A stretch of 64,000 bases of DNA from Desulfobacteraceae bacterium UBA2174 (GTDB lineage Bacteria > Desulfobacterota > Desulfobacteria > Desulfobacterales > UBA2174): positions 44,540 to 108,539 of the forward strand of contig DCWA01000022.1 of assembly GCA_002327445.1 (NCBI GenBank), in the 5' to 3' direction. Under the pieces are notes generated by a model. It ran no database searches and was not told the DNA's origin. It was given only the letters and a program-made list of their open reading frames with translations. Made by a program: the position numbers and the translations under genes. How positions within the stretch are numbered: the stretch's first letter is position 1; each line of letters starts with the position of its first letter. This document shows positions 1 through 64,000 of the stretch, one piece after another.

Positions 1-78
1 TGCGTTTCGCAGCTAAGCGGGCAACGGTCTTTTCCTGGGGGCACTAAACCATTTAACTACAACCAGGGAATAGAGAAA

Positions 79-603
79 ATGCCACTTCCGAAAGGTTTCG
101 TCCAAGTTTACACCGGTGATGGCAAGGGGAAGACCACGGCGGTGATCGGACTGGCGGTGCGCGCCATCGGCGCCGGTCTGCGGGTATACCTGGCCCAGTT
201 TCTCAAGCAGGGCGACTACAGCGAGATCAAGGCCCTGAGCCAATTCAAGGACCGGATCACCATCGTTCAATTCGGCAGTGGGCGTTTTGTTCTCGGCAAA
301 CCGTCGGATTCCGATCGGGCCCTGGCCGCCAAGGGATTGGCCGCCGCCTGTCAGGCGTTGACCTCGGGCGACTATGATGTGGTGATTCTCGACGAGGCCA
401 ATGTGGCCGCCAGCCTGGGGTTGATATCCGTGGCGGCGATCCTCGATCTGGTCAGGCAAAAGCCCAGGGCGGTGGAACTGGTCGTCAGCGGGCGCGGCGC
501 CGCTCCGGAAATCATTGCCGCCGCGGACCTGGTCACGGAGGTCAAGGTGATCAAACATTACTACGATGCCGGCGTCGAAGCCCGGACGGGAATCGAAAAG
601 TAG
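79..603 (+). CDS. cobO: ATP:cob(I)alamin (cob(I)yrinic acid a,c-diamide) adenosyltransferase, CobO/BtuR type
   Basis: 174-aa ORF with P-loop GDGKGKTTA and YLAQFLKQG..., typical of CobA/CobO/BtuR. First gene of a tightly packed cobalamin string. Confidence 0.85.
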   Translation: MPLPKGFVQVYTGDGKGKTTAVIGLAVRAIGAGLRVYLAQFLKQGDYSEIKALSQFKDRITIVQFGSGRFVLGKPSDSDRALAAKGLAAACQALTSGDYDVVILDEANVAASLGLISVAAILDLVRQKPRAVELVVSGRGAAPEIIAAADLVTEVKVIKHYYDAGVEARTGIEK

Positions 604-611
604 GGGCCGGA

Positions 612-1160
612 ATGATGACGCCGGCCGCCATCCTCGTTATCGGCGGATGCCGCAGCGGAAAGAGCCGCCACGCCCTGGCGCTCGCCTCGGCCGTCGCGGG
701 ACGGCGGATTTTCGTCGCCACCTGCATGGCCAGCGACGATGAGATGGCGGCCCGTGTCCAGCGCCACCGGGCGGAGCGGGATCCTTCCTGGGAAACCGTG
801 GAGGAGGGCGAGAATCTGGTGGGCGTGCTGGACCGGTGGGATGGGGCGGGCCGGGTGATGATTGTCGACTGCCTCACCCTTTGGACAAGCAATCTGCTGG
901 CAGCCGGGCTCGGCGACGCGGCCATCGAGGCGCGGGCCGCCCAACTGGCGGATCGCCTCGAGAAGGTCCGGGGCCGGGTGATCCTGGTGGCCAACGAGAC
1001 CGGCGCCGGCATCGTGCCGGACAATCCCCTGGCCCGGCGGTTCCGGGACCTGGCCGGGCTGGTGAACCAGAAAATGGCCGCGGCCTGCCAGCAGGTGGTG
1101 TGGATGGTGGCCGGGATCCCGGTAACGATCAAACCCGGCATCGCCTCCGAGAACCGCTGA
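612..1160 (+). CDS. cobU: Adenosylcobinamide kinase / adenosylcobinamide-phosphate guanylyltransferase
   Basis: 182 aa with N-terminal P-loop GGCRSGKS and a CobU/CobP-like length and pattern. Starts 8 nt after cobO. Confidence 0.85.
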   Translation: MMTPAAILVIGGCRSGKSRHALALASAVAGRRIFVATCMASDDEMAARVQRHRAERDPSWETVEEGENLVGVLDRWDGAGRVMIVDCLTLWTSNLLAAGLGDAAIEARAAQLADRLEKVRGRVILVANETGAGIVPDNPLARRFRDLAGLVNQKMAAACQQVVWMVAGIPVTIKPGIASENR

Positions 1161-1210
1161 GCGGTGGAAGAGGAATCGGCGGTCAAATTCCCAAGAAAGG
1201 CGTTGCAATA

Positions 1211-1987
1211 GTGGGCACAGGCAACGGCCATTCACAGCCTTTTTTTTTAGTCGCCGCGCTGGATGATCTCGCCGGGGCCCTTCAGTTTCTCACCATCCTG
1301 CCCCTCGGAACCGCTGATCGCTTCGATCCCCGGCGGGCGATGCGGTATTTCCCGGTGGCCGGAATCGTCATCGGAACCATCGTTTCGGTTTTCGACACCC
1401 TGGCCGCCCTCGTCTTGCCGCTGCCGGTGGCCGCGGCCCTCGATGTGGCGCTGATGGTCCTGATCACTGGCGCCCTGCACCTGGACGGGCTGGCCGATAC
1501 GGCCGACGGGCTGCTGGGGCCCCATGATCGATCCCGGGCCTTGGCGATCATGAAGGACAGCCGGGTAGGGGCCATGGGGGCGGTGGCCGTCGCCCTGGTC
1601 CTCATTGTCAAGACCGTCGGGCTGGGGGCGGTTTCCCATCACCGCGGCCTGGCCCTGATCCTGGTGCCGGCCTTCGCCCGCTGCGCCATGATGGTCGCCA
1701 TGACGGCCATGCCCTACGCCCGCAGCGAGGGCGGCACGGGGCGGGCCTTTTTTCATCCGCCGGCCCGGGCGGTGGATCTGGCGGCCATCGCCTTGCCCTT
1801 TGGCTTGAGTCTGTTTCTCGGCTGGCGATGCATCGCCATCGTGTCGGCCCTTGTCGGGGTGACGGCCCTGATGCTGCTTTTTTACCGGCGGCGCCTGGGA
1901 GGCGTGACCGGCGACTTGATCGGGGCTCTGGGGGAAGTCGTGGAGGCCGGGCTTTGGGTGGCCCTGGCGGCCGGAGTGCCATCGTGA
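1211..1987 (+). CDS. cobS: Adenosylcobinamide-GDP ribazoletransferase (cobalamin synthase)
   Basis: The 3' part of track ORF 836..1987 reads ALQFLTILP ... HLDGLADTADG and is polytopic and hydrophobic (CobS signatures). The upstream part of that ORF overlaps cobU out of frame and looks non-coding. Start placed at in-frame GTG 1211; start uncertain. Confidence 0.75.
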   Translation: MGTGNGHSQPFFLVAALDDLAGALQFLTILPLGTADRFDPRRAMRYFPVAGIVIGTIVSVFDTLAALVLPLPVAAALDVALMVLITGALHLDGLADTADGLLGPHDRSRALAIMKDSRVGAMGAVAVALVLIVKTVGLGAVSHHRGLALILVPAFARCAMMVAMTAMPYARSEGGTGRAFFHPPARAVDLAAIALPFGLSLFLGWRCIAIVSALVGVTALMLLFYRRRLGGVTGDLIGALGEVVEAGLWVALAAGVPS

Positions 1988-3069
1988 TCCGCGGCCACGG
2001 GGGAAACGTGCTGGAACTGGCCCGGCGCCTGGGCTGCGATCCGGCGGACATCTGCGACATGAGCAGCAATGTCAATCCGCTGGGGCCCATGCCGGAATTG
2101 CTGGCGCACCTGCATCGCCGCTTCGAGGTGATCCAGGCCCTCCCCGAGGTGGACGCCGCCACCATGACGGCCGCCTTTGCCGATGCCTCGGGCCTGGCTC
2201 CCGAAGGGGTGCTGGCCGGAAACGGCTCCACCGAGCTGATCTACCTGCTTCCCCGGATTTTGGCGCCCCCGCGGGCCGTGGTGGTGGGGCCCACCTACGC
2301 CGACTATGCCGATGCCTGCCGCCTGGCCGGCGTGCCGGTCCAACAGGTCACGGCCGACGACGCGGGGGCGTTCCAGCCTCCCTTGGACCGGCTTCAGGAG
2401 GCGCTGCAGTCCGGCGACCTCGTTTTTGTCTGCAATCCCAACAATCCCACCGGAGTGCTGCTGGCGCCCGACATTCTCATCGATCTGGTTAGCTCCCGGC
2501 CAGACTGCGTCTTCATGGTGGACGAGTCCTACCTGTCGTTTGCCGGCGAGGGGCTGTCCATTGCTCCGCGGGCGCCGGAGAACACGCTCGTGCTCAGCTC
2601 GATGAGCAAGGTTCACCGCATTCCCGGCCTGCGCATCGGGTTTCTGTCCGGGACGCCCTCATTGATCGACCGCCTGGCCGCCCACCGGCCTCCCTGGAGC
2701 GTCAACGCCTTGGCCCAGGAGGCCGTGACTTTTCTCAGCGCCAACCCGGCGGCGGTGGCACAATTCCTCAAGGAAACCAGATCCTTCCTCGAAACCGAAA
2801 AACAGCGCCTGGAAGAGCGGTTGCAGGGCTGCCAGGGGCTGCGGATCCTTCCCAGCCGAACCTCCTTCGTGCTCTTGCAATTGGCACCGCCGGCCACCGC
2901 GGCGGAAGTCTGCCTCGCCTTGGCCCGGGAACGGATTCTGGTGCGCGATTGCAGCAATTTCATCGGCCTCGACGCGCGCTTCATCCGCATTTCCCTCAAG
3001 GACGGCGATGCCAATCGCCGGGTGGCCGAGTGCCTGGATCGAATCCTCGAGATGGCGGGAAAAATGTGA
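1984..3069 (+). CDS. cobD: L-threonine-O-3-phosphate decarboxylase (PLP, aminotransferase fold)
   Basis: The recognisable part begins VIRGHGGNV. Motifs NPNNPTG and SMSKVHRIPGLRIG plus WSVNALA match CobD. GTG 1984 overlaps the cobS stop (GTGA). Confidence 0.8.
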   Translation: MIRGHGGNVLELARRLGCDPADICDMSSNVNPLGPMPELLAHLHRRFEVIQALPEVDAATMTAAFADASGLAPEGVLAGNGSTELIYLLPRILAPPRAVVVGPTYADYADACRLAGVPVQQVTADDAGAFQPPLDRLQEALQSGDLVFVCNPNNPTGVLLAPDILIDLVSSRPDCVFMVDESYLSFAGEGLSIAPRAPENTLVLSSMSKVHRIPGLRIGFLSGTPSLIDRLAAHRPPWSVNALAQEAVTFLSANPAAVAQFLKETRSFLETEKQRLEERLQGCQGLRILPSRTSFVLLQLAPPATAAEVCLALARERILVRDCSNFIGLDARFIRISLKDGDANRRVAECLDRILEMAGKM

Positions 3070-3075
3070 GCTGTC

Positions 3076-4038
3076 ATGTTCGCCGGTGATTCATGGATCA
3101 TCATCGCGGCCGCCTTTGCCCTGGACCTGATCCTGGGCGATCCGCCCTCCTGGCCCCATCCCGTGCGCTGGATGGGGCGGGCGGTGACGGTGCTGGAGCC
3201 GATCCTGAGGCGTTGGACCCGGCGTCCTTTTGTCGCCGGCCAGATGCTCGTGGGGATCCTGGTGCCCGGAACCTGGGCGCTGGGTCTCGGCCTGATCGTC
3301 GCGGCCCATCGCCTGTCGCCGGCGCTGGCGCTGGCGGTGCAGGTGGTGATCCTGTGGACCTGCCTGTCCACCCGCGCGCTCTACACCGCCGCCATGGCGG
3401 TTCAACGGGCGCTGGTGCGACAGGACCTGGGGGCGGCGCGAGAAGCGGTGGGGATGATCGTGGGGCGCGAGACGGCCTATCTTGACGCCCAAGGCGTATC
3501 CCGGGCTGCGGTGGAAACGGTGGCCGAAAACCTGGTGGACGGGGTGGTGGCGCCCCTTTTCTTCGCCGTGCTGGGAGGCGCGCCGCTGGCGCTGGCCTAC
3601 AAGATGGTCAATACCCTGGATTCGATGGTGGGCTACCGCTCGCCGCGCTATCTCGAGTTCGGCCGGGCCGCGGCCCGCCTCGACGACATCGCCAATTTTC
3701 TCCCGGCCCGCCTGTCCGTGCCCTTGATCGCTGCGCCGGCAGCGATCCTTTTCCGCCGCGGGCGACCGGCCTGGAGGACGGCCCGGCGGGACGGGCGCCG
3801 TCATCTCAGTCCCAACGCCGGGTGGCCCGAAGCCGCCTTCGCCGGCGCCCTCGGGGTGCGGCTGGGCGGACCGAACCGCTACCATGGCCAAACGGTGCCC
3901 AAACCGTATATCGGCATCGGGCATCGCCCCGTGCAGGTGACCGACATCGCCCGGGCCTGCGACCTGATGCTGACTTCGGCCCTGTTCACGGCGGTGCTGG
4001 CGGCGGGACTGGCGCTGGTGCTCGGCGGTCTCCGGTAA
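3076..4038 (+). CDS. cbiB: Adenosylcobinamide-phosphate synthase
   Basis: 320-aa membrane protein. N-terminus AAAFALDLILGDPPSWPHPVRWMG is the CbiB/CobD-family signature. Confidence 0.85.
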   Translation: MFAGDSWIIIAAAFALDLILGDPPSWPHPVRWMGRAVTVLEPILRRWTRRPFVAGQMLVGILVPGTWALGLGLIVAAHRLSPALALAVQVVILWTCLSTRALYTAAMAVQRALVRQDLGAAREAVGMIVGRETAYLDAQGVSRAAVETVAENLVDGVVAPLFFAVLGGAPLALAYKMVNTLDSMVGYRSPRYLEFGRAAARLDDIANFLPARLSVPLIAAPAAILFRRGRPAWRTARRDGRRHLSPNAGWPEAAFAGALGVRLGGPNRYHGQTVPKPYIGIGHRPVQVTDIARACDLMLTSALFTAVLAAGLALVLGGLR

Positions 4039-4137
4039 AAGCGAGACTTGCAGTCCCGGCTGTCGTTCCTATGTTTCCCCCCGAATCGTCTGCAACCCGC
4101 TTTGGACAAACCGGTTTCAAAAACAAGGGAGGTTGAC

Positions 4138-4659
4138 ATGGAACTGAAGGGAAAACGCGTGGCCCTGCTGGTGGAGGATCTGTTCAACGTGTTTGAATTC
4201 TGGTACCCGTACTACCGGCTCAGGGAGGCCGGTGCCACGGTAACGGTGGTGGGTACGGGCCGCAGCCCGGTGTTCACCGGCAAGCCGGCCACCGAGGTGC
4301 GCCCCGACACCAGCGCCAAGGACGTGTCGGCCGCCGATTTCGACGCTGTGGTGATTCCGGGCGGGTACGCGCCGGACATGATGCGCCGGGACCCGGCCAT
4401 GGTGAAGTTGGTCCACGACCTGGATGCCGCCGGCAAGGTGGTGGCGGCCATCTGCCACGCCGGCTGGATGCTGGCCTCGGCCAAGATCCTGTCCGGCCGC
4501 AAGGTGACTTCGTTTTTCGCCATCCGGGACGACCTGGTGCATGCCGGCGCCCAATGGACGGACGTCGAGGTGGTGGTGGACGGGAACCTGGTCACCAGCC
4601 GCACCCCGGATGATCTGCCAGCTTTCATGAGGGCCGTGATTGAAGCGTTGAAGAAGTGA
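4138..4659 (+). CDS. DJ-1/PfpI family protease/deglycase
   Basis: ATG 4138 follows AAGGGAGG. Sequence KGKRVALLVEDLF...AAICHAGWML has the nucleophile-elbow Cys-His typical of PfpI. The upstream part of track ORF 4048.. is probably leader. Confidence 0.8.
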   Translation: MELKGKRVALLVEDLFNVFEFWYPYYRLREAGATVTVVGTGRSPVFTGKPATEVRPDTSAKDVSAADFDAVVIPGGYAPDMMRRDPAMVKLVHDLDAAGKVVAAICHAGWMLASAKILSGRKVTSFFAIRDDLVHAGAQWTDVEVVVDGNLVTSRTPDDLPAFMRAVIEALKK

Positions 4660-4663
4660 CGGG

Positions 4664-4762
4664 GTGGACGACGTGGACTTGGTGGACACAGTGGACGACG
4701 TGGACTTGGTGGACACAGTGGACGCTGTGGACTGAGTGGACGACGTGGACGTTGTGGACTTG
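4664..4762. repeat. Tandem array of 11 x 9-bp units GTGGACNNN
   Basis: GTGGAC counted at 4664, 4673, ... 4754 with exact 9-bp phase, just after the pfpI stop. Confidence 0.95.
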
Positions 4763-4806
4763 GCCGACCCTGGTGATGCACTAGCGGATCACGTCTCGCG
4801 CCCCAT

Positions 4807-4848
4807 GTCCACTTTGTCCTCCAGGTCCATTCAGTCCACCGGGTCCAC

Positions 4849-4857
<9 letters not shown>
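4807..4857. repeat. Tandem array of 6 x 9-bp units GTCCAY(NNN), inverted relative to 4664-4762
   Basis: GTCCAC/GTCCTC/GTCCAT at 4807, 4816, 4825, 4834, 4843 and 4852. The last unit overlaps the final codons and stop of clpA. Confidence 0.95.
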
Positions 4858-7107
<2,250 letters not shown>

Positions 7108-7109
7108 GG

Positions 7110-7424
7110 TCAATCCTTTTCCATGGTGCAACGCAGGGGAAAACCGTGCTCCCGAGCGAGGGTGTGTACCGTGTGGACCTTGGTTTCCGCCACTTCCCGC
7201 GGGTACATGCCGCAGACGCCGACCCCCTGGCGGTGCACGTTGAACATGATGCGCGTCGCCTCGTCCGTCGGTTTGTTAAACACGTGGCGCAACACTTCGA
7301 CCACGAAGTCCATCGTGGTGTAGTCGTCGTTGAGCAGCAGTACCTTAAAGAGAGGCGGCTCGTCGGTCCGTTCGTCGATGCTGGTTTTTTCGATCACTTC
7401 CGGATCGGCGAACTCGGCGTTCAT
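7110..7424 (-). CDS. clpS: Clp protease adaptor ClpS
   Basis: 104 aa. The core PPLFKVLLLNDDYTTMDFVVEVL...HRQGVGVCG is the ClpS signature. Lies immediately upstream of clpA. Confidence 0.95.
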   Translation of the reverse strand: MNAEFADPEVIEKTSIDERTDEPPLFKVLLLNDDYTTMDFVVEVLRHVFNKPTDEATRIMFNVHRQGVGVCGMYPREVAETKVHTVHTLAREHGFPLRCTMEKD

Positions 7425-7567
7425 GATCCTTCTCCGGCGCTGGGCGGTGTGACGATGTTCCGGCCGGTGTCCACCGGCGTCCGTTGGGTGGCAAAAGGGC
7501 GTACATTGATTTTCATATAACCATCAAGGCCCGAGGTTGTAAAGGCCCGGACCGGCCCCCGGGAAGC

Positions 7568-10093
<2,526 letters not shown>

Positions 10094-10247
10094 GAGCGTT
10101 GCATCCTTGGCGCCGTCCCGTCTCGGGGCGCGGCGCGGGGTTTTCCGTTATACAGAGCGCGGGACGATCCCGCCGGCTCCAAGCCGACGCTGGAAACAAT
10201 AGCCTTCCATAATACCTCTGGCAAGGGGCCATCGGCAATGGAAGCGG

Positions 10248-11750
10248 TCAATCGTCCGCCGGCGCGCTGGTGGGAATCAGAACGGTGAAGGTGCTGCCGG
10301 CATCCGGGGCGCTTTCCACCTGGATCAGGCCGCCGAGGGCGTCCACCAGGCCTTTGACGATGGGAAGGCCCAGCCCCGTGCCGGTAATGAAGCGGGTGCG
10401 ATCGTTTTTGACCCGGAAGAAGCGCTCGAAGATCCGGTCCAGATGGCGTGGTTCGATGCCGAAGCCGTTGTCCATCACCTGGACCCGGAGGTTGGGGCCG
10501 GCGGGTTCGACGGTCACGCGAATCCGTCCGCCCTCCTGGGTGTAGTTGATGGCATTGGTGATGAGGTTGCCGAAGATGCTCTCCAGCGCCAGCGGGTCGG
10601 CCTTGATGGGTGGCAAGGCATCGGCCGGGGCGGCAAACTCCAGGGTCTGCCGCTTGGTCCTGGCCCGGATCTGGAGGAAATCGACGATGTCCGCCAGCAG
10701 CTTCTCCACCTGGACCGGCTTGAGGGCCTGGCAGATGGCGCCGGACTCGATGCGCGAGAGATCCAGCAGGTCCCCGATGAGGGAGATCAACCCTTGGGTT
10801 TTCTCCTTGGCCCGGCTGAGCAGGTGCTGGTCGGTTTCCGACGCCTGACCGATCATGTCGCTCAGCACCAGGGCCAACTGCTCATGGATCGTGGCCAGCG
10901 GGGAACGCAGTTCGTGGGACACCTTGGCCACGAATTCGCTCTTGAGCCGATCGAGGACCTTGAGGGTGGTGATATCCACGAGGTTGACCAGGGCCCCGAG
11001 GCACTGTCCGCTGGCCCCGCGCACCGGCTGGCAACGCGCCATGAGAAACTTGTCGGCAGCCGGGGAAAATTCGTGGGGCGGGATGTCCTCCGAGTCGATG
11101 TAGCGCCCCCGGGAGGTGTCCAGCACGAGGTCGCGGAACCGCTCGTCGTCGATGTAGGCGTCGATGGGCATGCCGGTGGCCACTTCTTCGGCCAGATGAA
11201 GGTGATGCCGGCAGGCCGGGTTCATCAGCACCACCACGCCCTCGGTGTTGGTGACGAACAAGCCGCTGGGCAGGGAATCGACGATGGTGCGCAGGCGGCT
11301 CTGCTCCCGGTCCAGGTCCAACATTGTCCGTTCTCGCTCCCGTGCCAGGATTTCGGCCTGCTCGCGCAGACGCACCTTTTCCATGGCCCGGTTGATGACG
11401 ATGCGCAGTTGATCCGGGGTGAAGGGCTTGGGAATGAAGTCGTAGGCCCCGCGTTTCATCGCTTCAACGGCGGTTTCCAGGGTGGCAAACCCCGTGATGA
11501 CGATCACGAGGATCTCGCGGTCCAGGGATTGAATGCGCTGCAGCACCTCCATGCCGTCGATGCCGGGCATCTTCATGTCCAGCAGAACAATGGCGGGAGG
11601 ATCGGCGTGGATGACCTTCAAGCCTTCGGCGCCGTTGGCGGCCTGTGAGACCCGGCAGCCCATCCGGGTCAGGATGCGATGGGCGCCGGTGCGGATGCCT
11701 TCCTCGTCGTCAACCACCAGAATGTGGATTGAAGTTTGATCCGTCACCAT
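10248..11750 (-). CDS. Hybrid response-regulator receiver / PAS / histidine kinase
   Basis: ATG 11750 follows AAGGAGAAA. Has a REC domain (ILVVDDEEG...LLDMKMPGIDG), a PAS region, HisKA (SHELRSPLATI) and an HATPase (GTGLGLPIVK). Confidence 0.85.
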   Translation of the reverse strand: MVTDQTSIHILVVDDEEGIRTGAHRILTRMGCRVSQAANGAEGLKVIHADPPAIVLLDMKMPGIDGMEVLQRIQSLDREILVIVITGFATLETAVEAMKRGAYDFIPKPFTPDQLRIVINRAMEKVRLREQAEILARERERTMLDLDREQSRLRTIVDSLPSGLFVTNTEGVVVLMNPACRHHLHLAEEVATGMPIDAYIDDERFRDLVLDTSRGRYIDSEDIPPHEFSPAADKFLMARCQPVRGASGQCLGALVNLVDITTLKVLDRLKSEFVAKVSHELRSPLATIHEQLALVLSDMIGQASETDQHLLSRAKEKTQGLISLIGDLLDLSRIESGAICQALKPVQVEKLLADIVDFLQIRARTKRQTLEFAAPADALPPIKADPLALESIFGNLITNAINYTQEGGRIRVTVEPAGPNLRVQVMDNGFGIEPRHLDRIFERFFRVKNDRTRFITGTGLGLPIVKGLVDALGGLIQVESAPDAGSTFTVLIPTSAPADD

Positions 11751-13260
11751 TTTCTCCTTTGGTCCGGGGTCCGACGACAGGCAGGCGGACGCGGAAGGTC
11801 GTCCCATGCGCAAGGTGGCTGTCCACCTCGATCCGGCCGCTGTGGTTTTCGACGATACTGTAGGCCATGCTCAAACCCAGCCCGGTGCCTTGGCCTTCTT
11901 CCTTGGTGGTAAAGAAGGGCTCGAAGATATGAGGCAGCACCTCGGGGGCGATGCCAGGGCCGGTGTCGCCGATTTCAATGATCGCCGTGTCGGAGGCGGC
12001 ATCAAAGACCGTGCGGATCGTGAGCTGGCCGTGACCTGCCATCGCCTGGGCCGCATTGAGAATCAGGTTCATGAACAGGTGGTTGAGCTGCTGGACGTCG
12101 GAGCGGACCGGCGGCAGGCCGGCATCGAAGTCCCTGACGATCCGCACGTTGTGAAACAGCGTCTGGTTCTGCAGCAGAAACAGGGTGCGGGCCAATGCCT
12201 GGTTGAGGTCCTGGGGCTGGATCTGCTGCCGGGTCTGGCGTGCGAACTCCAGCAGCTCCTTCACCGTGTCGCGGCAGCGCTGGGCATCGGCCAGGATCCG
12301 CTCCAGGTCGGCCTTGGCCGCATCGGGCAGTTGGTATTCCTCGGTCATCAGGCGCGCAAAGAGGGTGATGCTGCCCAGGGGGTTGTTGAGCTGGTGGGCG
12401 ACACCGGCGGCGAGCTTCCCCAGGGACGCCATCTTTTCGGCCTGCATCAGTTGAATCTGGGCGTGCTCCAGTTCGCCCTTCATCCGCAGCCGCTCCCGCA
12501 GGTCGTGAAAAAAACCGATGGAGGCGACTTCGCGTCCCTCCTCGTAGATCAGCGAGGCATAGAGGCTGATGGGGATGGGCCGGCCGTCCTTGCCGATGAT
12601 ATCCACATGGTATCGCTTGAGCTTGCCGCGACCCCCGAACTTTTCGCTGCGCAGGTCGCGCATCACGTTGCGGGCCGCTGCCTTCCCTTCACCGGGATAA
12701 ATCTGCCAGATGTAGAGAGCGCTCAGGGCTTCCGACTCGGCGTATCCGGTGACTTCAGAGGCTTCCTCGTTGAAGATGATGATCTTGCCGCTCATGTCGG
12801 CGGCGATGAACGGGTCCACGGCGCTGCGCAGAATGTTGTTCAAAAACGTGTTGGCGCGTTGGAGTTTTTCTTCCAGGCCGGACATGCGCGAGATGTCGTA
12901 ATCCACCATGGCCACCGCGTCGATGCGGCCGCCGGAAAAGATCGGAAAGCAAATGCCTTTCTTAATGGGCGAAACCATGGTCAGGGATTGGTGGTGAACC
13001 ACGGCCTTGCCGGTGCGAAGCGTCTGCACAGCCGGACAGTCGTCGCATGGGGCGTCGCGATCATGGATGAACAGGTGGCAGATTTGGCCGATCAGCCGGT
13101 GATCCCATTTTTCGGCGGCATGGCGGTTGGCGGCCACGATACGGAAATCGGGAGTGATGATCACCACATCGCGTTTAAGGGCGTCGATGGCCCTGAGCAG
13201 GTATTGGCTTGCTTCTAAGCTGCGCATCGCTTGGGTCCGGGGGGAAGCCCGACGGTTCAC
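11710..13260 (-). CDS. PAS-domain sensor histidine kinase
   Basis: Two PAS-like regions, H-box AHQLNNPLG and an ATPase G-boxes (GTGLGLSMAY). Its 3' end overlaps the next kinase start by 41 nt. Start could be Met12 (13227). Confidence 0.85.
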   Translation of the reverse strand: MNRRASPRTQAMRSLEASQYLLRAIDALKRDVVIITPDFRIVAANRHAAEKWDHRLIGQICHLFIHDRDAPCDDCPAVQTLRTGKAVVHHQSLTMVSPIKKGICFPIFSGGRIDAVAMVDYDISRMSGLEEKLQRANTFLNNILRSAVDPFIAADMSGKIIIFNEEASEVTGYAESEALSALYIWQIYPGEGKAAARNVMRDLRSEKFGGRGKLKRYHVDIIGKDGRPIPISLYASLIYEEGREVASIGFFHDLRERLRMKGELEHAQIQLMQAEKMASLGKLAAGVAHQLNNPLGSITLFARLMTEEYQLPDAAKADLERILADAQRCRDTVKELLEFARQTRQQIQPQDLNQALARTLFLLQNQTLFHNVRIVRDFDAGLPPVRSDVQQLNHLFMNLILNAAQAMAGHGQLTIRTVFDAASDTAIIEIGDTGPGIAPEVLPHIFEPFFTTKEEGQGTGLGLSMAYSIVENHSGRIEVDSHLAHGTTFRVRLPVVGPRTKGENGDGSNFNPHSGG

Positions 13261-13509
13261 CGAAAATAGTAGTATAATTTGAGATTATTTAAAAAATCAA
13301 TGGATGATTGAACCTGGCGACCGACGCCTGGAAGAGCCGATAATGAATCTTAATTCACTGTCGGGCGACCGGCTTCAGAATCTCGCGAGACTGAAGCCGC
13401 ATGCAACTACTCAACTTATATTCAAACGTTTTATCTATAGGTTATACATTGTTTAGGCGAGCTGAACCCCATGGGGAGATTCCTCTTGACAGGAATTGGA
13501 GGGGTTGCT

Positions 13510-13531
13510 AATGAATGAGTGTTCATTCATT
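13510..13531. promoter_or_regulatory. Perfect 9+9 inverted repeat AATGAATGA-GTGT-TCATTCATT (candidate TetR operator)
   Basis: Read directly. The arms are exact reverse complements, and the repeat overlaps the ATG (13511) of the tetR-family gene. Confidence 0.55.
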
Positions 13532-14194
13532 GGTCCAAAGGGTTCGCCCGGGAGGTGCGTTATCGTCAGCAAACCGCGCAACCAGGAAAAATTCCAACGG
13601 ATTTTGGAAGCTGCGATCAAGGTTTTCGCCGAGCAGGGATTCCACCAGGCCACCATTGCCCAGATCGCCCGCCAGGCCGGGGTCGCCGACGGGACCATAT
13701 ATCTGTATTTCAAGAACAAAGACGACATCCTGGTCCATTTTTTCAACGAGCGTACCCGGTTGGTGTTCGACCGGTTTCGCGAATCGGTCAAGGAGGCGGA
13801 CGGGGCGGTGGGCAAGCTCAAGGCCCTGGTCGGCACGCACCTGGCCGAATTTCAGGCCGATGTGCACATGGCGGCCGTCTATCAGGCCTGGACCCATCAA
13901 TTTCAACGGGTGGCCGAACCCCAGATCAAGGAGATGTCCAAGATGTACCTGGACATCGTCAGCGAGATCGTCGAACTGGGACAGCAAGAAGGCTCCTTGC
14001 GCAAGGACCTTTATCTGGGACTGGTCAAGCGGTTCATCATCGGCGCCGTCGACGAGGTGATCAACACCTGGCTGCACGCCGGCGGACGATACGACCTGTC
14101 CTCGATGGCCGATCCGCTGGTGGACTTGTTCATCCGGGGTATCGGGGCGGATCCCGGTGCGGCCTCGATCCCGGAACCGGGCGCCGAAGGGTAG
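13511..14194 (+). CDS. TetR/AcrR family transcriptional regulator
   Basis: HTH region FQRILEAAIKVFAEQGFHQATIAQIARQAGVADGTIYLYFKNKDDIL. Start uncertain (TTG 13496 / ATG 13511). Confidence 0.85.
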   Translation: MNECSFIGPKGSPGRCVIVSKPRNQEKFQRILEAAIKVFAEQGFHQATIAQIARQAGVADGTIYLYFKNKDDILVHFFNERTRLVFDRFRESVKEADGAVGKLKALVGTHLAEFQADVHMAAVYQAWTHQFQRVAEPQIKEMSKMYLDIVSEIVELGQQEGSLRKDLYLGLVKRFIIGAVDEVINTWLHAGGRYDLSSMADPLVDLFIRGIGADPGAASIPEPGAEG

Positions 14195-14311
14195 CTCCGG
14201 AGATGGCGCGGGCATCGGTCCACGACCGGCCGGATTCCGGCCTTGCCGTGGGCTGGAGCTGATTTTTCTACCTTTATCCATTATCCATAAAAACCAAACA
14301 GGGAGTTGAGC

Positions 14312-16126
14312 ATGGCACAGCAAATCGCGGATCGCAGGGATGTGGATTTCGTCCTCCACGAGCAACTGGACGTGGCGCAGTTCAGCGCCCATGAAAAATT
14401 CGAGGAATACAACCGCAAGACCATCGACCTGGTCGTTTCCGAAGCCCGTAACCTGTCCATCAAGGAGATCCTGCCCACCCAGAAGATCGGTGATCAGGAG
14501 GGCTGCCACCTGGAAAACGGCCAGGTGATCGTGCCGGAAGTCTTCCAACGGCTTTACGATATCTTCTGCGAGGGGGAATGGCTGGCCATGAGCGAAGACC
14601 CCCAGTGGGGCGGGCAGGGGATGCCGCGGACCGTGGCCATGGCCTGCGCCGACTACTTCAACGGCGCCAATTACGCCTTCATGATGTATCCGGGCCTTAC
14701 CCACGGCGCCGGCAAGCTGGTGGAAGCCTTCGGCACCGATGAGCAGAAGAAGCTTTTTCTGAAGAACATGTTCACCGGCAAGTGGACCGGCACCATGCTG
14801 CTCACCGAACCCGGAGCCGGATCGGACGTGGGCGCCCTGGAAACCTCGGCGGTGAAAAACGAAGACGGCACCTATTCCATCACTGGTGGCAAGATCTTCA
14901 TTTCCTCCGGCGAGCATGGCCTGGTGGAAAACATCATTCACCCGGTGCTGGCGCGCATCGATGGGGCTCCGGCCGGCACGAAGGGCATATCGCTGTTCAT
15001 CGTACCCAAGATCTGGGTCAATCCGGACGGGTCCCTGGGCGAGCCCAACGACGTGGTCTGCACCGGCGTGGAAGAGAAGATGGGCATTCACGGCAACCCC
15101 ACCTGCTCGTTGACTCTCGGCGGGAAGGGGCAGTGCCGCGGCCTGCTGCTCGGGGAGGAAAACAAGGGGATGCGCGCCATGTTCCTCATGATGAACGAGG
15201 CGCGCCTGCTGGTGGGCATGCAGGGATTCTGCTGTGCGTCGGCCTCCTACCTCAACGCGTTGGACTACGCCCGCCAGCGGATCCAGGGCAAGAACCTGCT
15301 GCAGATGATGGACAAGGACGCTCCCGCGGTGCCCATCATCCAGCACCCGGACGTGCGGCGCATGCTGATGACGATGAAGACCTACATCAGCGCCATGCGG
15401 AGCCTGCTCTACTACGTGGGCTTCTGCGAGGACATGAAGCACGTCACCGACGATGAAGCGGTGGCCGACAAGTACCAGGGGCTCATCGAGGTGCTCACCC
15501 CCATCGCCAAGGGGTATGTCACCGACCGGGCCTTCGAGATGTGCAACCTCGGCATGCAGGTCTACGGCGGCTACGGCTACATCCGCGAGTATCCCCAGGA
15601 ACAGCTGGTCCGCGACTGCCGCATCACCCAGATCTACGAAGGGACCAACGGGATCCAGGCCATGGACCTGCTCGGCCGCAAGCTCGGCATGAAAAAGGGC
15701 AAGCCGGTGATGGATCTGTTCGGCGAGATCCAGGCCACCATCGCCAGGGCCAAAAAGGTGGAAAGCCTCCAGCCGGCGGCCGAAGCGGTCGAGAAGGCCC
15801 TCAACAAGCTCGGCGAAATCGCCATGCACATGGGCGCCACGGCCATGAGCCCCAAGGTCCTGGCGGCCTTCGCCCACGCTTATCCGTTCATGGATGCCAG
15901 CGGCGACGTGGTCATGGCCTGGATGCTCCTCTGGCGCGGCGTGGTGGCCGACGAGAAGATCAAGACCGCCAAGAAGAAGGATCAGGATTTTTACGAAGGG
16001 CAGTTCAAGCAGCTCGATTTCTTTGTCCGGTCCATCCTGCCCATCACCATCGGCAAGATGAAAGCGATCCAGAACACCTGCGAAGCGGCCGTGGAGATCA
16101 GTGACGACGCCTTCGGCGGCAAGTAG
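14312..16126 (+). CDS. Long-form acyl-CoA dehydrogenase (about 600 aa, with C-terminal extension)
   Basis: ATG 14312 follows GGGAG. Contains ACAD motifs (LTEPGAGSD, IYEGTNGIQAMDL). Confidence 0.85.
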   Translation: MAQQIADRRDVDFVLHEQLDVAQFSAHEKFEEYNRKTIDLVVSEARNLSIKEILPTQKIGDQEGCHLENGQVIVPEVFQRLYDIFCEGEWLAMSEDPQWGGQGMPRTVAMACADYFNGANYAFMMYPGLTHGAGKLVEAFGTDEQKKLFLKNMFTGKWTGTMLLTEPGAGSDVGALETSAVKNEDGTYSITGGKIFISSGEHGLVENIIHPVLARIDGAPAGTKGISLFIVPKIWVNPDGSLGEPNDVVCTGVEEKMGIHGNPTCSLTLGGKGQCRGLLLGEENKGMRAMFLMMNEARLLVGMQGFCCASASYLNALDYARQRIQGKNLLQMMDKDAPAVPIIQHPDVRRMLMTMKTYISAMRSLLYYVGFCEDMKHVTDDEAVADKYQGLIEVLTPIAKGYVTDRAFEMCNLGMQVYGGYGYIREYPQEQLVRDCRITQIYEGTNGIQAMDLLGRKLGMKKGKPVMDLFGEIQATIARAKKVESLQPAAEAVEKALNKLGEIAMHMGATAMSPKVLAAFAHAYPFMDASGDVVMAWMLLWRGVVADEKIKTAKKKDQDFYEGQFKQLDFFVRSILPITIGKMKAIQNTCEAAVEISDDAFGGK

Positions 16127-16151
16127 GGAACCCCGCGGGATTTCGGGTTTG

Positions 16152-16182
16152 CAGCGGCCGGGAACGCGCTTCCCGGCCGCTG
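16152..16182 (+). terminator. GC-rich hairpin after the acyl-CoA dehydrogenase gene
   Basis: CAGCGGCCGGGA / TCCCGGCCGCTG gives a perfect 12-bp stem. No clear T-tract follows, so its terminator function is uncertain. Confidence 0.4.
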
Positions 16183-16316
16183 TCCGGCGCGGGCAGATTC
16201 CCCTTGACCGACTTTTCTCAAACCGGTATTGAACGAAGCTTCATCGCTTCATTTCCGCGCTTTTCGATTCGACGCAGCAGGAGCGCCTTCAAGCAAAACG
16301 GCAACGAGGTACCGTG

Positions 16317-18395
16317 ATGGAAACTGTCCTGATTTCGCCCGCCAAGGCATGGTTTTTCTTTATTCCGACCTGGATTTTCAGTTTTTTGATTCCGGTGGCC
16401 GGCGTGGCGGTATTCACCTATCTGATCGCCCTGCGCCTGGCTCCCCTGGTGCGGGCGGCGCCGGATCGGCGTTTCAACCGGATTCCGGAGCGCTTGAGGC
16501 AGGTGCTCAAGATCTGGCTCGGCCAGTGGCGGCATCCGCGTTACATGCTCGCCGGGGTCTTGCACATCATCCTCTTCGCCGGTTTTCTCAGCCTGTCCAT
16601 CCGATCCTCGCAGATGGTAATTCTCGGGATGGTGGACGGCTTCGTCTTCCCCGGATTCGACTCCTTCATCGGCGCGGCCTACGATATTCTGCGGCAGATC
16701 ATGGCCACGGCGGTGTTTGTCGTCGTGGTGGTTGCCGCGATCCGCCGGGGGATCTTCAAGCCGGCCCGCTACGCCGTGCCGGCGCAGTACGGCAAGGATC
16801 ACACCGTCGAGGCGGTTTTCGTGCTGGCACTGATCGGCACCTTGATGGTCACCGAGGCCCTTTTCGACAGCTCGCTGGCCGCCGCGGCCCATCAAAAGGG
16901 GATGCACGCGGAAATCCTCGTGCCCATGAGCCTGGCCTGGATCTTCGCCCGGATGCTGGCCGCCACTCCGGCGGAGAGCCTTCAAACCCTTCATCTGGTT
17001 TCCTACTATCTACACGATCTGACCTTCTTCTTTTTCCTGTGCTTCCTGCCGCTCGGCAAGCATTTCCATGTCATCACCTCGATTTTCAACGTTTTCTTCA
17101 TGCGCCTGGACAAGGGCAACGTCAAACCGGTGCGCCACGGGGTGGCCGACGACAAGCTCGACGATCTGGAGTCTTTCGGGGTCAAGCAGATCGACGATTT
17201 CACCTGGAAGCACATGCTCGATTTCTACAGCTGCGCCGACTGCGGCCGCTGCTCGGACAACTGCCCGGCCAACGCCGCCGGCCGTCCCCTGTCGCCGCGT
17301 TTCATTACCATCAAGGCCCGGGACCAGATTTTCAAAAGCTATCCAGTCTATCCCATCGGCGCTCCCTTTACCAAGAGCCCCCCGCTGATCGGCGGGATTT
17401 ACAGCGAAGCGGAGATCTGGTCCTGCACCACCTGCGGGGCCTGCGAAGAGGAATGCCCCCTGGGCATCGAGTACATCGACAAGATCATCGACTTGCGCCG
17501 CGGCATGGTCGATGACGGCAATGTGCCCCAGAGTCTGCAAAAACCGCTCAGCGCCATCGAAAAACGGGGCAATCCCTGGGGCAAGATGGAAAAGAAGCGC
17601 GCCGACTGGGCCAAGAACAAGGAATTCGCCGCCGACTGCGAGGTGAAATTGGTGGAGGCCGGCGATACGGCTGAAACCCTTTACTTCGTCGACAGCATCA
17701 CCTCCTACGACGACCGCATGCAGAAGATCGCCCAGGCCACTGCCCGGGTGTTGACGACCGCCGGAATCGACTTCGCCATCCTCGGCAAGGAGGAAAAGGA
17801 CAGCGGCCACGAAGTGCGGCGCTTCGGCGAAGAGATGCTGTTTCAAGACCTGCGGAGCCACAACACCGAGATGATCCAGGAGTCGGGGGCCAAACGCATC
17901 GTCACCGCCGACCCCCATGCATTCAACGCCCTGCGCAAGGACTACAAGGACATCCCGCCGACAGAGCACATCAGCCAGACCATCCTGCGCAGCATCCAGG
18001 AGGGGCGCCTGCGCCTGAAACCCGTCGACTCCGAGGGCAAGATCTACACCTACCACGATCCCTGCTACCTCGGCCGGCACAACGGCCTCTATGAGGAGCC
18101 GCGGCAGGTCCTGGATACCATTTCCGGGCTCCGCCGGGTGGAGATGACCCGTAGCCGGGATCGCAGCTTCTGCTGCGGCGGCGGCGGGCTGATGCTCTTC
18201 TACGAGCCCGAGGAGGAGCAGCGTATGGGTGTGATCCGGGTGAAGATGGCCGCCGATGCCGGCGCCAACGTCATCGTGACCGCCTGTCCGTTCTGCCTGG
18301 TGAACATCGAGGATGCCATCAAGGTCGCCGGTCTGGAAGGGAAAATGGAAGCCATCGACCTGGTGGAATTGATCGATCAACACGCCGAGCGGTAG
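16317..18395 (+). CDS. Membrane-anchored Fe-S oxidoreductase (HdrD/DsrK-like, CCG domains), ETF:quinone-oxidoreductase type
   Basis: N-terminal hydrophobic helices, two ferredoxin-type motifs (CADCGRCSDNCP, CTTCGACEEECP) and C-terminal CCG-type motifs (SFCCGGGG, CPFC). Sits between the acyl-CoA dehydrogenase and etfBA. Confidence 0.75.
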   Translation: METVLISPAKAWFFFIPTWIFSFLIPVAGVAVFTYLIALRLAPLVRAAPDRRFNRIPERLRQVLKIWLGQWRHPRYMLAGVLHIILFAGFLSLSIRSSQMVILGMVDGFVFPGFDSFIGAAYDILRQIMATAVFVVVVVAAIRRGIFKPARYAVPAQYGKDHTVEAVFVLALIGTLMVTEALFDSSLAAAAHQKGMHAEILVPMSLAWIFARMLAATPAESLQTLHLVSYYLHDLTFFFFLCFLPLGKHFHVITSIFNVFFMRLDKGNVKPVRHGVADDKLDDLESFGVKQIDDFTWKHMLDFYSCADCGRCSDNCPANAAGRPLSPRFITIKARDQIFKSYPVYPIGAPFTKSPPLIGGIYSEAEIWSCTTCGACEEECPLGIEYIDKIIDLRRGMVDDGNVPQSLQKPLSAIEKRGNPWGKMEKKRADWAKNKEFAADCEVKLVEAGDTAETLYFVDSITSYDDRMQKIAQATARVLTTAGIDFAILGKEEKDSGHEVRRFGEEMLFQDLRSHNTEMIQESGAKRIVTADPHAFNALRKDYKDIPPTEHISQTILRSIQEGRLRLKPVDSEGKIYTYHDPCYLGRHNGLYEEPRQVLDTISGLRRVEMTRSRDRSFCCGGGGLMLFYEPEEEQRMGVIRVKMAADAGANVIVTACPFCLVNIEDAIKVAGLEGKMEAIDLVELIDQHAER

Positions 18396-18401
18396 GCGGC
18401 G

Positions 18402-18487
18402 AGTGACTGGAAAAGTGACTAAAGTGACTAAAGTGACTAAAGTGACGAGTGCCTAAAGTGGCAAGTGACTAAAGTGCCTAAAGTTGA
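18402..18487. repeat. Tandem array of about 10 units related to AAAGTGACT (mostly 9-bp period)
   Basis: AGTGAC/AGTGCC/AGTGGC cores at 18402, 18414, 18423, 18432, 18441, 18448, 18457, 18464, 18473 and 18482. Confidence 0.9.
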
Positions 18488-18569
18488 TGAGTCGCTGCGC
18501 TCCGGCAATTTTTAAAACAAATGACAAAACGGAATCTTGCAGAGAACCGATACCCCAGACAGCAAATAG

Positions 18570-18597
18570 CCGATAACTGATAACCGATAACCGCCAA
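18570..18597. repeat. 4 x 7-bp tandem repeat CYGATAA/CCGCCAA
   Basis: CCGATAA CTGATAA CCGATAA CCGCCAA, read directly upstream of etfB. Confidence 0.85.
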
Positions 18598-18641
18598 CTT
18601 TTAACCGGGAGCAGAAAAACCCAACTCGCGGGAGGACAATC

Positions 18642-19424
18642 ATGGAGATTCTGGTTTGTATCAAGCGGGTGCCCGACACCTCGGAAAACGAGATCGCCCT
18701 CAACAGTGCGGGCAACGACATCGAACGGGACGATCTGGTCTATTCGGTCAATGAATGGGACAATTACGCCGTGGAAGAGGCCATTCAGATCGTGGACCGG
18801 GTCGGTGGCAGCGTGACGGTGGTCACGGTGGGCGACGACGAGTCCGAGGAGGTGCTGCGGCGGGAGATGGCCATGGGCGCCAACAAGGGCCTGCTGCTGG
18901 CCGATGACGCCTTCGCCGAGACCGACGGACGCGGCATCGCCACGATTCTCAAGGCCGCGGTGGCCAAGGGCACCTATGACCTGATTCTCACCGGCGCCCT
19001 CGCAGACGACGGCGCCGGGCAGGTGGGCGGCATGCTGGCCGCGATGCTCGACTACCCCTTTGCTTCGGTGGTGAACAAGATCGAAACCGTCAACGACAAG
19101 ACGCTGAAGATCGGCCGCGAGATCGAGGGCGGCAACCAGGAGATCAGCGAGATTTCGCTGCCCTGCGTGCTGTCGATCCAGACCGGCATCAACGAGCCGC
19201 GCTATGTCGGCATCCGTGGCATCCGCAAGGTGGCCTCGGTGGAGATCCCCACCCTGGCGGCGGGCGACCTCGGACTGGACGCCGCGGCCCTGGCACCGAA
19301 GGTCAAGCGCCTGGATTACTTTGTGCCCGCGCTGGGCAAGGGCGCCGAGATGCTGGAAGGCTCCACCGAAGAGATCATCGCCAAACTGCTCGAAATGCTC
19401 AAGGCCAAAGGAGGGCTGAAGTAA
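18642..19424 (+). CDS. etfB: Electron transfer flavoprotein beta subunit
   Basis: MEILVCIKRVPDTSE...NEWDNYAVEEA is the classic EtfB N-terminus. Confidence 0.93.
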   Translation: MEILVCIKRVPDTSENEIALNSAGNDIERDDLVYSVNEWDNYAVEEAIQIVDRVGGSVTVVTVGDDESEEVLRREMAMGANKGLLLADDAFAETDGRGIATILKAAVAKGTYDLILTGALADDGAGQVGGMLAAMLDYPFASVVNKIETVNDKTLKIGREIEGGNQEISEISLPCVLSIQTGINEPRYVGIRGIRKVASVEIPTLAAGDLGLDAAALAPKVKRLDYFVPALGKGAEMLEGSTEEIIAKLLEMLKAKGGLK

Positions 19425-20392
19425 TGGCACAGATCTTCGCATACATCGTTCACAAGAACGGCGTGGCCGACGATACGGCCCTGGAACTGCTCACCGCCGC
19501 CAAAAAGATCGATCCGGCGGCCTCCGTGACGGCCATCGTGACCGGTGAGGGTAGCGCGCTGGATGCCGTGGCCGGCCAGGTCGCCAAGGCCTACAACGAG
19601 GTGTGGAAATTTTCGGCTCCGGTGTTCGCCTATCCCAACGCGGAGGCGGTTCGCCCGCTGCTGGTCAAGGTGTTGCCGGCCGGTGCGATCCTGCTCGTGG
19701 CCCACGACACCTTCGGCATGGACCTGGCGCCGGGGCTTTCCATCAAGTTGAATGCGGCCCTGGTGACGGACGTGGTCGGCATTGAAGGCCTTGATGGAAG
19801 CACGCTGAAGCTGGTGCGCCAGGAATTCGGCGGGCAGGTGAGCACCCATGTGGCCGCCGACGTTTCCACCGGTGCCGTGCTGACTCCCCGGGCGGGTTCC
19901 TTCACCGCCGCCGAAGCGGCCGCCTCCGGCCCAGTGGTCGACAAGTCGGCCGAGGCGGGGGATCTGGTTGTCAAGCGGCGTTTCATCGAAGTGGTGGCCG
20001 CCGAGGTGGGTGATGTGGACATCACCAAGGAAGACGTGCTCGTGTCCATCGGTCGCGGCATCGAGGAGCAGGACAACATCGAGATCGCCCAGGATCTGGC
20101 CAAGGCCATGGGCGCGGTGGTTTCCTGCTCGCGGCCCATCGTGGATGCCAAGTGGCTGGAGAAATCGCGCCAGGTCGGCACCTCGGGCCAGACCGTCAAA
20201 CCGAAGGTCTATCTTGCCTGCGGCATCAGCGGATCGTTCCAGCATCTGGGCGGGCTCAAGGGCAACCCCTTCATCGTGGCCATCAACAAGAACGCCAAGG
20301 CCCCCATCTTTCAGGTGGCCGATGTGGGCATCGTGGCCAACATTCTCGAGTTCATGCCGGCATTGACCGAGGCGATCGAGGAAGGCAAATAG
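19424..20392 (+). CDS. etfA: Electron transfer flavoprotein alpha subunit
   Basis: 322 aa. The C-terminal FAD motif is PKVYLACGISGSFQHLGG...IVAINKN. Its start overlaps the etfB stop (TAATG). Confidence 0.93.
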   Translation: MAQIFAYIVHKNGVADDTALELLTAAKKIDPAASVTAIVTGEGSALDAVAGQVAKAYNEVWKFSAPVFAYPNAEAVRPLLVKVLPAGAILLVAHDTFGMDLAPGLSIKLNAALVTDVVGIEGLDGSTLKLVRQEFGGQVSTHVAADVSTGAVLTPRAGSFTAAEAAASGPVVDKSAEAGDLVVKRRFIEVVAAEVGDVDITKEDVLVSIGRGIEEQDNIEIAQDLAKAMGAVVSCSRPIVDAKWLEKSRQVGTSGQTVKPKVYLACGISGSFQHLGGLKGNPFIVAINKNAKAPIFQVADVGIVANILEFMPALTEAIEEGK

Positions 20393-20431
20393 GCCTTTCG
20401 CGGATTTCCCGTTCCGGCCTCACGCATCATT

Positions 20432-20473
20432 CCGGCCGTCGCTCCAGACAGGAGCGGCGGCCGGTTTGTTTTT
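20432..20473 (+). terminator. Rho-independent-type terminator after etfA
   Basis: Stem CCGGCCGTCGCTCC / GGAGCGGCGGCCGG followed by TTTGTTTTT. Confidence 0.7.
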
Positions 20474-20479
20474 GGCGGT

Positions 20480-21301
20480 TCAGCACTTGCAGACCGGCTG
20501 GTAGATCCCCGGGCGGCGGCGGGGCAAAAAATAGCGCATCCGGTGGGAGCGCACGGCGGCGAGCAAATCGGCCTTGAGGTCGGCGGTGAGCAGTCCCTCT
20601 CCGGAAAGGGTACGTTTGGCCAGCAGGGCGCCGTCGGGTCCCAGGACCAGGGCGAGACCCGGAAAACTCAGGTCACTGCCGCCTTTGCTCGTCTGGTTGC
20701 AAGCCACCACGAAGAGGCCGTTGTCAAAGGCCCGGGCCGGCAGATGGCGCAGCCACGAAGCGAGCTTGCCGCGGGAGGTGAGGCGGGGAGAGGCGTGGGG
20801 CACGAAGATCACCTCGGCACCGGCCAGGGCCATGCATGTGGTCAGCTCGGGAAAATGAACATCATAGCAGAGCTGGATGCCGAAGCGCACCCCACGGGCC
20901 TCGAACACCGGCGCGGCCTCGCCGGGGCTCAAAACCTTCTCCTCGGGAGGGGCGACGTGGAGCTTGCGGTAAACCGCGCCATGTCCGTCGGGGCGAAAGA
21001 CCCGGTGCTCGGCGTAGAGGCGTCCGTCTTCCGAGGCGAAGGCCAGGCCGGCGAGAATGACCAGGTTGTACTCCCGGGCGATTTGGGCGGCCCGTTGCAT
21101 CGCCGGATCGTTTTCCCGCAATGCCGTTTGCCGCAATTCCTCACCCATGGCGTACCCGGTGAGATTGAGTTCGGGAAAGCAGACGATTTGAACGTGGTCG
21201 GCCGCCGCGCACTGGCAGAGGCGTTCCATCGTGTCGAGGTTGCGGGCAACGTTTCCCGGCCGGCAGCGGCACACCGCCGCGGCAATGCGGATGTCTTGCA
21301 T
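20480..21301 (-). CDS. Carbon-nitrogen hydrolase (nitrilase superfamily)
   Basis: Glu-Lys-Cys triad context: CFPELNLTGY, YRKLHV, IQLCYDVHFPE. Confidence 0.8.
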   Translation of the reverse strand: MQDIRIAAAVCRCRPGNVARNLDTMERLCQCAAADHVQIVCFPELNLTGYAMGEELRQTALRENDPAMQRAAQIAREYNLVILAGLAFASEDGRLYAEHRVFRPDGHGAVYRKLHVAPPEEKVLSPGEAAPVFEARGVRFGIQLCYDVHFPELTTCMALAGAEVIFVPHASPRLTSRGKLASWLRHLPARAFDNGLFVVACNQTSKGGSDLSFPGLALVLGPDGALLAKRTLSGEGLLTADLKADLLAAVRSHRMRYFLPRRRPGIYQPVCKC

Positions 21302-21451
21302 GGTTTTTCATCCCATTCCGGGTCGAGACCCGAGGCTTGTTTCAGATGTTAGAGGCGAATCAGGGCGTTGCCGCGGGATAACCGAAAAACGAGCTGCAGC
21401 GACAGGTCCGCGGAAGTCATTTTCGCCGCTCAGGGAATACCGGAAAAATGA

Positions 21452-21557
21452 TGTGGCGCAAAACGCCACATTGTGATGCTTTTTGCACCTACGTCATAAC
21501 CTTTCGAAATTTCAAAGATTCCATTTTTTTTAGAAAAATTTGGCGCAAAATGCATCA
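21452..21557. promoter_or_regulatory. Cluster of related palindromic sites (candidate enhancer/UAS)
   Basis: TGTGGCG-CAAAA-CGCCACA lies at 21452-21470. TGATGCTTTTTGCACC (21474-21489) and its near-inverted copy GGCGCAAAATGCATCA (21542-21557) match 14/16 after reverse-complementing. Confidence 0.45.
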
Positions 21558-21658
21558 AATCCCGAAGATTCGCATGAGGTTTCCAATTTTTTCCAAATTT
21601 CTAAATTATAGCTTATAAACAACAGGATACAAAATATCCAAGCCAGTGCGATCCTTCT

Positions 21659-21674
21659 TGGCGCGATTCCTGCT
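21659..21674 (+). promoter_or_regulatory. Sigma-54-type -24/-12 promoter TGGCGCG-ATTC-CTGCT
   Basis: GG and GC are separated by exactly 10 nt, as in the TGGCACG-N4-TTGCW consensus. Lies about 58 nt upstream of ATG 21732. Confidence 0.55.
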
Positions 21675-21731
21675 CCATCCAAGGGCAACCCCCGGGCTTC
21701 CGGGGCAACCCAAGACAAGAAGGAGGCAGTC

Positions 21732-22634
21732 ATGGCCACTGAAAAATCATCTGGTCGTCCGGTCGTCTATCGCACCCAACAAGATGAATGCGTTTGGAGC
21801 CAGGCTGGGGTCATCAAGCCGGTAAAATGCATCAACGCCTTCGATTGCCTCGGCTGCAGCTTCGACCGGAAGGTGCAGGAAGACTTCCAGGTGCGTGAAC
21901 GTGCCAAGGGAGAGACGAGCCTGGCCCACACCCCGCCGCGGCTGCGGATGCTGATCAAGGATCTCAAGTGCCGCCACATGCTCAGCGGGCGGGTGGCCTA
22001 CAAGCTGTGCGCCCACGGGTACAACTGTGTCAAGTGCCCTTATGACATGATGATCGAGGATACCGCCACCGCCGCTACCCTTTCTACTCCGGCCTTCGCG
22101 TACGTTTCCGGTTTCACCCTGGCACGGGACTACTACTACCTGCGCGGGCACAGCTGGGCCCGGGTCGAATACGGCGGCCGCGTGCGCGTCGGTTTGGACG
22201 ATTTCGCCCTGCGCCTCTTCGGGCCCCAGGATCGCATCGATCTGCCCGCCCTGGGGGATACGGTCGGCCAGAACCGCCCCGGGGCCGTTCTGAACCGGGG
22301 CCGCAGCCAGGCCGCGACCCGCAGCCCGGTGGACGGCAAGGTGGTGGCCATCAACCCGCGGATCGGGCGCCAGGCCGATACGGCCAACCAGGCCCCCTAC
22401 AACGAGGGGTGGATGATGGTGATCCAACCCTCCAACCTTCGAAAAAACCTGAAAAACCTTCTTTTCGGCGAGGAAAGCCTCGCCTGGATGGACGACGAGG
22501 CCGGACGCTTGAGCCGCAAGGTCAGCGCCACCGCCGGTTACGCCATGGCCGCCGCCGGTGGCGAGGTCATCGGCGACATCTATGGGACGGTACCCGGCCT
22601 GGACTGGAACGAGCTGGCCGAATCATTTCTGTAG
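21732..22634 (+). CDS. GcvH-like (glycine-cleavage H fold) protein with Cys-rich N-terminal extension
   Basis: The C-terminal half, HSWARVEYGGRVRVGLDDFA...SPVDGKVVAINP...APYNEGWMMVIQP, follows the GcvH pattern. The N-terminal 100 aa carries about 9 Cys (CINAFDCLGC, CAHGYNCVKCP). Confidence 0.7.
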   Translation: MATEKSSGRPVVYRTQQDECVWSQAGVIKPVKCINAFDCLGCSFDRKVQEDFQVRERAKGETSLAHTPPRLRMLIKDLKCRHMLSGRVAYKLCAHGYNCVKCPYDMMIEDTATAATLSTPAFAYVSGFTLARDYYYLRGHSWARVEYGGRVRVGLDDFALRLFGPQDRIDLPALGDTVGQNRPGAVLNRGRSQAATRSPVDGKVVAINPRIGRQADTANQAPYNEGWMMVIQPSNLRKNLKNLLFGEESLAWMDDEAGRLSRKVSATAGYAMAAAGGEVIGDIYGTVPGLDWNELAESFL

Positions 22635-22740
22635 AAGCGGTTCGCCCCCCGCTCCAGGCACCGATACGGTGGCCCCCGCAGAGGTCACGGAGACCGCACG
22701 CTCTGTGTCTCTCTGTGGGGAATCGATTTTTGCACGAGGA

Positions 22741-23339
22741 TCAATGCCGGTCAGGGGTGGACCGGATTTCGCGGACCAGGTTGCGCACCCGGCGCGCGAT
22801 CTCGTACTGGCAGGTATCGCAGAAGGCCATGGGCAGTTCGTCGAGCTGAGCTACGTTCCGCGGTGACCGCATGAGGCATTGGGGCTGCCAGCAGTGGCCC
22901 AGTCCGAGCACATGGGCCATTTCGTGAAGGCTGACCTTGACGAGCCTCTCCAGCTTCCGCCGCCCTCCGGCGTCGGTCAACCGGTAGGTGGAAACCACCG
23001 CCATGCGTCCCCCCAGCTGCGATTCGCCCAGAACATAGGTCAAGATGGGCGTGGCGATGTCGCTTCCGATGAGGCCCAGGCCCAGGGTGGGCCCGGGAAA
23101 CGCCCGGGCCAGGGCGTTGATGAGCTGCACGGCGTCGTATTGACGCCGCGCCTCCATGAAGGCATCGGGGAGAACGGGAAAGGGTGGAAGGATGTCGGCG
23201 GCCAGGTCCATCAAGGCCTGAAGGTTGGCGGCCACCACTTGGCAGGACAGGTCGTCCACCGGACCGAGGGGGATCAACCGCACCAGCGCAATGGCAGGCC
23301 CCTGTTCCACCTGAGCGGGGACCGGGTCGAGCGACGTCG

Positions 23340-23343
<4 letters not shown>
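22741..23343 (-). CDS. Archaemetzincin-like zinc metalloprotease
   Basis: HEMAHVLGLGHCWQPQCLMRS...FCDTCQ fits the archaemetzincin HEXXHXXGX3CX4CXM...CXXC pattern. ATG overlaps the upstream regulator stop (ATGA). Confidence 0.75.
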
Positions 23344-24691
<1,348 letters not shown>

Positions 24692-24695
<4 letters not shown>

Positions 24696-26242
24696 TGTTG
24701 GACTCCTTTGGCGGAAGCGCTGTTTGCCACCGCCGGCAGGGTGAGGAGAAAAATCGTTCCCCGGCCGATCTGGCTGTCCACCGAAACGGTGCCGCCATGC
24801 TCGCGCACGATGCCATAGACCATGGGCAACCCCAGGCCCACCCCCTTGCCGTCGGTTTTGGTGGAAAAGAAGGGCTCGAAAATTTTCTGCAAATGGTCGG
24901 GGGCGATGCCGATGCCCGTATCGGCCACCTTGATCCAGACATCGCCGGATCCGTCGTCACGGCCGGCATTGATGGTCAAGGTGCCGCCATCGGGCATGGC
25001 CTCGACGGCATTGGAAATCAGATTCATCAGGCACTGCTGGATCTGGGCGTAGTCGCCGTAGATGGCAAACGGGGCGGGTGGCAGTTTCAAGTCGATGGCC
25101 ACCCCGGCCTTGTTTATCGCATGTCCGAGGAGCACCAGGATGGTCTGGACCAGTTCGATGAGGTCGAAGTATTTGGACTCGACCCCTTTTTGGCGGGCAA
25201 ACGTCAACAGGTTGTTGACGATCTTGCCGCAGCGCAAGGCTTCGCGTGCCGAGAGGTCCAGGTAGCGTTCAAATGCGGTGAGGCCCTCGGGAGGCAGGGT
25301 GTTTTCCCGGATGTGCGCCAGCATCAGCTTGTTGAAGGTGGCGATGCTGGAAATCGGATTGTTGATCTCATGGCATACGGAGGCCACGAGGCGGCCGAGG
25401 GTGACGAGGCGGTCCTCCTGGATGAAGCGCTGCAAGTCATCCTTGATGGCGCGGGCCCGGGCCTCGACATGGACGCTGACGTCTTCGGTGATGTCGCGCA
25501 CCACATCGACAAACTGCACGATTTCGCCGAAGTGGTTGACCAGCGGGTAGGTGGTGACCTGGGAGATCCGGGTGGTGCCATCAGGCATCTTGATGTTGTG
25601 CAGCGCCCGGGCGGGCCGGCCGGTCCGGGCCGCTTCGGCCAGGGCGCAGGGACGATCGGCATCGGCGCATGGCCGGCTGTCGCCGTGAATCGCCTCGAAA
25701 CAGTAGTGCCCCACGATGTTCTCGGGGCCGTTGCCCATGGTGATCAATTCGACGTTTTTACATTGAATGATCCGATAGTTGCGATCGATGAGCATCACGG
25801 CGTCCGGTGAGGCTTCCAGCAGCGCCGAGGCGAAGGACGAGGCCAGGCCGATTTCGGAAAGATGGCGGGTGTCGCCGACATCCCAGTGCAGCAGACCCAG
25901 CAGCAGCCCGGCGGCCCGGCTGTCCACCAAGGCGGTGGAGGCCGGCTTGTGGCGGGCCAGATCCGCGAGCACGTCGGAGTCGCCGGTCATTTCCAGGATC
26001 AGGTCCACGTTTCGATCGGCGCTGAGAGCCGATGGAGAATCGAGTATTTCGATCCCTTTTTCAGCGGCGATCTGACGGCACTGGGGCGTTTCACCCGTGG
26101 TGACCAGGTGGGTCAGCTTGAGCCGGACGACTTCGGACGCCGAGTGCTCGAGGCTGTGCATCACCTGCTGGCAGCGTTCGCCCCGGGCGACGACGGCAAC
26201 CTTCAGCAGCAGGGAATGCCTGTATTTGGCGGATCCGGGCAT
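24692..26242 (-). CDS. PAS sensor histidine kinase with Rossmann-like N-terminal domain
   Basis: H-box VCHEINNPIS and ATPase GVGLGLPMVYG. The PAS domain has the Cys/His motif CFEAIHGDSRPC...C. Overlaps the regulator start (ATGA). Confidence 0.85.
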
Positions 26243-26269
26243 GGGTGATGGCGGACCTTGGGAATAAGG

Positions 26270-26740
26270 TCAGTTGTCCAGCAGCTCCAGGTCGAACTGG
26301 GCCCGGATCTTGAAGACCCGGGTGGCCGGCAGGTTGTGGATCTCGGCGATTCCGGTTTCACGGCGGATGGCTTCCAGATGGGCTTCGATCTCGTTCATTG
26401 ATGGCGCGATGAAGGTGAACCAGACGTTGACGCGGTGGTCCCTCAGGTAGTTGTGGGTGACGCCCCCGTACCGGTTCACCACTGAGGCGAAGGTATCGAG
26501 GCGGTCCGGTGGCACCTCGGCGGCGCAAAGGGTGGAGACGAAGCCGACCTTGTCCGGCACGAAATTGGCGCCGATGCGTCGGATGACGTCGTCCCGCTTC
26601 AGCCGCTCCACCCGGGCGATCACCTCGCTCTCGGAGATGCCCAGCGCTTCGCCGATGGCGGCAAACGGGCGTTCGACCAGCGGAAAATCCGACTGGATGC
26701 GGTTGAGCAAGGCCCGGTCGATGTCGTCGATATCAGCCAT
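26270..26740 (-). CDS. Lrp/AsnC-fold siroheme decarboxylase subunit-like protein (AhbA/AhbB, NirD/L/G/H family)
   Basis: DRALLNRIQSDFPLVERPFAAIGEALGISESEVIARVERLKRDDVIRRIGANF is the pattern of AhbA/B-type proteins. Only one copy is present here. Confidence 0.6.
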   Translation of the reverse strand: MADIDDIDRALLNRIQSDFPLVERPFAAIGEALGISESEVIARVERLKRDDVIRRIGANFVPDKVGFVSTLCAAEVPPDRLDTFASVVNRYGGVTHNYLRDHRVNVWFTFIAPSMNEIEAHLEAIRRETGIAEIHNLPATRVFKIRAQFDLELLDN

Positions 26741-26880
26741 GATTTTTTATTTTATAACGCTTGACGTTCAAGTCCCGATGACAGCGGCGTCATGGGCAAG
26801 AAATGATCTCAACTCACGGAGTTCACCGGGGGGCCGGAGGGAAAAACATGAATTTGACATCGCCCCCGTTTCTTCTCGAA

Positions 26881-26913
26881 GTCCACCATGTCCATCAAGT
26901 CCACCTCGTCCAC
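26881..26913. repeat. 4 x 9-bp GTCCAY(NNN) tandem repeat
   Basis: GTCCAC 26881, GTCCAT 26890, GTCCAC 26899, GTCCAC 26908. Same hexamer and period as the 4807-4857 array. Confidence 0.9.
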
Positions 26914-26938
26914 GGCTGGCATCTTTTGCCCGTTCGCC

Positions 26939-27340
26939 TCATCCGTTGTCGCCAACGAAGCGGACATGCACCTGGCGCGACCGTGGGCCGTCGAATTCAC
27001 AAAAGAATATTCCCTGCCAGGTGCCAAGGACCGGTTTGCCGTCTTCCACCGCTACCCACAGGGAGGCACCGACCAGGGTCGCCTTGATATGGGCCGCCGC
27101 GTTGCCTTCCCGATGCCGGTATCCAGCCTCCCGGGGCACGATGCGCTCCAAGGCCGCCAGGATATCCGCCGCCACGTCCGGGTCGGCGCTTTCGTTGATC
27201 GTCACCGCCGCGGTGGTGTGGGGAACGAAGACCAGGCAGAACCCGTCGGTGGCGCCCATTTGCTTCAATGCACGGCCGACATCGGCGGTGATGTCGATAA
27301 ATTCCGATTTCTTTCGGGTTGTTACCTTGATGGTAGACAT
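26939..27340 (-). CDS. yjbQ: YjbQ/UPF0047 family protein (secondary thiamine-phosphate synthase fold)
   Basis: From MSTIKVTTRKKSEFIDIT: FVPHTTAAVTINE..DPDV..D and GNAAAHIKA are family signatures. Start at internal ATG 27340. Confidence 0.8.
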   Translation of the reverse strand: MSTIKVTTRKKSEFIDITADVGRALKQMGATDGFCLVFVPHTTAAVTINESADPDVAADILAALERIVPREAGYRHREGNAAAHIKATLVGASLWVAVEDGKPVLGTWQGIFFCEFDGPRSRQVHVRFVGDNG

Positions 27341-27355
27341 GACTGGGGCTCTGAA

Positions 27356-27390
27356 CGCAAAAAGGCCCTGCATTTGATGCAGAGCCTTTT
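27356..27390 (-). terminator. Rho-independent terminator after dsrC
   Basis: Minus strand reads AAAGGCTCTGCAT-CAA-ATGCAGGGCCTTT followed by TTTTG (13-bp stem, 1 mismatch). Confidence 0.8.
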
Positions 27391-27429
27391 GCCGATTTTC
27401 AGTGCGAATCTCGATGGACGCCGTTCCGA

Positions 27430-27747
27430 TCAGACGCACCCGGTCGGTTTTGGCAATCCCGCCATCTTGCAGGCTCCCTTTCCCGGTCCCGAGGGGAACA
27501 ATTCATAGATGTGCTTCAACTTGAAACCGGTGACCTTGGAAAGGACCCGAACCATGGGGGCGATACCGTTTTTCTCGTAGTACTCGCGAAGGGTCTTGAT
27601 CACCAGGCGATGCTCTTCGTTCAACTCGTCAATGCCTTCTTCCTTTTTGACGTACTGAACCCATTCCTCGGACCAGTTGGCGTAATCGTCAATGAATCCG
27701 TCTTCATCGACAGTAAAAGTCTTTCCGGAGAATTCCACTTGCGGCAT
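27430..27747 (-). CDS. dsrC: DsrC (TusE/DsrC/DsvC family) with both C-terminal-arm cysteines
   Basis: 105 aa ending ...PSGPGKGACKMAGLPKPTGCV. The penultimate Cys plus a Cys 10 residues upstream marks bona fide DsrC. Confidence 0.92.
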   Translation of the reverse strand: MPQVEFSGKTFTVDEDGFIDDYANWSEEWVQYVKKEEGIDELNEEHRLVIKTLREYYEKNGIAPMVRVLSKVTGFKLKHIYELFPSGPGKGACKMAGLPKPTGCV

Positions 27748-27808
27748 GACAACGTCCTCCTTCGATAGTGATTTTGTTTACGACTGGCATCCGGCCGATG
27801 TTTGAACC

Positions 27809-27837
27809 CTTATAAATTCATAATGTGCGATTATCAA
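27809..27837 (-). promoter_or_regulatory. Sigma-70-like promoter TTGATA-N17-TATAAG for dsrC
   Basis: Read on the minus strand: -35 at 27837-27832, -10 at 27814-27809, a counted 17-nt spacer, about 60 nt upstream of the ATG. Confidence 0.5.
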
Positions 27838-27914
27838 GCGAGTTTTTTAGCGGATATGCTCAACGAAGTCAACATGAAATTCATGCCCTCGACGCGGTTG
27901 GACCTTCCGGGGCA

Positions 27915-28757
27915 TCAATACTCCTTCGGCATTCCGTTGAGCTGCGCCAGGGTGAATACCGGGCCGTCCTTGCAGACGAAAAACTGGCCCACGTTGCAGT
28001 GGCTGCACATTCCAATGCCGCATTTCATCCGGTTTTCCAGACTCATGATGATGTTGTCATGGCCATAGCCACGGGCATCGAGCACCGGCTGGGTGAACTT
28101 GATCATGATCGGCGGACCGCAGATGATGGCATAGGTGTCCGCATCGGCTTCGGGCGCTTTCTGGTCCGTTATGGTGGGCACGAATCCCACGTTGTATTTC
28201 CAGTTGGGGTCGTTGGTGCCGTCCACGGTGATGTGCATGTGGATGTCGTCACGCGCCTCCCAGGCGGCCAGTTCGTCGCGGTAGAGCAACATGCCCGGGG
28301 TGCGGGCGCCGTAGATCACGTGAATCTGGCCGAAGCGCTGGCGGTTGGCCAGCATGTAGATGATGGAGGAGCGCAGCGTGGTGAAGGCGAAACCGCCGCC
28401 GATGATCACCACGTTCTTGCCCTCCAGGCGCTCCCAGGGGTACCAGTTTCCCAGGGGGCCGCGGATGCCCATCACGTCGCCGACCTTCATGTTGTGCAAG
28501 GCGGTGCTCACCACGCCGACCTTGTTGACGGTAAACTTCACGAAGCCCTTTTCGGTGGGCGAAGAGGCGATGCCGATGGGAATCTCCCCCTTGCCTGCGA
28601 TGGACAACTCGGCGAACTGTCCGGGATGATAGGCGAATTTTTCCTCATCGCCGGGGTTGAGGAAAGTGAATTTGAAGGTTTTTAAATTCTTGTCCTCGGT
28701 CTCGACGGTGATCTCGTCGATGCGAACCGGGTAGGGTAGATACGGATTTGGTTGCAC
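27915..28757 (-). CDS. flxA: FlxA-like FAD/NAD(P)H-binding oxidoreductase with [2Fe-2S] tail (AsrB / sulfhydrogenase-gamma family)
   Basis: 280 aa with a ferredoxin-reductase-type fold (RGPLG, VIIGGGFAFT) and C-terminal CGIGMCSHCNVG. Confidence 0.7.
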   Translation of the reverse strand: MQPNPYLPYPVRIDEITVETEDKNLKTFKFTFLNPGDEEKFAYHPGQFAELSIAGKGEIPIGIASSPTEKGFVKFTVNKVGVVSTALHNMKVGDVMGIRGPLGNWYPWERLEGKNVVIIGGGFAFTTLRSSIIYMLANRQRFGQIHVIYGARTPGMLLYRDELAAWEARDDIHMHITVDGTNDPNWKYNVGFVPTITDQKAPEADADTYAIICGPPIMIKFTQPVLDARGYGHDNIIMSLENRMKCGIGMCSHCNVGQFFVCKDGPVFTLAQLNGMPKEY

Positions 28758-28770
28758 GGGGCCCCCTTTA

Positions 28771-29835
28771 TCAAGCGACCTTGCAGGCGGCGTCTTGGCC
28801 GAAACGGTTCATCAATTGGCAAACCTTGCGGATGTCGATATTGACCGGGCAATACTGGATGCAGCGGCCGCAGCCGACGCACTGGATCCCGTCGCCGTAC
28901 TTGTCGACGTAGTACTTGAGTTTGTGCATGAAACGCTGGCGTACCCGCTGCACCTTCTGCCCCCGGGGGTTGTGACCGGAGCCGTGGAGGGTGAAGAGCG
29001 GGAACATGCAGCTGTCCCAGTTGCGCTCGCGGATGCCGTGCTTGCCGCGCACCTCGTCCTGAATGTCGAAACACCAGCAGGTGGGGCACAGGTAGGTGCA
29101 AGTGCCGCAGTTGATGCAAGAGAAGGCGATATCTTCCCAGAAATTTGCATCGTAGAGCGCCATTTGGGGAATCTCGGCCAGCCGGTCGGTTTCGACGGTG
29201 GAGGTGATTTTGGCTTCAGCGGCTTCCTTGCCCGCGGAAAAACAGCCCTCGCTGTCCGCCGGGGCTTCCGTGAACCAGCCGGCGGCGGCCAGGAATGCGG
29301 CGCCCTTGTCGGTGAGAATCTTGGCCAGATAGGCGTCACCGGCGTCCTGGAGCAGCACGTCGAGGCCCTGTTCACTGTAAGGCCCGCAGCCGGCACTGGT
29401 GCAAAAACAGGTGCTGCCCGGATGATCGCAGGCCAGGCCGATGAAGGTGGTGGCCTCGTAGTTGCGCAGCCAGTAGACGTCCTTGACATCCGGGGCGTCG
29501 AAGTTGCGGCGCACCAGCAGAAAGCTGTAGGCGTCGCAGGGCCGGATCCCCACCGCGGCGGCGGGCTTGGCCGGCGCCGGGGCTTCCTTGAGGACGTTGC
29601 CATCCGGATCATTGGGGTCCACGGTGTATTCGAAGAGGATTTCACTCTGGGGATAGACCACCGAACGGGCCGACATGCGGGTGTTGAGGCCGTCGAGGTC
29701 CGGCGCTTGTCCCGGCGCCAGAGCCGCGAAGTTGAGCATCGCGCCTTCCCTGACCGGTCCGAAGAGCCGGTAGGCCTTTTCGGCCGCTGCCAATCCCTGG
29801 GCCCATTGTGCCTTGTCGATGCGAATGTACTTCAT
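28771..29835 (-). CDS. flxB: FlxB-like iron-sulfur protein (AsrA / sulfhydrogenase-beta family)
   Basis: 354 aa with CINCGTCTYLCPTCWCF and CVGCGRCIQYCP clusters and an AsrA-like N-terminal region. Confidence 0.65.
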   Translation of the reverse strand: MKYIRIDKAQWAQGLAAAEKAYRLFGPVREGAMLNFAALAPGQAPDLDGLNTRMSARSVVYPQSEILFEYTVDPNDPDGNVLKEAPAPAKPAAAVGIRPCDAYSFLLVRRNFDAPDVKDVYWLRNYEATTFIGLACDHPGSTCFCTSAGCGPYSEQGLDVLLQDAGDAYLAKILTDKGAAFLAAAGWFTEAPADSEGCFSAGKEAAEAKITSTVETDRLAEIPQMALYDANFWEDIAFSCINCGTCTYLCPTCWCFDIQDEVRGKHGIRERNWDSCMFPLFTLHGSGHNPRGQKVQRVRQRFMHKLKYYVDKYGDGIQCVGCGRCIQYCPVNIDIRKVCQLMNRFGQDAACKVA

Positions 29836-29868
29836 GATGTTTGCGCCCTTGTCCTGGTATGGATTGGA

Positions 29869-30816
29869 TTACTTCATGAAATCCTGCGGGTCGTCGGGCC
29901 GGTAAGTGTCGAGCGGCGGACGCTGATCCAGCGACAGCCCCGCTTCCCAGCCCCACTGTTCGAAGGCTTCCTTTTCAAGTTTCTTGGTGAACACGCGCAT
30001 GTTGATGCCCATGGGACATGCCCGCTCGCAGGAGCCGCAGTCGGTGCAGCGGCCGGCGCAGTGGTAGGCCCTGAGAAAATGAAAGGTGCGCACATCCACC
30101 GGGTTCTGGCTCTTGCCGACCCACTGGGGCGTGCTCTCGTCGACGAAGCAGGTCGGACAGTAGCACAGCGGGCAGGCATTGCGGCAGGCGTAGCAGCGGA
30201 TACAAGGGGCCAGCAGGTTTTCGAAGTACGTCCACTTCTCCTCGGCGCTCATGGCCTCGATGGCACGCACGTCTTCATAGCGGTCCACGTTCTGCTGCTC
30301 CGGGACCGGATCGGCCACCAGTTCGTCATAGATCACCGGGTTGCGGTGGATGCAGACGGCGCAGTTGGCCTGGAGCATGTCCTTGCGCGGGTAGGTCTTC
30401 TCGAAGCCCGCGCCGCATACCCGGACGGACTCTCCGTCTTCCACCACCCGGGTGACTTCCCCCGGCGCCATGGCCTTGATGCGCCGCTTGTCGAGCATCC
30501 CCTTGCAGGGGACGCCGATGATGACGAGCTGCTCGCGTTTGATCTTGTTTTCGATGATATGGGTAACGATGTTGCGACTGTCACACCCCTTGGCGACCAC
30601 GGCGATCTTGTCGGTCCGGTTGGTGAGGTAGTTGGCCAGGTTGATGCCGCAGTTGCCATCCCAAATGAGGTGATCGACGTCGTCGACGTTCTTGATGAAG
30701 CAAGGCTCGTTCATCATCGGCATCGACCCGTTGCGAAACCCGATGACCGTTTCGACCCGGCAGTCCTTGAGCAGGCGCCTGGCGATGTCACGAATCTTGT
30801 CGGTATAAGCGATCAT
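29869..30816 (-). CDS. flxC: FlxC-like iron-sulfur protein
   Basis: 315 aa with CIRCYACRNACPLCYCPTCF and CTDCGSCERACP motifs. Its ATG lies 1 nt after the flxD stop. Confidence 0.6.
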   Translation of the reverse strand: MIAYTDKIRDIARRLLKDCRVETVIGFRNGSMPMMNEPCFIKNVDDVDHLIWDGNCGINLANYLTNRTDKIAVVAKGCDSRNIVTHIIENKIKREQLVIIGVPCKGMLDKRRIKAMAPGEVTRVVEDGESVRVCGAGFEKTYPRKDMLQANCAVCIHRNPVIYDELVADPVPEQQNVDRYEDVRAIEAMSAEEKWTYFENLLAPCIRCYACRNACPLCYCPTCFVDESTPQWVGKSQNPVDVRTFHFLRAYHCAGRCTDCGSCERACPMGINMRVFTKKLEKEAFEQWGWEAGLSLDQRPPLDTYRPDDPQDFMK

Positions 30817-30817
30817 G

Positions 30818-31249
30818 TCAGGCCACCTTCAGCTCTTTTTTCACGAATTTCTGGTTGGGGCCAACGGCCCGGACAGCCTCGGTCACCTTTTTGACGACAT
30901 CGACGAACTTGGTCGATTCGGCCGATGAGATCCAGGAAAAATGGACGCGGCCCGGTTCAACACCCATGTGCTCCAGCAGACTCTGCAGGAGGGCGAACTT
31001 GCGACGAGCGTAGTAATTACCTTCCAGGTAATGGCATTCGCCGGGATGTCACCCGGACACCCAAACCCCGTCGGCCCCTTCCCGCAGGGCGCCCAGGACG
31101 AATTTGGGGCTCATGCGCCCGGTGCAGGGAATCCGGATGACCCGGATGTTGGGCGGGTACTCCATCCGGCTGACCCCCGCAAGGTCGGCGGCGCCGTAGC
31201 TGCACCAGTTGCAGAGAAATGCGACAATTTTTGGTTCCCACTGAGACAT
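30818..31249 (-). CDS. flxD: MvhD/FlxD-like [2Fe-2S] protein, selenocysteine-containing (in-frame TGA at 31049-31051)
   Basis: The track ORF stops at ...GADGVWVSG. The same frame continues [43 protein letters not shown]... to the stop at 30818. The TGA replaces the Cys of the MvhD G-C-H-x-G-(D/E)-C-H-Y motif. AGGAG precedes ATG 31249. Confidence 0.8.
31016..31032 (-). other. SECIS-like hairpin 16 nt downstream of the flxD UGA
   Basis: RNA AUUACCU-GGA-AGGUAAU gives 7 complementary pairs (or 6 bp with a 5-nt loop), read directly. Confidence 0.45.
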
Positions 31250-31289
31250 TTCGAAATCTCCTTGAAGTTGCCGTTATAAAAACCGTTGC

Positions 31290-34200
31290 TCAGCTCGCCT
31301 CGTTGAGGGCGAACAGCTGGGCGAAGATCTGGTCCGTGTCGAATCCCTTGAGGCGGATCGCACCGCTGCGGCAAGAGGCCACGCAGAGCCCGCATCCCTT
31401 GCACAGCACCGGGTTGATCTCGGCCCGGCCCGGCCAGAAACGCTCAGTGGCCGCCCGGAACGAGGGCGCCGAGTACGGGCAGATCGACACGCACACCCCG
31501 CACATGCTGCAGAGGGCCGGGTTGACCTCGGCCACTTGGCCGATGGTGCTGATGTGCTGTCGCGCCAGGAGGGTGACGGCCCGGCTGGCGGCCGCCTTGC
31601 CCTGGCTGACGGCTTCGTCGATGGGCTTGGGGTAATGGGCCATGCCACAGAGGAAAACGCCGTCGGTGGCGAAATCGCAAGGCCCCAGCTTGGCGTGCTT
31701 CTCCACGAAAAAGCCGTCGTCGTTGAGCGGCAGCTTGAAAAACTGGGCCAGCGCGTTGTTGTCCGGCGCCAGAATGGCCGTTGCCAGCGAGATGAGGTCG
31801 GTGTCGATCTCCACCGGCCGTCCGAGGATCGGATCGGTGAGGCGCACCGTGAGGCGGCCGTTTTCAATGGATACCTTCGGTTTGGCCTCCAGACTGTAGC
31901 GGATGAAGATGACCCCTTTCTCCCGGGCCTCTTTGTACAGGTACTCGCGCTCGCCGTAGGTCCGGATGTCGCGGTAGAGGATGTAGACGTTGGCCTCGGG
32001 GTTGCGGGCCTTGATCGCCAGGGCGCTGTCGATGGAATGGGTGCAGCAGACCCGGCTGCAGTAGGGCCGCTCCGGTTCCCGGCTGCCGACGCACTGGATG
32101 AACACCGCCGCACCGAGTTCCTCAATGGCCGGGTCATCCGCCTTGAGCTTGGCATCCAGTTCCAGGCTGGTGACGATCCGTGAATCCTGCCCGTAGCTGT
32201 ACTCGGTGGGTACCAGGGGCACGGCGCCGGTGGCGATGATGGCCACCCCGTGTTCGATTACCTGCTCCTGAGCGCCGTTTTTCACCGTGGTCTTGAAGTT
32301 GCCCACGAATCCTTCGACGGCGCTGATCTCGCTGTTGAGGTGGGTCTGGATGTTGGGATCTCCGCTGACGTCGGCCACCAGTTGGTCGAGCCTGGCGGCG
32401 ACCGGGGCGCCGTCCGGGGTCTGGAAGAGGTGGCGGGCCTGGCCGCCGAGCAGGGCTTCGCGTTCCACCAGGTGGGTGGTATAGCCCTGGGCGCCCAGCG
32501 CCCGGGCCGCCGCCATGCCGGCGATGCCGCCGCCGATCACCAAGGCGGCCTGGTTGACGTCGAGCTGGGCCTCCTTGAGCGGCTGCATCAGGCCGACCTT
32601 GGCCACGGCCATGCGCACCAGATCCTTGGCCTTTTGGGTCGCCAGGTCGGGATTGTGCTTGTGGACCCACGAATCCTGGTTGCGGATGTTGCACATTTCG
32701 AAGAGGTACTTGTTCAACCCCGCCGCCATGAGGGTTTCCTGGAACAGGGCCTCGTGGGTCTTGGGGGTGCAGGCGGCCACCACCACCCGGTTGAGCTGCT
32801 TCTCCTTGATCACCTCCGCCATGCGGTCCTGGGTGTCCTGGGAGCAGGTGTAGAGGTTGTCGGTGGCGTATTCCACGTAGGGCAGGGTGGCGGCGTAGTC
32901 CCGCACCGATGGCACGTTAACCGTGCCGGAGATGTTGATGCCGCAGTTGCACACGAAGACCCCGATACGCGGCCGTTCGTTGAAGACGTTGACCTCGGGC
33001 ACCTTTTCGGGCACCACGGTGAGCGTGTCGCGGGCCGCGGCGAGGATCTCGCCGGCAGCGGCCGCCGCCGCACTGGCGTCCACCACGGACTGGGGGATGT
33101 CCCGCGGGCCCTGGAAGGCGCCGCAGACGAAAATCCCCGGCCGGCTGGTGGCCATGGGGGCAAACGGCGCGCTCTGGGCGAAGTGGCCCGGGGTGAGTTC
33201 GATGTCGAGGCGCTTGGCCAGTTCGACGGTCTCGGCGGCGGTCTGCAGGCCCACCGAGAGCACGATCATGTCGAAGGTCTCGGTTTTCAGCTCACCGGAT
33301 TCGGTGACGTAGCGGACCGCCAGGTCACCGGTGTCGCCGACCTTGTCGATGGTATGGACCCGGCTGCGGATAAAGCGCACCCCCTGGTCCTTGGCCTTGT
33401 TGTAGAAACGCTCGAAGTCCTTGCCGTGGGTGCGCATGTCCATGAAGAAGATGGCGCAGTCCAGGTCATCTCCGGCGTGCTCCTTGGCGATGACGGCTTC
33501 CTTGACGGCGTACATGCAGCACACCGACGAGCAGAAGCTGTTGTCGCAGCGGTTGAGATCGCGGGATCCAACGCACTGGAACCAGGCAATCTTCTTGGGT
33601 TCCTTGTGGTCGCCCAGGCGCACCAGGTGGCCGCCGGTGGGGCCGGAGGCCGACAGGAGGCGCTCCATTTCCATGGAGGTGATCACGTTGGGGAGTTTGG
33701 CGTAGGCGTAACTGTCGAATCTGGACGGGTCGAACGGCTCGAAGCCCGGCGCCAGGATCACGGCGCCCGTCTCCAGGGTGATCGTTTCCGGCTTCTGGCC
33801 GTGGGTTTCCAGGGTCACGGCGCCGGCCTTGCAGGCCGCCACGCACTGGTAGCACTCGCAGCACACCCCGCACTCCAGGCAGCGATGCGCCTCGGCCCGG
33901 GCCGTATTCTCGTCGTAGCCCCGCTGGACCTCGTTGAAGTTGGTCTTGCGCACTTCGGGCGCCAGCAGCGACATCGGATTCCGGGCGACGTGGGGCAGTC
34001 CATCGAGGGGCACGTCCTGGACCGGGGTCCAGTCGGTTCTGCGGCCGGCAAACAGGTCCTCGCCGCGGATGAAGCGGTCGATGGAAACGGCCGCTTCCTT
34101 GCCCGCGCCGATGGCCTCCACCACCGTGGCCGGACCGGTGACGGCGTCCCCGCCGGCAAAGATGTCCGGATCGCTGGTCTGCAGGGTGACCTTGTCCACC

Positions 34201-35741
34201 CGCATCGTGCCCCAGTCGTTCAGCGTGCAGGCGCACTCGTCGGTGAGGCAGGCCCAATCGGTTTCCTGGCCGATGGCCGGAATGATCGCGTCCACCTCGA
34301 TCTGAAACTCGGAACCCTTGATGGGCACCGGGCGCTGACGGCCGCTCTTGTCCGGGGGACCCAGTTCCATCTTGATGCACTCGATGGCCTTGACCACCCC
34401 GTTTTCGGCGATGACCCGGGTCGGATTGGTCAGGGTCATCAGCTCGATGCCTTCCTCGCGGCACTCCTCGATTTCCTCGGCATTGGCCGGCATCTGTTCC
34501 ACGGCCCGGCGGTAGATGATGAACGGCTTCTTGGATCCGGTGCGCAGGGCCGAGCGGACGCAGTCCATGGCCACGTTGCCGCCGCCGACCACCGCCACCC
34601 GGTCGCCCAGGTGAACGCGGTTGCCCAGGTTGATCTCGCGCAGGAATTCGACCCCGGGGTAGACGCCCTTGTAATCCTCCCCCTCGATGCCCAGGCGCTT
34701 GCACTCCTGGGCGCCGATGCCGATGAAAAACGCCTTGTAGCCCTGCTCGCGCAACTGACCGACGGTGAAATCCTTGCCGATTTCAACACCGGTCTTGAAC
34801 TCGACGCCCAGGTCCTTGATGACCTGGATCTCGGCCTCGGTGACATCCCGGGGCAGGCGGTAGGAGGGAATGCCCACGGTGAGCATGCCGCCAAGCACCG
34901 GCAGCTTTTCAAAGACCGTGACCTGATAGCCTTCGATGGCCAGGAAGTAGGCGCAGGTCAAACCGGCCGGGCCGGCGCCGACGATGGCGATTTTTTCCTC
35001 GCGCCGGGGCTTCTTGACCGGAACGTAGGGGTTGCCGCTGGCCCGGTCCGTGTCGGCCAGGAAGCGGTGGAGGTACATGATCCCCAGAGGGGAGTCCACC
35101 GCGTTGCGGGTGCAGGCGCTCTCGCACGGATGGGTGCAGACCCGTCCGCAAACCCCGGGAAAGGGGTGGTCCTGCTTGAAGAGTTCCAGGGCTTCGCGGT
35201 AACGACCGTCGTTGGTCAGGGCGATGAATCCCTGGACGCTGACATGCGCCGGGCAGGTGGCCCGGCAGGGGGCCGTGCCGCGTTTGGTGATGGCGAAGGC
35301 CCCGGGGATGGCCTGGGCGTAGCGACGGTGGGTCGCCTTGCGTTCGACCAGGCCCATGTCGTATTCGCTGGGCCGCCGGATGGGGCAGACTTCGGCGCAA
35401 TCGCCGCAGCCGGTGCACTTGGCGGGATCGATGAACCGGGGCTGCTTGTGGATCTGGACCTTGAAATGGCCCGCTTCGCCTTCGATGGATTCGACTTGGG
35501 AACAGGTGATCAGTTCGATATTGTTATGCCGGCCGACCTCGACCAGTACAGGGGAGATGATTCACATCGCGCAGTCGTTGGTCGGGAAGGTCTTGTCCAA
35601 CTGGGCCATGACGCCGCCGATGCTGCTCGATTTGTCGAGCAGATAGACGTAGTAGCCCGAGTTGGCCAGATCAAGGGCCGACTGCATCCCGGCGATGCCG
35701 CCGCCGACGACGAGAACCGAACCGATGACATCCTTGGACAT
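31290..35741 (-). CDS. hdrL: Giant HdrA-like flavoprotein (HdrL type) with inserted GltD/NfnB-like NAD(P)H module, selenocysteine-containing (TGA at 35562-35564)
   Basis: ATG 35741 follows AAGGAG. The N-terminus reads [64 protein letters not shown]... and is in frame with track ORF 31290..35357. The TGA replaces the second Cys of the HdrA FPTxDCxxC motif. Total 1483 codons. Confidence 0.85.
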
Positions 35742-36022
35742 GGGAGCACTCCTTAGCGATGAAATGCACGTTGCAGTTTTGTTGAAACATGGCGCCCGGC
35801 TGCGGACCGGGGACGCGAGAACGAAAGACCTACCTAACGGTTGGCGAAAAACTTGTCAATGAAATTCGGCTCTTCGAAAAGCGGGTCATCGGAGGGGGTT
35901 GCAGCGGGGCCGAAGCAAATTTAATATATAATTATAACATTAAGTTATATTGTCAACAAGAGAAAGCCGCCGCCCGCTTGCCACCCCGTTGGGGAAACGG
36001 TTAGGATGACCGGGCGTCGAGG

Positions 36023-36038
36023 CGCAAACGGTGTGCCT
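36023..36038 (-). promoter_or_regulatory. Candidate sigma-54 -24/-12 promoter AGGCAC-ACCGT-TTGCG facing hdrL
   Basis: Minus-strand read with GG-N10-GC spacing correct and 11/12 consensus positions matching. It lies about 280 nt upstream of the hdrL ATG, which implies a long leader. Confidence 0.4.
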
Positions 36039-36073
36039 GCCACAGGGATGATCCACTCCGAAAGGGATGCCTC

Positions 36074-37006
36074 TTGGACGGACAGACACGTCTCATCGTG
36101 ATTTGCGGACCCACCGCCGCCGGCAAGACCGCGGTAGCCATCGAGGTGGCCGAGCAGGTGGACGGGGAAATCGTCAATGCCGACTCGGTGCAGGTCTACC
36201 GGCACCTGGACATCGGCGCGGCCAAGCCTAAGGCGGACGAACAGGCCCGGGTGCGCCATCATCTCATCGATGTCGTTGATCCGGACGCCCCTTTTGACGC
36301 CGCCGCCTTCGCCCGGTTGGGCAGGGCGGCGGTGGCGGACATCGCGTCCCGGGGCAAGGTGCCTATCGTGGCCGGCGGCACCGGTCTGTACATCAAGGCC
36401 CTGCTGGGGGGGCTGGCACGCCGGGCCGCATCGGATCCGGAGGCCAGGGAGCGGCTGCGGCGCGATCTGGAAAAAGAGGGGCCGGAGGCCCTGCATGGCA
36501 GGCTGGCCCGGATCGATCCGGGTACCGCCGCCCGGGTCCATCCTCATGACGCCGTGCGCATCGTGCGCGCCCTGGAGGTTTTCGAGGCCACAGGGAGGCC
36601 CCTCAGTGCCCACCACCGGGACCATCGCTTCGCCGATGCGCCGTACCTCACCTTTAAAATAGGTCTGGCCGTGGAGCGGGATGCCCTCTATGCCCGCATC
36701 GACCGGCGGGTGGAGGCGATGCTGGCCGAAGGCCTGGAGGCCGAGGTCCGGGATTTGCTGGCCCGCGGCTACGGGGAAAATTTGAAGGCGATGCAGTCGT
36801 TGGGCTACCGGCACATGGGCGGCTACATCGCCGGCCGGTTCGGCTACGACGAGGCCGTGGCGACCCTGAAGCGCGATACGCGCCGCTTCGCCAAGCGCCA
36901 ACTCACCTGGTTTCGCGCCGACCGGCAGATTCGCTGGGTCGCGCCGGAGGAGATCTCGGTGCTGCTGCCGGAAATCCAGGCCTTCTTGCAAGACGCGGGG
37001 AAATGA
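36074..37006 (+). CDS. miaA: tRNA dimethylallyltransferase
   Basis: LIVICGPTAAGKTAVAIEVA...IVNADSVQVYRHLDIGAAKP is the canonical MiaA N-terminus. TTG start. Confidence 0.92.
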   Translation: MDGQTRLIVICGPTAAGKTAVAIEVAEQVDGEIVNADSVQVYRHLDIGAAKPKADEQARVRHHLIDVVDPDAPFDAAAFARLGRAAVADIASRGKVPIVAGGTGLYIKALLGGLARRAASDPEARERLRRDLEKEGPEALHGRLARIDPGTAARVHPHDAVRIVRALEVFEATGRPLSAHHRDHRFADAPYLTFKIGLAVERDALYARIDRRVEAMLAEGLEAEVRDLLARGYGENLKAMQSLGYRHMGGYIAGRFGYDEAVATLKRDTRRFAKRQLTWFRADRQIRWVAPEEISVLLPEIQAFLQDAGK

Positions 37007-37027
37007 CACCGAATTTTTGATTCGGAC

Positions 37028-37063
37028 CCAGTCAGTCCAGTCAGACCAGTCGGACGGGTCCGA
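37028..37063. repeat. 4 x 9-bp tandem repeat CCAGTCAGT-like
   Basis: CCAGTCAGT CCAGTCAGA CCAGTCGGA CGGGTCCGA, between convergent miaA and the REC-PPDK_N gene. A CCGAAT/ATTCGG hairpin precedes it at 37008-37024. Confidence 0.85.
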
Positions 37064-37084
37064 CGGCTTCCTCGTGCCATCCCT

Positions 37085-40054
37085 TCACTCGAAGATCATC
37101 ACCGCCCGCGATGTTTTCCCGTCGATCTTGATCGTCAGTGGCTGTTCCAGTCTCAGGTGGCGCAGGAATCGGGTTTGAGTGAAAGCGGGCATCTGTTCCA
37201 GCCGATGCCAGTCGATGAATCCCTGGTCGTCGGCCACGGTGACGTACCCGATGCCCAGGGACGTGATGTTGTGAAAGAAGTGCGATCCCTGGGACGGATC
37301 GGCTTTCAGGGCCTCGAAGCTGGTTTCCACAATGGCGGCGACCCCCGAGATCTGCCGCCAGTCCACCGGGATGCCCAGCCAGCGATCGGCCGTTCCCCAG
37401 CGGCCGGGGCCGATGAGCAGATAAGGGCGGTCTTCGGCGGTCAGACGGCCGTTGATGCGGCCGATATCGGCCGCGATGTCCACCGTTCGGGCCGGATCGA
37501 AGGTGTCCGGGCGCACGTAGACGATATCCGCGATATTGGAAAATACCCCGTTTCCCAAAGCCTGGTCGGATCGGCAAAAGGCGAGGCGCAGGTCCTCGGC
37601 GCTGATGCGCACATCCTGGAGCAGGGGGCCGGCGGCCCCCATGGGGCGGATTTGGAGCAGCCAGAATTCGAACTCGGTCCGCCCCGGGTCCGGCAGGTTG
37701 ACGGCAAACTCGATTTCCACCGGGCCGCCCATGCCCTCCCGGCCGATGTCGAGGATGTCGCCGATCAGCGCCGGCAGCGGAATGGCGCCGTACTTGAGAA
37801 TCCGCGCGAAGGTGAGCACCGGGAAACCCTCGGGGCAGGGCCAGGTGTCCCGGATACGGTGGTCGGCCGGCACGTAGCAGCTCGAAAAGTAGGCCACCGA
37901 CGGGTGGTCCGTGGATGCCTCCACCTCCAGGCGGACGAGGGTTTTCTCGTCGCTGAACAGCCCCTCGGGGCAAACATCCATGCGAAGGGCGAAGAATTCC
38001 CGCTGACAATGGTGCAGCATGTCATCGACGGTGGAAAACTGGGGCAGGTGACCGGGGTGAGGGGGGGCGAAGCGCACCGATTTGCCCCCTTCCACCACGG
38101 TCTTGCCAAGGCCGAGGGCGACGGCGGCGATACCGTCCTCGGCGGCCATGGGGCTGATGGGATAGTAGTTGACCGAACGGGCCACCCCGGCCAGGGCGGG
38201 GTAATAGACGTCACCGTGACGTCGGCCCACCAGGGGCTGGAGAATCACGGCCATCCGCTCATCTTCGATGCGGTGCATGGTGCCCCGGGCATACGCCCGC
38301 GCCACGCTCATGAAGGTCGATGCGTAGACCTGGCGCACCGCTTGCCCCAGACGGTGTTGGCGCCGGTCGGCGTCGGGGTCGGCGTTGGGCAGCATGAAGG
38401 TGCGATAGATGCCGGCATAGGGCTGGAAACGGGCATCCTCCAGCAGGCTCGAGGAGCGCACGGCCACCGGCCCGTGGACATGCCGCGCGAACGCGGCCAA
38501 GGCTTCCTCCACCCACCGGGGCAGCTTCGCCTGGTCGAAGCGGGCGGCGATCTCCGCGTCGCCGAGCCGGCCGTCGATGGCATCCCTGAGATCGTTCGCC
38601 GCCATGAAGGCGTCGAATCCGTCGGTGGCGATGACCATCGCCGGGGGCACACCGACGGAGATCCGGGGGTAGCGGCCATGCAGGCCGGGCAGGAAGCGGC
38701 GCAGGCGGGAAAAGATGAAGGCAAGACCACGGGCCTTGCCGCCCAGGGAACCCTTTCCCACCTTGACCAGGTCGGCGTCCGGGTCATAGCCGCCGGGCCC
38801 CGGCTCGCTGATCACCCCGCGGCGCTGCCCCCGTCGGCGTTGGCGGATGCAGTCCACCAGGTACTGCTTCAGTTCGGCGATGCTGGTAAAATCCTCGACC
38901 AGCATCGGCTTGAGACGCATGGCGAGCTGGATTTCACTGCGGGCCATCAGCCAACTGGAAAAATCGTTGCGCAGGGCGTGGGACCGCACCACCGCGTCGG
39001 GTATCGACGGGAGGAGCCGCTCCATCTGCCGCAGGTTTTCGACCCGCCCGATTTCCATGCCTTCCGCATCGCGGAACACGAAGGAACCAAACCCGCAGTA
39101 ACGCACGAAGAATTCGCGGATTTCACCCAGAAGATTCGGTGAGTTCTTGTTGACAAACACCGCTCCGAGAGCTTCGGCGGCCTCCCGGTGTTGCGGTTCG
39201 CTGCTGAAGTTGAGCAGCGGCAGGCCCGGGTGCTCGGCGTGAATGTGCTGCAGCAGACGGATGCCGGCCTGGGGGTCGTCGCGGCCCTGGCGGGGAAAAC
39301 GCACGTCGCAGAGGATGCACAGCAGGTAGGGCCGGAAATGCTGCCAGAGCGCTTCGGCCGCCTCGTAGGTGGCGGCGGTGACGATCTTGGGACGGGCCCG
39401 CATCCGGAAGAGGCGGTGTTCGTCGTTGAAGGACTCCTCCATCACCCGTTGGGTCTGCATCACGATTTCCTTGTAGAGCATGGGCAGCAGGGAGGAGAGG
39501 TAGAGGGGCGAGTCTTCCACCAGAATGATCACCCGCACCAGGGCGCGCCGGGTGTCGGCGTCGATGTTCCATCGGTCCTCGACGCTTTTCACCAGGGCCA
39601 GCAGCAAGTCCGAGTTGCCAAGCCAAACGAAGTGCCGGTCGATGGCGGAAGCATCGATGGAATCGGGTGGGTCGCGGAGCTGTGCGGCGCTGTGGGTCAG
39701 CATGAAGACCGGCAGATCCGGCTGCCGCAGCTTGGCGGCCCGGCCCAGGGTGTAGGCATCCATGTCGTTGAGGCGCGGCATGGTGATGACCATGTCGAAT
39801 TTCTTTTCGGCCAGGGCCTGGAGGGCCTCGCCGGCGGTGGACACCCAGGTGAGCCTCGGCGGGCGGGAGAGGTTCAACCCCCGGTATTCGAGGATGATGC
39901 GCTCTGCCAGGCGGCCTTCCTCTTCCATGATGAAGGCGTCGTAAGGGGAGGAGACCAGCAGGATGTCGGCCACCTTGCGGGCCATCAGTTCGTGAAAGAC
40001 CTTGAAGGAAAGGTCCTCATCGGTGGCGGTTTCCACCGGTGGCAGGTCGGCCAT
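37085..40054 (-). CDS. Two receiver-like domains fused to a PEP/pyruvate-binding (PPDK N-terminal ATP-grasp-type) domain; function unknown
   Basis: 989 aa. The N-terminal CheY-like regions are ILLVSSPYD...FDMVITMP and VIILVEDSPLY...CILCDVRFP. The central part, VGKGSLGGKARGLAF..., resembles the PPDK/PEP synthase nucleotide-binding domain. I could not see a phosphohistidine GGxTSHAA motif. Confidence 0.65.
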   Translation of the reverse strand: MADLPPVETATDEDLSFKVFHELMARKVADILLVSSPYDAFIMEEEGRLAERIILEYRGLNLSRPPRLTWVSTAGEALQALAEKKFDMVITMPRLNDMDAYTLGRAAKLRQPDLPVFMLTHSAAQLRDPPDSIDASAIDRHFVWLGNSDLLLALVKSVEDRWNIDADTRRALVRVIILVEDSPLYLSSLLPMLYKEIVMQTQRVMEESFNDEHRLFRMRARPKIVTAATYEAAEALWQHFRPYLLCILCDVRFPRQGRDDPQAGIRLLQHIHAEHPGLPLLNFSSEPQHREAAEALGAVFVNKNSPNLLGEIREFFVRYCGFGSFVFRDAEGMEIGRVENLRQMERLLPSIPDAVVRSHALRNDFSSWLMARSEIQLAMRLKPMLVEDFTSIAELKQYLVDCIRQRRRGQRRGVISEPGPGGYDPDADLVKVGKGSLGGKARGLAFIFSRLRRFLPGLHGRYPRISVGVPPAMVIATDGFDAFMAANDLRDAIDGRLGDAEIAARFDQAKLPRWVEEALAAFARHVHGPVAVRSSSLLEDARFQPYAGIYRTFMLPNADPDADRRQHRLGQAVRQVYASTFMSVARAYARGTMHRIEDERMAVILQPLVGRRHGDVYYPALAGVARSVNYYPISPMAAEDGIAAVALGLGKTVVEGGKSVRFAPPHPGHLPQFSTVDDMLHHCQREFFALRMDVCPEGLFSDEKTLVRLEVEASTDHPSVAYFSSCYVPADHRIRDTWPCPEGFPVLTFARILKYGAIPLPALIGDILDIGREGMGGPVEIEFAVNLPDPGRTEFEFWLLQIRPMGAAGPLLQDVRISAEDLRLAFCRSDQALGNGVFSNIADIVYVRPDTFDPARTVDIAADIGRINGRLTAEDRPYLLIGPGRWGTADRWLGIPVDWRQISGVAAIVETSFEALKADPSQGSHFFHNITSLGIGYVTVADDQGFIDWHRLEQMPAFTQTRFLRHLRLEQPLTIKIDGKTSRAVMIFE

Positions 40055-40620
40055 GGGATTTCCTTTCGTTTGGCGCCAGGATTTTCCATTTCACTATAGA
40101 TGTTCCGTGAACAAGGCTCAAGCGGTCAGTTGATGCCTTGGTGAGGAGAGCCATGTCCGGAGGAGGAGAATTGAACAGATGCTCGCCTTAATTTTATTAA
40201 CAGAAATATTCATCTTGAAAGAAAATTAAAAAAAAGGTAAATGATGGATTACCTGGTTTCTTGTAAAGTATGTTTTTTCAAACAGTTATACAATATATGG
40301 CGGATATGGCGCTGAGTGCCACAATGGATCCAGATGCTCGCGTCAGACATCCGGCGAAACCGGCATCCTTTCGCATCCCCTTTTTTTGCATCCGGTTCCT
40401 CTCGAGGATGGCGGTGGAGGAGCCCGCGTTGCGGACCCCGAGAAGCCAAAACGGAAGGGGGCGAAAGATCTGATTCGAAGTCGTCCGACGGCTCTGAACT
40501 GCGGCCGCCACGGTGCTCGGCGTGCATCGGTGGCAGGTCGTTTTGCATACGATTGGGCGACACGGGGGAACGGGGGAACAAAGAACAATAAAAAACGAGT
40601 AGAACAAAAGAGGAGACACG

Positions 40621-41995
40621 ATGAAAGCCGCGCTGAAAGTGTTCGGATGGGTGTTGGCGGCCGTTTTCATCGTTGGCATCGGCGGGGGATCGGCGGAAAC
40701 CCTGCAGGATGCCATCGACCATGTGCTCAAGACAAACCCGGAAATTCGGGCGGACGCCTACAATCGGCTCGCCCGGGATCAGGAGGTGAAGAAGGCCGAA
40801 TCCGGCTTCTACCCCAAGGTGGACGTCACCAGCGGATTCGGGGTCACTGAACAGCGAAGTCCTTTTGAGGAGACCTTTTATCCGCGCTCGTCGGTCGTGG
40901 GCCTGCGGCAGAACGTCTGCAGCTTCGGCGTGACGACCAACGAGGTGCTGCGGCAGAAGGCCCGCGTCAAGTCCCGAGCCTACCTGATTCAGGCCAATTC
41001 GGAGCAGCTCTCCCTGCGCACCGCCAGAGCGTATCTCAATGTTCTGCGGGCGGAAGAACTTCATGGCCTGGCCAAGGAGAACCTACTCAATCATCAGCGC
41101 ATCTACGATCAGATGAAGCTGCGCAGCGAGTCCGGTGTGGAGCGCAGAGCCGACCTCGATCAGGTGATGGGACGGTTGGCCCTGGCGCAGTCCAACCTGG
41201 TGGTCACCCAGGCCAACCTCGAGGATGCCCGCACCGACTATCTCACCGTGGTTGGCACGGCCCCCGAGGCACTGCTCAAGCCGGACCCGATGGACGCCAA
41301 TTTCCCCAAGGACTTTCCCCAAGGACATGGATGAGGCCGTTTCCTTCGCCATGGAGAACTATCCGCTGGTCAAGTCCGCCAAGGCGGATCTGGAGGCCCG
41401 GGAGTTCCAGTACAAGACGGCCAAGAGCGACGCCTACCCCAAACTGGACGTGACGGCGGACTACCGCTGGGAAAATGACGTCGACCAGGAAGGCTACGCC
41501 GAAGAGTTTACCGCCGCGGCCCCCGTACGGTTCAATATTTTCAACGGCGGCTACGACCGGGCGCGGATCGCGGAGACCCTGCAGCAAATCAAGGAAGCCA
41601 AGGAAATCTACAACAGCACCGAGCGGCAAACGCGCCAGGCGATCCGCCTGTCCCGGGAAGCGTACAAAGCGGCCATCGACCGGACCGCCCACCTCAGGCA
41701 GTATGTGGAAGCGGCGGCCGTTACCTCGGATGCCTTCACCAAGCAATGGATGGTGGGGCGGCGCACCATGTTCGACGTGCTCGACAGCCAGGCCGAATAC
41801 ATCAACGCCAAGGCCGACCTTGTGGGCGCCGTGTATGACAAGTCATACTCCGAATACCGGGTGCTCAGCGCCATGGGGAATTTGGTGCACAGCCTCGGTT
41901 TGCAGTGGCCAGGGGAAAGCAGGGTGGACGTCACCGAAGAAAAGGGAATCGACGTCACGGTTCCCCTTGATCTGACCTACCACACCGCCGAATAA
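40621..41995 (+). pseudogene. lapE: TolC-family type I secretion outer-membrane protein (LapE-like), frame broken by a 13-bp tandem duplication
   Basis: Track ORFs 40621..41334 and 41225..41995 are the two halves. Deleting one 13-bp copy joins ...DANFPKD|MDEAVSFAMENYPLVK into a single 453-codon TolC-like reading frame. Confidence 0.8.
41301..41326 (+). repeat. Exact tandem duplication 2 x TTTCCCCAAGGAC (13 bp)
   Basis: Counted base by base at 41301-41313 and 41314-41326. It creates a stop at 41332-41334. Confidence 0.95.
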
Positions 41996-42047
41996 TCGCC
42001 CATTGGCGCAACGGCGCGTTCCCTTCAAAGTTAGACCGGCGGAGACC

Positions 42048-42779
42048 ATGAAACCGCCTGCAACCGGGGTCCGAACCATCGACGACCGCATCGGTCAAGG
42101 GGGATCCGGGTGCCTGATACGCCGGCGCCCGGCTCCTCTTGTCCTCATCCTCCTGATCTGCCTGGCTTTCGTCGGGCCTGTCGGGACCAGGGAAGCGTTT
42201 CTTCTCAGCCGGGAAGTTCTCAGGATGGCCGAGGTCAAATACGGTTCCGATGCCACCGAGCGTTTCGAGCGGTGGGAGAACCTCATCCGTGATGACGACA
42301 GCGCCCCCGAAAATGAAAAACTGAACCGGGTCAACGCGTTCTTCAACGAAACGGTGCGGTTTGTCGACGATGCCGATCTGTACGGGGTGGGAGATTACTG
42401 GGCCACCCCATTAGAGCTACTGGCCCGGCAGGCAGGGGATTGCGAGGATTTCGCCATCGCCAAGTTTTTCACCCTCAAGGCGCTGGGCGTGGCGGAAAAC
42501 AAACTCAACATCGCCTATGTGAAGGCATTGCGCTTCAACATGATGCACATGGTGGTGACCTACTACAGCCATCCAGGCGCCGAACCGCTGGTCCTCGACA
42601 ACCTCGTGGACGAGATCCACCCCTCCTCCCGGCGTTCCGACCTGATGCCGATCTTCAGCTTCAATGGCACCGGGCTGTGGCTGGCCAAGGAGCGGGGCAA
42701 AGGCAAAAATACCGGCAGCAGCCGCCGCCTGAAGGCCTGGGCGGATTTGCTGCAACGGATGGCGGACAACCCCCTGTAG
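42048..42779 (+). CDS. lapG: LapG-type periplasmic transglutaminase-like cysteine protease (BTLCP)
   Basis: YWATPLELLARQAGDCEDFAIAKFFTLKALGV...MHMVVTYY...VLDNL matches the LapG Cys-His-Asp core. An N-terminal signal-like segment is present; start uncertain. Confidence 0.85.
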   Translation: MKPPATGVRTIDDRIGQGGSGCLIRRRPAPLVLILLICLAFVGPVGTREAFLLSREVLRMAEVKYGSDATERFERWENLIRDDDSAPENEKLNRVNAFFNETVRFVDDADLYGVGDYWATPLELLARQAGDCEDFAIAKFFTLKALGVAENKLNIAYVKALRFNMMHMVVTYYSHPGAEPLVLDNLVDEIHPSSRRSDLMPIFSFNGTGLWLAKERGKGKNTGSSRRLKAWADLLQRMADNPL

Positions 42780-42795
42780 GCGGAGGGAAAGGCTG

Positions 42796-44766
42796 ATGAC
42801 ACTTTACCGCCAGCTTGTCGCTTTCACCCTTGTCCTTTTCCTGGTGCTTTTCACCGGCACCTGGATTGCCAGGCTGCAAACCACGCGCGCCTTTCTCGGC
42901 GCCCAGCTCGAATCCCACGCCCAGGATACGGCGACTTTTCTCGGCTTGTCCATCTCCCAGCAGATCCAGGATCTGAAAAAGGACCTCCCCGTCGCGGAAA
43001 CCATGATCGGCGCGGTTTTCGACCGCGGTTACTACCGGGTGGTCAAACTGGTGGACATCCGGCAGCGGGTCCTCGTGGAACGGGAGCTGGAGGTCAAGAT
43101 CGAGAACGTGCCGGATTGGTTCATCCGGATGTTCCCCCTGGAAACCCCCGAGGCTGGAGCCAATGTCATGGCCGGCTGGATGCAGGCCGGCACCCTGCTG
43201 GTGAAAAGCCACCCGGGCTTCGCCTACCGCACCCTCTGGCAGGATGCGCTGCGCATGGCCTGGTGGTTTGCCGCCTGCGGCGCATTCGTGCTCATTTTCG
43301 GGGCGGTCGGGCTTCGCCTGCTCCTGCGCCCCCTGGTGCGGGTCGAGCAGCAGGCTGAAGCGCTATGCCGCAAGGAGTATCGGCTTCAGGAACGCATTCC
43401 CCGGACCAAGGAGCTGCGTCGGGTGGTGGAAGTGATGAACCGCATGACGCGCAAGGTCAAGGAGATGTTCCAGGAGCAGGCCGCCCTGGCCGAAGAGATC
43501 CGCAAGGAATCCTACAGCGATGCCGTCACCGGCCTGGGAAACCGGCGCTACTTCGCCGGCCAGGTCGAAGCCCAGCTCCAAGGGCGGGTGAGCGATGCCA
43601 GGGGCGTTCTCCTGTTGGTGCAGATCCGCAATCTGGAGATGGTGAACCGGGAAATGGGAATGGCGGCCGGAGATGCGCTGCTCCAAAGAGCGGCCACCAT
43701 GATCCGTGAAGCCGCCGAGGCCCATGGACAGGCGGTGCTGGCGCGCCTGACCGGCGCCGATTTCGGGCTGTATCTGCCCGATACCCCGGGCTGGGTCGCG
43801 GAAACCCTGTCCAGCGGCATCACCGACCGGCTAAGCGGCCTCTTTACCGAGGGGGTTGCCCCGGAGGGGGATGTCGGACGCGTGGGCGCCGCCACCCATG
43901 AAACGACAGTAAGCCTGGGACGCCTGCTGTCGGAGGCGGACCTGGCCTTGAGAACCGCGGCCCGCTCCGGTCCCAATGCCTGGCATGCGCGTGCCGTTGC
44001 CAGGGAAAACGCCGGCACTCCCCAAGGTGAGCAGCAGTGGAAACTCGCCCTCGAACAGGCGCTGGAAGCGAACCGGATCCGGCTTTTTGCCCAGACGGTA
44101 GCATCCACCAAGGACCGGCAGCAGAAGCTCCACCTGGAACTGTTCTCGAGGATCGTCCAGGAAGACGGCGCCTTGATCAACGCCGGGATTTTCCTCCCCT
44201 TCGCCGAGCATCTCGATCTGGTGGCAAAACTCGACCGTCAGGTGCTGGAACTGGTCGGACGCCTGGATGCCGCACGCCTGGGCGTGACGTGGGTGGCGGT
44301 GAACCTGTCTCCGTCATCGCTGCGCGACGAAGGTTTCCACCAGTGGGTGGGGTCCTTTCTGGACCAGCTGCCGAAGGCATGCCCGCGCATCATTTTCGAG
44401 TTCCCGGAATTCGGCGCGGTCCGGCATCTCGATCTCGTCCAGGAATTCCGGGGGCGCGCCGAGAGCCGGGGGCATGCCATCGGTTTGGACCACTATGGCC
44501 GGGGTTTTTCAAACCTCGGCTACTTGCAGGCTCTGCGCCCCGAGTATGTCAAGATCGACCGGGCCTATACCGCCGAACTCAAGGACGAGCGGGGCGACAG
44601 CCGGTTTTTCATCAGTTCTCTCAGCGGCGTGGCCCACAGCATCGACATCGCGGTGATCGCCGAGGGAGTGGAGACGGAAGGGCAACTGGAGATTCTTGAA
44701 GGGCTTCCCGTCGACGGGATCCAGGGCTACCTGATTGACACGCCCAAGCCCCTGGAAGAGGCGTAG
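42796..44766 (+). CDS. lapD: LapD-type inner-membrane c-di-GMP receptor (LapD/MoxY N-domain, HAMP, degenerate GGDEF and EAL)
   Basis: N-terminal TM, a periplasmic domain with AGWMQAG...HPGFAYRTLW, then TM and HAMP. The GGDEF position reads GADFG and the EAL position reads ELF, both degenerate as in LapD. Confidence 0.85.
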   Translation: MTLYRQLVAFTLVLFLVLFTGTWIARLQTTRAFLGAQLESHAQDTATFLGLSISQQIQDLKKDLPVAETMIGAVFDRGYYRVVKLVDIRQRVLVERELEVKIENVPDWFIRMFPLETPEAGANVMAGWMQAGTLLVKSHPGFAYRTLWQDALRMAWWFAACGAFVLIFGAVGLRLLLRPLVRVEQQAEALCRKEYRLQERIPRTKELRRVVEVMNRMTRKVKEMFQEQAALAEEIRKESYSDAVTGLGNRRYFAGQVEAQLQGRVSDARGVLLLVQIRNLEMVNREMGMAAGDALLQRAATMIREAAEAHGQAVLARLTGADFGLYLPDTPGWVAETLSSGITDRLSGLFTEGVAPEGDVGRVGAATHETTVSLGRLLSEADLALRTAARSGPNAWHARAVARENAGTPQGEQQWKLALEQALEANRIRLFAQTVASTKDRQQKLHLELFSRIVQEDGALINAGIFLPFAEHLDLVAKLDRQVLELVGRLDAARLGVTWVAVNLSPSSLRDEGFHQWVGSFLDQLPKACPRIIFEFPEFGAVRHLDLVQEFRGRAESRGHAIGLDHYGRGFSNLGYLQALRPEYVKIDRAYTAELKDERGDSRFFISSLSGVAHSIDIAVIAEGVETEGQLEILEGLPVDGIQGYLIDTPKPLEEA

Positions 44767-44779
44767 AGACAACTTCGGG

Positions 44780-45115
44780 TCAAAGAATTTCGTCCACCAT
44801 CAGGCCGGGGTCGACCATTTTTGCACGGATTCTTTGACGAGCGGTGATTTTTTTCTGGACCTGCTCCGGCAGGTCGGTGAAGCGGATGACTTTCTTGTCG
44901 ATCAATACGTCGATCAGGTCCTCGATGGCCCGCACCAGGCCGGCGTCGGTCAGCGTCAGCAGGGACCGCACATCGGCCGGGTCCTGGACGGAGTCGAGAA
45001 ATTCGATCACCTCGTCGTCGATGCCGGGCTTGATCTCGGTGGCGGTGGCGGTTCTGTTTCTGGCGATCGCAACGATCCTGCCGTCCGGGTCGCGTTCGAC
45101 GTAAACCATGAACAT
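44780..45115 (-). CDS. Conserved-looking small hypothetical protein
   Basis: 111-aa ORF on the opposite strand between lapD and lapB, with normal-looking composition. The motif LVRAIEDLIDVLIDKKVIRFTDLPEQVQKKI reminds me of small proteins of unknown function; no function assigned. Confidence 0.5.
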   Translation of the reverse strand: MFMVYVERDPDGRIVAIARNRTATATEIKPGIDDEVIEFLDSVQDPADVRSLLTLTDAGLVRAIEDLIDVLIDKKVIRFTDLPEQVQKKITARQRIRAKMVDPGLMVDEIL

Positions 45116-45219
45116 TGTCTCCTGTGGGGATAGAGGTTGGCGTTTTTTAACACCATTTTTCTTTCTTTACCAATAGAAACGATCGACTTCAGAAGCGACG
45201 ACAGCCCAGATCGGATCAT

Positions 45220-47390
45220 ATGGAAAACCATCCGGACCCTCTTTCTACATCACCGAAACCCCTCGCTGTTTCCCCGGCCGTGGAAACCCGGGAGGACCCG
45301 CTGCTGGATGCCCTGGTGTACCTGGCGCGTTTACATGGCCGGACAGCTTCCCGGACGGCCCTGGTGGCCGGTCTGCCGCTGGTGCAAAACCGCCTCACTG
45401 TCGAACTGTTCGCCCGCGCCGCCGAACGGGCAGACCTGGCCGCCAGTGTGGTCAAGCGCCCGCTGCGGAAGATTTCCGACCTGCTCCTGCCTGCGCTGCT
45501 GCTGGAGGACCGGCAGGTCGGCGTCCTGGTGGAGAGGAACGACGGCAGCGCCAAGCTGCTGCTGCCGGAAACCGGTATGGGGGAGCAGGAAGTTTCCGCC
45601 GATGCGCTGGAAAAGATGTACACCGGTTACAGCATTTTCGTGCGCCCCAGGTTCCGGCCGGAGCGCAATCCACTGGAAGAACCCGGCCACCCGGGCACGC
45701 GGACCTGGTTCTGGGGGACCCTTTTCAAGTCCTGGCGCATCTACCGGGACGTCTTTCTGGCCAGTTTTCTCATCAATCTCTTCGGCCTGGCCTGCCCTTT
45801 CTTCGTTCTCAACGTCTACGACCGGGTCATCCCCAACAATGCCGTCGAGACCCTATGGGTGCTGGCCATCGGCATTACCGTGATCTACGTGTTCGCCCTG
45901 GTCATGCGGGCCCTGCTGGGCTATTTCGTCGACGAGGCCGGAAAGAAGGCCGACCTGCGCCTGTCCTCCATGCTGATGCAGAAGGTGCTCGGGCTGCGAA
46001 TGGAGGTGCGCCCCAAGTCCATCGGCTCCTTTTCCAAAAATTTGCAGGAGTTCGAGAGCATCCGCGATTTCATCACCTCCTTTTCCATCACCGCCCTCAT
46101 CGACCTGCCCTTCGTGGGCCTGGGGCTTTTTGTGATCTGGTACCTGGCCAAGGACATCGTGTTGATCCACATCGGGGCCATTTTGCTGCTGCTGATCTAC
46201 GCCGTCATCATCCAGGGGCCGCTGCGCAAGGCGGTGGCCAACACCTTTGCGGCCTCGGCGCAGAAAAACGCCCTGCTGGTGGAAGGACTCTCCGGGCTGG
46301 AAGCCGTCAAGATGCTCGGCGCCGAAAGCCAGGTGCAGCGCGCCTGGGAAGAGGCCGTGGCCTACATCGCCCGCTGGAGCGTCCGCTCGCGGCTGCTTTC
46401 TTCATCGGTGAGCCATTTTTCTTTCTTCATCCAGAGTATGGTCGTGGTGGCGGTGGTAGTGGCCGGCGTCTACAAGATCGCCGAGGGACTGCTCAGCACC
46501 GGTGGCTTGATCGCCCTGGTGATTCTGTCCCGCCAGGCGGTGGCGCCCATGGCCCAGGTGGTCAACCTCGCCACCCGCTACCACCGGGCCCAGGCGGCCT
46601 TGAAATCCCTCAACAGCATCATGGAACTTCCCGTGGAGCGGCCGGCGGAGAAGAGCTTCCTGCACCGAACCGGCTTCCAGGGCGCCATCGGGGTCAAGAA
46701 TCTCACTTTCGCCTACCCCGGGCAGGCGATCAACATCATCAACGACATCACGCTGGACATCGCCGCCGGCGAGAAGGTGGGGATCATTGGCCCCATCGGC
46801 TCGGGCAAGACCACCCTGGGGAAGCTGGTCCTCGGGCTCTATGAGCCCACCGGCGGCATGGTGAGCATGGACGGCACCGACATCCGGCAGATCGATCCGG
46901 CCGAGCTGCGCCGTTTCATCGGCTACGTCCCCCAGGACATCATGCTCTTCCGGGGCAGCGTGCGGGACAACATCACCATCGGCACCCGCGACGTGGACGA
47001 CGCCCAGATCATGAATTCCGCCAGGGTCGCCGTCGTGGACCGGTTCGTCCAGAAAAACCCCATGGGCTATGACATGGAGGTGGAAGAGGGGGCAGGGGCA
47101 TCTCCGGCGGCCAGCGCCAGTGCATCGTCCTGGCCCGGGCCTTGCTGATGGACCCGCCGGTGCTGGTGCTTGACGAGCCCACGAGCAACATGGATAACAG
47201 AACGGAAATGGTGCTGAAACAGAACCTGGCCCGGATCATCAAGGACAAGACCCTGCTGCTGATCACCCATCGGGCTTCCCTGCTCGAAATGGTGGATCGC
47301 CTCATCGTGGTGGACAGCGGCGCCGTGGTGGCCGATGGGCCGAAGGCGTCGGTCCTGGAAGCGCTCAAGAGCGGTCAGCTCAAGCTGTAG
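45220..47390 (+). pseudogene. lapB: Type I secretion ABC transporter (LapB/HlyB type, N-terminal C39-like domain), frame broken at a G-run
   Basis: ORF 45220..47148 (TM domain, Walker A GPIGSGKTT) loses frame before the ABC signature. Frame +2 from 47073 reads ..GGRGISGGQRQCIVLARALLMDPPVLVLDEPTSNMD... to 47390. One extra G in the run at 47088-47092 restores MEVEEGGRGISGGQRQ. Confidence 0.8.
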
Positions 47391-47406
47391 ACGGGAGGAA
47401 GACAAA

Positions 47407-48768
47407 TTGGGCGCGAACAACGAAAAACGCAAGAACCCCGAACTTTTCTACCGCATGCCGGCGGCGGACGTGGAACTGGCCGATGACATCCGCGCGTCCA
47501 TCCTGGCCCAGTCGCCGCGGGGCGGGCGGGCGATTCTTTATGTCGTGGCGGTTTTTGTGGTCCTGTTTTTCTATTGGGCCTCGGTGTCGGAAATCGAGGA
47601 GGTGACCCGCGGAGACGGCAAGGTCATTCCCTCGGGCCAAATCCAGGTGGTGCAGAACCTGGAAGGCGGGATTCTGTCGGAGGTTCTCGTCGGTGTGGGC
47701 GACATGGTCAAGAAGGACCAGCTCCTGCTGCGCATCGACGAAAAGCGTTTCTCGTCCTCCTTTCAGCAGAACCGGGTCAAGTATCTGTCCTTTCTGGCCA
47801 AGGCGGCGCGGCTGCGGGCCGAAGCCAGCGGCGAAAGTTTCGAGGTCCCTGAAGAGGTCGTCAAGGAGATGCCCGAAATCGCGCGGCGGGAGCGGGAACT
47901 CTACCAGACGCGGATGCGCGAGTTCGATTCGAGCCGGGCCATCCGTCGGGAGCAGATCGCCCAGCGGCGGCAGGAGATCCGGGAGCTCAACACCCGGGTA
48001 TCCGAGCTGAGCCGTACCCGGGAGCTGATCCGGAAGGAGCTGAATCTGACCCGGCCCCTGGTGGGCCAGGGGGCCGCCAGCGAGGTGGAGGTGCTGCGCC
48101 TGGAACGCCAGGCCAGCGAGATGGCCGGTGACATGGCCACCACGCGGGATGCGATCCCCCGGGCCGCTTCCAAGCTCCAGGAGGCCCAGCTCGCCCTGGA
48201 CGAGGTGACGTTGAAATTTTCCAACGAGGCCAAGGCCGAGTTGAACGATACGCTGGCGCAACTGGAGGAATTCTCCGCCAATGCCATCGCCCTGGAGGAT
48301 CGCCTCCAGCGGACCGCGGTGCGCTCGCCGGTCAACGGCACCATCAACCGCATCCTGGTCAACACGGTGGGCGGGGTGATCCAACCGGGCATGGACCTCA
48401 TCGAGATCGTACCCATGGATGACACCCTTCTGGTAGAGGCGCGCATCAAGCCGCAGGACATCGCCTTTTTGGGGCCCAACCAGAAGGCCAAGGTCAAGTT
48501 CACCGCCTACGATTTCACCATCTACGGGGGCCTTGACGCCGAGCTGGAACACATCAGCGCCGACAGCATCACCGATGACAAGGGCAACAGCTTCTACCTG
48601 GTCAACGTCCGCACCCAGAAGAACCATCTCGGCAGCGAAGGCGATCCCTTGCCCATCATCCCGGGGATGGTGGCCACGGTGGATATTCTCACCGGCCAGA
48701 AGACGATACTTTCCTATCTTCTCAAACCGGTTCTCAGGGCCAAGTACATGGCCCTGAGAGAGAGATGA
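47407..48768 (+). CDS. lapC: Type I secretion periplasmic adaptor (HlyD/LapC family)
   Basis: TM segment AILYVVAVFVVLFFYW, coiled-coil region, and C-terminal beta-barrel LSYLLKPV. TTG 47407 follows GGGAGGA; ATG 47455 is an alternative start. Confidence 0.85.
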   Translation: MGANNEKRKNPELFYRMPAADVELADDIRASILAQSPRGGRAILYVVAVFVVLFFYWASVSEIEEVTRGDGKVIPSGQIQVVQNLEGGILSEVLVGVGDMVKKDQLLLRIDEKRFSSSFQQNRVKYLSFLAKAARLRAEASGESFEVPEEVVKEMPEIARRERELYQTRMREFDSSRAIRREQIAQRRQEIRELNTRVSELSRTRELIRKELNLTRPLVGQGAASEVEVLRLERQASEMAGDMATTRDAIPRAASKLQEAQLALDEVTLKFSNEAKAELNDTLAQLEEFSANAIALEDRLQRTAVRSPVNGTINRILVNTVGGVIQPGMDLIEIVPMDDTLLVEARIKPQDIAFLGPNQKAKVKFTAYDFTIYGGLDAELEHISADSITDDKGNSFYLVNVRTQKNHLGSEGDPLPIIPGMVATVDILTGQKTILSYLLKPVLRAKYMALRER

Positions 48769-48771
48769 TCG

Positions 48772-49398
48772 ATGCGCATCCTACTGAGCAGTGCCAACCG
48801 CGCCGTGATCAAGAGATGGACCGGGCACCTGTCGGACACCTATCCGGTGGCGTCGGTTTCCTCCCTGCGCGAGCTGCAGGGGCGTTGCACCGAGGGAGGA
48901 TTCGACCTCGTTTTGGTGCACCGCGGTCTAGTGGACCGGGAGGGGTTTTCCGAGTTGTTGGGCCAATGCGCCGGCACCCGCTTTTTCCTGCTCTCCGACC
49001 GGCCCGACGAGATCGAAGGGCTCGAGTTTCTGAAACAGGGTATCGTGGGTTACGCCAATGCCTACATCGGCCGTGAGCGCCTGCTGGAGGCGATTCGCAG
49101 CATCTCCAACGGGTCGGTCTGGGTGGGGCAGAAAGTGATCCAACTGCTCATCGCCGAGGCCCGGGCGCGGGCCAAGGAGCAAGACCCCGCCGAAGCGGAC
49201 CGGCAGAACAGGCTCGCAAGCCTCACCGCCCGCGAGCAGGAGATCGCGCGAAAAGTCGCCGAGGGCCGCGCCAACCTGGATATCGCCGCGGATCTGAACA
49301 TTACCGAGCGGACCGTCAAGGCCCACCTGACGTCCATTTACGAAAAGACCGGCATCGCCAGCCGGCTGAGTCTGGCGTTGCTGGTGAACCAGGGGTGA
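48772..49398 (+). CDS. LuxR/FixJ-type HTH regulator with degenerate (pseudo-)receiver domain
   Basis: The C-terminus LTAREQEIARKVAEGRANLDIAADLNITERTVKAHLTSIYEKTGIASR is a LuxR HTH. In the receiver, DD reads SS (ILLSSANR) and the phospho-Asp position reads His (DLVLVHRG), by my eye alignment to NarL. Confidence 0.75.
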   Translation: MRILLSSANRAVIKRWTGHLSDTYPVASVSSLRELQGRCTEGGFDLVLVHRGLVDREGFSELLGQCAGTRFFLLSDRPDEIEGLEFLKQGIVGYANAYIGRERLLEAIRSISNGSVWVGQKVIQLLIAEARARAKEQDPAEADRQNRLASLTAREQEIARKVAEGRANLDIAADLNITERTVKAHLTSIYEKTGIASRLSLALLVNQG

Positions 49399-49441
49399 GG
49401 TCTTGCTCGTTTCCTGAAAAAACGGGCAAGACCTGCTTTTG
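49398..49441. terminator. Bidirectional hairpin terminator between the luxR-type gene and the adhesin gene
   Basis: AGGTCTTGCTCGTT / AACGGGCAAGACCT (14 bp, 1 mismatch), followed by GCTTTTG. Confidence 0.7.
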
Positions 49442-49463
49442 TGAGAAAACCATATTAGAATGT

Positions 49464-51653
49464 TCAAACATCAGTATCGTCGTCGAGCAGGGTAGATGAG
49501 TCGATTGTCAGGTATGCAGTGTCAAAATCTCCGTCTGTATCCGAAATGGTGTATTCAAAAACATCTTCACCGACCACGTCGAATTCAATTTTTGAGATGG
49601 CAATTCCTTGGTTGGTTGCTGAATCGGTGATGATCAAATAACGGAATTCCTCTGCAGTTTCAACGGCCATGGGTTGATGAACGCCGTTTTTAAATGAGCC
49701 GGTGAAATCCCCTGAGGCGATTTCCTGTCCGGATTCATCATAAGCGCGCCAAGTGGCATCATCCCCTTGATTTTCGTTAAAGTTGCTCAGCTCAATACTG
49801 CATTTCGTAACATTGTTGCCGATATCGAAAAGAACCGCTTCGCCATTTTCAATAGTCCCAGGACCTCCCGTAATGCCGATACCAGATTTGCTTCCTTCGA
49901 TCACCCCAAGATTCTGACCTGCCGTTGATAGGTTGAGCACCTCCATATCCAAGTCACCTGATTCTGTTAGGATGTCATTAAGGTTCAGGTAACCATAGAG
50001 TGATATTGAGCTATCGGTGAAATTGCCTGTGTTCACGACGGTAGTGGTGTGCTGGTACGTGTAATCGCCGTCGCTCTCGATGATCAATTTTCCGTAATCC
50101 CCCTCGATGGCTTCGCCATCCGCATCCGGGGTAACCGAACTACTGCCATGAGTAACGCTTGTCACTGTTGTTGGATCCGCACCGAGATCATCTGCTCCCG
50201 AAAAGGAGGGAGCTTCACCGGTTATTACGTTGCCTCTATCGAAGCCATCCGTGTCGGTCTCATCGTAATCGTCCGCAGCATTTGGCGCAGTATCTCCAAC
50301 ATTGATTTTGACCGTTGCCGGTTCTGATGCAAGTTCATCATTGTCTGTGACGTAGTAGTTAAAAGATGTCTGGATTGGATCACTGCTGAAGTGATCCAAT
50401 TGGTTTGCAACGAAATATAATGTGTCGTTCGTGTATGCCGTTCCTGTGTCTGCAACGGTGGTACGCGCTGCATCAGTGTAAAGAGTTCCGTTTGTAGGTA
50501 GACTTGTCAGCGTGTAGGACGATACCGTGCCATCCGTATCCGTTCCAGAGAGTTGGATTTCTATAGTTGTCGCCTCTGGGCCGCTTGCGTTGACGGGAAT
50601 TGCGGTTGGGGGCTGTGTTTGGGGTTGATCGTTGTCTTCGATGGTGGCCGTGGCGGTGTCGCTGTAAGTGTCTCCACCACTGCTGAGCGTCGCCGTCAGG
50701 CCGAAGGTCTCGTCGTTTTCGTCAATCATGTCATCGACTGTATCGGTCTTGAGCAGCAGCGTGGTGTCACCCTCGAGCACGCCGATGGCGCCGGTGACAT
50801 CGTTCCAAGTGGTGCCACCGTCGTTGCTGTACTGGAAATGAGTCTCGTTGTAGTCCGCATTCACGGCCGTGCCGTCGGCCAGCACCAGTGTCACGGTACT
50901 GCCGGCGGCCGCATTTTCAATCGTCACGGTAAACTCGGCGTCCTGACCCTCGACGACCGCCACATCGGCCATTTCAACTGCTGGCGCCAGCCCTGGTTCC
51001 GGCTCCGGTTCCGCATCAGCCTCTGGTTGGGGTTGCAGCCCCGGCTCCAGTTCTGACTCGGCGGAAGGCGCTTCCGATTCGGTCGGAGGCGTTTCTGACC
51101 TGGCGGGAGGCGCTTCTGACTCGGAGGAAGGCGCGATTCCAGCCGCAGATAGGAGACCCTCTGGCGAAAAAGGCTCGACCGTGCCAGGATCCGCCGGGCC
51201 AATGGTTTCGGCGCCGCTGTCTGGGGCTACCTCGTTGGCTGTCAATGTGGCGACATAGACGGGATGCCCACCGCCGCTGTCCGCCGTGCCGCCGGCGGCC
51301 GGGGCTTCCAGCTCGATCTCGCCCTCGCCTTCAAGCAACGCCCGAATCTCTTCCACCTCGGCAGTGGCTTCGGCAACCTGCTCGGGGGTCGCACCGGCGT
51401 ACACGTCCTCGTCGATGAGCACGTCGCTCATGCGGCCGATTTCGATCTGGGCCGGCGGAGGGCCGTCGAACATGATGGCCACGCTGCCGTCGCTCTCGGT
51501 CACGATGCGGTCCATGGCAAAGACCGGGCTGTTGACCGCCAGGACTCGGACGGTGCCGTCCGGCGCAACGGCCTTCACCTTTCCGTAAAGGATAAAAACT
51601 TTGCCGACTACCGGGTTCATCGCGGGGCCGTGGGTATTTGCCGTTTCGGACAT
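49464..51653 (-). CDS. LapA-like type I-secreted adhesin (N-terminal retention module, Calx-beta-like domain, acidic C-terminal signal), short form
   Basis: The N-terminus VVGKVFILYGKVKAVAPDGTVRVLAVNSPVFAMDRIVTESDGSVAIMF resembles the LapA retention module. PAAG lies at residues 118-121. VEGQDAEFTVTI...ETFGLTATL is Calx-beta-like. Cys-poor and D/T/G-rich, ending ...LLDDDTDV. Confidence 0.8.
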   Translation of the reverse strand: MSETANTHGPAMNPVVGKVFILYGKVKAVAPDGTVRVLAVNSPVFAMDRIVTESDGSVAIMFDGPPPAQIEIGRMSDVLIDEDVYAGATPEQVAEATAEVEEIRALLEGEGEIELEAPAAGGTADSGGGHPVYVATLTANEVAPDSGAETIGPADPGTVEPFSPEGLLSAAGIAPSSESEAPPARSETPPTESEAPSAESELEPGLQPQPEADAEPEPEPGLAPAVEMADVAVVEGQDAEFTVTIENAAAGSTVTLVLADGTAVNADYNETHFQYSNDGGTTWNDVTGAIGVLEGDTTLLLKTDTVDDMIDENDETFGLTATLSSGGDTYSDTATATIEDNDQPQTQPPTAIPVNASGPEATTIEIQLSGTDTDGTVSSYTLTSLPTNGTLYTDAARTTVADTGTAYTNDTLYFVANQLDHFSSDPIQTSFNYYVTDNDELASEPATVKINVGDTAPNAADDYDETDTDGFDRGNVITGEAPSFSGADDLGADPTTVTSVTHGSSSVTPDADGEAIEGDYGKLIIESDGDYTYQHTTTVVNTGNFTDSSISLYGYLNLNDILTESGDLDMEVLNLSTAGQNLGVIEGSKSGIGITGGPGTIENGEAVLFDIGNNVTKCSIELSNFNENQGDDATWRAYDESGQEIASGDFTGSFKNGVHQPMAVETAEEFRYLIITDSATNQGIAISKIEFDVVGEDVFEYTISDTDGDFDTAYLTIDSSTLLDDDTDV
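51052..51135. repeat. 4 x 21-bp in-frame tandem repeat inside the adhesin linker
   Basis: TCTGACTCGGCGGAAGGCGCT / TCCGATTCGGTCGGAGGCGTT / TCTGACCTGGCGGGAGGCGCT / TCTGACTCGGAGGAAGGCGCG, encoding the S-E-x-P-P-x-x heptads (SESEAPPARSETPPTESEAPSAESE). Confidence 0.85.
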
Positions 51654-51927
51654 GCTCGTTTTCCTTTATATAATATATAAATTCTATATGATTTCAGTTT
51701 GATGGATCGCGCCTATCATGTTTTGCGTTAAATCTACCATATTGCTTCAAGGCCGGCGCGTCTATTGTACTTTGGTACAGGTTTTTGCATTTTTCGGGAC
51801 CTTTTGACCAGGTTTCGTAGCCGGTTATCCTGTGGCCCGGATTCTTAACTTGCACCTTTTCCGTGTCATCGCAAATGCATCCAGAAATCCGTGTTTTGGT
51901 AATGAAGGCGGCAGGTTGTGACAAATG

Positions 51928-52128
51928 AGAAGAGATCCCTCGTCGCGTCCGCTCCTCGGGATGACAGGGGGTACGCTTCGGAATGCCAGGGGGCGCTCCT
52001 CGGGATGCCAACACCCTCCCGCTGTCATTCCGAGCGTCGGCGAGGAATCCGCAGTCGGGAATATGGCGGGAAGTGGCGGCAAATTCGGAAGAGATCCCTC
52101 GTCGCGTGCGCTCCTCGGGATGACAGGT
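51928..52128. repeat. Cluster of REP/MITE-like palindromic elements (AGAGATCCCTCGTCGC..GCGCTCCTCGGGATGACAGG and its inverted partner)
   Basis: Copies at about 51928-51970 (+), 52022-52080 (inverted form CTGTCATTCCGAGCGTCGGCGAGGAATCC...) and 52088-52128 (+), plus a partial copy at 51991-52016. Confidence 0.85.
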
Positions 52129-52345
52129 GGGGATGTTTCGCAATGACAGCGTTGAACGGTGGCCATCCCCAGCCGCTTCTGCAGGATTGGAGGCTCTGGC
52201 CCAAACCCGAACCTCGCAACCGGAAATTTTGGATGCACCTCAGGCACCTTGAGAGCATAACGCGAGGCTATAGCGCGTTGACACCCCGTCGGGTGCCATA
52301 GTAGAGCAGGCGGCAACACTGCACAGCTGGTGAAAGGACGGCAGA

Positions 52346-53989
52346 ATGAAGATCGGCATCGCACAGATCAATCCGTTGGTGGGGGATTTTGCCGGCAACG
52401 CGGCAAAGATCGTTGGCCGGGCCGAGCAGGCCCGGGGCAGGGGATGCGAGCTGGTGGTATTTTCGGAACTGGTACTTTCAGGTTATCCGCCGCGGGACCT
52501 GCTGGAAAAGGACGATTTCGTGCAGGCCGGTCTTTCCGCGCTGGCTTACCTCGTCTCTCGCATCCAGGGCATCGGGGTGATCCTGGGCTACGTGGACCGC
52601 AACCCGGCGCCGGAGGGCAAGCCGTTGTTCAACGCCGCCGTGTTGTTTGAAAACGGCCGTATTCTGCACAAGGCATTCAAGCGTCTCCTGCCCACCTACG
52701 ACGTGTTCGACGAGAGCCGCTATTTCGAACCGGGAACGGACAATGGCGTGGTGGATTTCAGGGGCCGACGGCTGGCTTTGACGATCTGCGAGGATGTCTG
52801 GAACGACAAGGAGATCTTTGAACGGCCGCTCTACCACAGCGACCCGGTGGCCGCCATGAGCGACGCCGGGGCCGATCTGCTCGTCAACGTGGCCGCCTCT
52901 CCCTTCGACCTGGCCAAACCCGCCTTCCGGGAGCGGATGCTGGCTGCCGCGGCGCGCAAGTATCGCCTGCCGGTGGTCTTTGCCAACCAGGTGGGCGGCA
53001 ATGACAGCCTGGTCTTCGACGGCGCCAGCAGCGCCTTTGATACGGACGGCCGGCTGGTGGCCAGGGCAGGGGAGTTCGTCGAGGATCTGGTGGTGTTCGA
53101 CACCGATGCCTTGAGCGGTGACGTCCGCCCCCAAAGCGCCTCCACCGCCGAAGCCGTTTACCGCGCCCTGGTCTGCGGCACCCATGACTATGTGGCCAAG
53201 TGCGGGTTTTCCAAGGTGGTGATCGGTCTTTCAGGAGGCATCGATTCCGCTCTTGTCGCCTGCATCGCCGCCGATGCCCTGGGGGCCGCCAATGTCCATA
53301 CCGTCTTCATGCCCTCGCGCTACACCTCGCCGGACAACTTCACCGACACCCAATCCTTGGCGGCCAACCTCGGTATTGCGTACCAGGTGATCCCCATCGA
53401 CGACATCTTTGCTGCCTTCGCCCGCTCCCTCTGCCCGGACTTCGACCCCGCCCGTCCGGGCATCACCGAGCAAAATATCCAGGCGCGCATCCGCGGCACG
53501 CTGTTAATGGGGATTTCCAACCGCGACGGGGCGTTGGTCCTGTCCACGGGCAACAAGAGCGAGCTGGCGGTGGGCTACTGCACGCTCTACGGGGACATGA
53601 ACGGGGGCCTGGCGGTGATCAGCGACGTGCCCAAGACGCTGGTCTACGAGATTTCCCGCTACCTGAACCGCCGCGGCGAAATCATCCCCCAGCGCATCAT
53701 CGACAAGGTGCCCTCGGCCGAACTGGCCCCGAACCAGACCGATCAGGACGACCTGCCGCCCTACGATGTGCTTGACCGGATCCTGGAGAGATACGTGGAG
53801 CGGCGCCGGTCCGCAGAGGACCTGGCCGGTGAGGGTTTCGATCGGGCGCTGGTCCAGGATGTGATCCGCCGCATCGATCGCAGCGAGTACAAGCGCCGTC
53901 AGGCGGCGCCGGGCATCAAGGTGACCGCCAAGGCGTTCGGGGAAGGGCGGCGTCTGCCGCTGGCCAAGCGCTTTGTGCCGGTGGCATAG
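52346..53989 (+). CDS. nadE: Glutamine-dependent NAD+ synthetase
   Basis: 547 aa with an N-terminal CN-hydrolase domain (VVFSELVLSGYPP, TICEDVW) plus the C-terminal NAD synthetase motif VIGLSGGIDSA. Confidence 0.92.
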   Translation: MKIGIAQINPLVGDFAGNAAKIVGRAEQARGRGCELVVFSELVLSGYPPRDLLEKDDFVQAGLSALAYLVSRIQGIGVILGYVDRNPAPEGKPLFNAAVLFENGRILHKAFKRLLPTYDVFDESRYFEPGTDNGVVDFRGRRLALTICEDVWNDKEIFERPLYHSDPVAAMSDAGADLLVNVAASPFDLAKPAFRERMLAAAARKYRLPVVFANQVGGNDSLVFDGASSAFDTDGRLVARAGEFVEDLVVFDTDALSGDVRPQSASTAEAVYRALVCGTHDYVAKCGFSKVVIGLSGGIDSALVACIAADALGAANVHTVFMPSRYTSPDNFTDTQSLAANLGIAYQVIPIDDIFAAFARSLCPDFDPARPGITEQNIQARIRGTLLMGISNRDGALVLSTGNKSELAVGYCTLYGDMNGGLAVISDVPKTLVYEISRYLNRRGEIIPQRIIDKVPSAELAPNQTDQDDLPPYDVLDRILERYVERRRSAEDLAGEGFDRALVQDVIRRIDRSEYKRRQAAPGIKVTAKAFGEGRRLPLAKRFVPVA

Positions 53990-54035
53990 GCGGGGCGGGA
54001 TGCGGGAAGTTTCAGGTGTCGGTTTTCGCGTGCCA

Positions 54036-54390
54036 AGAGATCCCTCGTCGCTTGCGCTCCGTCGGGATGACACCTTTTTCAAGTGTCATCCCGAGCGTCA
54101 GCGAGGAATCTGCAGTGGGGAACAAGGCGGGAAGGGGTGGCAGGCAGGGGAGGGCGCGGTGCCATTTTTTTGAACCGCCCGTTCGCTGACGCTCACTCAA
54201 GCCCGCAAAGATCGCAAAGAACCGCAAAGACTTGTTTTTTAGCCCTCCGGGACAACGGAAACCTGCCTTTCATTGCGACCTTGGCGGCCTTGGCGGTTCA
54301 ATTTTTTCGCCCCTCTCCCGCTGTCATTCCGAGCGTCAGCGAGGAATCTGCAGTGGGGAACAAGGCGGGAAGGGGTGGCAGGCAGGGAAG
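54036..54390. repeat. Second cluster of the same REP-like elements plus short tandem repeats
   Basis: 54036-54073 (+ form) pairs with 54083-54150 (inverted form) as a hairpin. 54321-54390 repeats GTCATTCCGAGCGTCAGCGAGGAATCTGCAGTGGGGAACAAGGCGGGAAGGGGTGGCAGGCAGGG almost exactly. CGCAAAGA occurs 3 times (54204-54230) and CCTTGGCGG twice (54279-54296). Confidence 0.9.
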
Positions 54391-54455
54391 CCAAGGGCCA
54401 TTAAATTTTTTGCTCAAGATTATTTAATAAGAAGTATTCCAGGCAATTCCGAAAC

Positions 54456-55406
54456 CTATACTTCATATTTTTTGCCCGGCCCCGCCGCGATGTTGTACAA
54501 CCGCCCCTGGAAGGTTTGCCGCTCTTCCAGGCGAGCGTGGATCAAGCCCAACGTGGCCCGTTTTTGAAGCGCCCAATCCGGTGCCACCAGTTCTTCGGGG
54601 TGGGGGTCCCCGGTGAGGCGCTGGATCACCATTTCCGGCGGCAGGCGTTCGAGAACATCGCAGACCCGGTCCACGTACTCGGCCTGGCCGAGGCACCGGT
54701 ACTCGCCGCTTCGGTAGAGACGCTCCAGCGCAGTCCCCTTCACCACGTAAAGCAGGTGGATCTTGATGCCGTCGAGGCCCAGACTGGCCACGGCCCGGGC
54801 CGTCTGGCACATGTGATCGCCCGTTTCGCCGGGAAGCCCCAGGATGATGTGGGCGCAGGTGAGAATGCCCCGGCCGCGGGAAGCTTCCACGGCCCGGCAG
54901 AAAGTGGCGTAGTCGTGTCCCCGGCGGATGGCCTTCAGGGTGGCATCGTGGATCGACTGCAGGCCATACTCGAGCCACACCATGTATTTAGGGGTGTACG
55001 ACTGGAGCAGGGTCAGCACCTCGTCGTCGACGCAGTCCGGTCGGGTGCCGATGGCCAGGCCCACCACCCCGGGCACGGCCAGGGCCTCTTCGTAGCGTCG
55101 GCGCAGGACCTCGATGGGGGCGTAGGTGTTGGTGAAGGCCTGAAAATAGGCGACAAAGCCCTTGGCCTTGTAACGCCTGGCCATGCTGGCCTTGCCGGCC
55201 TCGATTTGCTCCCGGATGGACAAGCCGCGGGCAAAGGCTCCGGTGCCCGATCCCCGGGCGTTGCAATAGATGCACCCCTGGCGCCCCAGGGTGCCGTCGC
55301 GGTTGGGGCAGGTGAAGCCGGCATCCACAGTGATCTTCTGGATCCGGCACCCGAAATGCTGCCGCAGGAATCGGTTCAGATCATGGTATCGCTTCTCTTC
55401 AGTCAC
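54456..55406 (-). CDS. TIGR01212-family radical SAM protein
   Basis: [44 protein letters not shown] is the characteristic N-terminus with the cluster motif. Confidence 0.85.
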
Positions 55407-55451
55407 TTCGCCTCGCTTGACCCGGGTTCGGCGAATCGGATATCAGAGGGA

Positions 55452-55550
55452 GGTTCAAGGTTCAAGGTTGAAGGTTCAGGGTAAAAGAATCAAGGATCAA
55501 GGTTCAAGGTTCAAAGGTCAAGGTTCAGGATTCAAGGTTCCAGGTTCAAA
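55452..55550. repeat. About 14 x 7-bp tandem repeat GGTTCAA (degenerate)
   Basis: Units start at 55452, 55459, 55466, 55473, ... 55543, in the divergent region between the radical SAM gene and mnmG. Confidence 0.9.
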
Positions 55551-55611
55551 GTCTATGGGGCCGACCGGTTACCTTGATCCGTTTTCCAATTTCCAGTTTC
55601 GAGTTTCGATA

Positions 55612-57534
55612 ATGAGCATCCATTCGCGTCGCTTCGACATCATCGTGGTGGGCGCCGGGCATGCCGGCTGCGAAGCGGCCTTGGCCGCCGCCCGCATGGG
55701 GTGCCAGGTGCTGTTGCTGGCCATCGACCTGGACAAGCTGGCCGCCATGCCGTGCAGCCCGTCCATCGGCGGCATGGCCAAGGGGCACCTTGTCAAGGAA
55801 ATCGACGCCCTGGGGGGTGCCATGGCCAAAGCCACCGACCGCTCGGCGATCCAGTACAAGACCCTCAACACCAAGAAGGGGCCGGCGGTCCAGGGGTCGC
55901 GGACCCAGAACGACAAGCAGCTCTACCACCAGGCGATGAAGCGCATCGTCGAGTCCCAGCCGAACCTGGAACTCAAGCAGGCCATGGTGGAGCGCCTGGT
56001 GGTGGAAAACGGGTGCGTGGCGGGGGTCGAGGATGCCACCGGCTACGGTTATGCCGCCCCGGCGGTGGTCCTGGCCACCGGCACCTTCCTCGCCGGGCTG
56101 GTGCATATCGGGTTCAAGGCCATCCACGCCGGCCGGGCGGGGGAGTTTGCCGCCGACGGGCTCGCCGCGGATCTAAAAGGCCTCGGTTTCACCCTGGGAC
56201 GCATGAAGACCGGCACGCCGCCGCGGCTCAAGCGCGCCAGCATCGATTTTTCCCGCTTCGACATTCAGGGCGGCGATGATCGGCCCCGGGCCTTTTCCTT
56301 TTCCGGCGACCCCTCGCCGCTGCCGCAGCTCCCCAGCTACATCGGCCACACCAGCGAGCGGGTGCACCGCATCGTGCGCGAGCACCTGCATCTCTCGGCC
56401 CTTTACGGGGGGCGCATCACCGGGGTCTCGGCCCGCTACTGCCCCTCGTTCGAGGACAAGATCGTCCATTTTCCGGAAAAGGACCGTCACCAGGTGATTC
56501 TCGAGCCAGAGGGGCTGGAGACCGAGGAAGTGTACGCCAGCGGCCTGGGCAACAGCCTGCCCTTGGAGATTCAGCTGGAAGTGGTGCACAGCGTCGAAGG
56601 ACTCGAAGCGGCGGAGATGATGCGGCCGGCCTACGCCATCGAGTACGACTACATCAACCCGTTGCAGTTGCGGCCCACCCTGGAGACCAAACGGGTGGCC
56701 GGGCTCTACCTTGCCGGGCAGATCAACGGCACCTCGGGCTATGAGGAGGCGGCGGCCCAGGGGCTCTGGGCCGGAGTCAACGCCGCCTGCCGCGTGCAGG
56801 GCCGCCCCCCGTTTCTCCTGGACCGCAGCCAAGCCTACATGGCGGTGATGGTTGACGATCTGGTCACCCGGGGCACCCGAGAACCGTACCGCATCTTCAC
56901 CTCCCGGGCCGAATACCGCCTGATGCTCCGCGAGGACAACGCCGACCTGCGCCTGGCGGCCATCGGCTGCGAGCTGGGGCTGGTGGACCCGGAGACCCGC
57001 GACGCGGTGGAAGCGCGGCGTGCCGAGATCCACCGGGAGCTGTCCCGGGTGCGGGCCACGGTAATCCGGCCGGACGAGGCGACCAACGCACACCTGAGCG
57101 CCCGAGGCTCGGCGCCCATCCGCAGCGGGACCTCGCTGGAGCAGCTCCTGCGGCGCGCGGAGCTCGACTACGGCATCGTTTCCACCCTGGCCCCGGCCGA
57201 TCCGGTGCCGGACCCGAGGGTGGCGCGCCAGGTGGAGATCGAGGTGAAGTACGCCGGCTACATCCAGCGTCAACTGGCGGACATCGAACGTTTCAAGCAT
57301 CTGGAAAAGATCATGATTCCGGAGGATTTCGATTATCGCGGCGCCCACGGGCTCTCCAACGAGCTCAAGGGGAAGCTCTCCGAGGTGCGCCCCGCCTCCC
57401 TCGGACAGGCCGCGCGCATCGACGGGATGACCCCGGCGGCCATCGCGGTATTGATGGTGCTGCTCAAGGGGCGGAAGGCGCCTTCCCGGGCAGCGGGCGA
57501 GGCCCAGCCCCCGGCCGCCTCCCCGCCTCATTGA
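55612..57534 (+). CDS. mnmG: tRNA uridine 5-carboxymethylaminomethyl modification enzyme MnmG (GidA)
   Basis: From [30 protein letters not shown]. The 5' extension of the track ORF runs through the repeat array and is rejected. Confidence 0.93.
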
Positions 57535-57661
57535 CTTGTGCGGCTTGAAGGCTATAGTGTAAAAGTAAACAATTTGATTTGATTGTATATTTTGTTGAAT
57601 CAACCAGCGGACCGGCCGGGGCCGCCCTCGGCGCGGCGCCCATGAACGTGGAACGAAAACG

Positions 57662-58591
57662 ATGGATTACTACGAGCAGCTCGGCGTCAAGAAGGACGCC
57701 ACCGCGGATCAAATCAAGAAGGCCTACCGCAAACTGGCCATGAAGTACCATCCGGACCACGCCAAAGGGGACAAGGAGGCTGAAGAGAAGTTCAAAAAAA
57801 TCAGCGAGGCCTATGCGGTGCTCAGCGACCCGGAGAAACGGAAACAGTACGACGAATACGGGGCCAGCGGGTTCCAGCAGCGCTTCAGCCAGGAAGACAT
57901 CTTCCGGGGCTTCGACTTCAGCGAAATCCTCAAGGAGTTCGGTTTCGGCGGCAAAGCCGGCAACGTGCGGTTCTCCTTCGGCGGCGGATCCCCCTTCGGA
58001 GCCGGGGCCTCGGGCTTCGGTGGCGGTGCGTCACCCTTCGGCGGCCGGGGCCGGCGCCAGGCCGCGCCCAAGGGCTCCGATCTAATCTACGAGCTCGGCC
58101 TCACCATCCAGGAGGTGGCCAAGGGAACCACCAAAACGGTGGCCATCCAGCAGGACCAAAAAGTCGACCGCATCGAGGTGAAGATTCCCAAGGGTCTGGT
58201 GCCGGGGCAAAAATTGCGCCTGGCTGGCAAGGGGGAGCCGAGTCCGTATGGCGGGCCGCCGGGGGATCTGTTCATCCAGCCGTATCTGCTGCCGGATCCG
58301 GTTTTCGAGGTGGACGGCCTCGATCTCACCGTGCAGCGGGACATCAAGCTCACCGAGGCCATTCTGGGCACGACGGTCACCGTGCCGCTCATCGACGGCA
58401 AGACCGTCAGCCTGAAAGTTCCCCCCGGCGTCAACCACAAGACCCGAATGCGCCTGGGAGGCAAGGGGTTGCCAGGGCTCAAGGGCGGCAGCCACGGCGA
58501 CTTGTTTGTCCGCATCCATGTGACCATGCCCAAACAACTGACCGAACAGCAGCGTCAGTGGATCATCGATTTGCAGAATTCGGGATTGTAG
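57662..58591 (+). CDS. cbpA: J-domain co-chaperone without zinc finger (CbpA/DnaJ class II-like)
   Basis: [31 protein letters not shown], a G/F-rich linker and a DnaJ C-terminal domain. No CxxCxGxG repeats. Confidence 0.8.
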
Positions 58592-58607
58592 CGTTTCCAT
58601 TTTCTCA

Positions 58608-58645
58608 GGGCTGCCGCCAGTGGATGCCATTGCCGGCGGCAGCCC
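58608..58645 (+). terminator. GC-rich hairpin after the cbpA-like gene
   Basis: GGGCTGCCGCC / GGCGGCAGCCC gives a perfect 11-bp outer stem with no T-tract. A second hairpin (GGCCCC-AACC-GGGGCC) follows. Confidence 0.4.
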
Positions 58646-58968
58646 CGAAACGGAAATGGGCCCCAACCGGGGCCGGGTTTCGATTGTTCCCGCCTTCTTC
58701 GCCGTTTCAACTTTCTCCATCGCGCCGGGTTCTTTTTTTCGCAATTTTCGCCAAAGACGGAACCTCTGTTCATCGCCAACGGGTGGCGGAAGGCATTCCG
58801 GAGATTTCCGGAAAAGCATCTGGATGCACCCTCCTGTCACCCGGACGGAAACGCGGCTGCAGGCTGAGTAACAAGCTAAAATGATTGACAACAGTGCGGC
58901 CAGAAGGTAGGTTTTGATGCCGATGAGGCTGATTTGATCGAACCCGAATACCTCGGCAAGCTCTTGAA

Positions 58969-59517
58969 ATGGCGATGCGGATGCCCGAACTGCTCCCTGT
59001 TCTGGACCAGAAAACCATCGAAAAATTGATCGATGAAACGGCGAAGCGGATTTCGACCGACTATGCCGGTCGGCCACTGGTGCTGATCGGTGTCCTCAAA
59101 GGGGCTTTCATCTTCATGGCCGACCTGGTGCGCCGCCTGACGATTCCGGTGACCATCGACTTTGTCGGCATTTCCAGTTACGGGGACCAGACCGTCAGCT
59201 CCGGCTGCATCCGCCTCACCCGCGACATCGGGATGGATGTCTGCGGCCGGGATGTCCTCATCGTCGAGGATATCGTGGATACGGGGTTGACGCTTGCTTT
59301 TCTCATCGCGCATATCCGGTCCCTGGGGGCTTCCAGCGTCAACGTCTGCGCGCTGCTCGACAAGCGCGCACGGCGCCGGGTGGAAGTGGCGGTGCCCTAT
59401 TGCTGCTACGAGGCCCCGGATGAGTTTCTGGTCGGCTATGGTCTTGATTTCGACGAGCGCTACCGGCAACTGCCGGGCGTTTACCGGCTGCAATTCAACC
59501 CTGAAGGTGCATCATGA
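58969..59517 (+). CDS. hpt: Hypoxanthine phosphoribosyltransferase
   Basis: LIGVLKGAFIFMADLVR and the PRPP motif VLIVEDIVDTGLT. The start could be any of three nearby ATGs. Confidence 0.9.
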   Translation: MAMRMPELLPVLDQKTIEKLIDETAKRISTDYAGRPLVLIGVLKGAFIFMADLVRRLTIPVTIDFVGISSYGDQTVSSGCIRLTRDIGMDVCGRDVLIVEDIVDTGLTLAFLIAHIRSLGASSVNVCALLDKRARRRVEVAVPYCCYEAPDEFLVGYGLDFDERYRQLPGVYRLQFNPEGAS

Positions 59518-61232
59518 TCATCACCTGCGAAAACTGTCACACCAGCTACAACCTGGACGACTCGTTGCTGGACCCGGCCGGATCGCGCGTCCGCTGTACC
59601 AATTGCGGCCATGTGTTCCTCGTTCAGCCGCCCCCGGAGGTTCAACCGCCGGCTGATGATGAACCCGTCGATGCCTTGGGAGAAGGGACCAGCGACCGGA
59701 CTTTCGAGGCGCCGGCACCCGTGGGAACAGAGTCCTCTGAATTCGACTTCCAGCCCCCGGACACGCCCGAACGGGACGAGCGGGACGCGCTGGCCCTGGA
59801 TCTCGACCTGGATCTGGATTTTGGCGAACCGGAGCATGGCGTCGCGGCCAGAACGGATGACCTCGAGGAGCTGGAACTGGACCTGAATCTGGATCCGGAC
59901 CCCGTTGTTGACAGCGGTGCCAAAGAAGCGGTCCAGGCGGCGCCGTCCGATGAAATCGTTCTGCCGGATGAACTCGTTCTGGAAGATATCGAAAAGTTAC
60001 TCCAGATCCAGGAAGCGCCCGGCGCGGTGGAGAAAGCACCCGCGGCCGTCGGGCAGACCGATGTCCTGGAGGGTCTCGATCTGAATCTGGAGCAGCCGGA
60101 GGAAGCGGGTCAAGGCCGGGAGGCCGGTTCGCAAGACAGTGATCTGAATCTGGACCTGGACCTGAATCTGGAGGAAGCGGGAACCCGGGTGGAAGCCCCT
60201 GTCGCCGGTTCGCAGGACCTGGATCTCGATCTGGACTTGAACCTGGAGGAGATCGAGGGGCTGCCGGAGATGGGCTCCGGTGGCGAGGGCGAGCTGGAAT
60301 TGCGCCTGGAGCCGCTGGGCACCGAACCGATGCAGATGGAAACCGAGGTTTTCGAGGAAAAGGGGATCGATCTCGGCGACATCGACCAGATGCTCCACGG
60401 CGATGAAGATGCGATGGAGTCGGAAAAGACCTCGGAGCAGGTCGAGGAAACCGCCGTCGAGATGCCGCCGATCCCGATTGGGCAGGAAACGGCCGAAATC
60501 GCTGCCAATCTGATGCGCACAGGGGAACCAGAAGCGGAGGTCGACGTCTATGGAGAGGAGACCGGAGCACCCCGGGATTCCACCAGTGACGCAGAGATCG
60601 CCAGCCTCGGCCATGCCTACACCCTTCGGGCCTCCACCGAGGTCGATGGACAGACCACGCTGACGGCGGAAACCGAACCGATCACGGCGCCGGAGGCGGT
60701 GGCTGCTCCCGCCGGGCGGAGCCTGGGATGGCTCTGGGTGGTGTTGGTGTTGCTGGGTCTGGCCGGCGGCGGGGTCTACTGGGCCCAGCGGCAGGGAGTG
60801 GACCTCGCCTTTCTATCGCGTCTGGTGGGGAAGCAGGCGGTGGACGAAGCCGGGAACATGAAAATCAGCACCCTGGCCATCGACAGCCGCTTCGTGGACA
60901 ACACTACCGCCGGCCGGCTCTTTGTCATCAGCGGCAAGGTGCGCAATGACTACGACCATCCGCGCAGCCGGATCCAGATCAAGGGGAGTCTTCTGGCCAA
61001 GGGCAAAAAACTGGTGGGCAGCGAGATGGTTTTCTGCGGCAACGTGCTGACCGACCTCGACCTCAACCGGCTGGACGTCATCGAGATCAAAAAGAGGCTC
61101 GCCCTGGACAGCGGCACCGACAATTCCAACCTCGATGTGGCCCCCGGCGGACTGGTGCCCTTCATGGTGGTTTTTTCAAACTTGCCTTCGGATCTGGAGG
61201 AGTTTACCATCGAGGTGGTGTCTTCGCGTTGA
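59514..61232 (+). CDS. MJ0042-type zinc-ribbon protein with acidic repeat region, one TM and a DUF3426-like C-terminal domain
   Basis: MIITCENCHTSYNLDDSLLDPAGSRVRCTNCGHVF, then long D/E/L repeats, a TM (LGWLWVVLVLLGLAGGGVYW), and a C-terminal LFVISGKVRN...VPFMVVFSNLP. Its start overlaps the hpt stop (ATGA). Confidence 0.75.
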   Translation: MIITCENCHTSYNLDDSLLDPAGSRVRCTNCGHVFLVQPPPEVQPPADDEPVDALGEGTSDRTFEAPAPVGTESSEFDFQPPDTPERDERDALALDLDLDLDFGEPEHGVAARTDDLEELELDLNLDPDPVVDSGAKEAVQAAPSDEIVLPDELVLEDIEKLLQIQEAPGAVEKAPAAVGQTDVLEGLDLNLEQPEEAGQGREAGSQDSDLNLDLDLNLEEAGTRVEAPVAGSQDLDLDLDLNLEEIEGLPEMGSGGEGELELRLEPLGTEPMQMETEVFEEKGIDLGDIDQMLHGDEDAMESEKTSEQVEETAVEMPPIPIGQETAEIAANLMRTGEPEAEVDVYGEETGAPRDSTSDAEIASLGHAYTLRASTEVDGQTTLTAETEPITAPEAVAAPAGRSLGWLWVVLVLLGLAGGGVYWAQRQGVDLAFLSRLVGKQAVDEAGNMKISTLAIDSRFVDNTTAGRLFVISGKVRNDYDHPRSRIQIKGSLLAKGKKLVGSEMVFCGNVLTDLDLNRLDVIEIKKRLALDSGTDNSNLDVAPGGLVPFMVVFSNLPSDLEEFTIEVVSSR

Positions 61233-61267
61233 TGCGGATTTGACTCCCATTCAATGGGGCTTTCCCC

Positions 61268-61296
61268 TTGACTTGAAACCGGCGGCTTGCTAAAAA
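61268..61296 (+). promoter_or_regulatory. Sigma-70-like promoter TTGACT-N17-TAAAAA upstream of the tRNA
   Basis: Hexamers and the 17-nt spacer counted directly, about 36 nt upstream of the tRNA 5' end. Confidence 0.45.
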
Positions 61297-61331
61297 CCCC
61301 TTTTTACTCGGCGGCATCATCCGCCTGCCTT

Positions 61332-61408
61332 GGCGATGTAGCTCAGTTGGTCAGAGCATGCGGCTCATATCCGCAGTGTCCGGGGTTCAATTCCCTGCAT
61401 CGCCACCA
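61332..61408 (+). tRNA. tRNA with CAT anticodon (elongator tRNA-Met; tRNA-Ile2/lysidine not excluded)
   Basis: Folded the cloverleaf by hand: acceptor GGCGATG/CATCGCC, D arm GCTC..GAGC, anticodon arm TGCGG-CTCATAT-CCGCA, T arm CGGGG-TTCAATT-CCCTG, encoded CCA. The G1:C72 pair argues against an initiator. Confidence 0.9.
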
Positions 61409-61417
61409 GATACCAAT

Positions 61418-61456
61418 AAGCCTCGTAATCTTAACCGGTTACGAGGCTTTTCTTTT
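61418..61456 (+). terminator. Rho-independent terminator after the tRNA
   Basis: AAGCCTCGTAA / TTACGAGGCTT gives a perfect 11-bp stem followed by TTCTTTT. Confidence 0.8.
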
Positions 61457-61888
61457 GGGCCGGGTGCGTCTGGGGTGCAGTTTTGTAATTTCGGCGGTAA
61501 AGCCCTTTTGTGGCCGCGTTGGGTCAGATGGCACATCTGCCCGGGAATGAAATGGCGGTTTGCTTGTGCCATGGCTCAGATTCCTTCAGCTACGTTTTCA
61601 ATGCCAAAAACAGGCCTATAGGGGTCATTTTGGGCTGTTTGTAACGGATAGTGACTGAAATATCAGGATATTGGCATGGTCCGACCCCTTTCAAGAGAGT
61701 CTTCGACCTCCAGGGCGTCGTAGGCAGCCGCCGCCTCGTCGTTCAGCCCAAGCTCCTTTCAAAAATTTCGGCCCGGGCGATCGGATCTTCGATCACCCGG
61801 GCCGTCTGAATGACACACCTGTTCAAAATGCCGATTCAATCTGGTTGACCCGCCTCACCGGCAAGATTGAACCGGCGGGCGGATCCTT

Positions 61889-63067
61889 TCAAGCGAAACC
61901 GTTTTCCTTGTGTTTTTGGGCTATGGTTTCGGCCATTTGCTCCAGTTTTTCAAAAACCTCCGGCGAAGGCTTCCCCTTGCACAGCACCGGATCGATCACC
62001 TCGACCTTCAAATTGGGAATCATGCCGGCCAGGGTTTCCACCATCTTGCCGCCCCAGCCATAGGAACCGAGGATCGACAGGAACTTGGCCTTGGGCCGCA
62101 GGGCATTGGCCAGCAGGGTGGCGTAGGCGGCCAGGGGATGGGGGCCGGTGAGCACCGTCGGGGTGGCCACGATCACCGTTCCCGCGTCCACCAGGGCAAT
62201 GGCCAGCTTGCCGATGTCGGTCACCGCCAGGTTGAACAGCTCCACCCGCACGCCGCGGTCCACCAGAGCGGCGGCCAGGTGATCGACCATGATGCGCGTG
62301 CTGCCGTGCATCGACACGAAGGGGAGCACCACCGTGTTGTGGGGTGGCCCCTCGACCCAATCGCGGTAGGCGTCCACGATCCACGCCGGCTCATCGTAGA
62401 TCTGGCCGTGGCTCGGGGCGATCATGCGGACGTCGTAGCCTTCCAGATTGGCGATGTTCTTCTGGATCACGCCGCGAAAAGGCATCATGATTTCGGCGAA
62501 ATAGCGTTTGGCCGCCTCGTACACGCGCCCTTTGTCGGTGACGAACAGATCCGACGCGGCGATGTGCGATCCGTAGAAGTCGCAGGTGAACAGGATGCGG
62601 TCCTCCCGCAGGTAGGTCACCATGGTCTCGGGCCAGTGGACCCATGGCGTGTGGATGAATTCGAGGGTCTTGCCGCCGAGGGACAGGACCTCCTTGTCGG
62701 CCACGGTGACAAAAGCCGATTCCGGCAAGGTGAACAGATCGATGAGCATGGTCTTGGCCTTGGGGGTGGCCACCACCTTGGCCGCGGGGTATTTCTCCAG
62801 CACCCGGGCGATGGTGCCGGAGTGGTCGCCCTCGGCATGCTGGGAGACGATGAAGTCGATTTTGGGCACCGCTTCGAGCTGGGCCATCAGCACGTCGGCC
62901 ATGGGCGGGTCCACCGTGTCCAACAGGGCGGTCTTTTCGGTCCCTTGAATCAGGTAGGCGTTGTAGGAAGTGCCGTCGGGAAGTGGAATGAGGGAGTCGA
63001 AGAGCCGCCGATCCCAGTCGATGGCCCCCAGCCAATGAACATTCTCCGCGATCTGACGCATGCGCAT
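61889..63067 (-). CDS. fprA: Flavodiiron protein (FprA / rubredoxin:oxygen oxidoreductase type)
   Basis: Metallo-beta-lactamase-like domain with SQHAEGDHSG followed by a flavodoxin-like domain (ILGSYGWGG). Confidence 0.88.
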   Translation of the reverse strand: MRMRQIAENVHWLGAIDWDRRLFDSLIPLPDGTSYNAYLIQGTEKTALLDTVDPPMADVLMAQLEAVPKIDFIVSQHAEGDHSGTIARVLEKYPAAKVVATPKAKTMLIDLFTLPESAFVTVADKEVLSLGGKTLEFIHTPWVHWPETMVTYLREDRILFTCDFYGSHIAASDLFVTDKGRVYEAAKRYFAEIMMPFRGVIQKNIANLEGYDVRMIAPSHGQIYDEPAWIVDAYRDWVEGPPHNTVVLPFVSMHGSTRIMVDHLAAALVDRGVRVELFNLAVTDIGKLAIALVDAGTVIVATPTVLTGPHPLAAYATLLANALRPKAKFLSILGSYGWGGKMVETLAGMIPNLKVEVIDPVLCKGKPSPEVFEKLEQMAETIAQKHKENGFA

Positions 63068-63226
63068 GGATCTGTCTCCTTGTTAAGTTTTTTAGATTTA
63101 CTTATAAAAAACCAATAAGCACCCGGCCACCGGTGGTCAACCGGGGCCGCACCCGCCGCGGACCTCGAATTTGCAAATCGCGCCCCACCCCGGAGGCCAC
63201 ATACGGGATACTCTTTTCCGGATGTT

Positions 63227-63784
63227 TCAAGCCATCAAATAGGTGTCCCGCAGGGTATGCAGCAGCGTGTGAAAGGCCTCGTGGGTCCCAACCCCGATGC
63301 GTTCGCGCTCCAGTCTCTCGAAGGATTCGAAGAGCCGGGCGTCGGTATCGGCGTCAAGCCGGGCATCGGCCATGGGGAAGAGCACCGTGTTTTCCTTAAC
63401 GATATGGGCACGAAGCAGATCCACGTAAGCCATCATGGTCTGCTGAAGGTCGCCTCCAGCCGAACGGTCTCCGCCCCCGTAGCGCGCCCACGCAGCCTTG
63501 AACTTGGCCACGAGCTGTCGTCCGCTTTCGTGCTCACCGAGCAGCACGCCGATGGGGCCGTTTTGCCTGGCCACGCCTGCGGACTCCAGGGCGGGGAACA
63601 GGAATTCCTCTTCCTTGCCGTGGTGGCACTTGTCCACAAATACCGTCAGAAACGAGATGATGCCATCCAGGTGGGCACTGTCCAGGGTTTCCCCCCGGCC
63701 CGCCTTCTCGCCGAGGGCCTGCATCACGCGCAGCATCAATTCGATGCCTTCGTGTTCATTCTTCAGTTCTTCAGTCGCCTTCAT
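63227..63784 (-). CDS. Hemerythrin-domain protein
   Basis: From MKATEELKNEHEGIE (ATG 63784 follows GGAGGAG). H..E and HHGKEEEFLFP motifs, plus HIVKENTVLFP. Confidence 0.8.
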   Translation of the reverse strand: MKATEELKNEHEGIELMLRVMQALGEKAGRGETLDSAHLDGIISFLTVFVDKCHHGKEEEFLFPALESAGVARQNGPIGVLLGEHESGRQLVAKFKAAWARYGGGDRSAGGDLQQTMMAYVDLLRAHIVKENTVLFPMADARLDADTDARLFESFERLERERIGVGTHEAFHTLLHTLRDTYLMA

Positions 63785-63834
63785 TTGATTCTCCTCCACC
63801 CAATTTTTTGTTGTCTCTGCCCAGACAGCCCTGG

Positions 63835-64000
63835 TCACGACCCCTTGCCGAAAGGACACAAAGGATAGCGGCACCGGGGGCAATCGAGGCACAACCCGCC
63901 GTGTCCCAAGCGGGCGATTTCATCGCGCGCCAATCGCTCGCCGGCCAAGATACGGGGAAGCACCAGATCCAGGATTGTGGTCTGATGGTGAACCGCGCAG
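63835..64000 (-). CDS. 3' end of an unidentified Cys-rich protein (partial, runs off the window)
   Basis: The minus-strand frame reads ...LARDEIARLGHGGLCLDCPRCRYPLCPFGKGS-stop. Too short to assign. Confidence 0.3.
   Translation of the reverse strand, partial: CAVHHQTTILDLVLPRILAGERLARDEIARLGHGGLCLDCPRCRYPLCPFGKGS

Follow-up and report, generated by a model that had tools for sequence, protein, structure and literature searches.

We report that a minus-strand gene set of Desulfobacteraceae bacterium UBA2174 (hdrL, flxD, flxC, flxB, flxA and dsrC, in that order), present in a stretch of 64,000 nucleotides (the window), may encode a soluble, selenium-containing, multi-flavin Fe-S bifurcating hub of the Flx-Hdr family that operates without HdrBC and feeds the DsrC cycle; judging from what can be read in the genes we give this reading a probability of roughly 0.4. 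The layout is not peculiar to the window and recurs in dozens of marine-type sulfate reducers, and HdrL-Flx is a biochemically uncharacterised representative of an already known family. Which acceptor pair an Hdr complex without HdrB would use, as was asked in the first-pass annotation, is a legitimate question; it touches a recognised gap in a known type of system and does not mark the system as new in kind.

Domains were assigned using Pfam and NCBIfam models and the features are listed in Table 1. The gene calls match the previously described order hdrL-flxDCBA with 1-40 nt spacers (40, 1, 33 and 13 nt, followed by a gap of 167 nt between flxA and dsrC), as well as the gap of approximately 330 bp separating hdrL from the divergent miaA. 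Both hdrL and flxD are intact only if their in-frame TGA codons are read as selenocysteine.

Table 1. Features of the hdrL-flxDCBA-dsrC region (positions in the window)
Feature	Position	Strand	Description
hdrL	35741..31290	-	1483 aa, selenoprotein; ORF with one in-frame TGA; HdrA, GltD and NfnB family matches
flxD	31249..30818	-	143 aa, MvhD-type [2Fe-2S] selenoprotein; PF02662 3.3e-54; VhuD-like (NCBIfam)
flxC	30816..29869	-	315 aa; Fe-S protein, FrhB/FdhB lineage
flxB	29835..28771	-	354 aa; HydB/AsrA-like Fe-S protein
flxA	28757..27915	-	280 aa, GTG start; FAD/NAD(P)H-binding [2Fe-2S] flavoprotein, PyrK/HydG/AsrB/NfnA-type fold
dsrC	27747..27430	-	105 aa; Cys93 and Cys104 in C-terminal arm
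miaA	36074..37006	+	divergent; 332 nt from hdrL start
Conserved hdr-flx operon promoter	35831..35859	-	(GAATTTCA)TTGACA-N17-TAGGTA
Conserved dsrC promoter	27844..27872	-	TTGACT (27872-27867)-N17-TAAAAA (27849-27844), upstream T-rich element
TTGATA-N17-TATAAG	27809..27837	-	present, not conserved; inside predicted dsrC 5'UTR
Small stem-loop in dsrC leader	27786..27796	-	GGC-N5-GCC
Intrinsic terminator of the entire hdrL-flx-dsrC unit	27350..27392	-	3' of dsrC
NfnB/GltD-like NADPH module	33864..35279	-	HdrL aa 155-626; between two cluster motifs of the HdrA inserted-ferredoxin domain
Second HdrA unit	31311..32978	-	HdrL aa 922-1477; N-terminal Fe-S domain, second FAD fold, C-terminal 2x[4Fe-4S] domain
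HdrL selenocysteine codon	35562..35564	-	in-frame TGA; aligned residue in solved HdrA is Cys
FlxD selenocysteine codon	31049..31051	-	in-frame TGA; motif VSG-U-HPGECHY
Candidate SECIS-like hairpin	35529..35546	-	16 nt downstream of the hdrL UGA; weak evidence

The gene downstream of flxA is, as had been stated, a bona fide dsrC: its product scores 111.9 bits against TIGR03342 (cut-off 53.5) and ends with ...GAC93KMAGLPKPTGC104V, including both arm cysteines. The hexamers TTGATA-N17-TATAAG, earlier taken as the dsrC promoter, are present, but the conserved promoter is instead the upstream TTGACT-N17-TAAAAA, and TTGAC(A/T)-N17/18-TAnnnn is kept in 52/52 flxA-dsrC intergenic regions compared. Ahead of the operon, a TTGAC-type promoter is found 105-255 nt upstream of the start in 40/47 loci, with ATTGACAAG invariant in the aligned hdr-flx promoter regions. 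The strong terminator claimed for the 3' side of dsrC is confirmed (hairpin 27392-27357 with a U-run behind it, -23.3 kcal/mol, z = -3.4), and 48 of 51 loci have its counterpart, GGCCCTGC...GCAGGGCC with a T-run, 3' of dsrC. Between flxA and dsrC no significant terminator was detected in the window and no convincing one in related loci, so dsrC is without transcriptional insulation. Hence, of the proposed independent transcription of dsrC, its own conserved promoter stands, while the only conserved terminator is common to the upstream operon. Since a conserved terminator comes only after dsrC, read-through co-transcription is likely, and these signals suggest one likely transcription unit, P1-hdrL-flxDCBA-P2-dsrC-T. 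The small stem-loop in the dsrC leader recurs in 41/52 loci (0.24 expected from shuffles), with GGTC...GACC variants in some others. Against the hub reading, dsrC has a strong promoter of its own, as would suit a gene whose product DsrAB requires in far greater quantity.

Comparison with 80 loci from related genomes, almost all of which carry the label Desulfobacterales or Deltaproteobacteria, shows that the dsrC adjacency, for which a synteny survey had been proposed, is conserved in relatives: dsrC follows flxA in 51 of the 59 assessable loci at a distance of 117-323 nt. Where both flanks are readable, dsrC is downstream in 35/38 HdrB-less loci versus 1/4 HdrB-containing loci. Carriers include the cultured Desulfosarcina widdelii (L085) and Desulfosudis oleivorans, the latter represented by a MAG. 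Three forms of the large Hdr gene occur, i.e. with no insert, with an NfnB insert, or with NuoEF-like genes at a nearby position. In 21 loci NuoE-, NuoF- and NuoG-N-like modules replace the NfnB insert at nearly the same position, and 16 HdrB-less loci carry a tandem HdrA without any insert and therefore a single NAD(P)H site; dsrC is downstream in 12 of these 16. The ferredoxin domain is intact in the one insert-less locus that was read (L022). Such loci need a high-potential acceptor, and DsrC is their only conserved redox neighbour. The synteny block also includes functionally unrelated genes (miaA, yjbQ and an AhbA/B-like gene), and because of these the dsrC adjacency could be inherited gene order within one bacterial order.

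HdrL is a tandem HdrA whose alignment to the solved HdrA 5odc_A falls in four blocks; in the second unit, aa 922-1094 correspond to HdrA 2-174 and aa 1341-1477 to HdrA 514-647. A GltD/NfnB-like block (Fer4_20 and Pyr_redox_2, aa ~155-560 by Pfam/NCBIfam) enters the first unit between HdrA residues 291 and 293 and matches solved NfnB at 1.6e-99 (4ylf_B) and 1.2e-91 (5jca_L), while its NCBIfam gltA score of 369 bits is below the family cut-off (471.75). Its GGGNVA (GXGXXA) and YRR motifs, read from the translation, are of the NADPH type and are likewise present in nine other NfnB-type loci. Together with FlxA, which contains FAD_binding_6, NAD_binding_1 and [2Fe-2S] domains, the insert bears out the two separate pyridine-nucleotide modules seen in the first-pass annotation. 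The equivalents of K409/E356, the bifurcation signature of HdrA (PMC12054007), are kept in HdrL unit 1 (CCMYAVK, MEMER) and absent in unit 2 (CCTHSID, LELDA).

FlxB matches Fer4_22 and sulfhydrogenase I beta (9nez_B, 9e-35), and scores of 139 bits against NCBIfam ShyB and 123 bits against AsrA (AsrA cut-off 323) are both far under cut-off. An assignment of the Flx subunits to AsrAB/sulfhydrogenase paralogues of known function, which had been seen as a possible refutation, is not supported, as the scores are far under the AsrA/AsrB and sulfhydrogenase beta/gamma cut-offs. FlxC has a Fer4_8 domain and its C-terminal part matches FdhB of Fdh-Hdr complexes (7bkb_E, 3e-20); the best fold matches of its low-confidence structure model are FdhB and FrhB family chains only. 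In species-representative genomes, at least 580 stretches carry a relative of FlxC.

We infer the direction of electron flow, the acceptor pair and a trans-acting CCG partner as follows. NADH would be oxidised by FlxA (FAD, [2Fe-2S]), and the electrons would travel via FlxB and FlxC, both Fe-S subunits, and then MvhD-type FlxD to the FAD of HdrL unit 1, the putative bifurcating site, where the Lys/Glu signature is kept. The inserted ferredoxin domain of ordinary HdrA reduces free ferredoxin; since the NfnB/GltD-type module interrupts this domain in HdrL, the branch would be wired to NADP(H) and not to ferredoxin. A third branch might lead via the non-bifurcating second HdrA unit and the C-terminal di-cluster domain to the DsrC cycle, with the S-S/trisulfide chemistry performed by a CCG protein encoded outside the operon, most plausibly DsrK of DsrMK(JOP). 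Against the hub reading it can be noted that the operon encodes no catalytic site for DsrC.

Two pyridine-nucleotide sites and HdrA alone would suffice for an Nfn-like transhydrogenase, which also speaks against the hub reading. In an Nfn/Stn-like transhydrogenase hub without a direct DsrC role, FlxA (NfnA-type fold) would bind NAD(H) and the insert NADP(H), the remaining HdrA ferredoxin-type clusters would exchange electrons with ferredoxin (NADH + reduced ferredoxin + 2 NADP+ <-> NAD+ + oxidised ferredoxin + 2 NADPH), and dsrC would be a neighbour via inherited gene order only. The close match of the insert to NfnB (1e-99 to 1e-91), the PyrK/NfnA-type FAD-[2Fe-2S] nature of FlxA and the unrelated genes within the synteny block are consistent with this, as are the NuoE/NuoF/NuoG-N-like modules of the 21 loci, which are parts common to other bifurcating NAD(P)H enzymes. 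Moreover, HdrL is found elsewhere with an AFOR/BamB-like enzyme (L087) or MTHFR, and because these partners are quite different it seems to be a portable NAD(P)H-coupled module. However, the 16 HdrB-less loci without a second NAD(P)H module, 12 of which keep dsrC, suggest that transhydrogenation is not the common function of the conserved core; the lack of a terminator before dsrC and the common one after it argue for a functional unit; and a transhydrogenase built from NuoEF (NADH) and FlxA (NADH) would be hard to rationalise, barring NADPH specificity of FlxA. We therefore consider this alternative rather unlikely.

Neither hdrB nor hdrC was found next to the operon in a six-frame CCG-motif scan and by tblastn with HdrB and HdrE/C queries from related loci, and the absence reported for the upstream region extends to the whole 64-kb window. 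Its sole CCG protein (693 aa, Fer4+CCG, 16314-18395) is flanked by an acyl-CoA dehydrogenase gene and etfBA. In the main clade, no locus has a CCG protein next to the operon, and no hdrBC is present within 10 kb in those with readable upstream sequence. HdrB occurs in only 5/80 loci, which are paralogous, and is paired there with a membrane DsrM-like protein: a NarI-like+Fe-S fusion and a 2xCCG HdrB, predicted to form a DsrMK/HdrED-like module, precede tandem hdrA, flxD and flxC, and flxB and flxA are also present where the contig reaches them. These five loci suggest that the HdrA/Flx core is able to work with a DsrMK/HdrED-like partner.

A canonical Flx-HdrABC, in which HdrB and HdrC (or HdrD) encoded elsewhere bind HdrL-FlxABCD stably and reduce DsrC at their CCG clusters, appears improbable. 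The contact of DsrC with FlxABCD-HdrABC is reportedly made through HdrB. In its favour, many hdr paralogues are reported from Desulfobacterales genomes: Db. autotrophicum has several hdrD as well as hdrACB (PMC2702500), and D. multivorans has hdrA2BC (PMC5109826). For D. vulgaris, an interaction of DsrC with FlxABCD-HdrABC has been reported (Ferreira et al. 2023), a further point for such a complex and in line with a role in the DsrC cycle. Subunits of a stable complex are, however, usually adjacent at least sometimes, and hdrBC was not seen within 10 kb of the operon in any main-clade locus readable upstream. The HdrB-containing loci also have a clearly more distant HdrA (54-56% versus 65-77% identity), which suggests a different docking surface, and the unrelated CCG protein of the window, which might otherwise favour this alternative, is embedded in an acyl-CoA dehydrogenase/ETF cluster.

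At the selenocysteine sites, TGA is found at 45/49 sites of related loci for HdrL (TGT/TGC in the remainder) and at 69/73 for FlxD, i.e. Sec is kept at both sites in about 92-95% of sites scanned, and the switch to Cys is joint at both in L007, L019, L054 and L080. The tight and selective tie of dsrC to the HdrB-less form and this retention of Sec would fit direct reduction of DsrC at a non-CCG site (the second HdrA unit or the Sec centres), that is, an HdrB-independent DsrC reductase. However, methanogen HdrA and MvhD, whose partners are HdrBC, have the same Sec/Cys positions, and the cysteines that unit 2 of the window protein carries beyond its cluster motifs are absent in L019 and L053 (compared by eye). 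At the HdrA site the HdrB-containing loci are split between Cys (L019, L054, L080) and TGA (L071, L072), so that use of Sec is not tied to the lack of HdrB. We find direct reduction very improbable. The hairpin 3' of the hdrL UGA has a fold energy no better than shuffles (z = 0.11).

The closest described arrangement is FlxABCD-HdrABC of Desulfovibrio (Pereira et al. 2011; Ramos et al. 2015), which, as summarised in PMC4215793 and PMC5539420, has flxDCBA in identical order directly after hdrA, an NAD(P)H flavoprotein FlxA, Fe-S proteins FlxB and FlxC and an MvhD-like FlxD, and is proposed to pass electrons of NADH on to DsrC and ferredoxin through flavin-based bifurcation (PMC4215793). In contrast, the window has no hdrB or hdrC, a tandem HdrA with an NADPH module in the ferredoxin-reducing domain, selenoproteins in HdrL and FlxD, and dsrC within the transcription unit. 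HdrL followed by mvhD and dsrC has been known since 2009 from the HdrL1-MvhD cluster of Desulfobacterium autotrophicum HRM2, where HdrL is a selenoprotein described as a fusion of heterodisulfide reductase and glutamate synthase that has an NADH-binding site, and a link from NADH to sulfite was already proposed (Strittmatter et al., PMC2702500). There, "dsrA, dsrB and dsrC" are named after mvhD; we suspect that this "dsrA/dsrB" pair represents AsrA/AsrB-like flxB and flxA. In Syntrophobacter fumaroxidans, HdrL likewise occurs with MvhD and an Fe-S protein (Sfum_0819-0824), and this HdrABC/HdrL was detected only with sulfate available and speculated to reduce DsrC; hdrABC is adjacent and no flxCBA set is described, the reverse of the window (PMC5947623).

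Among HdrA of methane-metabolising archaea (PMC12054007, 2025), type II has two thioredoxin-reductase-like units per polypeptide and type III a GltD module at the inserted ferredoxin domain, proposed to block ferredoxin and use NAD(P)H; HdrL unites both features in one chain and shares the K409/E356 signature, and differs in its insert motif (GXGXXA versus GXGXXG) and in its partners (Flx and DsrC versus Mvh or Fdh-like proteins). Both the NfnB-like FAD/2x[4Fe-4S]/NADPH module and the NfnA-type FAD/[2Fe-2S] fold of NfnAB are present in the window, where, unlike in NfnAB, they have FlxB, FlxC, FlxD and two HdrA units between them, score below family cut-offs and have 16 HdrB-less sister loci without the NfnB module. 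Finally, BamE-I of class II benzoyl-CoA reductase comprises a tandem HdrA-like selenoprotein, an MvhD-like selenoprotein and a NuoEFG-like NAD+ module, and its electron module presumably resembles the NuoEF variant of the 21 sister loci; the window differs in having FlxCBA instead of BamB or BamC.

The genes hdrL, flxD, flxC, flxB, flxA and dsrC follow one another on the minus strand, separated by 40, 1, 33, 13 and 167 nt, respectively. These coordinates agree with the gene order and spacing given in the first-pass annotation, which had described an hdrL-flxDCBA operon without hdrBC next to an independently transcribed dsrC and had questioned whether DsrC is its partner. The order flxD-flxC-flxB-flxA directly after hdrA, by which Flx-Hdr gene sets are recognised, is the same across 80 related loci. 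The features of the locus are listed in the table below.

Features of the hdrL-flxDCBA-dsrC locus, alignment blocks of HdrL with M. thermolithotrophicus HdrA, and the CCG protein of the window
Feature	Position	Strand	Remarks
hdrL	35741..31290	minus	1483 codons
flxD	31249..30818	minus	
flxC	30816..29869	minus	
flxB	29835..28771	minus	
flxA	28757..27915	minus	GTG start
dsrC	27747..27430	minus	
miaA	36074..37006	plus	divergent, 332 nt from hdrL start
Conserved hdrL promoter (P1)	35859-35831	minus	(GAATTTCA)TTGACAAG-N15-TAGGTA
Conserved dsrC promoter (P2)	27872-27867 and 27849-27844	minus	TTGACT and TAAAAA, by footprinting
dsrC terminator (T)	27392-27350	minus	-23.3 kcal/mol, z = -3.4
HdrL, HdrA 145-291	aa 8-154		start of FAD fold and first cluster motif of inserted ferredoxin domain
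HdrL, insert	aa 155-626		no HdrA counterpart; NfnB match 1e-99 to 1e-91
HdrL, HdrA 293-517	aa 627-854		
HdrL, HdrA 2-174	aa 922-1094		N-terminal Fe-S domain and second FAD fold
HdrL, HdrA 514-647	aa 1341-1477		C-terminal di-cluster domain
Fer4+CCG protein	16314-18395	plus	693 aa; only CCG domain in the window

FlxD matches PF02662 (MvhD) at 3e-54, and FlxA carries FAD_binding_6, NAD_binding_1 and DHOD-B-type [2Fe-2S] domains (Pfam/NCBIfam). FlxB contains Fer4_22 and shows likeness to sulfhydrogenase beta and AsrA (Pfam/NCBIfam), its nearest solved chain being P. furiosus sulfhydrogenase I beta (9nez_B, 9e-35). That the Flx subunits might lie closer to AsrAB or sulfhydrogenase had been raised earlier. 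The NCBIfam scores are far below the curated cut-offs both for FlxB (AsrA, 123 bits against 323; ShyB, 139 against 690) and for FlxA (AsrB, 179 against 289; HydG, 195 against 650), and neither asrC nor hydrogenase genes were found in the locus; on these low scores together with the missing catalytic partners, the identification of FlxAB as AsrAB or a sulfhydrogenase was rejected. The C-terminal 100 residues of FlxC resemble FdhB of the Fdh-Hdr supercomplex (7bkb_E, 3e-20), and the top fold matches of its low-confidence AlphaFold model (shallow alignment, pLDDT 57) were exclusively FdhB, FrhB, Fsr and HCAR with TM scores of 0.24-0.34, which is no more than a hint of the FrhB/FdhB family. Among the solved structures, no chain was close enough to the queried subunits (FlxB, FlxC and HdrL) to represent a Flx-Hdr complex. 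DsrC matches PF04358 (7e-36) and scores 111.9 bits with TIGR03342 (cut-off 53.5) but 65.5 with TusE (cut-off 191); its end, GAC93KMAGLPKPTGC104V, has both arm cysteines (Cys-X10-Cys-Val), in line with its first description as a bona fide dsrC.

HdrL is a large HdrA-type protein, in which HdrA models match four separate stretches together with a GltD/NfnB-like block (Fer4_20 and Pyr_redox_2; Pfam/NCBIfam). The blocks aligning to M. thermolithotrophicus HdrA (5odc_A) identify it as a tandem HdrA (units 1 and 2); in unit 1 the two cluster motifs of the ferredoxin-reducing domain directly flank the NfnB-type module. The Rossmann motif of the insert, GGGNVA (GXGXXA), is followed by YRR, and the motifs are identical in nine other loci with an NfnB-type insert; on these motifs the module is predicted to be of the NADPH type. 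The equivalents of Glu356 and Lys409, taken as the signature of bifurcating HdrA (PMC12054007), are kept in unit 1 (MEMER, CCMYAVK), along with the FAD fold and the CVGSR...C..VCC cluster motif of solved HdrA, and unit 2 has Asp at both positions (LELDA, CCTHSID). In archaea, "type II" HdrA is a tandem protein and "type III" HdrA has a GltD insert, which is predicted to block ferredoxin and to bring NAD(P)H (PMC12054007); HdrL of the window differs in uniting both features. With HdrA fused to a GltD-type NAD(P)H module, flxD (MvhD) starting 40 nt downstream and selenocysteine codons, it has the features of the HdrL type. The two separate NAD(P)H-type modules proposed at first, i.e. the FAD/NAD domains of FlxA and the NfnB/GltD insert, are thus both present; the NfnA-type fold of FlxA and the NfnB-like module reside in different subunits with other redox proteins between them, and their scores are below the curated cut-offs. 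A special Cys pair in unit 2 was considered as a DsrC site and dropped, since the candidate extra Cys is not kept in two related loci compared by eye (L019 and L053).

One in-frame TGA is present in each of hdrL (35564-35562) and flxD (31051-31049), and both ORFs are intact only with read-through. Hairpins are present downstream of the TGA codons but SECIS folding gave no significant z-scores, and selenocysteine is therefore argued from the alternation of TGA and Cys codons. In related loci TGA was found at 45 of 49 sites of the HdrA motif (TGT/TGC in the remainder) and at 69 of 73 sites of the FlxD motif (otherwise Cys), Cys replaces it at both sites in the same four loci (L007, L019, L054 and L080), and the residue of solved HdrA that aligns with the TGA of hdrL is Cys. 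On this codon evidence we accept HdrL and FlxD as putative selenoproteins. Gene callers split both genes at these codons in identical metagenome contigs, such that HdrL and FlxD are systematically mis-annotated. L007, the closest species-level relative among the matches listed (HdrL 79-87% and DsrC 96% identical), has TGC at both positions, suggesting that the Sec/Cys switch was very recent and involved both genes together.

The absence of hdrB and hdrC beside hdrL, on which the first-pass annotation rested, was confirmed. A six-frame scan of the 64-kb window for the CCG motif revealed no HdrBC pair, and tblastn with HdrB and HdrE/C proteins from related loci gave nothing further in the window. 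The sole CCG match is a Fer4+CCG protein whose gene has an acyl-CoA dehydrogenase gene (14306-16126) on one side and etfB/etfA (18642-20392) on the other, and given this context it was rejected as the partner of the complex; it is of the ETF-linked HdrD/"HdrF" type known from Db. autotrophicum (PMC2702500) and not an HdrBC pair. The whole cluster of acyl-CoA dehydrogenase, Fer4+CCG protein, etfB and etfA (14306-20392, plus strand) is an ETF-linked HdrD-like cluster typical of fatty-acid oxidisers, and the remainder of the window contains housekeeping genes. That the operon products form a stable complex with an HdrBC encoded elsewhere in the genome, as could be supposed from the canonical Flx-HdrABC, seems unlikely to us.

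To see how general this arrangement is, we turn to related loci. FlxC is very conserved, with 7251 proteins at E <= 1e-10 and relatives in at least 580 stretches when one genome per species is counted. The best 80 of these at least 580 stretches, by tblastn with the window proteins, were classified; MAGs under the label Desulfobacterales, Desulfobacteraceae, Desulfosarcinaceae or Deltaproteobacteria make up almost the entire set, and one locus is labelled Syntrophobacteraceae. Carriers include Desulfosarcina widdelii PP31 and MAGs of Desulfosudis oleivorans, Desulfatibacillum and Desulfatitalea. In 51 of the 59 assessable loci flxA is followed on its own strand by dsrC at a distance of 117-323 nt, so the adjacency noted in the window is conserved in its relatives, and yjbQ and an AhbA/B-like (NirDL) gene usually come next. 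HdrB, the supposed DsrC-reducing subunit, is present in only five of the 80 loci (L019:378-3000, L054, L071, L072 and L080) and thus absent from most relatives, even though the cluster and dsrC are closely linked in their organisation. In these five, a fusion of a NarI-like membrane domain (PF02665, 26.6 bits) and an HdrC-like cluster domain precedes an HdrB with two CCG domains, and a tandem hdrA follows downstream, then flxD and flxC (and flxB and flxA where the contig reaches); judged by gene content these loci would encode a DsrMK/HdrED-like form of Flx-Hdr that is anchored in the membrane. Downstream dsrC was found in one of four assessable HdrB loci compared with 35 of 38 HdrB-less loci having both flanks readable. 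Two loci (L018:2448-6030 and L028:5-1525) carry an extra hdrA-mvhD pair directly upstream of hdrA-flxDCBA, with two tandem-HdrA genes in a row.

The large Hdr gene occurs in three forms among 52 loci: without insert (21, the five HdrB loci included), with the NfnB insert as in the window (10), and with a gap of approximately 3.2 kb (21). Desulfosarcina widdelii PP31 has the NfnB type, and the Desulfosudis oleivorans MAG the type without insert. In the three examples of the gap form that were examined (L053:3140-9328, L083:3335-9537 and L015:3283-9430), the N-terminal ~125 residues of HdrA, with Sec, are encoded by a separate small ORF, followed by NuoE-like and NuoF-like genes and then by a [2Fe-2S]/NuoG-N domain fused to the remaining tandem HdrA. 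This NuoEF variant presumably resembles the BamE-I module of class II benzoyl-CoA reductase. Given the three forms (no insert, NfnB and NuoEF-like), the NAD(P)H module appears to be interchangeable in or close to a single place in HdrA with the Flx genes and dsrC constant. Across relatives, modules of the NADPH or NADH type variably take the place of the ferredoxin site. HdrL-type proteins sharing 59-65% identity with that of the window are also encoded in other settings, in L087 beside a second HdrA, an Fe-S protein and an AFOR/BamB-like tungsten enzyme, and in L089 near an MTHFR (metF) gene; judging from these contexts HdrL appears to behave as a portable NAD(P)H-coupled module.

These data bear on the main rival interpretation, namely that the complex is an Nfn/Stn-like NADH/NADPH/ferredoxin transhydrogenase and dsrC a mere inherited neighbour. 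The occurrence of both NfnA-type and NfnB-type modules, the portability of HdrL to other partners (L087 and L089) and the unrelated genes in the synteny block are in its favour, but it leaves the insert-less variant unexplained, and we consider it possible, if somewhat improbable. In sixteen of the HdrB-less sister loci there is just one NAD(P)H site, and 12 of these loci have dsrC downstream; in the one that was read, L022, the ferredoxin domain is intact. Such insert-less loci require an acceptor of high potential, and no redox neighbour other than DsrC is conserved. For this reason, and because no terminator separates flxA from dsrC and paralogous clusters bring their own DsrMK-like module, we favour a DsrC-linked exit: the complex would be a DsrC-linked hub with the CCG chemistry supplied in trans, most plausibly by DsrK (probability roughly 0.4).

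The transcription signals were analysed by phylogenetic footprinting, since neither the dsrC terminator nor either of the conserved promoters was picked up by a generic promoter/terminator scan, which flagged 35956-35928 (minus) instead. All 52 flxA-dsrC spacers (window and 51 loci) have a T-rich element followed by TTGAC(A/T)-N17/18-TAnnnn. The first-pass annotation had assigned the dsrC promoter to TTGATA-N17-TATAAG; this element exists (27837-27809), but it lacks conservation and is situated within the predicted dsrC leader. The strong terminator it had noted after dsrC was recovered and has an equivalent in 48 of 51 loci (GGCCCTGC-loop-GCAGGGCC plus T-run). In the stretch from flxA to the dsrC promoter, even a weak hairpin with a T-run was found in only 12 of 52 regions, most of these T-runs being the upstream element of the promoter, and the hairpin of the window is not better than shuffles (z = -0.38). 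The view that dsrC is independently transcribed thus holds with respect to its own conserved promoter but not to a separate unit, as the only conserved terminator is common to the operon and dsrC, and the simplest reading would be a single unit with an internal promoter, P1-hdrL-flxDCBA-P2-dsrC-T. The dsrC leader has a stem-loop GGC-N4-6-GCC 42-61 nt before the start in 41 of 52 loci (0.24 expected from shuffles; window 27786-27796, minus), replaced in some other loci by GGTC...GACC, which looks compensatory; it may affect dsrC mRNA stability or translation. Upstream of P1, the near-consensus TTGACA-N17-AATTAT at 35956-35928 is unique to the window and overlapped by the palindrome TATAAC-N5-GTTATA, and could be a strain-specific promoter or operator. 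No Rex operator (TTGTGAA-N6-TTCACAA, up to three mismatches) was found in the window, and an Rfam scan of 26200-36200 gave nothing meaningful. The yjbQ (UPF0047) ORF (26939-27439, minus) overlaps the dsrC stop codon if started at the GTG at 27439; an alternative ATG at 27373 is within the descending arm of the dsrC terminator, and public gene calls disagree.

As predicted from sequence, the redox proteins of the operon are soluble and hold three or more flavin sites (in FlxA, in unit 1 of HdrL and in its NfnB insert), besides numerous Fe-S clusters and two selenocysteines; additional flavins may be bound by HdrL unit 2 and FlxC. NADH would enter at FlxA and its electrons reach the FAD of unit 1 via FlxB, FlxC and FlxD, in analogy to Mvh/Fdh-MvhD-HdrA and to what is proposed for Desulfovibrio. 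The ferredoxin exit would be replaced by the NADP(H) site, and a third exit would run through unit 2 and the C-terminal clusters. For this exit, reduction of DsrC directly at a non-CCG site is hard to credit. A far-reaching and rather improbable possibility is a distinct HdrB-independent bifurcating enzyme in the Desulfobacterales that carry it, in which exergonic reduction of DsrC trisulfide, directly or by docking onto DsrMK, would drive NADH-dependent reduction of NADP+; ferredoxin, or NAD+ via NuoEF, would take the part of NADP+ in the sister variants. If true, sulfite respiration would be coupled to an energy-driven transhydrogenation from NADH to NADPH, and the soluble link from NADH to DsrC that is missing in complete-oxidising sulfate reducers would have been found.

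To our knowledge, the route of NAD(P)H electrons to sulfite reduction is unclear in complete-oxidising sulfate reducers, e.g. many Desulfobacterales. For these organisms a Flx-Hdr complex reducing DsrC is routinely drawn by analogy with Desulfovibrio (PMC5539420, PMC5947290, PMC10553843), and in papers on Seep-SRB and other Desulfobacterales the cluster is named simply "Flx-Hdr" and DsrC reduction is assumed. HdrL was named in 2009 in Db. autotrophicum, with selenocysteine, an NADH-binding domain, mvhD next to it and dsrC downstream, and its cluster, where "dsrA, dsrB, dsrC" are listed after mvhD, was proposed as an electron carrier from NADH to sulfite (PMC2702500). Since FlxB and FlxA are AsrA/AsrB-like and the dsr genes of Db. 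autotrophicum are said to be scattered in its genome, we suspect that the "HdrL1-MvhD-DsrA-DsrB-DsrC" cluster of strain HRM2, known here by description, is the same arrangement as in the window; no HRM2 protein was among the matches listed. In S. fumaroxidans an HdrABC/HdrL set, for which a role in reducing DsrC has been speculated, was detected only in the presence of sulfate (PMC5947623). The HdrL/Flx family is thus already known and biochemically uncharacterised, and the locus of the window is widespread and not exceptional. In the literature searched there is no explicit statement that the Desulfobacterales form mostly lacks HdrBC, that cluster and dsrC have a common terminator, or that NfnB-like and NuoEF-like modules alternate at the ferredoxin site. 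What the first-pass annotation observed was borne out, and its interpretation in part: the question of which acceptor an Hdr without HdrB uses is real and now sharper, while the idea itself is not new. The findings caution against annotating HdrB-less clusters as canonical Flx-HdrABC and provide a testable target in a cultured strain, Desulfosarcina widdelii, the Desulfosudis oleivorans MAG being a further carrier.

Two other regions of the window deserve mention. In a 300-residue protein encoded at 21732-22634 (plus), a GcvH/lipoyl-type domain is confined to the C-terminal half (aa 135-249), and the first 134 residues match no family. A Lap-like adhesin-control and type I secretion cluster at 41225-48768 (plus) encodes an outer-membrane efflux protein, a BTLCP (C93) peptidase, a LapD-like GGDEF-EAL receptor, an ABC transporter and an HlyD-family protein.

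Follow-up and report, generated by a model that had tools for sequence, protein, structure and literature searches.

A UGA-Interrupted mvhD/flxD-Type Gene of a Desulfobacteraceae Bacterium Probably Encodes a Selenocysteine-Containing Protein

Organization of the Locus

The DNA analysed here is a stretch of 64,000 nucleotides from Desulfobacteraceae bacterium UBA2174 (hereafter, the window), which carries on its minus strand an mvhD/flxD-type gene (31249..30818) adjoined by genes for iron-sulfur and flavin proteins. The mvhD start codon, ATG at 31249, stands nine bases after an AGGAG ribosome-binding site. A head of 66 codons, ending ...GADGVWVSG, is followed by an in-frame TGA at 31051-31049, and the frame then continues through sense codons ending ...KELKVA until a terminal TGA at 30820-30818, giving a product of 143 residues with the recoded position included. 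An earlier note, made by a model from the sequence alone, had proposed that an in-frame UGA interrupts an MvhD/FlxD gene and that the ORF track therefore truncates it. We found the same, in that the frame runs on past the TGA at which the track stops. The note counted 77 sense codons in this continuation, and the translation gives 76. Its remark that the gene end abuts the next start codon also holds, the ATG of the next gene lying at 30816-30814, one base past the mvhD stop. Within the continuation, an ATG at 30967 opens a 49-aa ORF (30818..30967) in the mvhD frame, according to the ORF list. The features discussed below, all on the minus strand, are as follows, with the evidence for each in brackets where it was recorded.

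31290..35741, minus strand: HdrA/GltD fusion gene (HdrL-type), 1483 residues with predicted selenocysteine (Sec) at residue 60 (frame across the TGA, Pfam, alignment to 5ODC_A)
35562..35564, minus strand: second in-frame UGA (DCAM-U), at the canonical CxxU Sec site of HdrA (conserved TGA, Cys197 alignment)
35529..35546, minus strand: SECIS-type hairpin CUGGUCG-AGGU-CGGCCGG (minimum free energy, conserved stem)
30818..31249, minus strand: complete mvhD/flxD-type gene, 143 residues with predicted Sec at residue 67 (translation, Pfam FlpD, alignment to 5ODC_D)
31049..31249, minus strand: 66-codon ORF of the ORF track, ending at the TGA (ORF list)
31049..31051, minus strand: in-frame UGA, codon 67, very probably read as Sec (TGA in orthologues, Cys column, Cys67 of 5ODC_D)
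31016..31032, minus strand: bacterial SECIS-type hairpin AUUACCU-GGA-AGGUAAU, codons 73-78 (frozen synonymous sites, RNAalifold, bSECIS model)
29869..30816, minus strand: 315-aa 4Fe-4S protein in the FlxC-like position (Pfam Fer4_8, Fer4)
28771..29835, minus strand: 354-aa Fer4_22 iron-sulfur protein, AsrA/HydB-like, in the FlxB-like position (Pfam Fer4_22, E = 2e-33)
27915..28757, minus strand: 280-aa FAD/NAD(P)-binding oxidoreductase in the FlxA-like position (Pfam NAD_binding_1, FAD_binding_6, DHODB_Fe-S_bind)
27430..27747, minus strand: DsrC-family protein ending ...PKPTGCV (Pfam DsrC PF04358, E = 7e-36)

Taken together with mvhD, the genes downstream of it show a domain content that would fit an Flx-type module, namely NAD_binding_1, FAD_binding_6 and DHODB_Fe-S_bind in one protein, then Fer4_22, Fer4_8 and FlpD, with NCBIfam matches only at sub-threshold level; the ShyB, HydB and AsrA matches of the 354-aa protein, for instance, fall below the cut-off. 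The order mvhD, Fe-S protein, Fe-S protein, flavoprotein, DsrC also occurs beside one orthologue that has Cys at the UGA position (Cys-form locus L082), and a neighbour of the 315-aa type is found in this and three further Cys-form loci (L084, L086 and L087). Between 27.4 and 35.8 kb there is no HdrB/HdrC (CCG-domain) gene, and only the HdrA-type gene, the GltD fusion, adjoins; because neither hdrB nor hdrC is adjacent, we do not file the module as FlxABCD-HdrABC. No dsrAB genes were found near this mvhD-dsrC cluster.

The UGA Codon Falls on a Conserved Cysteine of the MvhD Family

When the two halves of the gene were joined, with the U replaced by C for the Pfam search, the protein matched FlpD (PF02662) over its entire length (positions 1-123 of 123, E = 3e-54, 182.6 bits, against a curated cut-off of 22.3 bits). 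Head and tail each score above this cut-off by themselves, the head matching FlpD positions 1-59 and the tail 61-123, and the UGA corresponds to profile position 60. The earlier note had held that its reading would fail if the downstream frame showed no family similarity; the 76-residue tail on its own matches FlpD 61-123 with E = 1e-18.

Residues 1-133 align gap-free to the MvhD of Methanothermococcus thermolithotrophicus (PDB 5ODC_D), and the UGA falls on Cys67 of that protein, which sits in the motif G-C-H-x-G-D-C-H-Y. The conserved Cys set of the MvhD family is present as C13, C16, C42 and C72, with U67 as the fifth member (MvhD numbering). Among the 120 best database homologues, the residue in this column is Cys in 109, Trp in 9, Gly in 1 and Arg in 1, and this distribution, together with the crystal structure, answers the comparison of the full 143-residue translation that the note had suggested, with Cys at the UGA column. 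One of the Trp homologues was traced to its DNA, and because a TGA stands at the codon there, the Trp in that database entry is a gene-caller artefact of an alternative code.

The note had also assigned a cluster-ligand Cys to the UGA column, and the literature supports this indirectly. A 2026 structure paper places Cys16 of MvhD between the cluster and FAD and describes it as an extra Cys that is not a ligand (PMC13580544), so that, of the five conserved Cys, elimination leaves C13, C42, C67 and C72 as the [2Fe-2S] ligands; the column of residue 67 is thus probably that of a cluster-ligand Cys. Judging from a similarity of at least 50% to crystallised MvhD, the protein encoded here would carry one [2Fe-2S] cluster. 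His68 and Asp71 of MvhD were reported to approach an unknown ligand held by the Cys pair of HdrA (PMC13580544). At residue 71, the Sec forms consistently have Glu, whereas Asp was found in 23 of 23 Cys forms inspected there.

Conservation of the TGA and Selection on the Downstream Frame

To obtain orthologous loci, one genome per prokaryotic species was scanned, which yielded 510 relatives, and the best 80 of these 510 were kept. They share 79-92% amino acid identity with the protein and are almost all metagenome-assembled genomes (MAGs) of Desulfobacterales/Desulfobacteraceae. All 80 of these closest loci have TGA at codon 67, and in all of them the frame is intact afterwards. Differences from the window sequence, counted by codon position 1:2:3, amount to 931:375:2674 in the tail and 500:228:2357 in the head. 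The same pattern (310:102:804) is seen in codons 68-94, the 27 codons that follow the TGA up to the next Met. Substitutions past the TGA are therefore dominated by third positions, from which we conclude that the tail is translated in this frame; the mvhD frame downstream of the TGA is under protein-level selection.

A Hairpin under RNA-Level Constraint Follows the UGA

The gap between the UGA and the hairpin in mvhD is exactly 16 nt (31048-31033), after which come the 5' arm AUUACCU (31032-31026), the loop GGA (31025-31023) and the 3' arm AGGUAAU (31022-31016). The earlier note had pointed to a 7-bp hairpin starting 16 nt after the UGA, in the right region for a bacterial SECIS, and this proposal is strengthened both by agreement with a published model and by the behaviour of synonymous sites. 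The bSECIS model asks for a loop of 3-9 nt, a stem of 4-16 bp and a G in the first two loop positions (PMC13188914), as well as for 16-37 nt between the UGA and the apical loop and a minimum free energy (MFE) at or below -7.5 kcal/mol (PMC13188914). The mvhD hairpin has the loop GGA, a stem of 7 bp and a spacing of 23 nt, all within the model. Its MFE is -9.2 to -9.8 kcal/mol when the UGA-proximal 40-48 nt are folded and only -4.5 to -5.1 kcal/mol for the hairpin alone, and pair probabilities range from 0.79 to 0.97.

Among 89 degenerate codons for conserved amino acids, the six that form the hairpin, codons 73-78 (CAT TAC CTG GAA GGT AAT), are the only ones for which a single codon is used in all 81 sequences; codons flanking the hairpin use two to six synonyms in the same set. 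Of these six invariant codons, four have A or T in third position, the likely genes of the window mostly having a GC content of about 0.8 or more at that position. No synonymous difference inside the hairpin separates the 82 TGA forms, and one of them (L069) has a Glu-to-Asp change at codon 76. As a control, we used the DNA of six Cys-form orthologues whose peptide at this point is likewise HYLEGN, several of them lying in an operon of the same make-up. Synonymous differences inside the hairpin (TAT, GAG, GGA, GGG, CTT, CAC) occur in five of these, and the sixth (L084) keeps a perfect hairpin. Since five of six Cys forms vary where the TGA forms are frozen, the constraint is tied to the UGA. 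The mvhD hairpin is thus constrained at the RNA level, as its frozen synonymous sites show.

In the RNAalifold consensus, 7 of the 9 predicted pairs belong to the hairpin, and no other long stem is predicted. The mvhD region folds no better than shuffled sequences, with z = -1.28 for the 40-nt piece (23 of 200 shuffles being as good) and z = -0.03; the fold is not significant against shuffles, and energy alone therefore cannot support a SECIS. Covariation was likewise absent from the seven stem pairs (RNAalifold, 81 sequences): six never vary and one is broken in one sequence, so that a stem that does not covary gives no covariation support. RNAalifold on these 81 sequences returned no conserved lower stem, and an Rfam scan of 30700-35900 with E values up to 10 gave no SECIS family, only chance matches.

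A Second In-Frame UGA in the Upstream hdrL Gene

The HdrA/GltD fusion gene ends 38 nt 5' of the mvhD ATG, and the pairing of the two genes is also seen in L081, L085 and 32 genome loci. The ORF track splits the fusion into a 59-aa piece (35562..35741, 59 codons) and a 1355-aa piece (31290..35357, 1355 codons), which share one frame and are parted by a single TGA at 35564-35562. Pyr_redox_2, Fer4_20 and Fer4 domains were recognised in HdrL by Pfam, and its N-terminal 200 aa align to residues 145-297 of HdrA (5ODC_A). Residue 60 falls on Cys197 of 5ODC_A, in the C-x-x-C site of the crystallised HdrA. This is where archaeal HdrA canonically carries its Sec, and Sec197 has been reported in the HdrA of Methanococcus maripaludis (PMC13518236). 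Every one of the 32 fetched loci that cover this site has the TGA. The hairpin of hdrL starts 15 nt after its UGA and has a loop containing GG, a spacing of 22 nt and an MFE of -9.1 kcal/mol by itself and -10.8 kcal/mol when folded with its surroundings. No base of the stem arms differs among the 32 loci, and two of the loci differ at a single loop base. When the window was scanned for other TGA-interrupted coding frames, only the hdrL site was found, the remaining matches being same-frame junctions or antisense frames.

Selenocysteine Decoding and Its Alternatives

We consider it highly probable (roughly 0.93) that the UGA at 31051-31049 is decoded as Sec and that the 66-codon ORF and the following 76 codons form one gene. 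A very small probability falls to read-through without Sec, in which a near-cognate tRNA(Trp) or tRNA(Cys), or a genome-wide reassignment of UGA, would place Trp, Cys or Gly at residue 67. Some database gene calls do give W or G for the orthologous TGA, and the Sec machinery is absent from the 64-kb window: ARAGORN found no tRNA-Sec there, only a tRNA-Met, and NCBIfam scans found no selA, selB or selD among its approximately 40 likely genes. However, 109 homologues and the crystal structures have Cys, and not Trp or Gly, in this column, and the one W entry that was checked has TGA. A conserved SECIS-like hairpin lies at the right distance from the codon, a second such pair of UGA and hairpin occurs in hdrL, and related Desulfobacteraceae possess selABCD together with the same selenoproteins. 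UGA is not reassigned genome-wide, because TGA ends mvhD itself, 15 of its orthologues and most of the likely genes of the window (i.e., most of its ORFs with a high third-position GC), where it is a genuine stop.

Still less credit, and to an almost negligible degree, is due to the two readings in which the TGA ends translation. A gene broken by a nonsense mutation or an assembly error, leaving a 66-residue fragment and a decaying tail, would agree with the ORF track, which stops at the TGA, and with folding energies that do not by themselves single out the hairpin. Yet the same TGA recurs in 80 of 80 independent genomes, and the tail keeps its frame, shows overwhelmingly third-position substitutions and matches FlpD alone with E = 1e-18. 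The in-frame ATG at 30967, with its 49-aa ORF, would allow a split MvhD made of two polypeptides, the tail being translated separately from the 66-residue head, from an internal start of its own; against this, codons 68-94, which include the invariant Cys72, precede that ATG and are under selection but would stay untranslated, and the TGA is followed by neither a start codon nor a ribosome-binding site. We therefore rejected reassignment of UGA across the genome (in view of the TGA stops), a pseudogene (the TGA in 80 of 80 loci) and a split gene (the selected codons 68-94). Decoding as Sec is the reading followed below.

Comparison with Known Systems

MvhD/VhuD proteins with Sec are a recognised selenoprotein family (PMC13188914), and the earlier note was right to call the case an annotation correction in a known family, as shown by the Sec-containing mvhD of Desulfobacterium autotrophicum (PMC2702500) and the mvhD divided between locus tags in Desulfococcus multivorans (PMC5109826). 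Genes for MvhD and HdrL with Sec, as well as their annotation in two pieces, have been described before in Desulfobacterales, and there is no new biology here in that respect. Desulfobacterium autotrophicum HRM2, of the same order, has four Sec-containing mvhD genes (mvhD1, 2, 3 and 5), Sec-containing hdrL1 and hdrL3, and selABCD (Strittmatter et al. 2009, PMC2702500). There, as in the window, mvhD directly follows hdrA/hdrL; mvhD and the GltD-fusion hdrL are both selenoproteins in that organism, as predicted here. In that organism, dsr genes including dsrC follow hdrL1-mvhD, whereas here three Flx-like Fe-S/flavin genes stand between mvhD and dsrC, and dsrAB is missing. Desulfococcus multivorans shows the same annotation artefact, its UGA-split mvhD (dmul_C28840/50) and hdrA (dmul_C02770/80) each being given two locus tags, and it has selA, selB and selD (PMC5109826); a SECIS was noted downstream there. 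It is a different species, and its neighbourhoods differ as well, being hdrA2-hdrBC-mvhD2 or hdrA1-mvhD1 with a pyridine nucleotide-disulfide oxidoreductase.

The archaeal VhuD (subunit D of the F420-non-reducing hydrogenase in Methanococcales and Methanopyrus) shares PF02662 and the HdrA partner with the protein described here, and is a selenoprotein with a CxxU motif. Its two Sec residues are separated by 50 codons (PMC4989117; PMC13188914), a spacing that agrees with columns 16 and 67 of the MvhD in the window. In the archaea, a single SECIS in the 3' UTR serves both UGAs, whereas the mvhD hairpin here is of bacterial type and falls within the ORF; Sec is present here only at column 67, with Cys in column 16; and VhuD is attached to a [NiFeSe] hydrogenase, which is not found here. 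A bacterial Sec-containing MvhD homologue is BamF, of the class II benzoyl-CoA reductase of Geobacter metallireducens, which resembles our protein as a [2Fe-2S] adaptor to an HdrA-like, Sec-containing subunit, BamE (bioRxiv 10.64898/2026.04.10.717634). BamF is more than 100 residues longer, and its Sec19 corresponds to the non-ligand Cys16 column, unlike the Sec of the window, which is at the Cys67 column.

The FlxD of Desulfovibrio vulgaris is a Cys protein. In the D. vulgaris FlxABCD-HdrABC system (Ramos et al. 2015, cited in PMC5947623), an MvhD-like subunit is encoded beside an HdrA-type gene, with an FAD/NAD(P) subunit and two Fe-S subunits, and DsrC is the proposed acceptor. In contrast to that system, the genes of the window follow the reversed order hdrL-D-C-B-A-dsrC, hdrB and hdrC are not adjacent, and the HdrA partner is a large GltD fusion.

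Proposed Function and Implications

The hairpin inside the coding sequence would act as a bacterial SECIS and may bring SelB and its Sec-tRNA(Sec) to a ribosome that pauses at this codon. The Sec67 so inserted would replace the invariant Cys67 of the family. MvhD would then be the adaptor for the HdrL encoded upstream, and the module of HdrL, MvhD and the three Flx-like Fe-S/flavin subunits probably links NAD(P)H to the reduction of DsrC. The arrangement resembles the Flx/Hdr modules of sulfate reducers, for which a transfer of electrons from NADH to DsrC has been proposed (PMC5947623; PMC2702500), and DsrC is the likely thiol/disulfide substrate of the module. U67 of MvhD and U60 of HdrL may both be located at the MvhD-HdrA electron-transfer interface. 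More speculatively, in a reading that we hold less likely than not, U67, which has His68 and Glu71 as neighbours, might ligate the cluster through its selenolate, and U60 of HdrL might be one of the Cys pair that holds the unknown ligand.

On this reading, the correct annotation is one mvhD selenoprotein of 143 residues and, for its upstream neighbour, one selenoprotein of 1483 residues. Left uncorrected, both genes appear fragmented, and metabolic reconstructions lose the HdrL-MvhD electron-transfer module beside DsrC. In protein databases, such genes are either cut short or carry a mistranslated Sec codon, given as Trp or Gly (a TGA stands in the DNA of the one Trp entry examined), and Sec forms are thereby under-counted. 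The result also points to the source organism as a probable user of selenium. Should a Se-Se or Se-S relay be at work here, this NADH-linked bacterial module of HdrL, MvhD, Flx and DsrC would lend itself to testing it.

Selenocysteine column and residue 71 of the mvhD product

Full-length copies of the mvhD selenoprotein are present in public protein collections with tryptophan, glycine or arginine in place of selenocysteine. Among the protein-database homologues, tryptophan occupies the selenocysteine column (residue 67) in P0001, P0003, P0011, P0023, P0032, P0058, P0061, P0063 and P0098, glycine in P0002 and arginine in P0014. P0001, the single one of these entries that was examined at the DNA level, corresponds to orthologue locus L083, where the DNA has TGA; the selenocysteine was therefore mistranslated there by alternative-code gene calling.

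Residue 71, encoded by mvhD codon 71 (window 31037-31039), differed between the TGA and Cys forms. Nearly all TGA-bearing orthologues have Glu (GAA) at this position, within the motif G-U-H-P-G-E-C, and Asp was found in 23/23 Cys forms for which the motif was printed (G-C-H-P-G-D-C). The difference may stem from a constraint on either the RNA or the protein. Where MvhD meets HdrA, residue 71 is reported to touch a ligand of unknown identity (PMC13580544). One Cys form, L084:1501-1938, has TGC at codon 67 and retains a perfect AUUACCU-GGA-AGGUAAU hairpin, which may reflect a recent conversion of selenocysteine to cysteine.

The upstream hdrL gene

An in-frame TGA, at 35562-35564 (-), likewise interrupts hdrL, the gene upstream of mvhD, and the selenocysteine of HdrL is located at the canonical HdrA CxxU site.

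31290-35741 (-), HdrA/GltD fusion gene (HdrL type), 1483 residues, a 59-codon ORF and a 1355-codon ORF joined
35529-35546 (-), conserved hairpin belonging to the hdrL TGA

Other gene clusters in the window

A Lap-type biofilm adhesin system was found at 42003-51653, and the third-position GC of its adhesin fragment, 0.59, is unusually low.

42003-42779, LapG protease
42796-44766, c-di-GMP receptor LapD
45220-47148, type I secretion ABC transporter
47335-48768, HlyD adaptor
49464-51653 (-), LapA/Bap-like adhesin fragment with retention module
within 42003-51653, LuxR-type regulator

Two overlapping ORFs in different frames, 40621-41334 (+) and 41225-41995 (+), both match the TolC-family outer-membrane protein model, the former covering its first half (profile 2-210) and the latter its second half (profile 208-403). 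This arrangement suggests a TolC gene that carries a frameshift or sequencing error or has become a pseudogene.

An electron-transfer cluster for fatty-acid or acyl-CoA oxidation is encoded at 13496-20392 (+), and a homologue of AhbA lies directly downstream of the mvhD operon, past its dsrC end, where it adjoins a YjbQ-family gene.

within 13496-20392 (+), FadR-like TetR regulator
within 13496-20392 (+), acyl-CoA dehydrogenase, 606 aa
within 13496-20392 (+), HdrD/TfrB-like Fe-S oxidoreductase, 693 aa
within 13496-20392 (+), EtfB and EtfA
26270-26740 (-), homologue of the siroheme decarboxylase AhbA (alternative haem biosynthesis)

The presence of the AhbA homologue is consistent with a genome of the sulfate-reducer type.
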